The notes: generated by a model not told the origin, from the sequence alone. A stretch of DNA of 64,000 nt from Botryllus schlosseri (GCA_051294905.1 CM119371.1:39372001-39436000); one strand, 5' to 3'; counted from the first letter of the stretch, positions 1-64,000 are shown. Numbers and translations: made by a program.

Positions 1-317
1 ACTCGCAAACGTTCAATAGTCGGTTGTATATGCTGACAAAATTACGATACTATTAAGCAGGCTGCCTGCTGAATTGATTTCAAAACTTCCAAGGTAGCAT
101 CAACTTATTAGGTTTAAGTACGTGCCCCAATCCCGATAATGCTGTTTTTTTTTCGTGCTAGAAATGGACGGAGGAGGAATGCATGGGGATTACACATTAT
201 CGAATACTAGGTTATGGAAGGCATCACTTTGAAAATCGCATCGGCTACGATGATGAATCTAGAAAACCGCTATTTGTTGTTTTCCTACGGAAGCCATGAT
301 CTAATGAAGTGACTCAC

Positions 318-682
318 GTGTATTGGATCCTTGATGCACCTTGTTATGATGTCCAACAGCTCATCGTCGATACTGCAGTCGTATAATTTCAAAGAACGAA
401 GGCCCTGACTCCTTGCTGCAAGCGTTCCAACGATATGAGCTTCATCGCGACTCAATGTGATGTTAGAAGCATCGACAACGTCAAGATCTTTCATGAGATC
501 GTCGTCGCCTGATTCATAGATCGCTGTGTAAAGTTCCACGCGACTGCGATCAAACTGGCGACCGATGAAGTCTCTTTGTATTCTTCTTCTTGAATTCTTC
601 TTGAATTCTTTTTGAACATTCTTCTTGAATTGGAGGTGGAGTGATTGTGATAAAACTTGTTTCTTCCTCGTTCCATCGGAGA
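318..682 (-). CDS. Downstream exon of the NLR gene (helical domain 2 plus first LRR); gene continues beyond window start
   Basis: Acceptor tttcttgtctcgtcacag|TC at 682 is phase 1 and joins the NACHT exon in frame (LYK-V-SDG). Donor CAC|gtgagt at 318. Translation includes ELYTAIYESGD and the RI-like LRR LRSLKLYDCSIDDELLDII. Confidence 0.8.
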
Positions 683-1319
683 CTGTGACGAGACAAGAAA
701 TATCGTGGTAACCGTTGACGGCACATGGCCACGAAACAATTGGACGATGTGCGCCGCTGCGACAAAACCAGGTTAGTAGCGATTGAACTCTCGGGTCGAG
801 TTTACAGCGTTTTGACACCAGTGGCAACGACGAGCTTTATCATTAACGAAGGAATCCAGACATCTGGGTTTTTCGACCCATATCTGGGTTTTTCGACCAT
901 CACATGAGTTTCTGGGTTTTTGTCCTTGAAATCTGGGTTTTCAACATCATGTGCACCAGGTTAATTTTATGTTCGAAAATCAATTATATTACATTAGTGA
1001 GTTCATAATGTCGATGTGTGTCGATGTCATTATAGAATGTAAACGTGAAATAGCAACGACCGAATTTGCAGCTTCGTTCCACTTCGCTGAAGCTTTACTC
1101 AGACTTATTTTACGGCAGCGAGTTAAATTTTGGAGGATTTTAAAAAGCGGGCGGTGCAAACCCCTAACCCTGGATAACCCACTGCCTTGACCTCTCAAAG
1201 ACATATTTGCGCTGCCACCAGAATAATTATCCTCGCCGTCATGAAACTTTACTAACAAGTTGCTGCAATATTGATGAATTAGGTACAAGAATTTTTCAAA
1301 GAGCCCCATATGTTATACC

Positions 1320-2448
1320 TAGGGCGGTTTTTTTGACATGTCATTTGTCAAAATTTTGTCAAAATTCTAGGGTTAGGTCAAAATTTGTCGAAATTATTCA
1401 TAAAGTCAAAAAATGTTGACGTCTGCATTTCGTTTGATTCGTAGATTTTGCACTGTCGGTGAACTTATATCGTTTGATATTTTACAGTTTGTATCCTACC
1501 GTTGTAAACGGCTTATTGTCTGCTCTTTGTGAATAACAAACGGTTGAAGAAAACAAATAGGTAGACATGGTGTTATCGTCAACGTACCGCAATAGCCTAT
1601 CTGAAGAAAGACTTCTTGGTCATTGCATCATTCTTACATTACGAAGCGCATAATGAAAACATATGATGCAGACAACATTGCCAGAATGAAGCAACGCGGT
1701 GTCACCAGCAGTGTATTCACAACTTGAGTGTTGTCAGCCAACAACTGCTACTGTTGGGCGTCATTGGCAAGATTCTTAGTAATAGGCTTACCATATTTTG
1801 GAAATCTAAAAAGAGGACACTTTTCCAGAAATTTGCAACTTGCAAATTCTCAAAAACAGTTGAATTTTTCCCACTTTGTGATCGGTTGACAACAAAAAAA
1901 TTTGCGGCATAACACTCGCAATTTGCTCTAAATCTGACCTAAATTTTCAGAAAAGAGGACAAAATCTCAAAAAAGAGGACAAAAGGGCGTTCCCCCGAGG
2001 ACACTTTCAAAAAAGTCTAAAAAGAGGACAAATCCTCTTAAAAGAGGACGTATGGTAAGCCTACTTAGTAAGGACATGCACTTTCTACCCAAGAATGTAG
2101 GAAAGTAGCTCTCGTTGTACTGCAAGAAAATTTAATTATTTCTACCACAATATGTATCGTATCCACTGGAATTCTTCATAGGGCCAGATTTCGTTAAAAT
2201 ATTGATTTTTTCATGTAAAACGTTTCCTGTTTCACAGACAGAAACGTTTTTTCAGGCCAAACTACTTCGTTAGGAAAGTCAGTTCCAACCAGAAATGAAG
2301 ATAAGTTGTACAATTTTAATATTATGTGGGAAAACATCTAATTTGCATACGTATGGTCAAAATTCAGTTTGTTTAGGTCAAAAAAAGTCAACATTAATAT
2401 TTTTTAGGTAAAAATTTACCTTTTTTTAGGTCAAGAAAAACCGCCCTA
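1320..2448. mobile_element. hAT-like MITE
   Basis: TIR tagggcggttttt / aaaaaccgcccta; TSD gttatacc at 1312-1319 and 2449-2456. Confidence 0.85.
1783..2063. mobile_element. hAT-like MITE nested in 1320-2448
   Basis: TIR taggcttaccata / tatggtaagccta; TSD cttagtaa; internal aaaagaggac repeats. Confidence 0.85.
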
Positions 2449-2716
2449 GTTATACCCAAAAGAGCCATATATGGCTCGCGAGCCATAAGTTTCCGATCGT
2501 TGATTTACAAGATAGATAACAGGCGTTATATTAGCTCAGTGGTTGCATAAACGCTACATATTTGGCTTTAGACGTAATACATGATGTTACGACGTCATAT
2601 TGGGTGATACTCCATCACTCCATTCGACTCGAACACTGAGCTATATAAACACTCGAAGCCTCGAAGCATATTACGTAGGACTCGAAGCATATTACGTAGG
2701 ACTCAAGCATATTACG

Positions 2717-3095
2717 TAGGGTTACCATACGTCATCCTTTAGCGGGATTTGTCCTCCTTTTTCAGGTTTTAGAAAATGTCCTCCGAGGACGCCCAATTGT
2801 CCTCCTTTTTGAGATTTTGCCCTCTGTTTTGAGAATTTTGGTCAATTTGACTGTGAAATTGGAGTGAGATGTCGTAATCAGCACCGAAGTAAAGCCCCGG
2901 CAGCTATTTTGGAAGCCGTGCCGAAAAAATGACGACTTTTTTCTAGACGACCACCTGTAGACGTGAAGGAAAAAACTGTATTTTGAGCGCTGGGCGAGAA
3001 AGTTGATCATTTTTTTATTCGACCGACCACGAAGTGAAGTATGAACATTTTGAAAAACTGTCCTCCTTTCCCGATTCCAAAATATGGTAACCCTA
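2717..3095. mobile_element. hAT-like MITE related to 1783-2063, in the opposite orientation
   Basis: TIR tagggttaccata / tatggtaacccta; TSD atattacg. Inserted in a MITE related to 61002-61529. Confidence 0.85.
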
Positions 3096-3526
3096 ATATT
3101 ACGTGATTCCGAATCGAATCCCTCCGGTACTCGATTTTACCCAGCCCTAATAGCAGAGTTGGTCAGTAACGAAATCCTTCTACTTTTTTGAAGTACTCAA
3201 GTAGTTTTCCTCTACTTCTGGTACTTACTCAAGTGGATCTGATTTTTTCTACTTCTACTTCTAATTCAAATAGCTGGTTCGTGGTACAGAACTTGAATAT
3301 AGCTTTCAATACAACATCCATTGTAGCAGTATATTTATTAAACACGAAGACTTTTCGGGTGCCTCTTTTCAAGAGTTATCGGCACACTAAAGGGATTTAA
3401 ACAGATTTAAAAGCAAAACCAAAAAGGCAAAGTATGACGCAACAATCAAAATCACAGACCATGAAATTCGCATCGTATCAATGGCAACAATAACAAACTA
3501 CGAAGTATACGGACATACGGTACTAT

Positions 3527-4819
3527 GGTTGCCAGTGAACTCGGCACCTGGTGAACTCGGCACCTTCAACTCGGCACCTTCAACTCGGCACTTGGTGAAC
3601 TCGGCACTTGATGAACTCGGCACTTCGTTTGACCGTAGATGCTGTGCGATCTCTATTGTTTCAAGTTTATGACAATACAATGTTCCCCATGACACCAATA
3701 AATGTTTCCCATGAACACATCGAAACTTATGAAGGCCAAAATAATCAGTTTTTGCCTTCAAAGAAACGGATATTATAAATTAAATATCGCCCTTCAACTA
3801 TATTTTGTTAGCAGGATGTTTCCCTAATGTTACCCTTCACCTTGCTCCTTATAAATTAAATATCGCCCTTTAACTATATTTTTTTAACAGGATGTTTCCC
3901 TAATGTCACCCTTCGACCTGCTCCTGACCAGCTACCTGTGACAAAATCACACCTTCCTATAAGTAATCAGCTAATACAAAATCAGTATTGTTGTGTTGTA
4001 TTGAACTTATAAAATCTCTAATAAACCTAACAGCTGAACTTATCAATAACTAATCAACTAATAAATAAAATATGTGTGCCGTTAACTCTTGAAAAGAGGC
4101 ACCCGAAGTCTTCGAGTTTAATAAATATTATTTTACAATGGATATTGTATTGAAAGCTATAAATAAAATACATATATTTTGCACGATTCTTGCATCTCCA
4201 AAGAATTGAGGCATGTTTTTTTCTTCATCTTCCTGGTGTAAGAACGATCGACTTTAGTCGTCAAACAGCATATCTCATCCTCTTTGCGATACACCCTCCA
4301 ATATTTTATTAGTTGACTCGTCCGAGCATGACATTTCAGAGTTGACCTGAGCAGCGGACACATCGGATAACGACGACTCAATGAGATCATCTTCCTGCAA
4401 ACAAAATTATAAGTTAAAATCTGATCACTCATATCGAATTAATTACCACTATTCGACTTACCTGGTTGTTAAGATCGGCTACCGGTTGCGAACCCACTTC
4501 AATATCAACGGCATCTTCCTGCAAACAAAATTTAGTTAAGATCTGATAGCTCACATCGAATTAATTAGCAATATTCGACTTACCTGGTTGTAAAGATCGA
4601 CTACCAGTAGCGGCCCCACTTCAATCTCAACGCATATGTCCAATTGTCCATGTCCATCGATTATATCAATCATTCCCTATATCCGTCAAATTAGCAATAC
4701 ATGTACCGAGTAGACCAACACCGGCATACGGCATTGTTGCGTCACAATACAAGCGCCGATTTCACCAGGTGCCGAGTTAAAGGTGCCGAGTTCACCAGGT
4801 GCCGAGTTCACTGGCAACC
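3527..4819. mobile_element. Non-autonomous TIR element (GG...CC termini, AACTCGGCAC-repeat TIRs) nested in the Penelope element
   Basis: ggttgccagtgaactcggcacc / ggtgccgagttcactggcaacc; TSD ggtactat at 3519-3526 and 4820-4827. Confidence 0.8.
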
Positions 4820-4827
4820 GGTACTAT

Positions 4828-4858
4828 CATAGCCTTTATAAGTCTTATAAAGGCTATG
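4828..4858. repeat. 31-bp perfect palindrome flanked by a 7-bp direct repeat
   Basis: catagcctttataag-t-cttataaaggctatg, with gtactat at 4821-4827 and 4859-4865. Confidence 0.85.
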
Positions 4859-5248
4859 GTACTATAGTAGCAGCACAATTTGTAAATAAACAATTACACG
4901 CACGGAACAACACGCACTAATGAGAAATTTGTAGGTTATAGAGGAAATCTTTCTGTCTGCATAAAATAGGTTTGCTCAACTGAATAATAGTAGACTCTGT
5001 AGCGTACCGCTCCATGATTAACCCATAATTACCCTCGCTGATGACTGATTATGTTACTGCTACGTCTTGTTGTGTTGCACTCTTTTATGCAGTCGCTTTT
5101 AGTCACCGTCCGAGCCAGTCGTCTTTTAGTATCCGTCGGACGAGCATCGTCATGTTTTAGTTGTTTTATTAAAAGAGCAATGCTGACTTGTCTACTTTGA
5201 CTTATCGAGCCGCGGACCAAGAAGAACGCGCGCCCACGACAGAGCACG

Positions 5249-5819
5249 CTATAACTCCAACACTTTTAAATGAAACACAGACCTACCACGCGCAATGACA
5301 GTGAACATATTCTCATCATAGTGCTGTGCACAGGCAAGGTTTTCGCTCAGATGCTGACCGATTGACGAAGCATATGCTTGGTAATCATCATAGCAGTCTG
5401 TTTTTGCAGCCAATTTGCACTGACGTGTGAGCTCCGTGCGATCATTTGCGCATGTTTTTGACCGAATCAATTTTGGGATATGCTGCTTAATACGCTCAAA
5501 CAATCTTTGAGATGTACGTCCTACATACCTACTATCACAGTGGCACTTGTATTGGTAAACAACATTACTTGCATCAAAGGAAGGAAGTACATCTTTTCGA
5601 GAGTTGGGTAACAAGGGTTTCGTCGTGTACACTACATGCGTGTTAACGCTGTAGTAGCAACGGTGAACAGCCGATTTAATAAGCTTTTCAAATCGGCTAG
5701 ACACGTTACCTAGCCAAGGTAGGTGTAAAAATGCCGGGCATTTTTCTGGGCCATATTTGGAGCTGTATCCGATTTTTTCAATACCCTAGAGATGGAGCAT
5801 TTTAATATGTGGTCCGGAT
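5249..5819 (-). pseudogene. Penelope GIY-YIG endonuclease / RT C-terminal remnant
   Basis: LHLPWLGNVSSRFE..., SNVVYQYKCHCDSRYVGRTSQRLFERIKQH and SSIGQHL. Frame is broken at both ends. Confidence 0.85.
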
Positions 5820-8800
5820 ATAGTACCGTATGTCTGTATACTTCGTAGTTTGTTATTGTTGCCATTGATACGATGCGAATTTCATGGTCTGTGATTTTGA
5901 TTGTTGCGTCATACTTTGCCTTTTTGGTTTTGCTTTTAAATCTGTTTAAATCCCTTTAGTGTGCCGATAACTTTCGAAAAGAGGCACCCGAAAAGTCTTC
6001 GAGTTTAATAAATATACTGCTACAATGGATGTTGTATTGAAAGCTATACTTCTAATTCGTAATATTTTGTGATTTACTTACTTACTTTTCGCTATTTTCA
6101 GTTTTTCAAGTAGAAGTAGTTTAATCATATCGTAATCTAGCAGCAGCCCATTAGGAGTCTTGCTAATCTGGAAAATCCAGTTTTTTGAACGCTTCTCCTG
6201 TTTTAGCAGATCACCTTTAAAGCTTGATGGACCAAAGACATGAAATATAGTTTCTGCTTTTTAGACGCGGTATTTGTATTTGACTTTCAATTGCGAGCAT
6301 TTCGACATGCGAACCCTACTGACTGATCCACAAGTACTGCGACATGTTGTTGAATATGTTAGATCGACTCGAGGAATATTGTAAAACCTTTTTATGTGCA
6401 CATGTGTACCTATCTTAGTTATATAATATGAACTTTCTGTAGCGTTTAACTTGTTTCTGTCCGTGGCGCAAAAAGCCTTCAGTTGTGATAAGCGCCACTC
6501 ATGCCAATGTTTTTACCTATAATAATAATAATAATCATACTCCGAGTTCTAATTACTTGCAGATCGTATACTGATCGCGCAAAGTGATGAAATTGTATCC
6601 AATAAAACTTCTACGTATTGCTCTTTGCCTAAACTAGGGACCTTATAATATGGTGTAGGGCGCCATACCATGGTATTCTTTAAAACGGGGTCTTCTAGTA
6701 AACAAAGGGATAGTATCGCATTTTCATATCAATACTAGGCCTATAGTTTGAATCCCATGACGTGAAAAAATGCTTATTCTGTCGAAAATTGGTACCTCCT
6801 GGGATGCATCAATACTAATCAAGCTCTCTGCATCCTCCGCATCGCTCAATTCGCAGCTTTCGACAGTCGATGCGAACGAATTAAGACTGTTTTCGAAACT
6901 ACTTTCTTACTTGAGTAGATTCAAAGTCAGCCAATTCTAATTCTGCATCAAGTAGTCTTAGATGGCTTATTGAAGAAGTACTTCTACTCGTACTTGAGTA
7001 GATTTTTTTCTTGGCTTCTTCTACTTCTACTTCTACCTGAGTAGCTTTCTTGACTACTTTGACCACCTCTGCCAAATAGTACCGTTATAGTATTTCAATA
7101 CATTTGACGGCCACCTAACTAGGAGGCGGTATAAACTCACTTGAACTCTTGTAGTTCGAGAAATGACAGGACGCATCGAATGGAACACGCGATGGTAATA
7201 TAGTCATGTCGGCAATCTCAATAATGGATGACATTGGCCCAGAACTTATAGTGTAGCGTTCAACAAATTGCCGTTAACCAGTGGTGTTCTTTCGTCAAAA
7301 TAGAAATTGAATTATCCAAAAACTTTGTGGTTCTGGATTTGGGCAAGCTGAAAATTATCTAGTTTTCCAAGTCTGGCTAAAGCAGGGGCGGGAAACTCCA
7401 GTCGGAGTGACAGATACAAGATAATTAGGAATCTGGCAGACCGGATTCCAGAATAGATACATTATTCGCAGATTTATCCACCTATAGTAGGAATATATCG
7501 TATTTAATGTAACTTTAATGGTTATTGCAAGACCAAAATCAGTATTCAAAGAATTTATGATTGTAATATACTTCATTATCTGTTGGAGTCAATGAGACAT
7601 CTTGGGCAGATCAAAATAATCAGCAAGTTCTTTGAACTCTGGCTGCATGTCGGACTTAGAAACCATCAGTTAGATTGGAACGCAGCTTTGCCTTGTTCCT
7701 ATTCATGGTCGAAATTGTTTGTCTGCAAATGTTGGCCGTCGTAGACCGGAATAGAACAAGTGGTTTTATGGCCACCTTTCTGACGTTGAAAAACTTGGAT
7801 TCATTCAGTGATGCAGAAACGCACAACTTGAAGAAAACAAAGAGCTATAGAATAACCTACAGTCACTATAGTTTGACGTACTAAGCAAGTAGTGTGAGAT
7901 TGCGACAGACTGTGGCCGCGGGCCGCATTATCATGCAACACCGGAAGCGGCGGGCCGCTCAAAATCCCGTCGCTGGCCATATGTTGCCCAACCTGTTTTG
8001 TTCAGTTCGTAATTATCATGTGATGGAGCAATTCAAGTGATTCTTTGGTGTCTTTAGCCAAAAAACATACCTCCATAACCAAGCAGCTGCGTAACATAAG
8101 AAAAAGCAGACCACGATATTTGCATTTGTCAGAAATTTTGATATGTCATACATATTTCTGTTATGGTTGTAGGATCCACAAATGAAAACATTCTAGCGCA
8201 GGGAATCTCTCTTTTGGGGTGGGGTGGGGTGGGGGGGGGGGGCGTTGAAGCATCTGAGGAGAGGCACGAAGCCGTCTGACATAAATGATGTTTCTTCAAC
8301 TTGGAATGAGTTTAATAGGGATGGTGTGAACCTCATGACGTCACGTGCCTTCATATTGCTAATTCCAACCCTACATTCCAGGGAATTGATATATTAATGT
8401 ACACCTAGCAACGACTCGGGCCACAATGCATCAATGATGCAGTACATACTGACTTTTTAAACGTCGCCAAGTGTACAAATGGGGAAATCAAATGATATAA
8501 TAATTTCATAAAATCAATATTTTCCGTCGCTTTGCCAACCATTTTGACGATGACTTGCAAGAGATTATAAGCTTAAGCCTTATCGGTCCAGTCAGGACAA
8601 TGTATACGGCGTCTGAGAGTTGCTACGTTGATATTCAGCAAAGTGCGAGTCGGGTTTCTATACTTGCTACAGATATTACCCCATTAACAAGTTATACCGC
8701 AGTAACCAATACCCCAATCACATGGATTTTGTTATTATGATACAGTAAGTATATGAAATCCAGATGGACTCCCAGGCGGCCGGGTGGTGGGATGGCGCAG

Positions 8801-9888
8801 CCATCCCATGACACATTTATGGGGTGGCGGCCACCCCATACAATTAGATCAAACACCCGCCGTCTGCGATTTTAAATCTTCAGCGCTGTCAATCAGCGAG
8901 TTCGTTATAGCGCGAAAATGCCAACTATTTAGCATTGACAGATACGCGCGAATAATTGATTACGCTAAATCGTCATCGACGACGAACTATAACGCCCAAT
9001 AAGTTGTAATCCGTGATTAGTATTCAGACAATCGAAGCAACCTCGCTTACGACGTCCATTTCTACACGCTTGCGCTGAGAAACACCATATTCGCTCTCGA
9101 CCAGAGGAGCGAATGCCCGTTCTCTTCCCCTAATTAAATTGTATTTGCGCCAATATTCCTTTAAAAAATACTTCGTTATAATGCGCAAACGATTGTCGCA
9201 ATGACAGAGTTGGAAGTTCCAAGTTGGAACCCCATTGTGCTGTACGCAAGTTGAGGAATTACTGATTAGATGCGCGCTTTCTCATTTGCTATCATCGGTA
9301 GGCTACTAATTCTTGTCTGCTTCATACAATCGTATTCCTTAGGTGTCACTTGTCGGTGTTTCATTTGGTATTAATACTGCGCATTGTGCAGTTCGCGGCG
9401 TTGAATTACATTGTCAAATATTGGTGCAACACGAGCTTCTCGATGGCGCAAATTTTGAATTTATCCAATTAGTTTGAACGGAAACCTTCTATGTTCCAGT
9501 AAACTTCATTGCTGGCCGGACTCTATCTAGCGCAGGGGTCGCCAACTCAAAACGGGTCGCGGGTCACTTTTCCAATTTCGTAGAGGCCGCGGGCCGCATA
9601 AATTCGATATCGATAAAATAGGCAACAACGTTCTAAAACTCTACGTCAGGTCAACGGTGAGCTAAATAACATAGGCGATGGGCATATTGACCGCAAAAGA
9701 AATATTTTTTATTAAAGGAATACAAATACAACAAAAAATCATATTTTGAACTGTGATCTGTGTACCAGTGCACGATACCTGAAAATGATCTTCCGCGACT
9801 AAGGAATCGATATTGGGACTAGCGAGATACGTGACTAGCTGAAAGCCCATCTTCACATAAAGCTTGATCTTGTGGGGAAGCCCTAAGC

Positions 9889-10189
9889 CAGTGGTTCTCA
9901 AACTTTTTTAGACACGCTCCACTTTATGATACTGGACGATCGTCATATCACAATATGCAACCAGAATGCTAGCAATCCCAGCGGCTAGTTTGATGGCATG
10001 GAAGGTTATGACTGTTGATAAGAGAATTCTACAAGATGAATTCCGGGCTATATACAGAGCAATAACTATAAATTACCCGTAACTCGCACGGAGCACGAAA
10101 AAATTTTCAGTTGAGTGCATCTGCGCCTCCCATTCAGATGCTTTCGCGCCCCCACGAGGGGCGCGCGCTGCTCAGTTTGGAAACCACTG
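9889..10189. mobile_element. hAT-like MITE nested in 9533-11098
   Basis: cagtggttctcaaac / gtttggaaaccactg; TSD ccctaagc. Confidence 0.85.
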
Positions 10190-10227
10190 CCCTAAGCCGT
10201 ATTCTAAGCGTCTCGGTCGTGGCAGTG

Positions 10228-10856
10228 TTTCATCATCATCATTGGTTTATTAGCAATTTTATCAGTTCAATACATCACAAATAATGCGATACAATGAAAA
10301 GACAGGAAGATGTCGAAGCGACAAGGAGTAGTCTATGGAATCGGACACACACCTTGGCCTAGGCGATGTAAAGAGGAGGCATGCAAATTGAATGAAAGTA
10401 AAGAATATAGTATAGAAAAAAAAAGCGACAAGAAATAGGGCGGCATGTCATGGGAAGCGAGATCGATAGGTCATTCGTGGTCCGGTAATCTTGAGAATGG
10501 ACTGTATTTATTTAGTAGTAATTGCTTGTATTTCGACTTGAATGTGGACATGCTTGTCGACTGTCGGATGGCCGGCGGGATACTGTTCCACACATCAGGT
10601 CCGGCATATTTGATAGAGCGATGATCTTTTCGGTCGATCATATGATATCTGGACGACGTGGACGCGCGTGTGTTGTACTTGTGCGCTTTTGATTCAGAGG
10701 TAAAGAAGTCATTGAAATATTCGGGGCAACGACCGCAGTGAAACTGATACATGAACTTCGCGATTTCTAGTTTCCGCATGTCTTCTATGTTTAGGACGCC
10801 GAATCTCTTCAGCAGCGACTTGTTTGGGCCATTGCAAGTCGAGACTGTATGCCGAT
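10228..10856 (-). mobile_element. 3' fragment of a CR1/L2-group LINE, family B, with (ATG)n tail, nested in a MITE
   Basis: ORF 10471..10860 is a LINE ORF2 C-terminus (HKYNTR...SIKYAGPDVWNSIP...FKSKYK). catcatcat tail near 10230. Matches 62714-63112. Confidence 0.85.
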
Positions 10857-13800
10857 TCAAATTAGCTGATTCTCCCTCGATGGAATGTTGTTGCCATCAC
10901 CACAGCCGTTTTAGCTAGCGGCGAATAGTGATGTTGGGCATAAGAGAATAGCTTAATTTGAAACAACAATAACAACAACATGTTGAAACTAGTCAAATTC
11001 AGCATTTCAAATTGGTTTTCTATGCTTTCTTCCGAAATCTCAAATCTGGTCGCGGGCCGCAGAATATGACTACGCGGGCCGCGTGTTGGTGACCCCTGAT
11101 CTAGCGCAGCCACATCGCGGATCGAATTTCAAACCTTTGGGATATGTATTTCTATTGATGAGGTCACGGCATGCGCCCATAATTTTACGATCATATTCGA
11201 CAGGCTGATATTAACCAGCGCGTTGTCGGCATTTATACCCCAGGTGCGTAGCCCTAGCCAGGTAGTTTCTCATTTATAACTAGAAATACCGTCCTTTTGA
11301 AATGTCAATTCACGAATTCGTATTATCGATGCTGCGTACTGCAAATTAGCGAGAAACATTTTATGCGAAATTGGTCATCGATATCTCACGTGCACTATCC
11401 GCGGTGGTTTGATTTAGCGCGTCCGCATGTAGGCTTGCTACCGTCCGCAGATACACTTTCGTCAAACAGTAACAATCCCTGAGTGCAATATTGTTTGTAT
11501 TTATGTATCTTTTTCATTAAAACTTATGCCCGCGTCGGAACAAATTGTGCTCGTTGCCATTGCCGAATCTGGGTATCTAGGTATGACTAGCACACCCTGT
11601 AACTGTAATTATCGCAGGTTAGCGGCATGTCTGCAATTTTGTTATCAGCGCATCTTGCCGGCCGATTGAACAGTCCAATGAAATTATACACTACTAGGTA
11701 TTTCACTCAGCGTACTGAGGCTGATTTCAGCAAACTAACGATCCTTATTAGACGTACGAATTCGAACGCATCGTTAGAAACGTAGATTCGAAACACAATC
11801 GCGATTTGACGAGCAAATATACGTTCACCTTCTACAAATTAAGGTGCATTATTTGCATTGATGAGGGCTGCAAGCTGCGTTTGAAGTATTTTGTAGGGAT
11901 GGTGTGAACGTGAGGTTCACGTTCGCGTTCTGTGTGTGAACCTGGGGAAATTTGAGGTTCGCGTTCACAACAGAACGTTGGTAGGTTCTGCACTGTGAAC
12001 CTTTTTCACATATTGCAATTTTCACTTCATTATAACATCTTTGGTTCAAATTAATTGACTTTCAAATGCGAGCATGGAGCATGGAGCTGGCAGCATAAAC
12101 ATTCAACACTAAACGAGCATGCCCTTGACAATCTCAAATATTTACTTGTATTGTAACCAGAGTTTGCTCGAAATATCCAGCCTTCCGTTTGTGCATATTT
12201 ATTGTCTCTGTGCTGTGAGCTTGACCCGCAATCACATGATATCAAGAGCGAAATGCACGGTATCTTGTCAGCAAATGATTCTTATTCAACCAATCAATGA
12301 GATTGATATCATCTTCTGATGTACAAATCTGAGCTGGATATTTCAAGCAAACTTTTGTAACAAAGAAAGTAAAATTGTTGAGATTGTCAAGGTGCATGCT
12401 TGTGCACTGTTGATTTTTATGCTGCCAGCGCGATGTATAGACTGACCCGCAGTTGAAATGCAATAAATTGTGACCAAGGATGTCATAATGACGTGAAAAT
12501 TGTGATATATAAAAAAGGTTCACAGTGCACAACCGGGGCCTATCAAGGTTCGTTTGTGAACGTGAACCTCTAAATTTCCCCAGGTTCACATATAGAACGC
12601 GAACACGAACCTCACAAATCATAAACTGGAATTTTTTTTGGCGTTCCGCGCCACTTTCTTCCAGCTAGAATTTATTGTCTCTCTGTTCTTTCGCGTATCT
12701 GACGTCACGTTAACGTTCATGATCCCCACAAAACTGTAGTAGGCCTAATATACGAATCCGGCATAGTCTCTTTATGGTTAGGGTTCTGGTAAAAATCCTT
12801 TTGCCTCTGCTTAAATTCTCTTCTAATCGAAGCAATAATTAAAATCATGATTTTTACTAATAATAAAACAATAAAAGAACATGGGATGAATGAGGACCAT
12901 ATCAATTAATATAATGGAACATATCGAATAAACTCAATAATTCGCAGCTCGGAGACACCATCCCATAGTTCAAATAGTTCAATATCACTGGCAGAAATGG
13001 GTCGCCAGAATCGCCATTAACCTGTTCCAGATATGTTGAGTAGGGCAGGTGCAGGGTTGCAGGTCAGAAGGTTCTCAGTCACAAGTCAGTCTCACTTTCA
13101 CAGTTTTTAATCGAGTCAGGTCGAGTCATTTTCAAATCACCACCGAGTGAAGTCCTAGTCGGAGTCGGATGTAGGACAGGCATTATATTTTTGTGGTTGC
13201 AAAAAGTGTACATATTCTAATTTTTCTAGGTCAATGATACAATTGTTATTTCAATAATGTGTGATACTCGAATATTCGACTAAACGCCAAATGCGCGATC
13301 CAGAATCGATTCCCTCAGGTAATCAATTTCGATCAGTGCAAATGTTGAGTCAAGTCTGAATTATCCATAACACTAGCATATGTAGCATTAGTATCATTGA
13401 TGATATCTGGAGTGATTTCTGGATGCGAAAAACTATGTCCGGTTTATGTACAATGCACATGATTAATAAATAATAAGCCATATTCATACAAATCCCCAGA
13501 AAATGAAACAGCCGCAAAAATATATAAAGTCAGCGCGGAGGAATTAAATCGAATATCAAGGGTGAATACCTGATATAAATCGACCTGAATTAAATCTGCC
13601 TTATAAATTCAATATCGGAGTGAACGGGGCAATATTGAATAATTACCAAATACATAACATTTCTTTTAGTGCAACACGCTGTAGATTTTTCCATGGTAAT
13701 GTGAGTAGGCCTACATTGCAGATTTATTGATATCACGATGACATTTTTTAAATCGAAAGAAATCCCGAAAACTTAAATCCCGAAAACTTGAATAAAAATT

Positions 13801-13909
13801 GACATTACGGATGGTCCCCACACATTTCCAGATGGTGACCCCTCAATTTCTGCACGCAAGGGGATAAAAATGCACATTAACAAACTAAATTAAACATAAT
13901 ATATCTGAC

Positions 13910-15304
13910 CTTTGTAAAGATCGTTTTGTGATTTGGAGAAGACGACGCCTGCCACGAATCGTCGCACAACGGACCATCGTTCTTCGTGGAGATGTTCTTC
14001 ATCGAAGCGAGAGAACTCGTTGAGATTCATTTCTGTTATGAAAATCGCTGCCAGATATTCTTGAAGGCTTTGATGACAGAAAAACAATGTGAAATTTCCT
14101 TCCATCAAATGTCGGCTTAGTAGGTTGTTCCCCGGGACTTTAGTCATCAAATCTTGGACTTCATCTGCCGAAATTCCAAATTCCTTCAAGTCCGCCTCTT
14201 TGAACACGACCCGTCCTTCTCTCATGCCTCGAAATGCCAATGACTTCAGTTTGTTGACGATCGATAAGATTTGTTCCCGATTTCGAATGTTTTCGACGCT
14301 TTGTAGAGATGATATGATCCTGGTGTATAATTCTGTCACCGTTGTTGGAGGAGGTTTATCTGGATCCCTTCCCATCACAACTGCCGTAAGAATCAGAAAA
14401 ACGGGCACAGAGATTAAATTGATCAATCTTGGTGACATAGTCTCAATTTTCTGCCAGAGGTCCTCACCATTCTCTTGGAGTAAAAATGCAAATAACCTAT
14501 GCGCGTCATCATACGTAAGGCCATTCAGCGTGATGATGGTTTCGGGTCGCGCCATCGCCGGTAACTCTGAAACCTTGAACTCGCGCGAAGCTATGTAGAC
14601 ATTAACGTGACGCAGGATATTCCGGGATAAAATGTTGTACATGACTGTGCTGCAGCTTGCTTTTTCGTGCTTTTTCATTTTACGTGGATTTTTCTCAAAA
14701 TCCCACCTTGCTTGATCAAGTCCGTCAAATATGAGGAGTGCATCGGATTGATGTTGATCCAGCCATTTGAATGCCTGATCCTCTTCAAATTCACTTTCGA
14801 AGAGCCCTCCAAATAAAAATTTTGATGGTTTAATATCGCCCTTCACTGCAACGTCTTTCAATTCAATATAATGGACCATTCTTTTACCGAAAGGGGGCAG
14901 ATCCTCAACATGCTTAACTTTTGGAGATGTATCGAGAGCTCGTCGAGCTATTCTGCGTGTAAGTGTGGATTTTCCCGATCCTGCAGATGCCACAATAGCG
15001 GTTATACCAACTGTTACTGATGAGCCTGATTTTTTCTTTTGCCACATGGATGCCATAACGTCCTCGATCCCGATATCTTTCGCTTCAATCGTGTCCTTCC
15101 GAAGAAATCCAACTTCCTGTGTCAGCTGATTATGGCCATAGCGACCTTTGTAATAATCATCAACGTCAATTTGACGCATCTGTGGGTTTACTTCAAAGTC
15201 AGGTTGCTGAAGCGTTTCGTGTCGAAAATCATTAAGGATATCAACGGCCGTCAAATTCACGGTATTTTCGTTGCAAATTTGTAATAGCTTTTCGTTACTG
15301 ATAT
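13910..15304 (-). CDS. NACHT NTPase exon of an NLR-like (NACHT-LRR) gene
   Basis: ORF 13890..15386 has Walker A (IVASAGSGKSTL), Walker B (LLIFDGLDQ), the winged-helix motif FCHQSLQEYLAA and RWSVVRRFVAG. Acceptor tatttttcag|AT at 15304 and donor AAAG|gtcaga at 13910 are both phase 1. Confidence 0.93.
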
Positions 15305-15567
15305 CTGAAAAATACGACATAGAAAGTACAGATATGAAAGATAGAGACAAGTTCAAATCTTCTAATAGATACACTTTCTCGAGCAATCGTTCTCACACGG
15401 TAATTTGACTGCAGATGAGCGCATGCGATAAGACTTTGTTTGGCCAGGGCTGGCTATGGCTGAACGTTAACACAACACCCCCAATAATGATAATGAATTC
15501 CCATACAAGGAAAACCATTATTATCATGACAGTCCTATATGTTGTCCGGTATATTAGCATATAGTAG

Positions 15568-17095
15568 CAGAGTTGGATCAATTACATTATTTCAGTTCAA
15601 TTACAATTACAATTACTCCATGCTAAAAATATCAAATTACAATTACAATTACAATTACTCCTTGCATGCTTCAATTTCATTACAATTACAATTACAATTG
15701 CTGCTGTTGAACATGTAATTGAATAATTATAAATTCAACCGTGCTCCTTGACAACCATAGCGTCGTAATTAACAACAATTCGAGTCTAGTTCAGATTGTG
15801 TAGTAATAAATGCGTTTATGTGCGTACATACTATGCTATGTAAGATGTCATTGTGACGTAATATGAGCGTGTTTTGTATGCTCGGTAATTATGGCTTACG
15901 TAATTGGAAATGTAAAATGTTATTTACCTAATTTCCTATGGGTTAGGATTAAGGATAGGGTGCAGTATGTCGTTGAAAAAAGTATTATAATATATGCACG
16001 TGTTGGATTTGCGTATATAGTATATAATTAAAGAAATAATATTATTTTTATCGAGGGACGTAGGAATTAGGATGAGGAGTAAAAACAAAACCGTGCTTTG
16101 TGAGATAAGACGTTATATAATATCCAGTGGTCTGGTTAGTTAGCCAGACGAAGTAACGATGCAGCATCGTGATCTGAAATCGTATTGTAGATTGCCGACC
16201 CACGGATAGATGCGCAAGATGTGAGTCACGGATGAATGCACCGACAAACGTACTGCAGAGCCGGCTAAAAGCAGCAAACTTTGTAGTCCTAGAGCTGGCG
16301 ATCCAAGCCTCCAAATTTGATGCATCTGGTCTTTATCGTAAGCTATTGATGCACTAATTCCGAAAATACAAATTAAAATCTCGTCAGGGCAATGTAACTG
16401 CTCCAAAATAGCCGTTTAAGGCCGACTTTTCTGAAAAGTGAGAGCGCGGCAGCAGCATGACCACAACAATGACCAATTACGCCCAGCGATTGTTCAGAAC
16501 AATGCCGATTCCCAGACTTTCACGACTATTTTGGGATGGTACCATTGCCTGGAAATATACTTTTATTGCAGAATCAGTGCGACACTAGCTTTCGATTAGG
16601 ACCATACATATCAAATTTCGACGCTTGGATCGCCAGCTATGGGATTATCAATTCTGCTGCTTTTAGTCGGCTCAGCAGTTCGCTTCTCAGCGTATTCAAT
16701 CGTGAGTCACGTGTTGCGAATCCATCCGTTGGTTAGTAATCTAATAATTTTATACAATAGCAGCCGAGGCCAGCATAGCGGTAAAAATAAAAAACTTCGC
16801 CCGCAAGGGCGCAGTCAAGGGCTTCCGCGAATGCATCCACCAAATTCCTTGTCGACATTTAAAGAGAATGCATTATAAGTCAATTATTTTACGATGTGCT
16901 TGTCAGGTCTCAATAGCAATTTAATGTAATTGAAATTGTAATTGAGCAAAATTTTTGTTAAATTACAATTGCAATCACAATTACACAAAATAAAAGTGCT
17001 TAAATTACAATTGCATTACAATTACATTGAAAAATGTAATAATTACATTGAAAATGTAAATAATTACATTACAAATTACAATTGATCCAACTCTG
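15568..17095. mobile_element. hAT-like MITE with (AATTAC)n subterminal arrays
   Basis: cagagttggatcaatt / aattgatccaactctg; TSD tatagtag. Confidence 0.87.
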
Positions 17096-18029
17096 TATAG
17101 TAGTATGTGGTAGTATATACGACATATTGAAAACGACAGATAAGCGTGAGACACTTAAGCATGCGTTACTTTGGCATGTGGTTTTACAACCCTAAAACTT
17201 ACCACAACCCCGAAATCAACATTCATAGATATTATAATCACAAACCCAACCCTAACCCTAACCCACTTCTCAATATAACTAGACTGCAGAGGTCTCAAAC
17301 TCAAATGTCCTCTTGGGCCAATTTCCTAATTTTGATGACGCCGCACGCCGCAGGTCGAAGTTCTATTATGATAAGGTTATTCAGGGTCGAGTATGAACAG
17401 GGACGTAACAGCACTTCGTCAGCACCCCCCCCCAAAAAAAACAACTTTGGTCTTGGGCCCCCCATAGCGCTAGGGGCTATAGGGCTATAGGGCATAGGGC
17501 GAAGCCCCCCAGACCCCGCTCCGACGATACACTGTTTACCACTGTTCATCATATTCATTGGGAGTTTCATTTGTTGCCTAAGCGCGCGAAGCGCGTAAAA
17601 TTTCTAGAATTCCTGATTTTATCGGTCAGTATGATCGGGAATTGCATACATTTTTATCAATTTTTATCTTGTTTCTGCTCACTTAATCAGATTTGCCGGT
17701 AGAGCTGAGTGAGGTGTGTTTGAAAAGGTAGGACCACTCAATAATGATTAAACATCTTCGGGCGTATACCCGTTGGCAGGAACGAAACAGCACCTCGTCA
17801 GGCCCAAAAAACGTGGGTTTTGGGCTCCTATAGGGTGATAAAACGACCCCCCCATCACGTTGTTCGCGTTTGTCACGAAATTACCTGTACTGTATTGTGA
17901 GTCAGGGCGAGGCGCGAAAATTTTCGATAATTTATGATAAAATCGGTCAATCAGACCGGCGATTGCATATATAATATGTATGCTATCAATTTATTGTCCT
18001 CTCTACTCGCGTAATTTATTTTACCGGTA

Positions 18030-18692
18030 GAGCTGAGGGAAGTGTCTTGAAAACGGGAGGGCCAGTAAATAATGATTGAACATCTTCGGGCGGGCGGAAC
18101 TGTTGATAAGACTTCGTTACATGATGTCATTTCGTAACTTCCAGTATGCTATATCGAAAAATATAGAACCGCCCAAACGTAGGCTTCTAAACCAAGAGAC
18201 GCACACGATTTCAAATTGACATTTCTTCATGGCATAAAATTTTCCCAGCGCGATGGTATTTGTCTTGTGAGGTTCAGATTGCAAAGACGGGAACATTCGG
18301 CGCCAGTCATTTAGGCGCCTATGGGCAATTAAACCAAAATGTATTTTGTATATATAGCGAAGTCTTTGGTCTGCATAAGGGCATAGACCTTTTCGGCCAA
18401 GCTTTTCTCGCTGCCAATCGTTCTGGCACATTTCTTGGAGTCGCATGTTATATGGCCTAAAACTTGATTGTAAGTCTTGGTGGGTCGTGGCGCGGTGATG
18501 GCCCAATACCCAATAATAAAGATATATGACTACTCGAATTCGCGACCAGCGCGAAAATTTTTTAAAAAAATTGCATAAATTTTCAAAAAATACTCTAGGA
18601 TTTGTGCTAATTCACGAAATAATTTTGGGCCTCCCATCGAGCTCGCCCCCCTCCCCACTTGGGGGTTTGGGGTGCGGCAGTTACGGTGCTGA
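18030..18692. repeat. Dispersed repeat family; inverted copy at about 22765-23395 and fragment at about 58540-58730
   Basis: For example, 18241-18333 is the reverse-complement homolog of 23105-23200. Confidence 0.65.
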
Positions 18693-19584
18693 GTATGACG
18701 GATTCATGTATACGATCCAAGTAGGCCTTGTTTGACGGCACCTTGCAGACAGGCATTCCAAAAGCATCGTGAAAATGCAATTTACTATTATACTATTCAA
18801 GCTTTGCACGAACAAATTGCATTTTCAAATGTTTGAATCAAATCGTTTTTGTGCCGGCATAATTTGTTAGAATAACGAGTTATAGACCTCATGCGAGAGG
18901 ACACTTGATGACACCGTAAAAACTGTCGGATTATATTATTGTAGCTAGCGGACCTTTGACGTGCCACAATTTTATGTTGAATGTTTTAGAATTTACTAAA
19001 TATTGATCTGATATCAGAGCATGTGAGCGGTGTAGCCTAATCGGGGTTTCTGATATAGTCGCGATAAGTAGGCTATTGTTACTGTCATTGCCAAAGTCAA
19101 ATTAAACCAGCGTTAGATTTTTTCCGGTAATATTGAAAGAGGTCAAAAACAACTCAATTTTTTTGTTTTTGTGGTATTCATGATGTTTGTCGACTACTAT
19201 GGTCATTTACACCAGGCCGATATTTTGCATTATTACTGCCGATTTATAGCACGACCTACCTCAAGACTTTTTGTAAGACACCGCTTACGCGAATGGGATG
19301 GCGAGGAGGAACCTAGGTAAACCTGCAACATTTGGATTAACAACTTGGATATAATCATTATTTGGTCATAGTTATATCATTGTTTCTAAACCTTTTTCTG
19401 CGATCGTACACATTGTGCTTTAAATGAGATTTCCGGTCCCCACTGTCCATTACAACACAATTTCTGAGGGTATATTATCCCGTTGAATAAATTGGCTAAG
19501 AAAATATTCCACAGCATATAGGCCTATTTCCACTATGGATCTCGTATCCTTAATGTGGTGCTTCCTACCACGGCGGGGCTATGG

Positions 19585-20702
19585 TAGGATTGCCATACGT
19601 CCGGAATTTTCCGGACATGTCCGGAATTTCACTGTTCAATCTGGCGTCAGGAAGGAATTTCTAAAATATGCCAAATGTCCGGAATTTCGAAGACTTGGCA
19701 TAGGCTCATAATTTTGTCGTAAATCAACATGAAAACCTTATTTTTGGGACTATTTATGCTGATACATGATATTTTTCTTCGCGCTGGGCGCGATTTACCA
19801 TCACTTTTATTGATTTTAATATGTAGACTATCACCTTCGCCAAAACTGCAATAAAATATAAATGAAAACAAGCCTCATTTACTGGAATAAGCCTAATTGT
19901 AATCGTAATTATAGGGGAACAGTATATTCCTAGAGATCGTTAAGGCCGTTGAAATGCTTTATTTAAAGATAGTGGTTCAAAACGTGGGGGGTCATTTGCC
20001 TTTATTCTAGGGGCTGCGAATATGTTGAACATAATCAGCTTCCAAAATAGCCCATGAGTAAGTCTGGGCAAAGGTGCTGACTTCTTTAAGTAATTAGCTC
20101 GTCAAATTTTGATCTGGGCCACGGAACATTGGAGATCGAGTCGCGGCCATAACAGGCTGGAAACTACTGGATCTGGGGTGTTTATAAAGCTCCGTGGTGC
20201 GCACCGGCATAAGGCTGATATTTAATCTTATCGGTAGGACATGAACATGACTTAACGATGTGCAATGACGCTCCCTGTATTTTCGAACTCATCGTCCTCC
20301 ACCAGCTCTACCGCTAACTCTGATAATGTGGGCGGAGAGTATAGTATCTATATAGTAATATACGGAACAACCAATATTATTGACATAATTTATTCAACAA
20401 ATTTAACGACCAGATGCATATAGTTAGAAACCAGATTCAGATAGAAAGCACCCCCATAAGTTGCATCGATTACCCCATAGTGTGGGCTCAAAGTCATTGT
20501 TCATTTGGGCGGTAAGGGGTAAAAAACATGTGCTTTCGGTCCCGGTTACACAACACACAGCCACATACTCCTGGGCCATATCGTGACCACCTCTAGTCTA
20601 CAAACACAGCTTTACTAGTGTGACGTCATAACTCATTTTGAAATTCACTAGTGGGCGCTGAAGAGTGTCCGGAATCTGAGTAGCAGAAATATGGTAACCC
20701 TA
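19585..20702. mobile_element. hAT-like MITE
   Basis: taggattgccata / tatggtaacccta; TSD ggctatgg; tccggaattt subterminal repeats. Confidence 0.8.
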
Positions 20703-23700
20703 GGCTATGGACCCCAGGTTAAGATCCCACAATGCATCTCGTATCCTTAATGTGGTGCTTCCTACCATGGCGGGGATGCGGACACCTGGTTAAGAACCCC
20801 TGAAATAGAAGTGACTAATCGCTAAAGAATCCATAGGTCTTACAGCGGTGAAACAATATCACCACCTTACTCGTCAGCGATAATAACATGGACAAAGAGA
20901 ACAAACAACACCAAAGATGTCACCAAATATGTGTCACGGGGGCCATACAGTGCCCATGGTTTCCACACATACTTGATGGACAACGCAAGCTATGTATGGG
21001 CTTTTGATATATAACTATATTCCCCAAGACAGTTTCATAGATTGTTACGTCCGCAGGATTACCAAGTCTCTATACAGAGACGCAAGTCCTTCTCTGATTT
21101 TAGCGCTTGACCCGACTCAACTCGAGCCATTTTAGCTTATTATCACCCAGTCAATCTAAAACAGTGTAATTTGACGAAAGGTCGCACCAAACAAATTCAT
21201 AATTTTTAAGCACGAATCATCAACGGGTCATGTTTCATCATCATGAACCTGAAATGTGACGTAACATGCAACGCATGGCAGATTTTAGAAGTGATGTCAT
21301 AGTGAAGTGGGCACTTCAATATTGTCGATTACTTTAATTTCCCAAATGCTTTCGCTCGCCGCACAAAATGTTCCCGCGGGCCGCGTGTTTGAGACCCTTT
21401 AACTAGACCAGTGGTCGGGAACCTATGGCTCGCGAGTCATATATGGCTCTTTTGGGTATAAGATATGGCTCTTTGCCAAATATTTTTTTTGCGGAATTGA
21501 TCGATATAGTAGAAAATTTTCATCACGATCAAACTAATTATTGCCGTGGCAGTGTAGACATGTCTTCGAGAGGTAAAGGCAATGCCGTCTTCCGGGTTAG
21601 GGGTTCGAACTCTTTTGAAAATCCTCAAATTTAAGTCACTGTCTCGTCGGCGACCAATATCACTTGCGAGTTCGATGTAGCTTACCAGACACGAAATCTT
21701 GAATAGCGCGATACATTGGTTTATCAAAGAGAATAGCAGACATGGCGACACCAATATGACGATGCAGTTTTCAAATACACATTGTCTTCCTGATCTACGG
21801 CGCGAAATGAACTGCCGTGAACGTGACATTTACAATAACTAGCTCGAATTACAAATGACGCCATAGCTATCCGCGTTCTTGATTGGCAAGTAGCTCTACC
21901 GGCGATTAAATAGGCGTCTAGGCGTGTAGCGCAACGTTAGATGAACCACCGAATACTTTGAGAATCGAGAAGTCGATCAGTATTTAGATCTTCGGAATCA
22001 ATGGCGAGGCTTGACCCGTACGTGTCTTACCTTCCGTTTCGCACTTTATTTTCGAACAATAAAATGCGAATTGTGGTAATTTGGGAGAAGAATGTTAAAA
22101 ATCTAGTCATTCATGAACATCAATAGAAAATACCAATAATAATTGAAGGTTTCCAAATTTTCGTCAACAGCTTACAGTGCGTAGGCCAGGCCTATATAGA
22201 TTACTGTAGTGACCAATGACCATGTTTGGCTGCACCTACTCATGTGATCATATGTACTCGAGTATGTACTCGATTTTGCCCAGCCCTAGATATACATAAC
22301 CATTTTCCGTAATAACTTCGATAAGCTGCTAGATCAGTGGTTCCCAAACGATGGGGAATTCTCCCCTGGGGGGGGGAATTCAATGGTTTCTGGTGGGGAA
22401 TAGACGCATTTGTTCAAAATTATATACAGGACAGTCTACATATTCACGGAGACGTATGCGCAATTACCGTTACCAGTTAACTGCTTTGGAGTGTATGTAT
22501 CGAAAATTATATTGCGTGTTGTTCACAAAACCTCATTTTTAACTCTGGACGGCCAATCATGGCGCCACAAACTCATCCAGCACGACTAGTTTGACGTGAA
22601 ATACCGCTTTTGGGAAATTTTGACCGTTACTGGATCGTTTTATGCTGCAGTTATAGACGATTGTCTTGCGTACTGGTGTGGTTGGGTGTCTTGTGTAGTC
22701 AAACCAGCAGATATCAGCTCTGTGATGAAAAAAGTTTTGGGTAGGCTAGTGAGGAACAGGACATTAACTGCCGCACCCCAAACCCAACAATTGAGGGGGC
22801 GAGCTCCTAGGGGCCAAAAATTATTTCATGAATTAGCATAAATTAGAGAGTATTTTTTTTAAATTTGTGCCACTTTTTCAAAAAATTTCGCGCTGGGGGC
22901 CCGGTTTAATATTGCCGAATATATTGATTATTGGGTATACCCTTCCACCACGAAAATACGTAGATTTTATAGAAATGGAGACTACGGCGTCGGCCATTAC
23001 CGCGCCTCGATGCACCAAGGCATATGAAGTTATAGGCCATGTAACATGCGCCTCCGAGAAGTGTGGTAACCGAAAACTTCGATATATATACAATATACAT
23101 ATATTTTAATTGTCCATGGGCGACTAAATGGATGGCGCTGAATGTTCCTGTCCTGACGATCTGAACCCCTAAGGACAAATGCCATCCCGCTGGGAAAAAT
23201 TATTTGCCAGTAAAGCAATACCAATATGAAATCGTGTGTGGCTTTTAGTTTTGGCGATTTCCATATTATGTGACATAGCAGATATAGGAGGTCACGAAAT
23301 AACATGATGCAACGAAGTCAATATAGCAACGGGTGCGCCCGAAAAGATGTTTAATACTTATTTAGGGGTCTTACATTTTCCAACACACCTCACTCAGGAG
23401 GTTCTGGGGGGATTTATTTGGTTTATCACCCTGTGGGGGACCCAAGACCAACGTTTTTTTCGGGAGGGGAGGGGGTAACGAAGTGCTGTTACGGTCTTGG
23501 CGGGGAATGAAGGCTCGGAATAAATCTGAAGTGGAGAATGAAGACAAAAAGGTTGGGAATCACTGTGCAGAAATGCAGTTGCGGAATTCGCTTTGAAATA
23601 ATAAAAGTCAACCCAATTTCTTGACATGAACATTGAATAGTATATGATCTTATTTTCATTTTTGTTGCGGTATATCACTAAGCCTACAGATATCATTTGT

Positions 23701-24696
23701 GCAAGACAGATGACGATTGCACGATATTTGAGCTAAATTTGAACTAAAACTTCGTGGGGGTCCGCGGGGTCCGTGACGGTCCGTAAGGGGTCAGTGAAGT
23801 GAGTCAGTGAGAACCACTGATTTAGGAAGTCATCGAATGATGCTTTCAACCAAGCAATAAGATTGATATCGTTGTGTGATGTAAAATAATCTAGCAGGCC
23901 GGGTCAATCTTGATTTCATAGGTTATTGTATCATGAAAACCAAATCCGTGGGATTGGGGTGTTGGCTACTCTTGTATAACTTGTAAATGGGGTAATAACA
24001 TTAAGTAAAAAAAACGTTTTGCAATCTGCTCAATATCACCGTAGCAATACTCAGGCGCGAAATACATTGTCGGGTCTTGCCTAGACCGATAGGGTGTTCG
24101 GATATCTATCCCCTTGCAAGTCCTCGTCGAAATGGTTAGCAAAGCGACGGAAAATATTGATTTTAGGGGAATATTAATTAAATTTGATTACCCCAATTGG
24201 TACATTAAACGACGGTTAAAACGTCTATATGTCCTTCAGCATTATGGCAATATGTGGCCAGAGTAGTTGCTAGATATCGTGTGCATTAGTATCGGCTATC
24301 ACGTCACTGAAATGTAGGGTAGGAATTAGCAATACGACGTCACGTCACGTCATGAGGTTCCTGCTCGCGCTCACACGGAACCTTTCAAAAAGGTTTGCGT
24401 TCACATGAACCTGAACCTTTCAGGGGTTCACACCATCCCTTAAGTATTCCCTGTGAAAGAATATTTAGTTCGTATTGGGACTTGTCTGTTGTAAAAATAT
24501 ATTCTCCTAGTCAATAGTTCAGATCGGTGTTTTTCAGACCATTTCACACAATCCCCCCTGGCAACGAACCAGGTATCAACGCCCCGTAACCCGCGAAACG
24601 ATCGTTACCATATCCTTACTTTGGGACTAGATTTGATATAAACAAATCCCTTGAAACGCAGTGAACATTGAAACTACAACAGCATGCATATCTCAC

Positions 24697-24840
24697 CTTT
24701 GCTTGGTGCCGAATGATCCTCAACTATGACGTGATGATGGTGTTGAATAATCTGGTTCCCAGCTACAGCATTTACAAAGCTATTTTCGAATGTTTGAGCG
24801 ACATTTTTTCCCTCGCCTAGTTTTGCAGAATTTGCAGAAC
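24697..24840 (-). CDS. Putative upstream NLR exon (144 nt, phase 1-1) carrying a RHIM/amyloid-like motif, copy 2
   Basis: Acceptor atcttcacag|GT and donor AAAG|gtgaga. Encodes SANSAKLGEGKNVAQTFENSFVNAVAGNQIIQHHHHVIVEDHSAPSK and splices in frame to the NACHT exon (K-D-ISNEK). Confidence 0.65.
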
Positions 24841-24962
24841 CTGTGAAGATTTGACGTGTGAAATCGCGTAGACTGTTCGGATGATAAATAAAATATGCTA
24901 TCTCTTTATTCAGTCTTTCCGATGCTTTCTCATAATGCCTAAAATCTCTCTTCAATCTAGTG

Positions 24963-26517
24963 CAGTGGTTCCCAACCTTTTTCATCTCGTGCCTCCCTTG
25001 GCCGAAATTTGAGCCAAAATTCCCCCCTTAGGAGAAATCTGCCCGATGATTAAAAAAGGTCATTTTTAACCGAGCAATCGCCTGTTGACCGAAGAATGAG
25101 ACGGGCGGTACAGAGTGTTTGTTTCTAGCAGTGCTGTAACAACACTTTGTAGACCTCCAAAAACAATGGTCTTGGTCCCAATCAAACAAATTCTGGAAGG
25201 CTTGACTCAACAGACCCCATATTTCCATTCGTGTTTTCGGCTTATCATGCACTAATCGCTAATATAACAGCTGTGAAAAATCAGTATGCATAAATTTACT
25301 GGTCTCGCGATTTTTTTCTCAAGTTTGCGTATGCATTTGGCCAATAATATTGGTACTTTCATATATAGCAGGATTGAACACACTCGAATCGAACTCGAGT
25401 CAGCATTTTCTGATGTCTCGACTTGACTCGAGTCATAGTTTCAAAATAGGGAAACGACTCGACTCGACTAGAGACAATTTGTTTATTGACTCGACTTGGA
25501 GTTATTGTACATGACTCGAACCAAGTCATATGACTCGTGACTATAAGACGGCCAAGACCGATATTTCATTGTAATTTCGCAGAACAGTAAAGTGACCTTC
25601 CTATTGGAATTTCGTCTATTGGTCCTGGTACTTGAAAATGCGACAATAAACTGCTCAAAGTGAAGAAAATTAGTATATTATAAATCAAAATCATTCAATA
25701 TTACCAAAGAGAGTTATAAAAAGTGAGTCTGACAAGACTTCAACTGGAAATTGAGCAGTCAACACAATGACTTGGACTTGGACTCGAGTCATAATACCAT
25801 GATCTGACTCGACCCCATGCTCGGTGACTTGGACCGTCGGACTTGACTCAATAGTGAATTGAAAATGACTCGACTTGATTCGAGTCAAAACTATTAAAGT
25901 GAGATTGACTTGTGACTCGGAGCCTCGTGACTTGGTTACAGCCCTGATATATACCCTGATATACGACATACACGTGATCAGATTTCCTGCTTGAGCTCAT
26001 TGAAATTTAGGACACTCATTCTGTTTCGGCAACATTGTACCAAGTTTAACATGCATTTTTTCGATCGAGTAGAGGTTAGCGATCTCTTTGACTTGAGTCG
26101 ATGGCGTTGGAATATTTTGTCACTTTATGAAAATGTTGACTTGAAAATATAAGATAAATACTTTCGTTAGAGGCCTTGTTGTGTTAGATTCGGCAGGACA
26201 TTTGCTCGCTTAGAATATATTTGATTGAGAGGCCGTCTCTGGCCTACAAAATTGTCTTGCGAACTGCAGCACATCTGAACTAGTTTTTAAAAAACAAGGA
26301 CCTTGTATGTGAGAAAGAGATTTCAAATAGCAGTTGAATATACTTTCAGCAAAAAAACAGCTATGAGGAGCATACGTTCTGATATAACTGGTTGACTACA
26401 TGACAGTTCGGACATGAACAATTTGGGAAATCCGTTACAATTCTAAAGTGGAATTCCTCCCTAAAAATTGCAAAATTCCCCCCAAGGGGGGAATTCCTCC
26501 CCGGTTGGGAAACACTG
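24963..26517. mobile_element. hAT-like MITE with nested GACTC-repeat MITE (25369-25946)
   Basis: cagtggttcccaacc / ggttgggaaacactg; TSD atctagtg. The inner element has TSD atatatag/atatatac. Confidence 0.85.
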
Positions 26518-26541
26518 ATCTAGTGCATCATTTCACATACC

Positions 26542-27463
26542 CAGTGTTGGGGTAACTCAAGTAATGACTTGACTCGAGTCATACTCGAGTGAACATTTTT
26601 GTATGACCTGACTTGACTGGAGTCACTTGCAAAAATGTCTTGACTTGACTCGGCGCTTCAAAAATGTCAATTGATTCGTGACTCGCCGCAGAATTTGCGA
26701 GTCAATTCCATGTCATCCGGTATACGGTGTTGATTCGGATTGTTTGCGATACGCACTTGTGAGGGCAACCAGTCATTTACTCATTTTGAATTGACCGCAA
26801 ACGAAACGATCTCTGCTTCCGTTGTCGTCGTCGTAGTAGTAGATTAATCTAACAGTAACGCATCTTTGTTTCGTAGACGGCCCAATGCTTACATTACGCA
26901 GTACTTACCTCTACCAAACATATTGTATAATTTAAATGGAACGAACATAGTTTATGCGTTTATATTATCGCAGATTTGTAGATGGGAAGTGTAGGCAACT
27001 GTACCATATCAATTTGTTTCGACGCCTCAATGCTTCGTATTCGATCCTCTATTTTGATTGACAATAACAGACCATAGCATGTAGCTATACGCACCACTTA
27101 CCCACGTATTTCATCACCAGTTCTAAGTGTACGTGAGCGATACAACCCATATTTGCATGTATATTTAACTTTATATTTGGTATTTGATTCAACATGTCCA
27201 ATTAATCTGCCAGTCCCCAAGTCAGCAAAATGTAATGCATCATCACTCATGCTTCGAGAATGCAATTTCACTCAAATCGAGACTTGACTCGTGACTTGAC
27301 TTGTCTTGACTCGACTGGACTCGAGTGATCTCCAAAAATGAGTGACTTGACTTGACTCGAATCACCTTCGAAAATCGATTCACTTGACTTGACTCGAGGC
27401 AAAATGTGGGATGACTCGAGATGACTCGTGACTCGAAAGTAGTGAGACTTGATCCGAACACGG
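26542..27463. mobile_element. hAT-like MITE with GACTC/GACTT subterminal arrays
   Basis: cagtgttggg / ccgaacacgg; TSD cacatacc at 26534-26541 and 27464-27471. Confidence 0.8.
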
Positions 27464-28912
27464 CACATACCTCAAACGAATTTGTAGTGTCTATCACATA
27501 AATTCATAACCTATCAATTCAACCGCATTGCAAAATCTTTGAATAAAAAATTTATTGGCCTGAATTGTTAATGCTCCCATACGATGAAACTTGGATTTTA
27601 AGTATTTATCATCTTGAAAACGGAAATATTGTTTCAAACAGGCAATGAATCTGTATTAGGAAACATGCTGATGATATATGTGTCGACGACTTGGTACAGA
27701 AACTGGCGTAGTCAATAATCCACAGCTGCAACATCATTGGATTGTGTGAAGATAATCGTGCATGTCGAATATTTGAGCGCTAGATTCGTATTTTATATAG
27801 CCTATATTATATTTAAAAAAAATTCTGACACTTCAGCAACTGCGCTTTCTGTTAATACGAAATGAGGTAATTTTATTTCTGATGCAAAGTGAAGCCAATA
27901 TATACTGTGACATATACTCCAATCGCACGGAAGGACAAACAACACTCGACCGGTGTTTTTATATCGCATAGAAATACGACGTAGTATATGACCGAGCTTA
28001 TGTCATGTAATGCAATATATCTAGGGAAGTCCAGATGGCATGTGATGGATCACTTAAGATCAACTAGGTTAATTAAATTCGCGATGGAGTACATGATTAC
28101 TGAAAATCCGTAATCTCATATCTGTAACTCAAACTCTGTGAAATGGTCGCAGGTCTGATAAACGTCTGTATATTCCAGGAAACTAACATCCCGGCGTCAT
28201 TACTCGAAATTGACAATAATTTGATGTGCATAGGCTTAGCGAATATTGATTCACATTCTTTGATTTAAAGATGGGATGCAGCTTGATCTTTTAGTGCATG
28301 AATGTTCAGTTTAAAGCCTAATCATGCTGAACCTGTTCATACACAGGGGCGTGTTCGTTGCGGGATTTACGCCTGCATGTTAATCTGTTGAGGTGGATAC
28401 AGCTAACTGATTGACAATCGACCAAAATAACCAGAAGTATGATCAGTAACCGAGCACTTTTATTTTTCTGAGTACTCGAGTAGGCTTCATCTATTTTCTG
28501 AATTGTTATGTTTTCAGATGATCTCAATTTCTACATACAAGTTTTTGACGCAGAATTACTTAATTATCACCCTATGACTTTCACGAACTAGAAAGTAATT
28601 GGTCTCTGTCAGTTTAGTTAGTCCAATAATCAAATCAATTAGTCTAGATTACACCTCTGTGATGGTTGTTAGAGTATTATTTCGAAAAAAAACTCTCCGA
28701 TTTGCATAGTCATCAGTCGTTTTTGGTTGCCGCGAAGATGCAACTTGCAATTTCGAGAGTAGCTCACCCCACTTGAATTGGGTTTACGATGTCTTATAAA
28801 TATTACCATGTACTACTTTAAATATTTCAAGTTTTTACTCCAACCTTGACGTGAGTGCAACAGCTGAAGCCGATGTCGACCTATGAACGAAAAGATTGAT
28901 AGCGATGCCTAC

Positions 28913-28996
28913 CTTTATCATTTTCTAATGCAGACATTTCACTTTTGTCTCCTCGAATATTCTTCAATGAATCGTTGCTTTGCGTTTGCCAGACGA
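28913..28996 (-). CDS. Putative 84-nt phase 1-1 linker exon of the NLR gene
   Basis: Acceptor cattttgtaacag|TC and donor AAAG|gtaggc. Open frame VWQTQSNDSLKNIRGDKSEMSALENDK, phase-compatible with neighbouring exons. Confidence 0.45.
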
Positions 28997-30199
28997 CTGT
29001 TACAAAATGATTCGATATGGAGCTGAAAATATTCTGTCTCGCACGGAAACTAAATGATGATTGGCACGAGAAACAGTGATGTAACATTCTATTTTCGCTA
29101 ATGGAATTTCCGTACTGCCCTGGGGCTAACAATCTCTAAAATAATACCCCCCTCTGAGGACGATTTTGTTAAGGAGACGAAAAAGTGCCGACTTTTACGA
29201 CAAGCAAAACCACACGAGCCAGTGGATACAGCCTATATGGAAACTACGGAAATGTAAAGCAATAACTTTGCAGATGATGTCTTGCGTCAGCTATAATTCA
29301 GGCGATTGGGAGCGGTGGAAGTAAACGTGGGCGGTATGGACTATGGGAAACTGTTTGAGAAAATCCGTAAATAAATGTTCTTCTTTGTGCACTCAAGTCA
29401 GATTTATGAATATGTGTTCACGTCGTTGGTGGTCGTACGTGTACGGTGTATTCAATCGAAAATCTCTAACAATGCTATTAAGGTTTTGTAACGAACCAAA
29501 CAATTTTTCAAACAACAAATAGTTTAATTATTCTGTGAGACTTGCGATCAGAACGAAGTACGATAATTTGGAAGAGAGTGTTTTCGAGTATTGAATAAAT
29601 TTAGAATTTGGCTTTGTGCAATATGTAAATCTTTTTGTAATACTGATACAAACGAAGATAGAACTTGACCATTATTTTTATCATTTTAACTACCATAATA
29701 ATTTTTCAAAAAGCTTAGGATCACATCTCCTAATTCTTCCGCAATGGTTGGCTTTCATAAGCGGAGATTGGTTCACCGAGTAATTGAATACATGATATCT
29801 CCAATACTCTCATATGGAATAAAGGCCAACCGAATAATAGTGAATATGCCCTCACTATTGGTTTGCGTCATTTTGATGCTGATTCGTTAGTAGACGGGTT
29901 AAATGCTATAATGTCGTGGTATGAACATTTCTTAGCAACTTTCCCATCTTTGTTGAAGTTCCGTAGAAGTCCCTTTTATCGATTGCAAAACGAGGAGAGT
30001 GCAACGATTGCATTTCACACTAAATCATATTAAATCATCAGAGTCTTGGAGTCTTGGGTGTTCAGTTGGACAAATAAATTTACTAACTGATAAACATATC
30101 TTGTCACAGCTTGTGTAGACATCGTAAACAGGGGTATGTTAGATCAATTAACTGACTTCCGACGCAAGCACAAGGAATTTATTAGGGTATGGTGTGAAC

Positions 30200-32950
30200 C
30201 AGACATGGGGTAATCGCGATTAGTAATCGTAATCGATTACGACGATTACAGCATTTTCAAGTAATCGTAATCGCAATCGATTACATTCGAGAAAATTCCG
30301 AAGTAATCGTAATCGTAATCGACTACTTCCCATATTTAATCGATTTCTTTGCAAAAGAACGATTACTTTTTATTTGAACAGGACTATGAGATAAACTGAA
30401 CATTCGTGAACAAGGAAAAGGTATTATACCAGTTAGTGATAGCACAAACGTCAGATTTTCAAATGCCAATGCTCATTATTACGTCAGAAAGGGACCATTA
30501 GCTTTGCTCGTCATTGCGTAAGAAGTATCCAGCTATCCATACATAGTGAATAGATATTCGATGTACATGTACATTTGTGTGATTGTAAGAACACTCACCG
30601 TACTGCATATCAGGTTATCAATACATTCCAGACGCCACTACCTCGCAGCAGGATAATTAACCACCACTCTGCCTAGTTTCAAATAGTAGCTTTTGTATTG
30701 ATGTTTGGTTATGCTTAGTTAAACGCGGTTTGACCGTTGCTGCTTGGCGAGCAGTAGGCCTATGTAGTACGAACGTACACCGGACAAAGGTTTGAAATTT
30801 TGTAGCCTACTCGTCAAATAAAACATTACGGTTTCCACGACGAAGCATTAAAATCAACAGCTGCTGATATATATCATAACCGAGCTGGTTCTCGTAATGG
30901 CCGCTTGCATTACATTATCTGTATTAAGTTGTAGGCAGAATTTTATGTTTACTTTCTCTTATTCTCATATGATTCTACTTGAAACGGGCGCTAATCGTTA
31001 TTTCACAATTCTTTACTCAACATTTGGGCCTGCCGCCATAGCCATCGGCTTATATACAATGTTAGCGTGGCAGGACAAACACAGCAAATCGTCCTCCACT
31101 CCAAACTTTGCTCTTGGGTCCCCATAGGGTAGTAAATTTTCAAGTTGAAGATTTAATTTCGTCAATAATATTGGTAATTTCATTATATTACTATTCATTT
31201 TTAATCCTCTCTCAGCCCCCGATGGTCTCTCTTTAGTGATTTTATTTCAAAGTGCATGATAAAGCATAATAACCAAAAGTAAGAAAAGAAGAAATATAGT
31301 GCGTGCCTATGTGAATCCTGGATGGCTGGACTTAAGATCTCAAGTCTTATACGCCTGCACCATTCTTTTTATATTTAAATGGTCCTTGGGTTTATAGTCT
31401 TTAGGGTGTTATTGGAGCGTGACGAAAATTGAACTCATATTTTCAGTCATATTTATATCTCAATAATTTTCCATGTTCTGGGTTTGTCCATTTTTAGAAA
31501 TTTGCCAATCATCGTAATTATGATATTTTCAATATTTATGTTCCCAATTACCTACCTTACATTTTAGTTTATGGTGACCCTGGTAATTTTCTCATTTCCA
31601 GGATGACGATATCTCCTATTGGGTGGTTTTGGTAGGGTGTGGTGTTGGTGGAGCCGCTGTTGGGGTATATGGGATGTGATATTTCCGGGGAGGAGTATTG
31701 GGGGGTAGTAAAACACACGAAATGGCAGTTTTATTTGCATATGGAAAAGGAAAAAAGGCGTAAAAATAAATATTCATATTGGTACATGTATATGGAATGA
31801 CTATACAATATGCATTGCATATATACGCGGGAAATTTGAGATATGCATGTAGTCATATTTCAGGATATTAACTAAATTTTGCGATCGCGTGTAAAACGGT
31901 TATTTGCGTCGCCTTTAGGCTTATCGCGTGTTGCCCAATTTCTTCGATATGCTGTTGGTTATGGCCCGTATTCGGTCACCCGTCTATGGTCAGACTTACT
32001 TGAAGAGCTGGAGGCACGTAATTCATAATTATAAAATCTTGTATCTTGTAATAATTAGTTACTTTGGGGTGTGTTGTTAATTGGTGACCTCCGGTCTGTT
32101 GTATAATCAAAAGATATTGTTGTGGCCCAAACGTAGCAGACTAAAAATACGTGCGTGAGACGCACACACTAATTGCCATGTCTTTAATGCTCTGTGGGTG
32201 CCCGGGTGGCATTTGCATTGTGGGCTCAGATTGGAAGGACCGGACTATTAGTCTATTACTATTACTATTACTATTATTGACAATGGACACATACCCCAAG
32301 TTTCGGCCTATGTCTTTCATTAGTAGCACACTTCGTGGATTCGCATGTTGGCCGAAACTGCAGATGTGTTTTGGTGTGACGTGGCGCGGTATTAACTGGC
32401 ACCTAAATGCCTATTACTACAAATTATGCATGCTTTTTTTCTTGGCGTATGTATTTCAAAATCAAGCTATCTAGTTGAGACATTTAAATCGCGATGCTCG
32501 TAGATAATTTTCAAGTTCATGAAATCTCTCGCAAATAGTCTATAATTTGTGTTGGTTTACGAAATACTTTTGAGTCCCCTTCGAGCTCGCTCCTCACCTT
32601 ATTAGGAAATTTGGGGTGCGACGGTTGTGGACCTGGCAAGAATGCAAATCGTTGGGTGCGATAAATCGTCCTCTATAAAATAGGCAATGGGTACTTTATG
32701 ACATAACAAGCAATTATCGCGTCTTTTTTTAAAGCAATCAGCGCAATCCATATATTGTCTTCCAATGTAACTTCTAAGATGCAAAATAAATGTAATCGTG
32801 AGTAATCGTGATTACTTTTACAATGTAATCGTAATCGTAATCGACTACTTCCTGATTTTGCTGTAATCGTAATCGTAATCGTAATCGCGTCATTCAGAAG
32901 TAATCGTAATCTCAATCGATTACATTCACGAAGTAATCACCCCATGTCTG
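30200..32950. mobile_element. 2.75-kb hAT-like element with (GTAATC)n subterminal arrays, inserted into the TIR of another MITE (about 30183-33514)
   Basis: cagacatgggg / ccccatgtctg; TSD gtgtgaac at 30192-30199 and 32951-32958. Confidence 0.85.
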
Positions 32951-33560
32951 GTGTGAACGTGAGGTTCAAGTTCGCGTTCTCTGTGTAACCTCAGAAATTT
33001 AGAGTTTCACGTTCGCAAACGAACCTTTCTAAGTTCTGCACTGTCTACCTTTCTCATAAATTACAATTTTGACTTCATTATAACATCTTTGGTTGAAATT
33101 TATTGCATTTCAACTGCGGGCCACTATATGCATGGTGCTGTCACTCCTGGCAGCATAAAAATCAACACTAGTAAACAGGCATGCACCTTGGTAATCCGAA
33201 ATTTTTATTTGTTCAGTTACAGAAGTTTGATCGAATAATGAGTGACTCTTTGCTGTAAGATTGCCATGCAATCACACAACATCAAGAACGGAATACACTA
33301 CAAGTATGACTAGTCAGCGAATGATGCTTATTCAACCAATCAATAATATTTGTGTAGAGATCTCATCGATGTGTGCTAAATATCAACATAGCAATACTCA
33401 GACGCCGATTACATTGTCAGGTTGGCATAGACCGTCAAAGAAGATTATTATATCTTTTGATTGCCCCAGTTGATACATTCGGCGACGTTTAAAACGACGT
33501 TCGTACCATCCCTAGTATATTTATTGGATTACTGGCGATGAGTAGAGATACGGTGTAGTT

Positions 33561-35123
33561 CAGGGGTCACCAACACGCGGGCCGCATGCGGCCCGCGAGG
33601 TCATATTTTGCGACCCGCGACCTGATTTTGAGAAATTTTGGTGTAACGCTTACTAAAGCATTTTGAAATGCTGATTGATTGAATTAAGTTTGAACATATT
33701 GTTGTTGGTGTTCACAGTAAGCCATTCTACTGTGCCCAATGTCACTATTCCTCGCAATCTGATACGGTTTCGGCATGGTAATATCATTCCATTGAGGAAG
33801 AATTTGCTGATATGAATGGGCATATTGCCTTGACGTGCAATGGCCCACCATTGCGGAGACTGGGGCACTTGAAAAACGATTTCAGGCTCTCCAAAAGACC
33901 ATGCTTTACGAGGAGATAGTTTTCCAGCTAGTAGCGCTACCGTGTCTAGCTAACCCCAATATCGATACTTTAATCCAGGGGTGGCCAATCTCCGGCATTA
34001 AGGAAAAGTACGCGGCCGTCGACACTTAATTCAATTAGGATGTGTTGGCGGCCGTCAATATGCAAATTGAACTTGCGAATTGACTCCCATATTAATGAAA
34101 GGTTTGAGCGATTCTTGAAATTTTCTTCGCGCTACGCGCAGTTTAATGCGTGTTAACTTTCGATTTTAATATAGTAGTGTCCTTTGTAATTTGAGTCCCA
34201 CAGTACAGATGCAAATAGCTGAGGAATGTGATGCATGCTCCCCATAATGAAATATAGTTTTTATTCGTGTTCTCCTCATCATGAATGAAATTTTTTCGGG
34301 TAGGCCTGCATTTAGGCGAATCAAATATAGGCTATATTTCCACTATACCGACAAATCTCATGGGAGGCCAAGAAATAACTGCATGCAACAAAGGGGAGTA
34401 ATAAGAATTGGCACACCCAAAGATGCAGCACAGCATTAATAACTTTCATAAGTTCTCCAATACATCCCCAGCATCAACTCTACCGGTGAATCTGATCACA
34501 TGGGCCGAGAAAGGATAAATATTTGATAGTAATATGTGTCAAACTTATGCTAATAATTATTGACAAAATTCACAAATGAAAATGAAAAAATTTTCGCGCT
34601 TGGCGCGACTACAGAACTAATCCCTATGGCTCTTCATAACATTACTACTCACAATTTCGGTGCGCATAGTAAACCGATATGAGTAAATAGATTACTCCGG
34701 AGTATACCGGCAATGGACATGGACAATTTAACGTGGGTATTTGGCCCCAGTTTGTTCATTATGCGGCCGCAAGCTACATGAGTAATCGAAATGCGGCCGT
34801 GAATAGCAAAAAGGTTGGTCACCCCTGTTATAGTTGCTACAGAGTGTTGTCAGGTATCGTGCGCAGCTCATAGTTCCAAATAGAATGAAATTGATGATCG
34901 TGAATTTTTTGTTGCATTTGCGTTTGCACAATAAAATATTATTTCTTTCGTGGTGACTATGCCCGTCGCCCATGTCAGAGAGCACAGAATTGTACTAACG
35001 CAGAGTTATGAAACGCGGTTGTTTGCGTTGCCCATTTGAATCTTGATATTGAAGTCTTGCGGCCCGCGGCCTCCGGGAATTTTGAAAAGTGGCCCGCGAC
35101 CCATTTTGAGTTGGCGACCCCTG
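33561..35123. mobile_element. hAT-like MITE with nested element (33976-34827)
   Basis: caggggtcaccaac / gttggcgacccctg; TSD gtgtagtt. Confidence 0.85.
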
Positions 35124-35978
35124 GTGTAGTTGATAATTATGCCAGACACACGAACGGGTGACTTTACGCTATTGTTATCATCCAACATTGTGTACATTTA
35201 GCAGAAGCTAGATAATATACCATTGTGTATTGCATCATGCTCGGACAAGATCACGCATTTGTCAGATTAGGCGACCCGTCGCCGCTGTTTTGGCTACTTC
35301 TTCTCAATATTGGAAACTTTCTATTTTAGGTTAAAGCTTCTGCATCCTTTTGCAGTCACATGCATCCTCCATTCGTTTCTGCACATCATGCTGCCAGGTT
35401 TTATATTGAAATGCCGGAATGGAAGGTTGTGGGGAATTTACGGTCTTGCGAATCCATTGGAAGCCTTTGACGGAAAATTCATGGGGGATTTGTAAACACT
35501 GTAACATGATTTCCTTCTTAACATTCCGTTCTGCTATATGTTATAGTTAAATTGTGAATCTAACCACATTATTTTTTCACACCGCAATTCACACAATATA
35601 TTCACGGCCAAATCGTCAAAAAGTGAATAACTAAGGCCTCGAGTTTGTCAACGGCCATACTTTTAATCGCGTGCTTAAACGCCACATTTTGAGTTCGACT
35701 CCACCCTTACATTGTCCCCAAATACCATAGCCCGCCAAATACAACTCGAAATAACACTGAGAGAGCAATAAACATGATGGTCAAATACGACGTGCGCTAC
35801 TTGAAAATATTGCACGCTACTAGGTTTGTCCACGTAGGGTACCAAAGTTTCAGAAACACTGCCTTACATGAAAAACATCAGCATGAATCTTGGTTTGTTG
35901 GAGTACTGATAAGCGAAAAACGAGATTTTCCACGAACTTCACGCGTTATCTCTACGGTTATCCTATACATGCGTTGAT

Positions 35979-36747
35979 GAGAGAGAGAGAGAGAGAGTCT
36001 TTATTTTCATCGAACCAAAATACATAACAAACGGCAGTGATGGTGGTACAAAAAATATGCGTGCACAGTATTCGGTATTAGATAGGAATGATCGATAAGA
36101 CCGTGAAGGTCATCTAGTCCGATCACACCAGCATCAAACAGGTACACTTGACTCAGAACAGTCTGGCTGTACAAAAATGTTTAGTTAGGAAACGAAAATA
36201 GAAAACAATTAAACAATGGTAGCAAATGATCAATGAAGCAATGTCTGGGCGAGGTAGGGCAACAGTGTTAGTGTAACGACAAGAGGTGATCAAGTAGGGC
36301 TTTTTTGAATCTATTATAAGGCAATTCACGGATATGTGATGGTAGTGCATTCTAGATGATAGGTCCCGAGTAGTCGATAGATCTCTTAGTTAGGTTGCTA
36401 TTGGGTTGGGGTAAGTAGACGTTTCCTTTAGACGAAGATCTCGTGTAATGGGAATGGACATGTTTAGCAGGTATGAAAAAGTCATCAAACACAGGAGGGA
36501 GACTATTGGAAAAATATTTGTGAACAACTTTTGATACTTCGAAGCGATACAGTACATCAACTCGCAAAATTCGATGCTTACGGTAGTAAGGCGATAAATT
36601 GGTACGTAAAGGTACAGATGAGATCAGCCGTATCGCACGGTTTGTTCGAATTCTGCACAAAAATGTTGTACATGCATTTCCCCATACTACTATTCCATAT
36701 TGCAGATGCGAGTGGAAAAGAGAGAAGTAGATGGTTCGTAGTACTGA
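35979..36747 (-). mobile_element. Second, shorter and frameshifted copy of LINE family A
   Basis: Nearly identical to 40909-41681, including the (GA)n tail, with small deletions. Confidence 0.88.
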
Positions 36748-37172
36748 GACTCACTGCTGCTAATCCATGCATCACCCCTGTATTCTTCTTATAATTTGCT
36801 CGGTATCTATTGTTACTTGTTGGGACTTAGGGCGGAGATAATAAAGTTCGCGGATCCGGGCGAATGCTAATCCTATGATTAAATACTTCTAATCGCGACG
36901 AGTAAAGTTGGAAAAGGTTACGCACGATGGTTGGTCGAGGTGTCCCGAGTTTTCAATCAAGTGGCGTTATCTGTTGCATCATAATGCGAAAACGCGTTAT
37001 AGGCTGGAAAGTGTAGATTTGTTGAATGAAACAGCAGCCTGCTGAAAATTATACTGCCACTGTAATAGGTAGAATTATCATCACCGCGAAATGAAAGTCG
37101 TGTCCAATTTGTACGGTACAGCTAAGAAACGGATTATAGAATATTGATATCGCTCTGCAATAGCGTGTACAA

Positions 37173-37792
37173 TAGGGCTGTTCAAAAATAACCTTTTTTC
37201 CTTAATCTTGCGGGTTACTTGATTAAATCGTTAGGTTGCCTTAAAAAATGACGCACACCGAATTTGAATTCATTCCAACCAATATTCGCGGATTTCGTAG
37301 AGTTTGAAAATTTTGAATTTGCCTAAAAATGAAAAAAAAAAATTTTTTCAAATTTTTCTGCCAACCCCATGAAATTGTTGCGCTGTCTTCAAAAACGATG
37401 CAAAACAAATTTGACTCAATTCGAAGCTGCAGAAGCCGAGTTATTCAAGTTTTTTGATGATAATTCTGGGATGATCCACCAATCAAGGATAATCCCAGAA
37501 TTATCAAAGAAAAACTGAAATAACTCCACTTCTACGGCTTCGAATTGAGTCAAATTTGTTTTGCATCGTTTTTGAAGACAGCGCAACAATTTCATGGGGT
37601 TGGCAGAAAAATTTGAAATTTTTTTTTTTTTTTCATTTTTAGGCAAATTCAAAATTTTCAAACTCTACGAAATCCGCGAATATTGGTTGGAATGAATTCA
37701 AATTTGGTGTGCGTCATTTTTTAAGGCAACCTAACGATTTAATCAAGTAACCCGCAAGATTCAGGAAAAAAGGTTATTTTTGAACAGCCCTA
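37173..37792. mobile_element. Fold-back (almost fully palindromic) MITE
   Basis: tagggctgttcaaaaataacc... arms are near-perfect reverse complements for about 250 bp; TSD gtgtacaa. A diverged half-copy lies at about 45452-45775. Confidence 0.9.
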
Positions 37793-38099
37793 GTGTACAA
37801 TGTACATACTTCGTTGATTGTTTAGTGAAGACATTACCTAGGAACAATCGGCACGGTCATTATCGGGAATAATTGTGCGTAGGACTGATTAGCAGTGTAC
37901 GCAGTTTTTATAGTTATTTATCCATAGTTTGTTCCGGCTTGCTAAATTATGAGATTAACACTGACATTTCTGCGCTGCGATCAACTGGTTTCCTTAATCC
38001 TGGGTTGATAAATTCGGACGACCGCGATAATCGACTTCATTGTTAATCCAACTTTATTATCTCCGATCTTCGAGTTGAATAAACGGTCACTACACAAAC

Positions 38100-38264
38100 C
38101 TTCGTGTACGTCACTGGCTTCTCCTTCCGTGCTGAGTATATCGCGAACAGCTTTGTTTTGGAGGATCTGATCTCCACACACGACGTTGACAATGCTCTTT
38201 ATGAAACTTTGATTCACATTGTCACCTTCAGCCAACGTTGCGGCTCCTAGTACATACGTGATTG
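38100..38264 (-). CDS. Putative upstream NLR exon (165 nt, phase 1-1) carrying a RHIM/amyloid-like motif, copy 1
   Basis: Acceptor cacataacag|CA at 38264 (in-frame alternative tag| at 38246) and donor GAAG|gtttgt at 38100. Encodes LAEGDNVNQSFIKSIVNVVCGDQILQ, which is 15/26 identical to the 24.8-kb exon motif. Confidence 0.6.
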
Positions 38265-38773
38265 CTGTTATGTGCGCAAGGATATGGAAGATAGCATAAT
38301 AACAAAATACGGTATAATGAAAACCTTTTCATCTCTTATTGGCCAATATTTAGTTATGGCTTGATTTGCATTCGAATCAATATTCAATGATTACACATTG
38401 CTAATATTAATATTGGTGGTGAGTATGCATTCCAATATGACGTGCATTACTAACCGCCTGTCTGGGCAGATATTGGTGCAGACATTGCATCGGACACAGC
38501 AGAGCTTCGATCTTGATCCTTTGCCGACATGGTATTAATCATGTGATACTAAATTACTAGCGTGTGATACAATACTGGAAATAAACGGATATGAAATACA
38601 GAATATCATGAATCTGTTCAACAGTTCGAGACGAAGAGTTCCGGTGCGTTGCACGAGTATATGATCCAATTCCTTGGCTAAAATCAGTTATATTCCAGTC
38701 CACGCCGCAGCAAGTTACACGCTAAATATACAATGAGTCGAATGGCAAAACACATTGATCTCAGTGAGATATA

Positions 38774-39733
38774 GGGGAGATGTGGTACCGATGGATCACT
38801 GGGACCGAAAATACTTTAAAAATTCTCCATGATAATTCCAAGAATACACTCCGTGATTTTGTCTACAAGTACATGCTGACAGAATCTTTCCTCACATGCA
38901 AAAAAATTCGACCTGGGTGAGTTATGGGGTCTGTGACGAATGATTTACGTTTTAGGGGGTGTAAAGTAAATTTGGATCGACATTTGCATTTTTCCATATC
39001 ACCGTTCAGACTAACAAACCCGCCATAATTTTTGATGTGAGGTATAGGACTTGTATCAGGGTATATAATGGCACATATTCTTTGAATCAATACCATCCTC
39101 GAGTGGACTATTTTCAAGTTAATTACAATATTTATGGGGTGGGGGACCTATGGTACCATAGCCAAATCAAGCAATATAGATGGTCCAACTAATCACTTAA
39201 CAACAGAAACTCGCCTACATATATATAGGCTGTAAATCATATTACCTGCGGTGTTTTATCGCTATTACGAGGTATTTGAAAGTCGAATGTCGATTTGCGG
39301 ATAATATGTATGTGGTATTAATTTTGTAAATTTAGACGTAAATCAAAACATGATATTATGCCAACATTTGAGTTGATATAATCTATTTTATTCTTGTAGG
39401 TCGCGACGAAACATTCTTCATTGACTTGCTGTAGCTTAGCTTATAGTACACAACAAAACAAGTTAACAAATTTGAGTTTTTGAGCGTATGTCTCATAGGT
39501 CCCAGGGTCGTGTGCCTTTGGACCCACCGGGTGGGGACCGATGACACGTTCGAGCAACAAATTTTAAACGTTTATAAATATTTTTTGAAAAGGCGGATAT
39601 TCATGTAAATGTCCGCGATAGGTAGAGCTCGTATCGAAGTGTTGAGCCGGCAAAAGATCTGTTATTCTCGGCTGAAGATTTAAGGGCCAGAGATCATTTT
39701 GTAATTTTTGATCCATCGGTACCACATCTCCCC
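38774..39733. mobile_element. MITE with TA target duplication
   Basis: ggggagatgtggtaccgatggatca / tgatccatcggtaccacatctcccc, flanked by TA on both sides. Confidence 0.82.
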
Positions 39734-40908
39734 TACGACAGATACAAGTCGGCTCAAGTCACCGATTGATATAATTTGTTTGTTTCCGTTGATTGTTCGA
39801 TACTAGTGGAAGCGGGTGGGTTGATATTGGTACATATTAACTAGTTCAAACATTGCAGCGTTGAATTCATGGCAATTGAGTATTCGGAACTTACAGCGGT
39901 GAAGTTGAAGATACGATTACTGTTGTTGTTGTAGTTGCTGTTGTATATGTCTGGTGAATGGTTCTTAACTACTATGGTCTTGTGCACAAGGCCACTTCGA
40001 AAATCCGTAAAATTAGCGTGATAGAGTGACAACTGACTATACGAATTCAATAGCAGAATTGTGTATGGACTCAATAATGGAGCCCATACTGTCATGTGTT
40101 ATGTATATCCTCCCTAGAAGGCATACACTTGGCACACTGGATTCGCATTCGGACGTCTCTTCTATCAATCACGTTCGGCACAGACGTTCCTTGTGGCTCA
40201 TTATATGGTAAAGATCAGAAATCAACGGGCAATGTTCCGATTTCAACCTCATTAAAATAGAGTATTTCAAATTCACAGTGCCTTCACGCACATGTGTGAT
40301 CCCAGTAGAATATTCTGACACGTTCCAGGTGACAGAATACAAGTTTGTTTGTTTGTAGTATTCATGATGTTTGTCGACTACTATGGTCATTTACACCAGG
40401 TCGATATTGTTCATTATTTTTCCGTAACTGCCGACTTATAGCACTCCCGACCTCTAGGCTCTTTGTAAGACACCGCTTACGCGGATGAGGTGGCGAGGAG
40501 GAACAGAATACACGTATCATCTCCAGTAGCTGCCATTGTCTGGGTACACCTTACACGACTGATGTTTGAAACGTCGCAATCATGGTTTGTATGCACTATG
40601 CAGTGGAGGTAGTGGAATATCATCGGCAGAGCTAGCCTGTCTGCAATAGCGGCTGTCATTATATCGTAATTATAGAATCGTTGCATCTATGTGTCCATAA
40701 ACATAGTGTTGGTATGTACATAAATCAATTGTTCTTATACAGTGTTCGATCCAATCGATGTTTCTATGCGAATCTGTTGCAAAGAATAAGCGATAATACT
40801 GATTTTTTGCTCGGACTAGGCTAATCCCGATCCCGACCATTCAATTAATTTACACGACTTCGTTCAACAGCCACTGGTCCGAGAAACGAGCGAACCTTGA
40901 AGTACGCG

Positions 40909-43034
40909 TGAGAGAGAGAGAGAGTCTTTATTTTCATCGAACCAAAATACATAACAAACGGCAGTGATGGTGGTACAGAAAATATGCGTGCACAGTATTC
41001 GGTATTAGATAGGAATGATCGATAAGACCATGAAGGTCATCTAGTCTGATCACACCAGCATCAAACAGGTACACTTGACTCAGAACAGTCTGGCTGTAAG
41101 AAATGTTTAGTTAGGAAAGGAAAATAGAAAAAAAAATTAAACAATGGTAGCAAATGATCAATGAAGCAATGTCTGGGCGAGGTAGGGCAACAGTGTTAGT
41201 GTAACGACAAGAGGTGATCAAGTAGGGCTTTTTTGAATCTATTATAAGGCAATTCACGGATATGTGATGGTAATGCATTCCAGATGATAGGTCCCGAGTA
41301 GTCGATAGATCTCTTAGTTAGGTTGCTATTGGGTTGGGGTAAGTAGACGTTTCCTTTAGACGAAGATCTCGTGTAATGGGAATGGACATGTTTAGCAGGT
41401 ATGAAAAAGTCATCAAACACAGGGGGCAGACTATTGGAAAAATACTTGTGAACAACTTTTGATACTTCGAAGCGATACAGTTCATCAACTCGCAAAATTC
41501 GATGCTTACGGTAGTAAGGCGATAAATTGGTACGTAAAGGTACAGATGATATCAGCCGTATCGCACGGTTTTGCAGGGTTCGAATTCTGCACAAAAATGT
41601 TGTACATGCATTTCCCCATACTACGATTCCATACTGCAGATGCGAGTGGAAAAGAGAGAAGTAGATGGTTCGTAGTACTGATCTGGAAACCAAAGATTGG
41701 AGACGGGTCATTATTCCCACACACCGAGCTAGTTTTGATATTGTGCATTCAATATGCTGCTTCCAAGACAATTTCGAATCAATGGTGACGCCGAGATATT
41801 TTGCTGAGTCACATATTGAGATTTGTTTATGATTGATGTTCACAGTGAAATTATGACTGGCATTATTTAAAACGAGCATCTCGGTCTTATCTGCATTCAA
41901 ACTTAGTTTGTTTGCTTGCAGCCATCTCGACACTTTTGGGAGTTCCCTATTCACAGATGCATGCAGATCATCGAAAGTGTTGGAGGTTATGAAGAGGTGA
42001 GTATCATCAGCAAATAGCGTTGTGCGGAATAAAGATGCATTAACAATGTCGTTAATATAAATGAGGAAAAAAGTCGGTCCAAGGACTGAGCCTTGTGGCA
42101 CTCCACAAGTTATATCTCTGGTAGTCGTTCCTAATGTCCCCAGTTTAACAAATTGTTTGCGGTTTGCCAGGTAGCTTTCAAGTAGAGTTGCTGCAATACC
42201 CCTGATTCCATAGTGTTCTAGCTTGTATCTTAAGATTCTGTGGTTAACTGTGTCGAAAGCTTTGCGGAGATCGATAAAAATGCTGCAGCCACTTTCTTTT
42301 TGCTTGATGGTTTTGTAATAGTCCGTTACAATTGATAGTATTGCATGGTTGGTGTTGTGGTTGGATCTGAATCCATGCTGAGTCGGAGACAGTACTGCAT
42401 TCAATTCAAAAAAGTTCTTAAGTCGGCAGTCAATCAGTTTCTCAAAAACCGTGGCAAGATTTGGCAAAACAGATATTGGTCGGTAGTTAGAAATTAGCTT
42501 TTTACAGCCTTTCTTAAACACTGGCATTACTCTGGCAGTTTTCAGTGCATCTGGGAAAATGCCTAGACGTATCGACTCATTAAAGAAAATGCATATAACA
42601 TCACCAATAATATTAAAGACTAGCTTCAGAAAGTGAGTTGGGATGAGATCGGGTCCTACTGCTTTGTTACTTTTCATTTCAGATAATACGATCGCAACTT
42701 CTCCTTTACTTGTCGGCTCAAGAAAAATGGATTTCTGAGGGCCAGGACTCAGGTACGAGAGAAAGTCATCGGAGGAGTTTGGTATTGAAGCTGCAAGATC
42801 CGGACCAATGTTGCAAAAATACCGATTGAACTTTTCTGCTACTGCAAGCTGGTCTTTGATGACGCTGCCATTCTCGAGTAGCTGGATGTCATCAGTACTC
42901 TTGGGAGCATTACCTTTAGTTAGGTTGATAATTTCTCCAATGGTTTTCCATGTGTTCTTGGGATCTTTGGAGCACTCTTCGAATCTTTTTTGGAAGTATG
43001 CTTTTTTGGCATTTTCTTTCATATGCGTCACTGT
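40909..43034 (-). mobile_element. 5'-truncated non-LTR retrotransposon (CR1/L2-group LINE), family A, with (TC)n 3' tail
   Basis: Contains the RT ORF and a 3' UTR ending in a GA microsatellite at 40909-40925. A near-identical shorter copy lies at 35979-36747. Confidence 0.9.
41196..43031 (-). CDS. LINE ORF2 reverse transcriptase domain (611 aa open; APE endonuclease missing through 5' truncation)
   Basis: Motifs NYRPISVL, QHGFR, IDLRKAFDTVNH, GVPQGSVLGP, LFADDT and YLGVTID. Confidence 0.92.
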   Translation of the reverse strand: MTHMKENAKKAYFQKRFEECSKDPKNTWKTIGEIINLTKGNAPKSTDDIQLLENGSVIKDQLAVAEKFNRYFCNIGPDLAASIPNSSDDFLSYLSPGPQKSIFLEPTSKGEVAIVLSEMKSNKAVGPDLIPTHFLKLVFNIIGDVICIFFNESIRLGIFPDALKTARVMPVFKKGCKKLISNYRPISVLPNLATVFEKLIDCRLKNFFELNAVLSPTQHGFRSNHNTNHAILSIVTDYYKTIKQKESGCSIFIDLRKAFDTVNHRILRYKLEHYGIRGIAATLLESYLANRKQFVKLGTLGTTTRDITCGVPQGSVLGPTFFLIYINDIVNASLFRTTLFADDTHLFITSNTFDDLHASVNRELPKVSRWLQANKLSLNADKTEMLVLNNASHNFTVNINHKQISICDSAKYLGVTIDSKLSWKQHIECTISKLARCVGIMTRLQSLVSRSVLRTIYFSLFHSHLQYGIVVWGNACTTFLCRIRTLQNRAIRLISSVPLRTNLSPYYRKHRILRVDELYRFEVSKVVHKYFSNSLPPVFDDFFIPAKHVHSHYTRSSSKGNVYLPQPNSNLTKRSIDYSGPIIWNALPSHIRELPYNRFKKALLDHLLSLH

Positions 43035-43706
43035 GTGATCTTAAACAGGCAGATAGCCGCTAGTCGTAAATGATGCTACTATGATTCCTACGTACAATTG
43101 CACGACGTCATATGGATTGACGGACTATATTTTGAGTTTCGTCTGAACCTACTGTCCGAGACTGCAGTGACCAACATCGGTATTTGTAACGCTTCGCCTA
43201 AAGCAAATAAACTTACGTTCTCGGCTCATTACACTGAACTATTTGAAAAATAAAACAAAATGTTAGCAATAACTTTCAACATCTTCGTCTGAATCTCATA
43301 CGAGGATAACTTGAACTGCAATTATTACTATGTCGGCATCGCGAAAAATATCCAGAGCTCACAGCCCATTATTATTTTCCCTCCTTTATTCTTGGACACT
43401 CTAACGCGCAGTTGGGAAATTATGTTACTTCGTTTTTCCCTCCGTGTGGAAGGAATATTGAGCGCGCCATATCTAAGATGTCCTCGTTTATTTTTTCAGA
43501 CAACACGAAAATACCAGGATCGGAAAAAAAATCGAACAACACTTTCTTCGCATATCAAAATTTCGGAAATGAAATAAATTGTTTAGGGTGAATTCATTCC
43601 ACGCGTCAACCTCAAGGCATTAACAATTGTTATGTGCAGTTCTATATACAAATTTGTCGAGCAGTGATACCATCACCGCTACAAATGTTTGTTATGAGAT
43701 GATTGG

Positions 43707-44720
43707 TAGGGATGGTGTGAACCTCTGAAAGGTTCAGGTTCGTGTGAACGCGAACCTTTTTGGAAGGTTCTGTGTGAACGCGAACGTGAACCTCATGACG
43801 TCACGTGACGTCATACTGCTAATTCCAATCCTATCGTTCAATGAAGTGATAGCCTATGTTAATGGGACACAGTGTGTACTGTACACTGTACACGATACCT
43901 AGCGACGACTCGGGCCACATAATGCCACAATGCTGAATGACGTTTTAAACGTCGCTAAATGTATCTATCAACTGAGGCAATCAAAGAATATAATATTCCC
44001 ATAAAACCAATATCTTCTGGCGCTTAGCCAACAATTTCGACGAGGACTTATACCAGGGGTATAAACTTACGCCTTAACGGTATGGGCCGGAAAATGTATT
44101 CAGCGTCCGAGTATTGTTACATTAATATTGAGCAGAGTGTAAAACGAGTTGCTATACCTGCTGCCGATATTACCCCATTAACAAGTTATACAGCAGTAGC
44201 CAACACATCAATCGCACGGATTTGGTTTTTATGATACAATAAACATATGAGGTCAAGATTGACCCCGCTCACCTGCTAGATTTTTTACATCAGCCAACGA
44301 TATCAATTCCATTGATTGGTTGAATAAACATCATTCACTGTCTACATGTAGTGTAATTCGCTTTTCATGTTATGTAATTGCGGGTCAAGCTCACGGCAGA
44401 GAGTCACTAAATATTTGCAAACGGAAAGCTGGATATTTCGAGCAAGCTTTTGTAAGAAAGCAAGTGAAAATTTTGAGATTGTCAAGGTGCATGCTCGTTT
44501 AGTGTTGATTTTTTATACTGCCAGCACCATGCGTAGAGTGGCTTGCAGTTGAAATGCAATAAACTTGAACGAAAGATGTTATAATGAAGTGAAAATTGTA
44601 ATATATGAAAAAGGTTCACAGTGCAGAACCTACGAAGGTTCTGTTGTGAACGCGAACCTCTAAATTTCCGAGGTTCACACACAGAACGCGAACGTGAACC
44701 TCGCGTTCACACCATCCCTA
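43707..44720. mobile_element. Full-length hAT-like MITE of the most abundant family in the window (partial copies near 8.3-8.8, 11.9-12.6, 23.8-24.4 and 33.0-33.5 kb)
   Basis: tagggatggtgtgaac / gttcacaccatcccta; TSD atgattgg; GTGAAC repeats. Confidence 0.88.
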
Positions 44721-46661
44721 ATGATTGGACTTATAACCAATCTAGAAACTGTACCCGCAGCCCGCGGTGTCTCGGTGATTCAAAGTCAAAATATATTATA
44801 CGGCTCTTGTTTGCAATCATAGAAATCTGAAAAGGTATTTGTCAGATATAATATTGTAATAAGTATCTAAACATCAATATATATTGTACATATGAGACAT
44901 GTACATGAGAAATACTGTGCCGAAAGACATTTTGATAGGTTGATAACAACCATATGGTTTCTAACGCGAATAAAATCTGATAACTAACCAGCTGTCACAT
45001 GTCTTCTGGTTGACATTCCACCAATAGCTACCGTTGACTGATACAAATTATCAGCCTGCTAAAACGCAACCTAGCTTACGCTCTACAAATGCCATGCAAT
45101 ATTAGATAGCAGCGTCATCGCATCAATATCGAAATGTGATAGTCAGAAGGTTCATCAGTCGTATTTCAAATCGCTAGTTGACCGTTATTTATTATCTAGC
45201 GAACATTCCGTACTCTACGAAACTATATAGGAGAGCGACATTCTGCCGTTATGACTTGTGATATAAACCTATCCCGCGTAGCTCATCTCATAACTATCAA
45301 CGTTTCGCGATATCGCTATATTTCATCTAAACTTCCAAAAAATCTCAAGAAGAGAATCAGTTGTGAGATATACAGGATGGATGACGACCGGTGGTAAAAA
45401 TCACGGATTTAATTGTGGAGCATTTGCTTTGAAGGTTTGTAATGTGTTCATTAGGGCTGTTCAAAAATAACTTTTTTCTCTGAATTCCAGCCATTCAGGC
45501 ATTAAATCGTCAGGCTCCCCTAAAAAACTCTGCGCACCAAATTTGGTTCCATTCTGTCAAGTATAAGGCTCCGCAGATCCAATTAAATTTTTTAATTTAT
45601 ACTGGAAAATTTAAAAAAAAATTCAAATTTTTCCGTCAACCCCATGAAATTGTTGAGCTGTCTTCAGAGACGATGCAAAATAAATTTGACTCAATTCCAA
45701 CTAGTAGAAGCGGAGTTATTGGAGTTTGTCGTTGATAACCTGCGGATAAAGGGATAATCCGAGGATTATTAACGAAAAACAACGTCTGGCGACCGATTGG
45801 GTCGAAAGTGACACAGCAGTGCGACCATAGATATTTCAATAATATATTGGCGCAACTAATATATTTTCCTTGTAAACTGCATATAACGGTTCCGCATTGG
45901 CGTTTTCGCTTCTGTGAATAACTACTTTCTGGACCATATTTGTACAAAGCTATGAATTTAGTGTTAACTTTTGCCTTCTTGAAATTGGATGTCAATTTCA
46001 CTGACATATTCCTACAGTGGTAACTAGAGTGAAACCACAGTGGGTGGCTATAATGGGGCCTATGAACAATTAAGTATTTCCTGTAAAAAGTCTCAACATT
46101 TGCTGCGAATACTCTGCTGGAAAATATAGGAATTTTTCAATCCACTCCGAATTGCATCACAGCCGGATGCGGCCCGCGGGCCAAATGCGTGACACCCCTG
46201 ACCTACGGTCAACATCGACGAAAATAATTTTGATTATATAACAACTTGAAGTTGATGCTGAAGTAACCAAGTATTCCAGAAGTGTCATGCGTCGTGTGTC
46301 CTTGAAAAGGGTGCTCAGTAAACTAGGATTAAAGTGCATTTGATGTAGATGTGCGCTACTTCGGCACGTCCTATTATCGCAACATGCAAAGAGTCACAAC
46401 TGCGATTTATAATGTCGCACCTCAAACCCCCAATTGGGTGGAGCTCGAAGGGGCTCAAATTATCTCGTTGGTGGTTTGTTGGGGGAGATTTAGTCAACTT
46501 GAAAATTTTCATCGCGTGTCGCGAGATTTCATGTAACTTCATGTAACTAATGTAACTACAAATTGACATATATTAGGAGAAAATGTGCCAATTTCAGTGA
46601 AGTCGAATGTCGGCGACAGCGATTAGCCTACCACACATCGAAAAGGACTATGCCTCTATAG

Positions 46662-47807
46662 CAGTGGTCATGAACCTTTTTTGTCCGAAGAGCCATATTT
46701 GCCCTATTTTTTCCGTCTCAACTCCAAAAGAGCTATACATGCCGAACAACTATTACGTCACAATTGGAAATTCGTGACGTCATGGTAACACTCATTCGAA
46801 CTCACTACATTGGATTGCTCGTGTGCGCCACATTTTCTCTATAAAAGCTGGTACTTATTGTTCAAATGTAAAGCTCGAAACGAGAGTTAAGACGCAGACG
46901 GGCCAAGCCTCACCAATGATAAGGCAATTCATCGTAAGTCGCTTAGGATTTATTTTATAACTGATATTAATCGAATGAGACTGTCATACTGATTCCCAAA
47001 ATATAAATGCTTGTCGACTTCTCAATTCTCAAAGTATTCGCCGGTAACATAACGTTGGGCTACAATCTTACATTTTATCACCGGTACTACACAGAACGTG
47101 CAACGTGGATAACTATGGCGTTAGTAATTCGAGTTTGTAATTGTGAATGTCACATCCACAACAGTTCATTTCGCGCCTTATAGATCAGGAAGATGATGCT
47201 CTTTGATTCAACGTATTGCACAATTCAAGATTTCGATTCGGATACATCGCCAGGAGGTTTGAGTCACCAGTCATTTCGATGGCGTGGGTTCGAATCCCAT
47301 CGCTGCCACCACGTATAAAGAGCCTGTACTCCCTGTTGCACCACGAAACGATGTCTTGTCTACACACGATAAATGTTTATTACCGAAGAGACATCCTAAC
47401 AGAACGAGTAATCGTTATATATGGCAACTAAATGAACGGCGCAATCGCAATCAGAAAACTAATCATTAGCCTGCCAATTAACAAGAGCCGAAGTTCCACT
47501 CCAGTATAACACAAACAATATTGGCGCTTACAATTCCCGAGTGATGCTGGCCGCTGGCGTGAGAGTAACTTAAATATGATGATTTTGAAGGGGGCGCCCG
47601 AGCCCCTAAACCTGAAGACGGCATTGTCTTTACCTCTCAAAGACATGTTTATATTGCCACTTAAATAATTATTTTGGCCATGATGAAAATTTACCAGTCG
47701 CTACAATATTGATCAATTCAGTACAAAAATAAATATTTGGAAAAGAGCCATATCTTGCACCCAAAAGAGCCATATATCGCTCGCGAGCCATAGGTTCCCG
47801 ACCACTG
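46662..47807. mobile_element. hAT-like MITE (related copies at about 21409-22010 and near 1.2/2.5 kb) carrying an extra tRNA-derived insert
   Basis: cagtggtcatgaacc / ggttcccgaccactg; TSD ctctatag. Confidence 0.85.
47256..47308 (+). pseudogene. 3' half of a tRNA-Leu-like sequence (variable arm, T-arm, acceptor strand); D-arm half missing
   Basis: caccagtcatttcgatggcgtgggttcgaatcccatcgctgcca: long variable-arm hairpin, B-box GGTTCGAATCC and Leu-type 3' end ...GCTGCCA. Confidence 0.75.
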
Positions 47808-49897
47808 CTCTATAGGAATATCAATTTTATTCCATTACTGAAGTCCTAAAATTTTACTTTTCAATCTCGCCATTTTCCTTAGGGGACCGGATACAACTCG
47901 GATTATGTGTGCATTTACATGTTTACCGTGAATCAGGGATACAATCATTTTAGCAACATCAAAGCGATGTACTTCCACAACAGTCATAACACTCAGAAAA
48001 TCAAATATGTTTACTACTGCGAAGTCATAGCGACGCAATGAATGTTTCTGCACTTCCGAATAAATCCGTTCGTCCAGTCATTAAATATTTAATGAAGCGA
48101 TATCGCAGGATTCACGGTAGTATGGGAAGTACTGTTATCGTTCACCTATCGCCGTATACATATCATGAGCAGTGAGCACGGCAGTGCTTAACGAAATCAA
48201 ATATTTTTGTAAATATGGGTCGACTTTATCCAGATCTAAATATGTTGCTACACGTCATTGAATTCGATTGATTATTTGCTTTCTTTATCAATCGTTTTTC
48301 GGATCACTAAGTTTGATGTGACTAGAATTGCGGAATCAGGCTTTAACTTCGCATAATTATTCCATAATATATAAAAGTTACCATCAATAGATCGTACGAT
48401 CGAGATATAGAGATGTACACGATTAAAGATGTTGTGACTATCAGATCATGAACGAGCTTAGTCAATATAACTGCTTTCGTGCAAGCCATCGAACGGAACG
48501 GTACGTATCGTTGTTTGCTTCGGAAATTTAGCAGGATAAAAGCTGAGCGCGAATGCCTAAATTGTTAAACAGCGAAAATTCCTTGACAGGTCAATAGCAT
48601 TTTACAGCAGTACGTTTGCACTCATTGTCGCTCAAATATAAACGACAAAAATAAACTACGTCTTTTCCATTCTCCATTCGATTTCCAAATACATGATATT
48701 TCTGTAAATTAGCCTACGAGCTCACGCCGATTATTTTTGACCATACAATAAAAATACGCGGTTCGCGATACGATGATTCACGTACTCATTTCCCAGCAAC
48801 TATATCAAATTCGACTTGATCTTAGATTCAGATGGTAACCTGTTATATATCCATTGGAAATATAGATTCACAATGAGTATAAAATCCTTTACCTAGGCTA
48901 GCTTCGCATATGATTCAATCAACAGCAAGTTACACCTGATCAAACAATGCCACATACATTGATCTCAGTCAACGAGATAAATGTCACCAAAACTCATCAA
49001 GCGAGATCATTTGTTTGTTTCCGCTGATTTTGCAACATTACGTGGACGTCGGCGGATCGACACTGTTACATATTTACTATGGGACAACTTCAAACATTGT
49101 AGCGTTGAATTTACGGCGATTCAGTGTCCGTAACATAAAACGGCGAAGTGGAAGCTGTGATTACAGGATAGAATGTTCTCGAATTATTTAAATGCTAAAC
49201 CAAGCATCACTGTTTGAGCTGGCGGAGTGATTGCCATCATAAATCCTTGAATTATTCAAATATTAGAACCAAATGACCTGTAGCCTTTGAAGTGTGTTCG
49301 ATATCATCCGGGATGTGAAAACAATCACTGAAAATCAAACGAATATCATATTGGTAATATGTTTCCCTATAAATCGTACATGATATTCCGCGTTATTTCA
49401 AATTCTCAATGTAATCACGCACATTTCTGATTCCAGAAAAGAGTTCGTTAACACGTTTCATATAGAGGGATCCACTCAATGTCACCGGTGGTTGCAATCT
49501 TGCTCAGTACGCAGGGGAGACAATGTAATATCATAGAAATAGGCAGTTTGCCTACAGTAGCAAAGTATACAATTTTAAAATATTGTCTGTGGATACGAGG
49601 TTATTAACCCGGATTTGACCGAATCTTGGACATTAAATCAATTTCTGTTCCTATCGAATGCGATTTCATCTCAAGACTATATAGTAGGCCTATGCCAGTA
49701 CATCAGGTTGGTTTGGTTTCGCACTATACAGCTCACCTGTAGACGTTGAAAGAAAACCAGAAATAACATTAGAACTAAAATATAGCATCGAAACAATGAA
49801 CCAAACATGAATGCATAATTGCATACATCAATAACTTATTTTGCATATGAATGTTTCGAAGGTTAGAGATCGTCAGGCTGAATTTTCGTGTGGATAG

Positions 49898-50296
49898 TAG
49901 TGCGGAGCATGGACCGGAGCCTGATTGGATATCCGGCCTGATTTTTTCAATTTCGGGCGGACCGGATCGGATCGGAGCCGGATCACTACATTTTTAATAC
50001 GGCCAGAATCTTTATGGATACGCATGACTTTTATACCTAAATAACTACCAACCAACTACACACAAGTAACCGCCAAGCCAGTGCAAAAATAAACCAGGCA
50101 TATTCATAAACTCACGGAACGTCCGAACCGTGCAGGGCCGGATATCTGGCCAGCCTTTTTTATTTTGGCCGAAACCGGATTGGATCCGGATCAGTACTTT
50201 TTCCTAATACGGCCGGAGCCGGATCGGAGCCGGATTAGAGAATTGAACAACCGGATCGGAGCCAAACCAGAGAATTTGTCGATCCGCTCCGCACTA
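49898..50296. mobile_element. MITE with CCGGAT subterminal repeats
   Basis: tagtgcggagc / gctccgcacta; imperfect flanking repeat tggatag. Confidence 0.7.
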
Positions 50297-51121
50297 GCTG
50301 GATAGCGGGATTATCATAAAACCCTTAAGAGTTATTGGAAATTTTAGTGATAATCGTCACCATTACCGTTACCAGTTCTTTATGGCGTGATTAAACTTGC
50401 AATTATACTAAAAAGTCTACATGCAGCAGCGCTCTAAACACAATTAGAACTCTGGACTGTTTATCAGAAAAAAATCTACTCCGGGTTATTGCACATACTG
50501 ACAATTTATTCCACAGAGCCTATGCGCGTTGTGAGCAATCATGGAAATGTAACTTCCTGCTGTCACGGAACAAATATTCGTTGTAGGCATTCCGATATCA
50601 ATATGCAATGTGTTAAGCCTTAATGACTTATTATTCCGAAACGCTTTCTCAAAAGTTGATAAGTGCACGGTTTCTCACTGAAATAAATCTGATAACCGAC
50701 TGGCCGTGACATATCTTCTGATTGACAACACGCCTGAATTAGCAATCGTATTGGATGCTATAAATTGGTAACCTGTAAAGGAGCAGCAATACATGCGCTC
50801 CGTAATAATAGATTTTAATGCAATCAGCATTATCGCAATGTAATAGTCAAGGGGTTCATCGGTCGCCTTTTCTAGCGCTAGCTGACCGTTAATTATTAGC
50901 GAACATTCCGCACTCTAATAAACCATAGGAGAGCAACCAAGAATTGTTCTCGTATGGAGTAGTGCGATATGATGGGCTGTAATGCGAACTTCATCACTGA
51001 AATATCCAAGCTTTGCGATTTCTCTCCATTTCAGTTCTTTTTGCAAAGTCCCATCAACTAGTCGGCCATTCGAAGTTCTATTAACGAGCCGACTATTCGA
51101 AATCGTAAATCCTATACTTAA

Positions 51122-51337
51122 AGGGGCACTGCGCTCAAAAAATGATGTGGTCTCAAATTGAAGAGTAGAACGAAAAAAAAATTTTGGCCGCAGCCGTTTT
51201 CTTCAGAACGCCACCGTAATGGAGCTGCAATTTATTGAAATTTCCAGAGTTGCAGCAGTCGCGGCTCCGGATAATCTCTTAACCCGTAACATGGCACGAT
51301 GACTTCATCGTCGCACTTGCTCGACGCGATTACGCAG
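51122..51337 (+). repeat. Left TIR of the Kolobok element
   Basis: Exact reverse complement of 57545-57760 as read by eye. Confidence 0.93.
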
Positions 51338-51852
51338 AGGACGAACTTTAGATAGTTGTCAGTCGATGTTATGAATGACTCATGTCTTGCACACCAAGGC
51401 GGCGCTCAACGTACGGTGTTAGGTCAGGAGGATTTGTGTCTGGAGCTTGTCACGACTCTATAGTATTTGCCAGTTGAATGATACTGAGATGCCGTTACAG
51501 TTGTATATTGATGCAGATACAGCTGTCATTTTCAAGATGTATTATTGACTGCACAGTGCACAACCTTTGGAGTAGTGGTCTTGCGGAAGAGACAGACACA
51601 TGATATTTTGCATCATTTACCCATGGCATAGCAACTGTCTTGATACGGTCTAGTTTACTTGTTCAAGACACAGATGTATAGATAATCAACACGAAAATTT
51701 CATTCTCATCAAAGTTCCAATATTGTTGTGGAATTTTTTGTCGTAACATTGTTGTTCTCAGTTTCACAAACGAATCTTATGTCTCCATCAGTTCATTCAT
51801 GCAATTCCTTTGACACGTAGATATCGTAAAATTTGTTAAAATTATTAATGGT

Positions 51853-52796
51853 ATGGAAGAAGATCTTGTTGATGAATTAACTTCTGATGAAGATACAGAT
51901 GTAGAAGATTTCGATGATATCACGATATTTGGTGAGAGCCTGCCGTATCAATTCGAGCCACAATATTCAGAGGAGGAATTCGCCCGTCTTGTTGCGACTC
52001 AAGAAGCACAAACTCATGTCTCTGTAAGTATTGTACCTGTGTTTCTTGAATGCAATTTATCAATCTCATTGTATTGGTCAAAGGAATCGTCAGAAAACCA
52101 GAGTCAACTTCGGACACTTGACAACAATGAATGGTGCAGTTGCTTGAACTGTGCATCCATGACAAACCAGAATGAACGCGTCTGCTGCAGGGAAATACAA
52201 CAAATAATGGAGCTTCTGGGGAATGGAGGGTCGACTTGCATAACAGAACATGACGATTTTCTCGTACATATACATCCCTCCATTCTTGAAACGTTTTTCA
52301 AAGTGAACAGGAAAAATTGGAATAATAACAATCAACCACATGGTCCTGGCAGAAGGCTTTCTAACAAGTGGGTCCTAGAACATTTTGTTTGTGTGGTTTA
52401 GTATTGGACCTATATGTATGCGACAGGGTCTTGGGACTTATGACATGGTTCCTGGATATAAACGGCAATCTCCTGCATTCTTTACATTTTCTCGCATGCT
52501 TTTATATAAATGCCTACACTTTATAAATTGGGAGCATTATACTGTCATATATATGCTGCTATTACTTTTCAGCATTATTTTTATTGCTGCAATATACTTT
52601 GATATTTTCCAATTGCAGACAATATCGCTTGGTGTCTTATCGACACATACTGGAATGGATTATTGATGGCGACGTTTTGGGTAGCAAAAACAGGATGCCC
52701 TTGCCAGCCTGCATCGTGACTGCTATAAGGAAAAAGTACCCTAGTGATGATGGACTGTATGTCGGTTTCAAATGGCCGATAGAAAACGAACTGTGA
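51853..52796 (+). CDS. Kolobok accessory protein (KolX-like) with a P2X7 cytoplasmic-ballast-like Cys-rich domain; 3 exons (51853-52023, 52084-52367, 52619-52796)
   Basis: Motifs PYQFEP, WCSCLNCASM..ERVCCRE, CITEH, YRLVSYR, NRMPLPACIVTAIRKKYP...YVGFK. GT-AG introns 52024-52083 (phase 0) and 52368-52618 (phase 2) keep the frame. Confidence 0.85.
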
Positions 52797-53095
52797 TTGA
52801 TAACACTGCGGCTATGCTATATAAGTCGAAATCAGTTCTGTTGCTGTATTATTACACAGTGAACTGGAACTGTTTGCATTCTATATTCCACGAATGCCTG
52901 CAGTGCCTGATACATCAAGACTACTTTGCTTACTCGTTATTTATTAAAATAGATAATAAAAAAGAAACATCCGAGGACTTTATAGCCAGGGTATTACAAC
53001 GGGGCAGTCAGGCAGTGTGGAAGAATGAAATTGAGCTATTTAGCTATGCAGCACTGCACCACATTCCATTCAACTTGAAGATAAGGATTAGTAAG

Positions 53096-56000
53096 TCACG
53101 TTCTAGAACGACGTTTTGAAAGTAATTCCTCTTTAGAGGGGGCTGGTTCTGGTGCAATGCTGACTGGATGCACACTTCTTGAAATGTTACTGGGAAAGTT
53201 GATGCCAGTGCAATTCTCAGTAGTTCGCCTCAAAAGCTCTCTCGCATAGTGGTTCGTCTTCTTTTCATACATGTTTTTCAAGATCCACTCTTTTGCTGAC
53301 CGAGAGTAACATTTTTTGTATCGTGGAGCACCTGCTTAAACCTGCTTAAACAAATAAAAAGTAAGTAACTAAGTACCTTGACTTGCAAACATTTCATCTG
53401 TACAGCAAACCTGCTCGTGTCACCGCCTGAAATCTACCAACATTCTCATTGTGGTCCAGGACAGCCAATTTGGTTCGTGCAAGCATCGTGTCATAAGTAA
53501 AATGAAGACGTTTAGGTGCAAATTTCAATATGACGTTGTGATAAACTTCCAATGATCCTAAAAAAGTAAGGTGTGAATTGTAATGATCTGACCATGCTCC
53601 GAAAACTGGTGTGCAGATGTGATGAGTCAAAAAATTACCAGTATGTTTGAACAGAGTCATCTGCTCCAAATCCCGGATCAAACTTTTGTTTTCTATCAAA
53701 GATTTCAATGCTTTGAAACTAGGAGATCCACATTGCAACCATCTAGTTCTTAGGCACTGATCCCCAGTCAAAGTGCCATGGCTGCAGGAATATGTCTCCC
53801 CGTCAACTGTCCACTCATGTTCGCCGGTGATGTGATGCAGAAGAGATAACCATCTTCTTTTTAGCACCTGCAATTGCATATTGTTATATAAAAAGTTCCT
53901 AATTTGTGATGTCAGACATAGTTGATATGTAGACTTACACTGCTATCTTGACCACAATACTGACAGCACCACCACAAGTGATTAGTGATGCTTCTTGTCC
54001 ATAGTAGCAAGTCTTCCATACCTTTCTTCTTACCCAGAGACACCAACTTTTTTTTCAGTCCTGAGAAACGGTTAGTAAGGCAAAAGAAGATTCAAATAAT
54101 AACAGTATTCAGTTACCTTTGCAGACATGCCACACATCAAACTGGTGATTGATTGATGGATATTTATCCTTCCACAATTTCCTGATGCTTGGTGCCCGGT
54201 CAGTCACAACGGTTTCAATCGGCAAACCTTGAGCAAGTAATGCATCCAAGGCACGCTCCATACCAACTTTTTCCATTGCAACACTGCTGGAGCACTCTGT
54301 TTTTTGAACCAATTCGACGTGGACAATCTTCTCAGTCTTCTCCTCCATAAATGAATAAACCATATATTTTGCAGAAAACCCAGGTGAGTCCGATCGCCCA
54401 TCACCCATCAGTGTAATTGGTTTACATTGACCCTTCATGTCCCGTAAAACATCCTCCATATGTTCCTCATAGTAGGTCGCAATAGTTGGCAAAATGTATT
54501 GCGATTGTATTTCATAAAAACGACGTTCCGAAATGTAGTTAGTGTCCAGTAATTTGAAAACATCTGCAATATCAGTGTACGTGGCTCCCGAATATATTGT
54601 CGCGCCAACAGTAGAAAGGTTCATTGCCGACATCTTTCTGATTTCTGGTGAAGAATTCCAGATCCTGGTTTCAGAGCAGTTGTGGCATACAATTGCCATG
54701 GACATGTGAGAACCCTTGTACGTCGTCTTAATTTCAGTCTTTGAACAGCATAGCTGAAAAAAGGTGTACATAAAGAAGATGCACATGGCACAAAGTGCTG
54801 CAACATGACTTACTTCACACTTGCTAAATGCCTCTCGAAGTAAATGTTGAAATACCAGAATTGTCCTACTTTCATCAATTTGTTGACTGTTTGTCGCATC
54901 CTCACTACACAGGCTTGTTTCAACATTTGAAAGAGGCTCGATCGTGCTGAGTGACGACGTAATGCTGCAGTCCTTGGTAACAAAATGATGGGTTGTTATT
55001 TTGATGTACTGTGATTAGAAAAGTAGCAGGGCTATCTCACGTCACAATCACCTTTGCTACGTTTAGAAACGGGGCTTTCAAACGGATCAGGATGAGTTCT
55101 CCTTGGTTCTTTCAACTTTATTGGAGTCTACCGAGAAATAAGTTATGGAACACATTAGCCTGACTTTGTACAAAGTTGGTATACCCGTCACCACCTTGAA
55201 CACAGGCGATTTTGTATTGCCGGATGGACGGCAAACTGGTGCCGTGAAGTCGGAGTCTGATGACTGAATAGAAATATGTTGAAGATATTAATACGCACGG
55301 TATGATATGGGATATCTACTTACATGACTCGATTCAGTAGCTGCACCAGCAAGAAGTTCGTGTGAGGTTCTTCTCACCACAATCTACAATATTTGTCAAA
55401 TAATAACCATCAAGTGGACAAATTGGGGTCACTGTGCAAGTGCACTAACCGCAATCTTAGACGAAGCCTTTTTTCATGCAATTCCAATGACTACACAATA
55501 AAGACGATGCACACATATTCATGCAAGTATACCTTCTCAAATCAATTAACTCAAGTGTACTTACTTGAAGCTTCTGCGTGGAAGGTCTTTTATTGATGGC
55601 TGTACTAGATTTCGATTCAATAAAATCTGAATCCGATGACTGAATAAAAACGTTGCAAATCCCTATGGAATCATTGTGATGTGAAATTGAAAACAAGGAC
55701 TTACATTGCAAGATTCTGGAGTTTTAGTGACTGGAGATTCTTCAATTGCTGTTGTTTTCGCAACCGTCTGTCAAGATAAAAGTTATATAATGCATATAGG
55801 GAACTTTAAATATAGTTACCCACCAATACCTTAGACTTGGTGGGGTTCCCACCAATCAATTTCGAACATGTTGAGCCCATAAAATCCGAGTCAGATGACT
55901 AAACGGAGAGGACCAAAAGTCAATCCAACATGTCTTAGGGAAAAGAAATGCAGCCTTACTTGACAAGATTCCTCCAAAGATTGATCTTCCTTCAAAACTA

Positions 56001-56376
56001 TAGTCAATTTGTGATCTGTTACGTTCTTGGTTTTATAGAACTTCTTTGTAAAATCCAACGAAGGTACAGCTTCTGTCAATAAATACAAAGGAACATTTTA
56101 TAAATATACACAAGAGTTTGCTAGAGATGATTGCCACCAACCCTTTTTAAGTCGTCGACGCTTGCTATTTCCTTTATGATGACGAATAAAATCGCTTTTC
56201 TTGAAATGCTTACTGCATACAAATATATTTTTCTGCTCTATCTTGGTCGACGAGATTCCTATGGCACTAAACCACTGTCGTCTTAGTGCAATTTTAGAAG
56301 GAATTTTATGAAGAGTATGCGATTCGTCATTCCTTTTGACATCACACGATGTAACGGCACAACTTCTCCATGTCAT
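53096..56376 (-). CDS. Spliced Kolobok transposase (N-terminal THAP zinc finger plus DDE catalytic domain)
   Basis: THAP exon MTWRSCAVTSC...W...VCSKHF (56376-56142) splices to EAVPS at 56072. Catalytic-region motifs GDGRSDSPGFSAKY, VVTDR, HQFDVWH, HTG|SLEVYH and LAVLDHNEN. Multiple short GT-AG introns; stop at 53096-53098. Middle exons not fully resolved. Confidence 0.88.
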
Positions 56377-56454
56377 TGCAGCTTGCTATAATGTCAATGT
56401 ATATTCTATATACTATTACGAAGACTCTGAGTAGAGCAAGACAATAACGTAGAC

Positions 56455-56979
56455 AAGTGCTTTTCAACCTTTTTGAGCTCCATTCGTACTTTTTTTTAAA
56501 AACAATTTAATTCGCACCAGCCAGCTGGAATTTATTACACAAAAAGAAAATGAAAAGCTTATCACTTTTTGTATTTGTAGACCTTCCTGTAGGTACAGAG
56601 CGTCATTATTTCACATTTAGTGTATCGTATTGCTGATTAATCAAATACTAAAATCACTGCAGTAGAAAAATCACAGATATCGCACTTCCGCTGTTCTCAA
56701 GGTCTTCGTTGCTTTTTCTGCGGGTATCGTGCAATTATTTCTTTCGAAGCTTAAAGGGCGAACCCATGAACAATATTCACTCGCAACAATATCACTTTCC
56801 ACTAAATCGACGCATTATGTCAACGCTATATGAATGTGTGCCGAAATTCCAATACTTCGCATTCAAATCAACACTGGCATCGCACACTATTTCCTATAAT
56901 GTAGGGTTATCATATTTTGGATTCGGGAAAGGAGGACGTTCGCACAAGTACGAACCGTCATACAGGTTGAAAAGCACTT
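56455..56979. mobile_element. MITE-like passenger inside the Kolobok element, upstream of the transposase start
   Basis: 16-bp inverted repeats aagtgcttttcaacct (56455-56470) / aggttgaaaagcactt (56964-56979). No clear TSD. Confidence 0.45.
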
Positions 56980-57544
56980 TATTCTGTAGCCGTTTTTCAG
57001 AGAAACAGTAATTTCTTATCCACAACACGAATACCACCAGTCAGGGTTCCCCATGAACATGACAAAATTCATGACATTCAAAATTGGTGGTTCGGGTACT
57101 GTAGGAAAATTCATCATCCCTAACCAAAATCCAACGGCACGCAAACCTAACCTGAGCCCACAACTCCGCAGCTGACCCTAAAACATATATAATATATTCA
57201 TTATATTGTAATGTTACTAATCCCCAAGCCATAATTTTAAGATACTCTCAAACCCTCATCTTATGATTCTCCAACCTGAATGCGAAACCAATTATGACCG
57301 CTCTGAATTTTGAAATGTTCAGAGGGCACACTAATTGGTGATGGTAATGTTTTATACATAACATAAGAATAGGACATGATCTATTCCTTCCCTCAAGAAA
57401 TAGAATACACTAGGCCCGATTACTAGAAAAATCTAGTGACTGAATATCGTCCGTGGAACGCCGTATCTACACCACCTTGGCGTGTTAGACATATTTGCTT
57501 CAGAACATCGGCTGACTTCTATCTGAAGCTCGTCCTCTGCGTGA

Positions 57545-57760
57545 CTGCGTAATCGCGTCGAGCAAGTGCGACGATGAAGTCATCGTGCCATGTTACGGGT
57601 TAAGAGATTATCCGGAGCCGCGACTGCTGCAACTCTGGAAATTTCAATAAATTGCAGCTCCATTACGGTGGCGTTCTGAAGAAAACGGCTGCGGCCAAAA
57701 TTTTTTTTTCGTTCTACTCTTCAATTTGAGACCACATCATTTTTTGAGCGCAGTGCCCCT
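57545..57760 (-). repeat. Right TIR of the Kolobok element
   Basis: Exact reverse complement of 51122-51337. Confidence 0.93.
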
Positions 57761-60700
57761 TTAAGTGCAAGTTCCAAACACTAATTGAACCTTATTTGCT
57801 AATCAATCTATTTCGTTGAGTTGATGACAAATTAGCGATGAATAACCAAGAATGACGCTGCAGCTCTTAAACATCATAAAACGAGCTCAGCCATAGCTTT
57901 ATATGCTTGACATCGAGTGATATATGGTTTGTTTGTTTCAGTTGACATTCCAAGATACCATCGGCTTGCACTGTGTACATTTGCGTCGCTATAAATTAAC
58001 TTGGCGCGTCTGCACTTTTGCATCGTCTTATGCGAAGTCATTTGAAATTCCTAACGTACAACATCGAACTCTTACTCAAATTAGTACGGGTTTGAAATGT
58101 TTCAGCTAAATGTGAAATCTGGTCGGAGCGAAAAAGTTTGTGTGACTGCCTTCGTTCGGCAAGCGATTATTCCATTTTGCTAATAATCAGGAGTTTGAGA
58201 ATGCTATTCCCGTGTCTGTTCATTTGCCTTCATAAGCTCGCAGTACTCTCAAAATTTTGACGTTGACTCACCAAAATGATCGAGGTGTGCTTCCGGTCAG
58301 CGTCAGCAGCCTCTAGAATAGATTGGGAACAATAAATGCTGTATTTTGCTGCCACGAGAAAACAAACAAAATGAGACGTTCCGACAAGCATCGATATCAA
58401 AATAACTCCATATGCCATAACGTTGATGAGGCACTGACATATGTAATGATACTGTATTATCAAGAAATGTAACGTGAAATATAATATAAAATCCACCATG
58501 GATGACGAAGATGATGATGGCATTTCGGCGTCGGCCATTTCTGCGCCACGACGAACCAAGCTAAATGAGAATTTATTCCGTTTGGCGATTTCAATATCTT
58601 TTGACATATCAAACAGGAAGTCACAAAATAACATCTTGTAACTAACTCATTATACAAACGGGTCCTCTCGAATATGTTTAATATTTATTACGGGTACTAC
58701 ATTTTCCAAGACACCTTACTCAGTCATACTGGAAAATCTGATTATGTGAGCAGAAAGAGGATAAAAAATCGATAGCAATATGTACGCATTGCCCGATGTT
58801 ATTGACCGCTGCAATCAACAATTTCGACGAAGATTCGGCTAGGCCGGACATACCTGTTCTTAGGAGTGAAACTTTCTATATTTTCGCTAGATTTTATCTC
58901 AAAAACAAATAACACGGTTGCGAGCACCCCATCTATCAGGCATACGCAATCTATTGCTGTACTTCTAGCTAACGATAACATAAGCTGTAAGCCCTGATCA
59001 TTTCGTTTGCGACAAATTTATCTTTACCTTTATTGTTACCTCGTCTGTTTCATTATGGTTTATTTGTGAGGCGAATCAGCGCTTTCAAACATGAAATTCA
59101 AAAAAATCACAACTGAAACTTCCACCGCTGCCTTCGACTCGCTCTCGCCACATTAGAACCAAATTTGAGTGAGTCGCATTTAATACAAAATCTCAATTCG
59201 CCCACTATATAGACATGGCTGTGATTAACAGAACAGTAAATACGTTTCGCTTATTGCTTTTGGCAACACCGCCTTACAATATCTTACAGTATTACACTTC
59301 TACAATGGCAAAATATTTGAGAGTTATCACGAATCTGAGCAACTATGAAATGTTTGTAACATGACCTTTGCTAAACGTAATTGATCATACCTGGCGTCTA
59401 TACCAAAGGCGGGCAACTTCTCCAATCAGCGGGCCGGATACAGGAAAATTAGGTAGGCGTACTTGGCCGGTCGGATCGCTGAATCGATACATTATTCGCC
59501 TATTTATCCCCATACACAAAGAGTAAATCGTATTTAGTGAATGTATTATAACGACAGTAATGTCACTTCATAGCCATTTCTCGCCGATGATGACGATGAC
59601 AATGTGGATTTGAGAACAGCATTGTCATACAGACGCCGCCATTTCTGCCTCTCCCTAATCAATTAACACACGTTACAATCCCTAATAAAGATTTCAAGAC
59701 GTTAGATAACCCCGCTACCCAAAATTTATCTAGATATCATTTCATTAGGGTTGAGTACATGGTAAATGCCATTAAAGCAACTATTCTAGCTTCAGCAATT
59801 AGTGGGGATTCTCGGCAGACTGGGGCCACAGGCTACATTATCATGTAAGACGGGAAACTATCCGCGGGCTGTATGTTGCCCTTCCATGGTCTACTATATG
59901 CCTCGAACTGAAAACTGAGAATAACTCGCACACCTTGTCCGCCGACATCCTCATTCGAAAGCATCAGCGTTACACCTACAAATTCGAACAGCAGGACAGC
60001 AGGGTGGTGCTTACAATCTATCTTCGGTGGATGTGCGATTGTGCGTCTACTCAGTCTCAATGATTACCTACGTGTGTATATAGTGGTTCCGTCGCTGTGT
60101 GGTTCATAGCAATGAAGGGCTAAAATCCGCATTTAACAGTAGTAACAATATACGATGCTTGGAGCAGGCCTAAATCGATATTTCTGATACGAAGGGTCTT
60201 ATCCGCGCCGGCGGACCGTTAAGGCTCCAGTATCCAGGCTCGCAAGGTCCTCCCACCGATCCGCGGCTTCATTCACGAAACAGCGCGACAGTACGTTTTA
60301 ATTTTCTGGCAAATGCTAAAGTAACGTTTGTATTATTTCATCAAGTCATGAACACGATTCCCTAAATTCATCATTCTCCGTACGCTCAGACTCATCACCG
60401 TGATTTTATTGGTTATTTTGCCCTCTTCCCAGAGTATAGTTTCTCGTGACACTTGACGGGACCATACGACTTTTCACCAGTGTCGTGCGGTATGAAGCCA
60501 TTTCGGTGCTGTTATTTCAAAGTTGCTGGAAGTTACGTTTACCGCGGCTCGACGATTATGCATTTTTATTATCCTTTCATCGATTCGGTACACCTCACGA
60601 TTGCAATAAAACGAAATTATAGGATCATTCAAAGGAGTCCATACGTCTTGAAGCGGTCTTTCAATCGGTCGCCCACCTTAGGCCGAAGACATGGGTTCTC

Positions 60701-61001
60701 AAGGTGCGCATTATCGCCCCTGAGACGAGTTTGAGAGACAGTGGTCGAAAATATTAAAACGTTCAGTTAATCAGCAAACTGTTTTTTTGCTAAGTTCAAT
60801 ATAAACGATTGATGTGATAGGAATGTTGAGGTTGATAAAAATGCAGTTCAATGCCTGACTCATCCCAGCCCGCGGGGTGATAATGATCAAAGGTAACAAA
60901 TTTGCTTTACACCTGAAATTTGACCTAAGGTCAAAACCTATGTCGTGAGGCGTCACACAGAGGTTCTTAAACTTTCTAGAGCGCCACACATATAGGACTG
61001 C

Positions 61002-61529
61002 TGGGCTGGGCAAAATCGAGTACCTGAGTGATTCGATTCTGAATCGCGTAATATGCTTCGAGTCGAATCGAGTTATCGAGTATTAATCATTATGACGTGA
61101 TTACATGATGTAATATGTCTAGGTTTAAATACGTAGCCTACCTTTTGTGCGACCACAAAGAATATATTGCCTGCTTTCCATCACATATAAGATACTTTGG
61201 TATTTATTTGACCATACCGATTTCATTGCACTTGGGGACGATGTTGTGGGATGACCATGAATTCGGAGATGTGCTACGCTCAGTAACGTACATATCTTTG
61301 TACTATATGTTTCGGTTTCGTATGTTACGATACGGGCAATCAAGGTTACAACGCTTCAACAGTGAAAATCTGTATCGAAACTTTCGTTCTCGTTGCTATA
61401 ATTTCACTTTCTGGGGCGAGGAGCGTATAATTTCAGTACTCGACAAATCGCATTTTACTTCTCGACTCGAATCGTTAAAATTAATACTCGATTCAGATTC
61501 GAGTACTCGAATCGTTGTCCCCAGCCCTA
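61002..61529. mobile_element. MITE (same family as about 2520-3149 and the end at about 22289)
   Basis: gggctgggcaaaatcgagtac / ccccagcccta termini with TCGAG/TCGAA repeats; TSD not recognisable. Confidence 0.6.
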
Positions 61530-61746
61530 CTCGCGACCCAAGCCTCACATTTCTCATTTTTTTATTGTTATTGTTTTTATTGTTAAGATCAAAGCTCTGT
61601 GGCTGCTTTAATCTTTTCCAAACCCACTGTGTTTGGTATTGCGGAAGTATATGGTGATTGACAACCTCCAAACCTACTAACCGCAAGCAGATCTCATCCA
61701 ATCTGGCTTTCATTCAATCAAAAGGGGTGCCTTTATTTTGCGCTAG

Positions 61747-62079
61747 GAAACTTATGAAACTTATGAAAACTTATGAAACTTATGAAAACTTATGAAACTT
61801 ATGAAAACTTATGAGACTTATGAAACTTATTAAACTTATGAAAACTTATGAGACTTATGAAAACTTATGAGACTTATGAAACTTATGAAACTTATGGAAA
61901 CTTATGAGACTTATGAAAACTTATGAAACTTATGAAAACTTATGAAACTTATGAAAACTTATGAGACTTATGAAAACTTATGAAACTTATGAAAACTTAT
62001 GAAACTTATGAAAACTTATGAGACTTATGAAACTTATGAAAACTTATGAGACTTATGAAAACTTATGGAAACTTATGAA
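61747..62079. repeat. Minisatellite of 9-10-bp units (GAAACTTAT / GAAAACTTAT / GAGACTTAT)
   Basis: Directly visible tandem array of about 330 bp. Confidence 0.95.
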
Positions 62080-62713
62080 GATAAAGAGCTCTTGGATGAA
62101 AAGCCGTTCAATATACAATTTAAGAATATCTTCCTATTGAAATGAACCCGATTATTTTCGGCTGAAACACGTCAGGGGTAATCGTCAGTAGCTAGTAGAG
62201 AATTGAAAAGAACACTGTAAAGCAACAATCGCAATGACATAATGAATACAAGCGAATAAATATTCAATCAATTTTAGTTGAAACCGTCCAGATATGTCGT
62301 ACCTTATTGTCATCGCATATGTGCTGTGTCGATGTTTGATATGAACGCATGGCATCCCGCACACCAATGCTACTTGGCCTATTTCATAGCGTAATGGTGA
62401 GAATTCAGTATGCATACACCCGATTCATCTTATACCATAAACCTGACTGGAAAGAAAATTTATTTAACCGTGAATTATACTAGACTCATTCACCTTTACT
62501 TTGCTTAAATTTATTTCGAATGCCAAGTGAAAACCGTTGGCGTTGTCAGTGTGCAATAGGATAACTCGGAAAATTTTCACATCCAGTTCTGGAAATTGAG
62601 ATAAGTTCAGTTCATAACATAACAAGTCAGAGCTATTTGTCATAAGCACGAGAATGGCAAATGTCTGTACAGCAACCTCGGTTCGTTTCGGACTATACAG
62701 TTCAGTAGTCATC

Positions 62714-63112
62714 GATCATCGCTCTATCAAATATGCCGGACCTGATGTGTGGAACAGTATCCCGCCGGCCATCCGACAGTCGACGAGCATGTCCACATTC
62801 AAGTCGAAATACAAGCAATTACTACTAAATAAATACAGTCCATCCTCAAGATTACCGGACCACGACTGACCTATCGATCTCGCTTCCCATGACATGCCGC
62901 CCTATTTATTGTCGCTTTCTTTTTTCTATACTATCTTCTTTACTTTCATTCAGTGTGCATGCCTCCTCTTTACATCGCCTAGGCCAAGGTGGGTGTCAGA
63001 TTCCATAGACTGCTCCTTGTCGCTTCGACATCTTCCTGTCTTTTCATTGTATCGCATTTTTTGTGGTGTATTGAACTGATAAAATTGCTAATAAACCAAT
63101 GATGATGATGAT
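62714..63112 (+). mobile_element. 3' fragment of LINE family B (second copy)
   Basis: DHRSIKYAGPDVWNSIPPAIRQ... nearly identical to the 10.5-kb copy; ends aataaaccaatgatgatgatgat. Confidence 0.85.
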
Positions 63113-64000
63113 AGTATTTTCCGGAAAACCAGAAGTAGATTAGATTCAAAACTGTAAAGCTTTGAAAAATATCAGAAATAAATTAGAGCTTACCAGCATT
63201 TCGCTCCAAGTAGACAATTATGTCGGAATCAGGGTATCTGGTATTCTCCTAAATTAACATTGCAATTTACATAAACACTGTTCGTAATTGTGGAAGAATT
63301 AAAGCTTCGTCCGGAGAGTTAGCATTTTTTATTTAATCTGTTGTGAAGAACAGAGAGTACATCAAAACAATGAGACGTCTACCAGCGCATCTGAGATATT
63401 GTGCACATTACGCAATCTTGAACTTTCCCGGCGCGGCAATCAAATTGGGTCACGCGTTAGCAACTTGGCATGTGAAGATTGCGACACAGTCGCGTTTGCT
63501 GATTGACGCTGAATTGGTATCTTGGAAATACTAGTCGACGTCAATGCCACTCAAGTATTTGGATAAACTATGCTTTAAGACAGCCTTTTCGGTTTGCGAT
63601 ATTATTGAAGATACTCGCGAAGTCGTGATACACTCATATGTGACGTATGAATATGTTGTTACTTATCGTTCCCAATGATTATGATTTTAAAAAATATATG
63701 TAGAATTGTAGATAGCATCACTGCACATCGACCAATCATCGCTGATGCGCGATTGCCCATTGCCATCCATCGTTGCTCTGGTTAAACCTCTAATGAGTCT
63801 AGTCTCGTTGTCTCCTGGCACCATGCAGTCACAGGCGTGTATCACCAGTACCAATATCCATGTCTGGTTAACGGGTAGGGTAACGGCAGAAACGAAATCA
63901 GCCGTGAAAATCGATCACTACTCAACTCGACGAGTTCTCATTTAGCGGATCACCGATCCGTTGGGGCAATTTCAAATTCAGGAGAATCCGAATTACGCTA

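Follow-up and report, generated by a model that had tools for sequence, protein, structure and literature searches.

NOD1 and NOD2 recruit the kinase RIPK2 by homotypic CARD-CARD interaction and activate it by induced proximity. Kinases of the IRE1/RNase L kinase-KEN family are activated by oligomerisation. The RHIM has the core tetrad [IV]-Q-[IV]-G. That an animal NLR can carry a short N-terminal motif of amyloid type is an idea already known from the RHIM-NACHT proteins of Branchiostoma (BF82280) described by Kajava et al. 2014 (PMC4262963). In the RHIM proteins presented there (Branchiostoma RHIM-NACHT, RIPK1/RIPK3/ZBP1) a short non-globular motif occupies the death-fold position, N-terminal to NACHT, some receptors have one to three copies, and the motif is also present on kinases, at their C-terminus. 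The amyloid motifs described for fungal and bacterial NLRs (NWD2/HET-S HRAM, sigma, PP, BASS; PMC5485727, PMC9815663, bioRxiv 2020.01.06.895854, PMC12261475) have about 20-40 residues rich in N, Q, G and beta-branched amino acids, lie near the NLR N-terminus before the NOD, are accompanied by disordered linkers and are repeated on a separate effector protein. According to published accounts, ascidian NLRs have no effector domain at their N-terminus (PMC11508797) and tunicates appear to have no RHIMs (PMC4262963), which makes the signalling route of expanded NLR repertoires a question.

The gene analysed here lies in a window of 64,000 nucleotides (the whole stretch of DNA under study) of the Botryllus schlosseri genome. 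Its predicted N-terminal motif resembles the RHIM and the fungal and bacterial motifs in the features given for those proteins, except the following. In kinases it is N-terminal, whereas the RHIM is C-terminal in the proteins of PMC4262963; it has no RHIM HMM match and lacks [IV]Q[IV]G, its kinases are IRE1/RNase-L-like and not RIPK, and the family is far larger. Compared with the fungal and bacterial pairs of the reports cited, the effector is a kinase instead of a HeLo, lipase or PNP protein, the effector genes do not neighbour those of the receptors, and the motif follows a 25-residue leader instead of starting at residue 1-3. As in NOD1/NOD2-RIPK2, an identical module would be found on NLR and kinase (the splice to the kinase being predicted), but at 27-30 residues it is unable to form a six-helix death fold. 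We assign a probability of about 0.5 to our best reading, in which the motif is a homotypic signalling element of this lineage and brings kinases to activated NLRs, possibly via amyloid-like assembly.

The predicted gene runs from exon 1, which encodes an acidic/Ser-rich leader of 25 residues, through motif exons B and then A to the NACHT exon, with all junctions in phase 1. The features of the region are the following (exon and intron letters are separated by a slash):

38455..38530, minus strand: exon 1, ATG at 38530-38528, 25 codons plus 1 nt, MSAKDQDRSSAVSDAMSAPISAQTG, donor GGCG/gttagt, phase 1.
38100..38246, minus strand: motif exon B, 147 nt, phase 1-1, acceptor tactag/GA, donor GAAG/gtttgt, peptide (G)AATLAEGDNVNQSFIKSIVNVVCGDQILQNKAVRDILSTEGEASDVHE(G).
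24697..24840, minus strand: motif exon A, 144 nt, phase 1-1, acceptor cacag/GT, donor AAAG/gtgaga, peptide SANSAKLGEGKNVAQTFENSFVNAVAGNQIIQHHHHVIVEDHSAPSK.
13890..15304, minus strand: NACHT exon, acceptor tttcag/AT at 15304, phase 1, open frame to the stop at 13890.
35983..36747, minus strand: LINE-type retrotransposon 3' fragment in intron 2, a 97% copy of 40910-41681.
41196..43040, minus strand: LINE-type reverse-transcriptase ORF of 614 aa (RVT_1, 3.6e-34), upstream of the gene and separate from it.

Exon 1, newly found here, is the predicted first exon of the gene. It is homologous in sequence and position to the first exon of the family (consensus MAEGGxDHNSGVADVMPTSLSPGTSG), which tblastn (E<0.1) placed 200-300 nt ahead of the motif exon at 16 paralog loci; the ATG, its ACCATG context and the donor are kept across the paralog alignment. 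A paralog at C1:3.844 Mb, read directly, has the same two small first exons, a leader and an N/V-rich motif. As the ATG-containing exon 1 is separated from exon B by an intron of 208 nt, A and B both fit in one gene model. Exon B, the next after exon 1, is the canonical motif exon; its copies in paralogs at C1:40137939, C1:40787727 and C1:30708963 of the same genome (G000) are 74-80% identical, with conserved acceptor and donor. Exon A is an extra, internal motif exon. Only two A-type copies were found elsewhere (C1:40134170 and C1:40778766, 72-74% identical to A), both with a B-type exon 3.6-9 kb upstream, and a search within 1.5 kb of A-type exons revealed no exon-1 homolog. In the C1:40778766 paralog the A-type exon is located 551 nt upstream of the NACHT exon. 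The phases of A and B (1-1) and of the NACHT exon (1) put B to A, A to NACHT and B to NACHT all in frame.

Direct reading returned exactly the two motif peptides quoted in the original prediction, with 15/26 identities over the quoted stretch (16/30 by BLASTP, E 3e-10), and the GT-AG sites and phases proposed for A and B, which join the NACHT exon in frame as stated there. The upper bound given for the region, 38264, overshoots the acceptor of exon B, which lies 17-18 nt inside, at 38246. The assignment to an animal NLR is borne out by Pfam NACHT (6.1e-16) and NOD2_WH (9.2e-7) matches, so that the NTPase and the winged helix are both present. A death-fold or TIR exon, said to be missing, was likewise not found among 101 minus-strand ORFs of at least 62 aa between 15.4 and 64 kb; of three further ORFs of this set, one is a reverse transcriptase, one is MULE-like and one is without match. 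The middle exon proposed at 28913..28996 (minus strand, 84 nt, phase 1-1, open frame) is probably no exon: RNA depth there is zero in 4/4 runs, and the corresponding 200 nt of paralog L003 are 64.5% identical versus about 80% around the real exons. No Pfam LRR was found in 32 minus-strand ORFs of at least 55 aa downstream of NACHT in the window; LRR exons may be short or lie beyond it. The ORF at 285-836 looks LRR-like by eye (BLASTP versus P0003, E 0.36).

A possible, if somewhat doubtful, alternative is that each transcript carries a single motif, A being a skipped or decaying duplicate or A and B being mutually exclusive, and that a two-motif protein is never made. The A-type exon is known in just 3 loci, and the paralog at C1:30.70 Mb, whose NACHT is 85% identical, has a B-type exon only. 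Among recent paralogs exon conservation is not above that of introns (B 0.85-0.90, introns 0.84-0.93), and when about 6% of each of three bulk RNA-seq runs was sampled, together with one contig set, no junction reads were seen and the reads were repeat-derived. Against this, A keeps frame, splice sites and phase in 3/3 paralogs despite ~15% nucleotide divergence, and retains all near-invariant residues, only A8 being replaced, by Gly. Tandem motif exons also occur upstream of NACHT in 9/122 NACHT loci that belong to different subfamilies; at locus L053 an intron of 590 nt lies between two canonical phase-1/1 motif exons.

The motif, with the consensus SATLAEGENVxQxFxNSxVNVVAG[DN]QI, was found at 160 or more unique loci when three tblastn queries of the genome were merged. 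These loci share acceptor position, phase and donor type, which places the likeness of A and B beyond chance. At the DNA level the A and B regions (5.5 kb around each, blastn word size 7) have only chance matches of at most 22 nt, arguing for an old duplication of which the peptide alone was retained. A listed same-strand NACHT exon lies within 30 kb downstream of 79/160 motif loci and upstream of 3/160. When 20 'orphan' loci were fetched, 8 had a NACHT exon downstream, giving 87 NACHT-linked loci of 160. Judging from 218 candidate NACHT paralogs in the genome (52-92% identity for the 86 scored), the gene belongs to a very large NLR family that is specific to this lineage and has more than 200 NACHT exons. 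Comparison of the predicted genes shows the motif as a modular phase-1/1 exon used in place of the CARD, PYD or death domain of other NLRs. Searches of 5.8 billion and 1.84 billion proteins returned no full-length or annotated protein with the motif; the 15 matches in the latter set are 12 short read-through ORFs and 3 chance repeat proteins.

The motif core is under purifying selection. Over 23 codons in 29 copies (406 pairs) pN is 0.226 and pS 0.595, pN being lower than pS in 96% of pairs, and the median dN/dS is 0.28 (265 pairs). Conservation has a period of 2 (V-x-Q-x-F-x-N-S-x-V) and the composition is N 14%, V 13%, A 11%, G 8%, Q 7% and P 0.3%. The N-terminal half has conserved charged residues (E9, E/D/K11) and the flanks are low-complexity S/T/E/A/P linkers. 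AlphaFold2 modelled a 47-residue peptide (alignment of 35 sequences) without secondary structure (pLDDT 65.8, pTM 0.22), in keeping with the original view that the motif is not part of a globular domain; a coil prediction for such a peptide does not show amyloid. Cross-beta fibril formation is possible in view of the composition, the period-2 conservation and the absence of a predicted AlphaFold2 fold, which are indirect cues.

The search for effectors sharing the motif, suggested with the original prediction, led to kinases. A motif exon lies 1-9 kb upstream of single-exon kinase domains of IRE1/RNase-L type. Within 15 kb, a kinase exon is found downstream of 6/160 motif loci and upstream of none of the 160; a further kinase fragment with the motif, L034, brings the motif-kinase loci to 7, among 98 kinase matches listed. 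They sit on contigs C3 and C5, with the nearest listed same-strand downstream NACHT exon megabases away or none listed on the contig. A check profile was built from non-kinase motif copies only, one of which, L012, is without identified partner and is similar to the kinase-linked copy of L034. This profile recovered the kinase-side motif exon in 7/7 loci (35.6-54.5 bits; E 7e-12 to 6e-6 with Z set to a genome-scale 2e7), and nothing else in the 2115 ORFs searched gave a score. All 4 sequenced kinase exons open at the same position with a phase-1 acceptor, ag/GT-W-K/E, so the motif donor G/gt yields a Gly in frame. From order, strand and phase only, we infer the motif-to-kinase splice; the first exon of the motif kinases was looked for and not found. 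The kinases of L037 and L051 retain VAIK/HRD/DFG/APE; L036 has HRN and L044 DMG, and some motif kinases are therefore probably pseudokinases. The best solved relatives of the kinase domain are IRE1 (E 1.2e-26), and a 37%-identical kinase relative, P0070, carries a KEN domain. In 2/4 sequenced loci (L037, L051) a stop codon closes the frame immediately behind the kinase domain; in L036 and L044 it runs about 15-25 codons more. No Pfam domain, KEN included, was detected in downstream ORFs of at least 60 aa of L036, L037 and L044, nor was one seen in the short stretch downstream of the L051 kinase. The KEN at C3:46-48 kb is part of a different gene that has its own kinase C-lobe.

These arrangements suggest that a common motif probably links receptor to kinase. 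In the proposed mechanism, ligand-driven oligomerisation of NACHT would cluster the N-terminal motifs, which could then self-associate by beta-strand stacking, possibly in a cross-beta amyloid-like fold. Receptor motifs would co-assemble with the identical motif on kinases, to be activated by induced proximity, following the logic of NOD2-RIPK2, RIPK1-RIPK3 or fungal NWD2-HET-S. Two-motif receptors, such as the one predicted in the window, would present two stackable units per chain.

Rather unlikely, on balance, is a motif that is not self-templating and acts as a short linear or beta-strand element, either docking a third globular adaptor or serving as an autoinhibitory strand on the NACHT/LRR body, NLRs and kinases being co-recruited or co-regulated by the same partner. 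Such an element would agree with a short motif that has no fold of its own between low-complexity linkers, with conserved charges unusual for amyloid cores, and with the lack of likeness to known amyloid motifs (0/35 copies match HET-s_218-289, Ses_B, NACHT_sigma or other Pfam amyloid families at E<=10). However, presence at the N-termini of receptor and kinase and recurring tandem duplication are hallmarks of homotypic modules, and no candidate adaptor was identified. Homotypic assembly in its strongest form is itself unlikely: an undescribed non-RHIM animal amyloid signalling motif whose cross-beta fold, nucleated by NACHT oligomerisation and with two rungs in two-motif receptors (HET-s-like), would template the motif on IRE1/RNase-L-type kinases and pseudokinases, as an independently evolved chordate-lineage counterpart of fungal NWD2/HET-S in animals for which neither RHIMs nor NLR effector domains are reported.

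A divergent but genuine RHIM, which would make the gene a RHIM-NLR like the Branchiostoma protein, is very improbable. N-[SC]-x-[VI]-N-V-V-A-G-[DN]-Q loosely resembles the [IV]-Q-[IV]-G core, two motifs per protein are also described for ZBP1 (PMC4262963), and the motif would partner with kinases. Yet none of 35 copies matches PF12721 at E<=10, nor do A and B alone; in the whole genome the RHIM HMM has 3 matches (E 2.6-9.4), all of them below the cut-off and away from motif loci; and a PDB search with the motif profile yields chance matches only (E>=0.48), with RIPK, RHIM and HET-s chains absent. The tetrad itself is absent, the conserved core V-N-V-V-A-G-[DN]-Q having its Q after the Gly and not before, the partner kinases are IRE1-like, not RIPK-like, and the account of tunicates in Kajava et al. 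2014 points the same way. The original prediction is supported for a NACHT gene with two in-frame exons of a shared motif, and not supported for the RHIM label and the exon at 28.9 kb. That the exons are non-coding, conserved intronic or transposon-derived stretches open by chance, is hardly credible even with a repeat-filled region and no RNA support in the sampled runs, given pN far below pS, an AG whose codon phase is identical in all copies but whose upstream 'residues' differ, phase-1 donors, and a fixed order of exon 1, motif and NACHT with NACHT overwhelmingly downstream.

For homotypic recruitment of kinases, a conserved modular exon of about 27 residues, present in over 80 NLR genes and also heading a few kinases, would offer a concrete, testable answer to how the expanded NLR repertoire signals. 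The shared exon points to a receptor module, to a candidate partner and to peptides whose co-assembly could be examined. Were that assembly amyloid-like, NLR signalling by a templated fold would extend past the RHIM/PP/BASS3 lineage to a new motif family in a chordate relative.

The minus-strand NLR gene of the window has the following predicted exons (a slash marks the splice boundary):

Exon 1, ATG at 38530, donor GGCG/gttagt after 38455, minus strand: intact homolog of the family first exon
Exon B, 38246-38100 (147 nt), minus strand: motif exon, acceptor tactag/GA, donor GAAG/gtttgt
Exon A, 24840-24697 (144 nt), minus strand: motif exon, acceptor cacag/GT, donor AAAG/gtgaga
NACHT exon, acceptor at 15304 (tttcag/AT), minus strand, phase 1

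Direct translation of the minus strand gives SANSAKLGEGKNVAQTFENSFVNAVAGNQIIQHHHHVIVEDHSAPSK for exon A (24840-24697) and (G)AATLAEGDNVNQSFIKSIVNVVCGDQILQNKAVRDILSTEGEASDVHE for exon B. The resemblance between the two peptides in the original prediction is reproduced by direct reading (15 identities in the 26 residues quoted) and BLASTP aligns the pair with 16/30 identities (E 3e-10). The DNA of the A and B regions is not alignable, so that the pair is an old duplication preserved only as peptide. For exon B, the proposed donor end at 38100 is correct while the proposed start at 38263/4 is not, the acceptor being actually positioned at 38246. The splicing of B to A, A to NACHT and B to NACHT is in frame, as anticipated, because every junction is in phase 1. 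The open frame at 13890-15392 codes for NACHT (6.1e-16) and NOD2_WH (9.2e-7) domains; LRR exons were looked for in the window and none was found. The middle exon initially proposed at 28996-28913 has an open frame, but was dropped because it has no reads and is poorly conserved. Three 2026 bulk RNA-seq runs (~6% of each) and one contig set were mapped to 18350-38349. No RNA record was listed for the NACHT exon. The ~6% samples yielded no exon junctions, which is uninformative either way, and zero depth at 28355-29688; the remaining coverage is repeat-derived, 92-98% of the reads running on into unlike sequence.

Exon 1 of the window gene has 25 codons plus 1 nt (MSAKDQDRSSAVSDAMSAPISAQTG), with its ATG in the shared ACCATG context, and is found 208 nt upstream of exon B. 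In a paralog at 3.844 Mb of contig C1, the ATG exon MAEGGQDHDSGVAEEMPASLSPQAR ends at a phase-1 donor (AGGG/gtaagt), and the motif exon comes ~150 nt after it. In 16 paralog loci, tblastn (E<0.1) places the family first exon 200-300 nt ahead of the motif exon, and no homolog was found inside 1.5 kb of any A-type exon. Its position beside B, and not beside A-type exons, leads to the predicted gene order exon 1, B, A, NACHT, in which B would be the canonical motif exon of the family and A an additional internal one. On its upstream side the gene is further confined by an element of THAP/MULE-like type at 53.4-56.4 kb (53394-56385, minus strand; THAP domain ORF, 7e-13, then MULE-like transposase ORFs, 5.5e-4), either a transposon or a transposase that has been domesticated. 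Other elements of the window are a 195-aa open frame with a P2RX7_C-like cysteine-rich region (51814-52401, plus strand; PF20478, 1e-5), and a 635-bp self-complementary (foldback) repeat with arms 93.5% identical in intron 2 (37166-37799), ~300 nt downstream of exon B, across which contigs of run X1 join. A 773-bp direct repeat, 97% identical, is present at 35983-36747 and 40910-41681: one of the two forms the 3' end of a LINE-type RT element (41196-43040) and the other is truncated and inside intron 2.

The motif exon belongs to a large family. The 495-Mb source genome was queried by tblastn with single proteins, namely exon A (72 matches), exon B (149) and a consensus-like copy (121), which merged into 160 unique motif loci; a fourth query provided ~4 further loci, judged by eye. 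In each copy read an AG is found two bases ahead of the first motif codon, while the "residues" upstream vary, and the donor, usually G/GTGAG or G/GTAAG, is in phase 1. The consensus of 35 copies is SATLAEGENVxQxFxNSxVNVVAG[DN]QI, with L7, A8, G10, Q15, N23 and G27 at least 90% conserved. The core is followed by a variable beta-strand-like piece (e.g., INVYNIT, KVINCIT) and by a S/T/E/A/P-rich tail. Note that a His4 run (QHHHH) is conserved just after the core in A-type exons (24741-24752 in the window and two paralogs) and is absent from the other 150-plus copies.

This exon family is linked to NACHT exons. Paralogs of the window NACHT exon (218 candidates, 86 scored, 52-92% identical) and Pfam NACHT matches in the genome (224 candidates, 94 scored) give, from two incomplete lists, a union of 122 loci. 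A listed NACHT exon is found on the same strand within 30 kb downstream of at least 79 of the 160 motif loci, at a median distance of 7.2 kb, and upstream of 3/160 among the matches listed. In the 10-kb downstream flanks of 20 orphan motif loci (without a listed NACHT exon downstream), 8 carry an unlisted one. The two counts together indicate that at least 87 of the 160 motif loci are predicted NLR 5' ends; the NACHT and kinase partner lists are lower bounds, with ~60/160 motif loci outside the partner counts. In many NLRs, the predicted protein begins with a 25-residue leader followed by the motif module. A-type copies beyond the window were found at two loci (C1:40134170 and C1:40778766); in both, a B-type exon precedes the A-type exon by 3.6-9 kb, and in one of them the NACHT exon follows after just 551 nt. 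Two motif exons are present within 30 kb upstream in 9 of the 122 NACHT loci, and at 39.495 Mb of contig C2 a 590-nt intron separates two motif exons, both phase 1-1 with canonical ag/ acceptors and /gtgagt or /gtaagt donors. The duplicated layout is thus a recurring theme and no accident of the window locus, where exon A may be constitutive, skipped or alternative. A cluster of four motif loci is found at C8:3.86-4.01 Mb. At locus L042 (C8:3863217-3873216), an NLR-type exon 1 and motif exon are followed after 3.6-4.6 kb by same-strand NHL beta-propeller repeats (up to 3.4e-25), which occur in three reading frames at ~4120-5120 of the locus; the repeats belong to a motif-NHL gene, to a pseudogene with frameshifts or to an adjacent gene.

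The search for partner effectors suggested in the original prediction identified kinases. A complete same-strand kinase exon is found 3-5 kb downstream of the motif in 3 of the 20 orphan flanks (Pkinase 2e-37 to 3e-43), and a fourth flank has a kinase fragment. A listed kinase exon is present within 15 kb downstream of at least 6/160 motif loci, and upstream of 0/160 among the matches listed. All four sequenced kinase exons open at a phase-1 acceptor ag/GT followed by W-K/E (RFGK in L044), such that the predicted splice of the motif exon's final G to this GT would code an in-frame Gly. The frame ends directly after the kinase domain in L037 and L051 and ~15-25 codons further in L036 and L044. 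A profile built only from non-kinase copies, one of which (L012) lacks an identified partner and is similar to the copy linked to a kinase at L034, recovers the kinase-side exon in 7/7 loci (35.6-54.5 bits, E 7e-12 to 6e-6, Z = 2e7), with no match beyond these seven over 2115 ORFs. At the sequence level, the motif module is thereby placed 5' of a few kinases.

The best solved relatives of these motif-kinases are IRE1 (E 1.2e-26), and a database relative 37% identical carries a KEN domain; none was seen in the motif-kinases themselves, and their own first exon was looked for and not found. The KEN domain 8 kb downstream of one motif-kinase gene (C3, ~47 kb) was rejected as part of a motif-kinase since it belongs to a neighbouring separate kinase-KEN gene; L052 (C3:46201-48100) is a kinase-KEN gene directly downstream of a motif-kinase gene. 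At least 25 KEN (Ribonuc_2-5A) matches are found in the genome, including long single-frame kinase-KEN genes (e.g., C16:2820050, 1198-aa open frame). The catalytic motifs VAIK/HRD/DFG/APE are kept in L037 and L051 and altered in L036:5185-6072 (HRD to HRN) and L044:5783-6661 (DFG to DMG), which suggests that motif-kinases are probably a mix of active kinases and pseudokinases. They are members of large clusters of single-exon kinases on C3 (~16-17.6 Mb and 20-21.7 Mb). These regions (C3:16.1-17.6 Mb and 20.0-21.7 Mb) feature a tandem expansion of dozens of IRE1/RNase-L-like kinase domains, 29-73% identical to L037, of which few copies have a recognisable upstream motif exon among the matches listed.

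The 23-codon motif core displays pN of 0.226 versus pS of 0.595, with pN<pS in 96% of 406 pairs and a median dN/dS of 0.28. Exon identity approximates intron identity in the most recent paralogs; the constraint is therefore measured across the whole family, and the purifying selection shown by these values is visible at family scale only. Conserved and free positions alternate strictly across V-x-Q-x-F-x-N-S-x-V, followed by the block N-V-V-A-G-[DN]-Q. The composition is N 14%, V 13%, A 11%, G 8%, S 8%, I 7%, Q 7%, P 0.3% and R 0.6%. AlphaFold2 prediction from a 35-sequence alignment (pLDDT 65.8, pTM 0.22, without secondary structure) indicates that the motif alone is no domain and has no fold of its own.

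The initial RHIM-like label had to be abandoned: none of the 35 copies matches RHIM at E<=10 and a genome scan with the RHIM HMM gave nothing above cut-off. Nor does any of the 35 match HET-s or another amyloid-motif Pfam family at E<=10, and a PDB profile search with the motif gave chance matches only, on His-tagged termini. The best RHIM-HMM match of the genome (C4:14839580-14839630, minus strand, E 2.6, below cut-off) has an internal stop and is probably due to chance; a kinase exon belonging to another kinase cluster (C4:14.60-14.81 Mb) follows 24 kb downstream. Among 5.8 billion and 1.84 billion database proteins, the motif was not found in any full-length protein; 12 of the 15 matches in the latter set come from unannotated contigs, where short ORFs read through exons of this family. 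ESM Atlas top scores (0.76) were uninformative. Among the proteins matched, P0063 and P0067 (bacterial propeller-like repeats with DLDGQNVNQSF) and P0059 (5398-aa repeat protein) match in part and by chance. The best NACHT relative, P0003 (1079 aa, 32% identical), has an amino terminus with a faint likeness to the motif by eye, yet comparison with the motif profile gives -4.6 bits, and P0003 was hence discounted.

We infer that the motif is a homotypic interaction element. Its composition, period-2 conservation, disordered flanks, tandem copies and sharing between receptors and effectors are the defining features of fungal and bacterial amyloid signalling motifs and of animal RHIM, and they make cross-beta assembly plausible, with a probability of roughly one in four or slightly more. 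A serious rival to amyloid is a non-amyloid zipper, or docking of the motif onto a third protein. Kajava et al. 2014 (PMC4262963) report amphioxus immune proteins with a RHIM, RHIM-NACHT among them, and the apparent absence of RHIMs in tunicates, and ascidian NLRs are listed as without an N-terminal domain in a 2024 survey (PMC11508797). An ascidian source of the DNA agrees with one weak cellulose-synthase match (26.3 bits, E 3.8e-4). No description of the motif was found in literature searches on metazoan NLR amyloid signaling motifs, invertebrate RHIM/NACHT and ascidian NLR expansion. The motif is no member of RHIM and would define a new family in the role of RHIM, ASM or CARD. As a homotypic interaction element, it would bring motif-bearing kinases to oligomerised, activated NLRs, where proximity would trigger the kinases.
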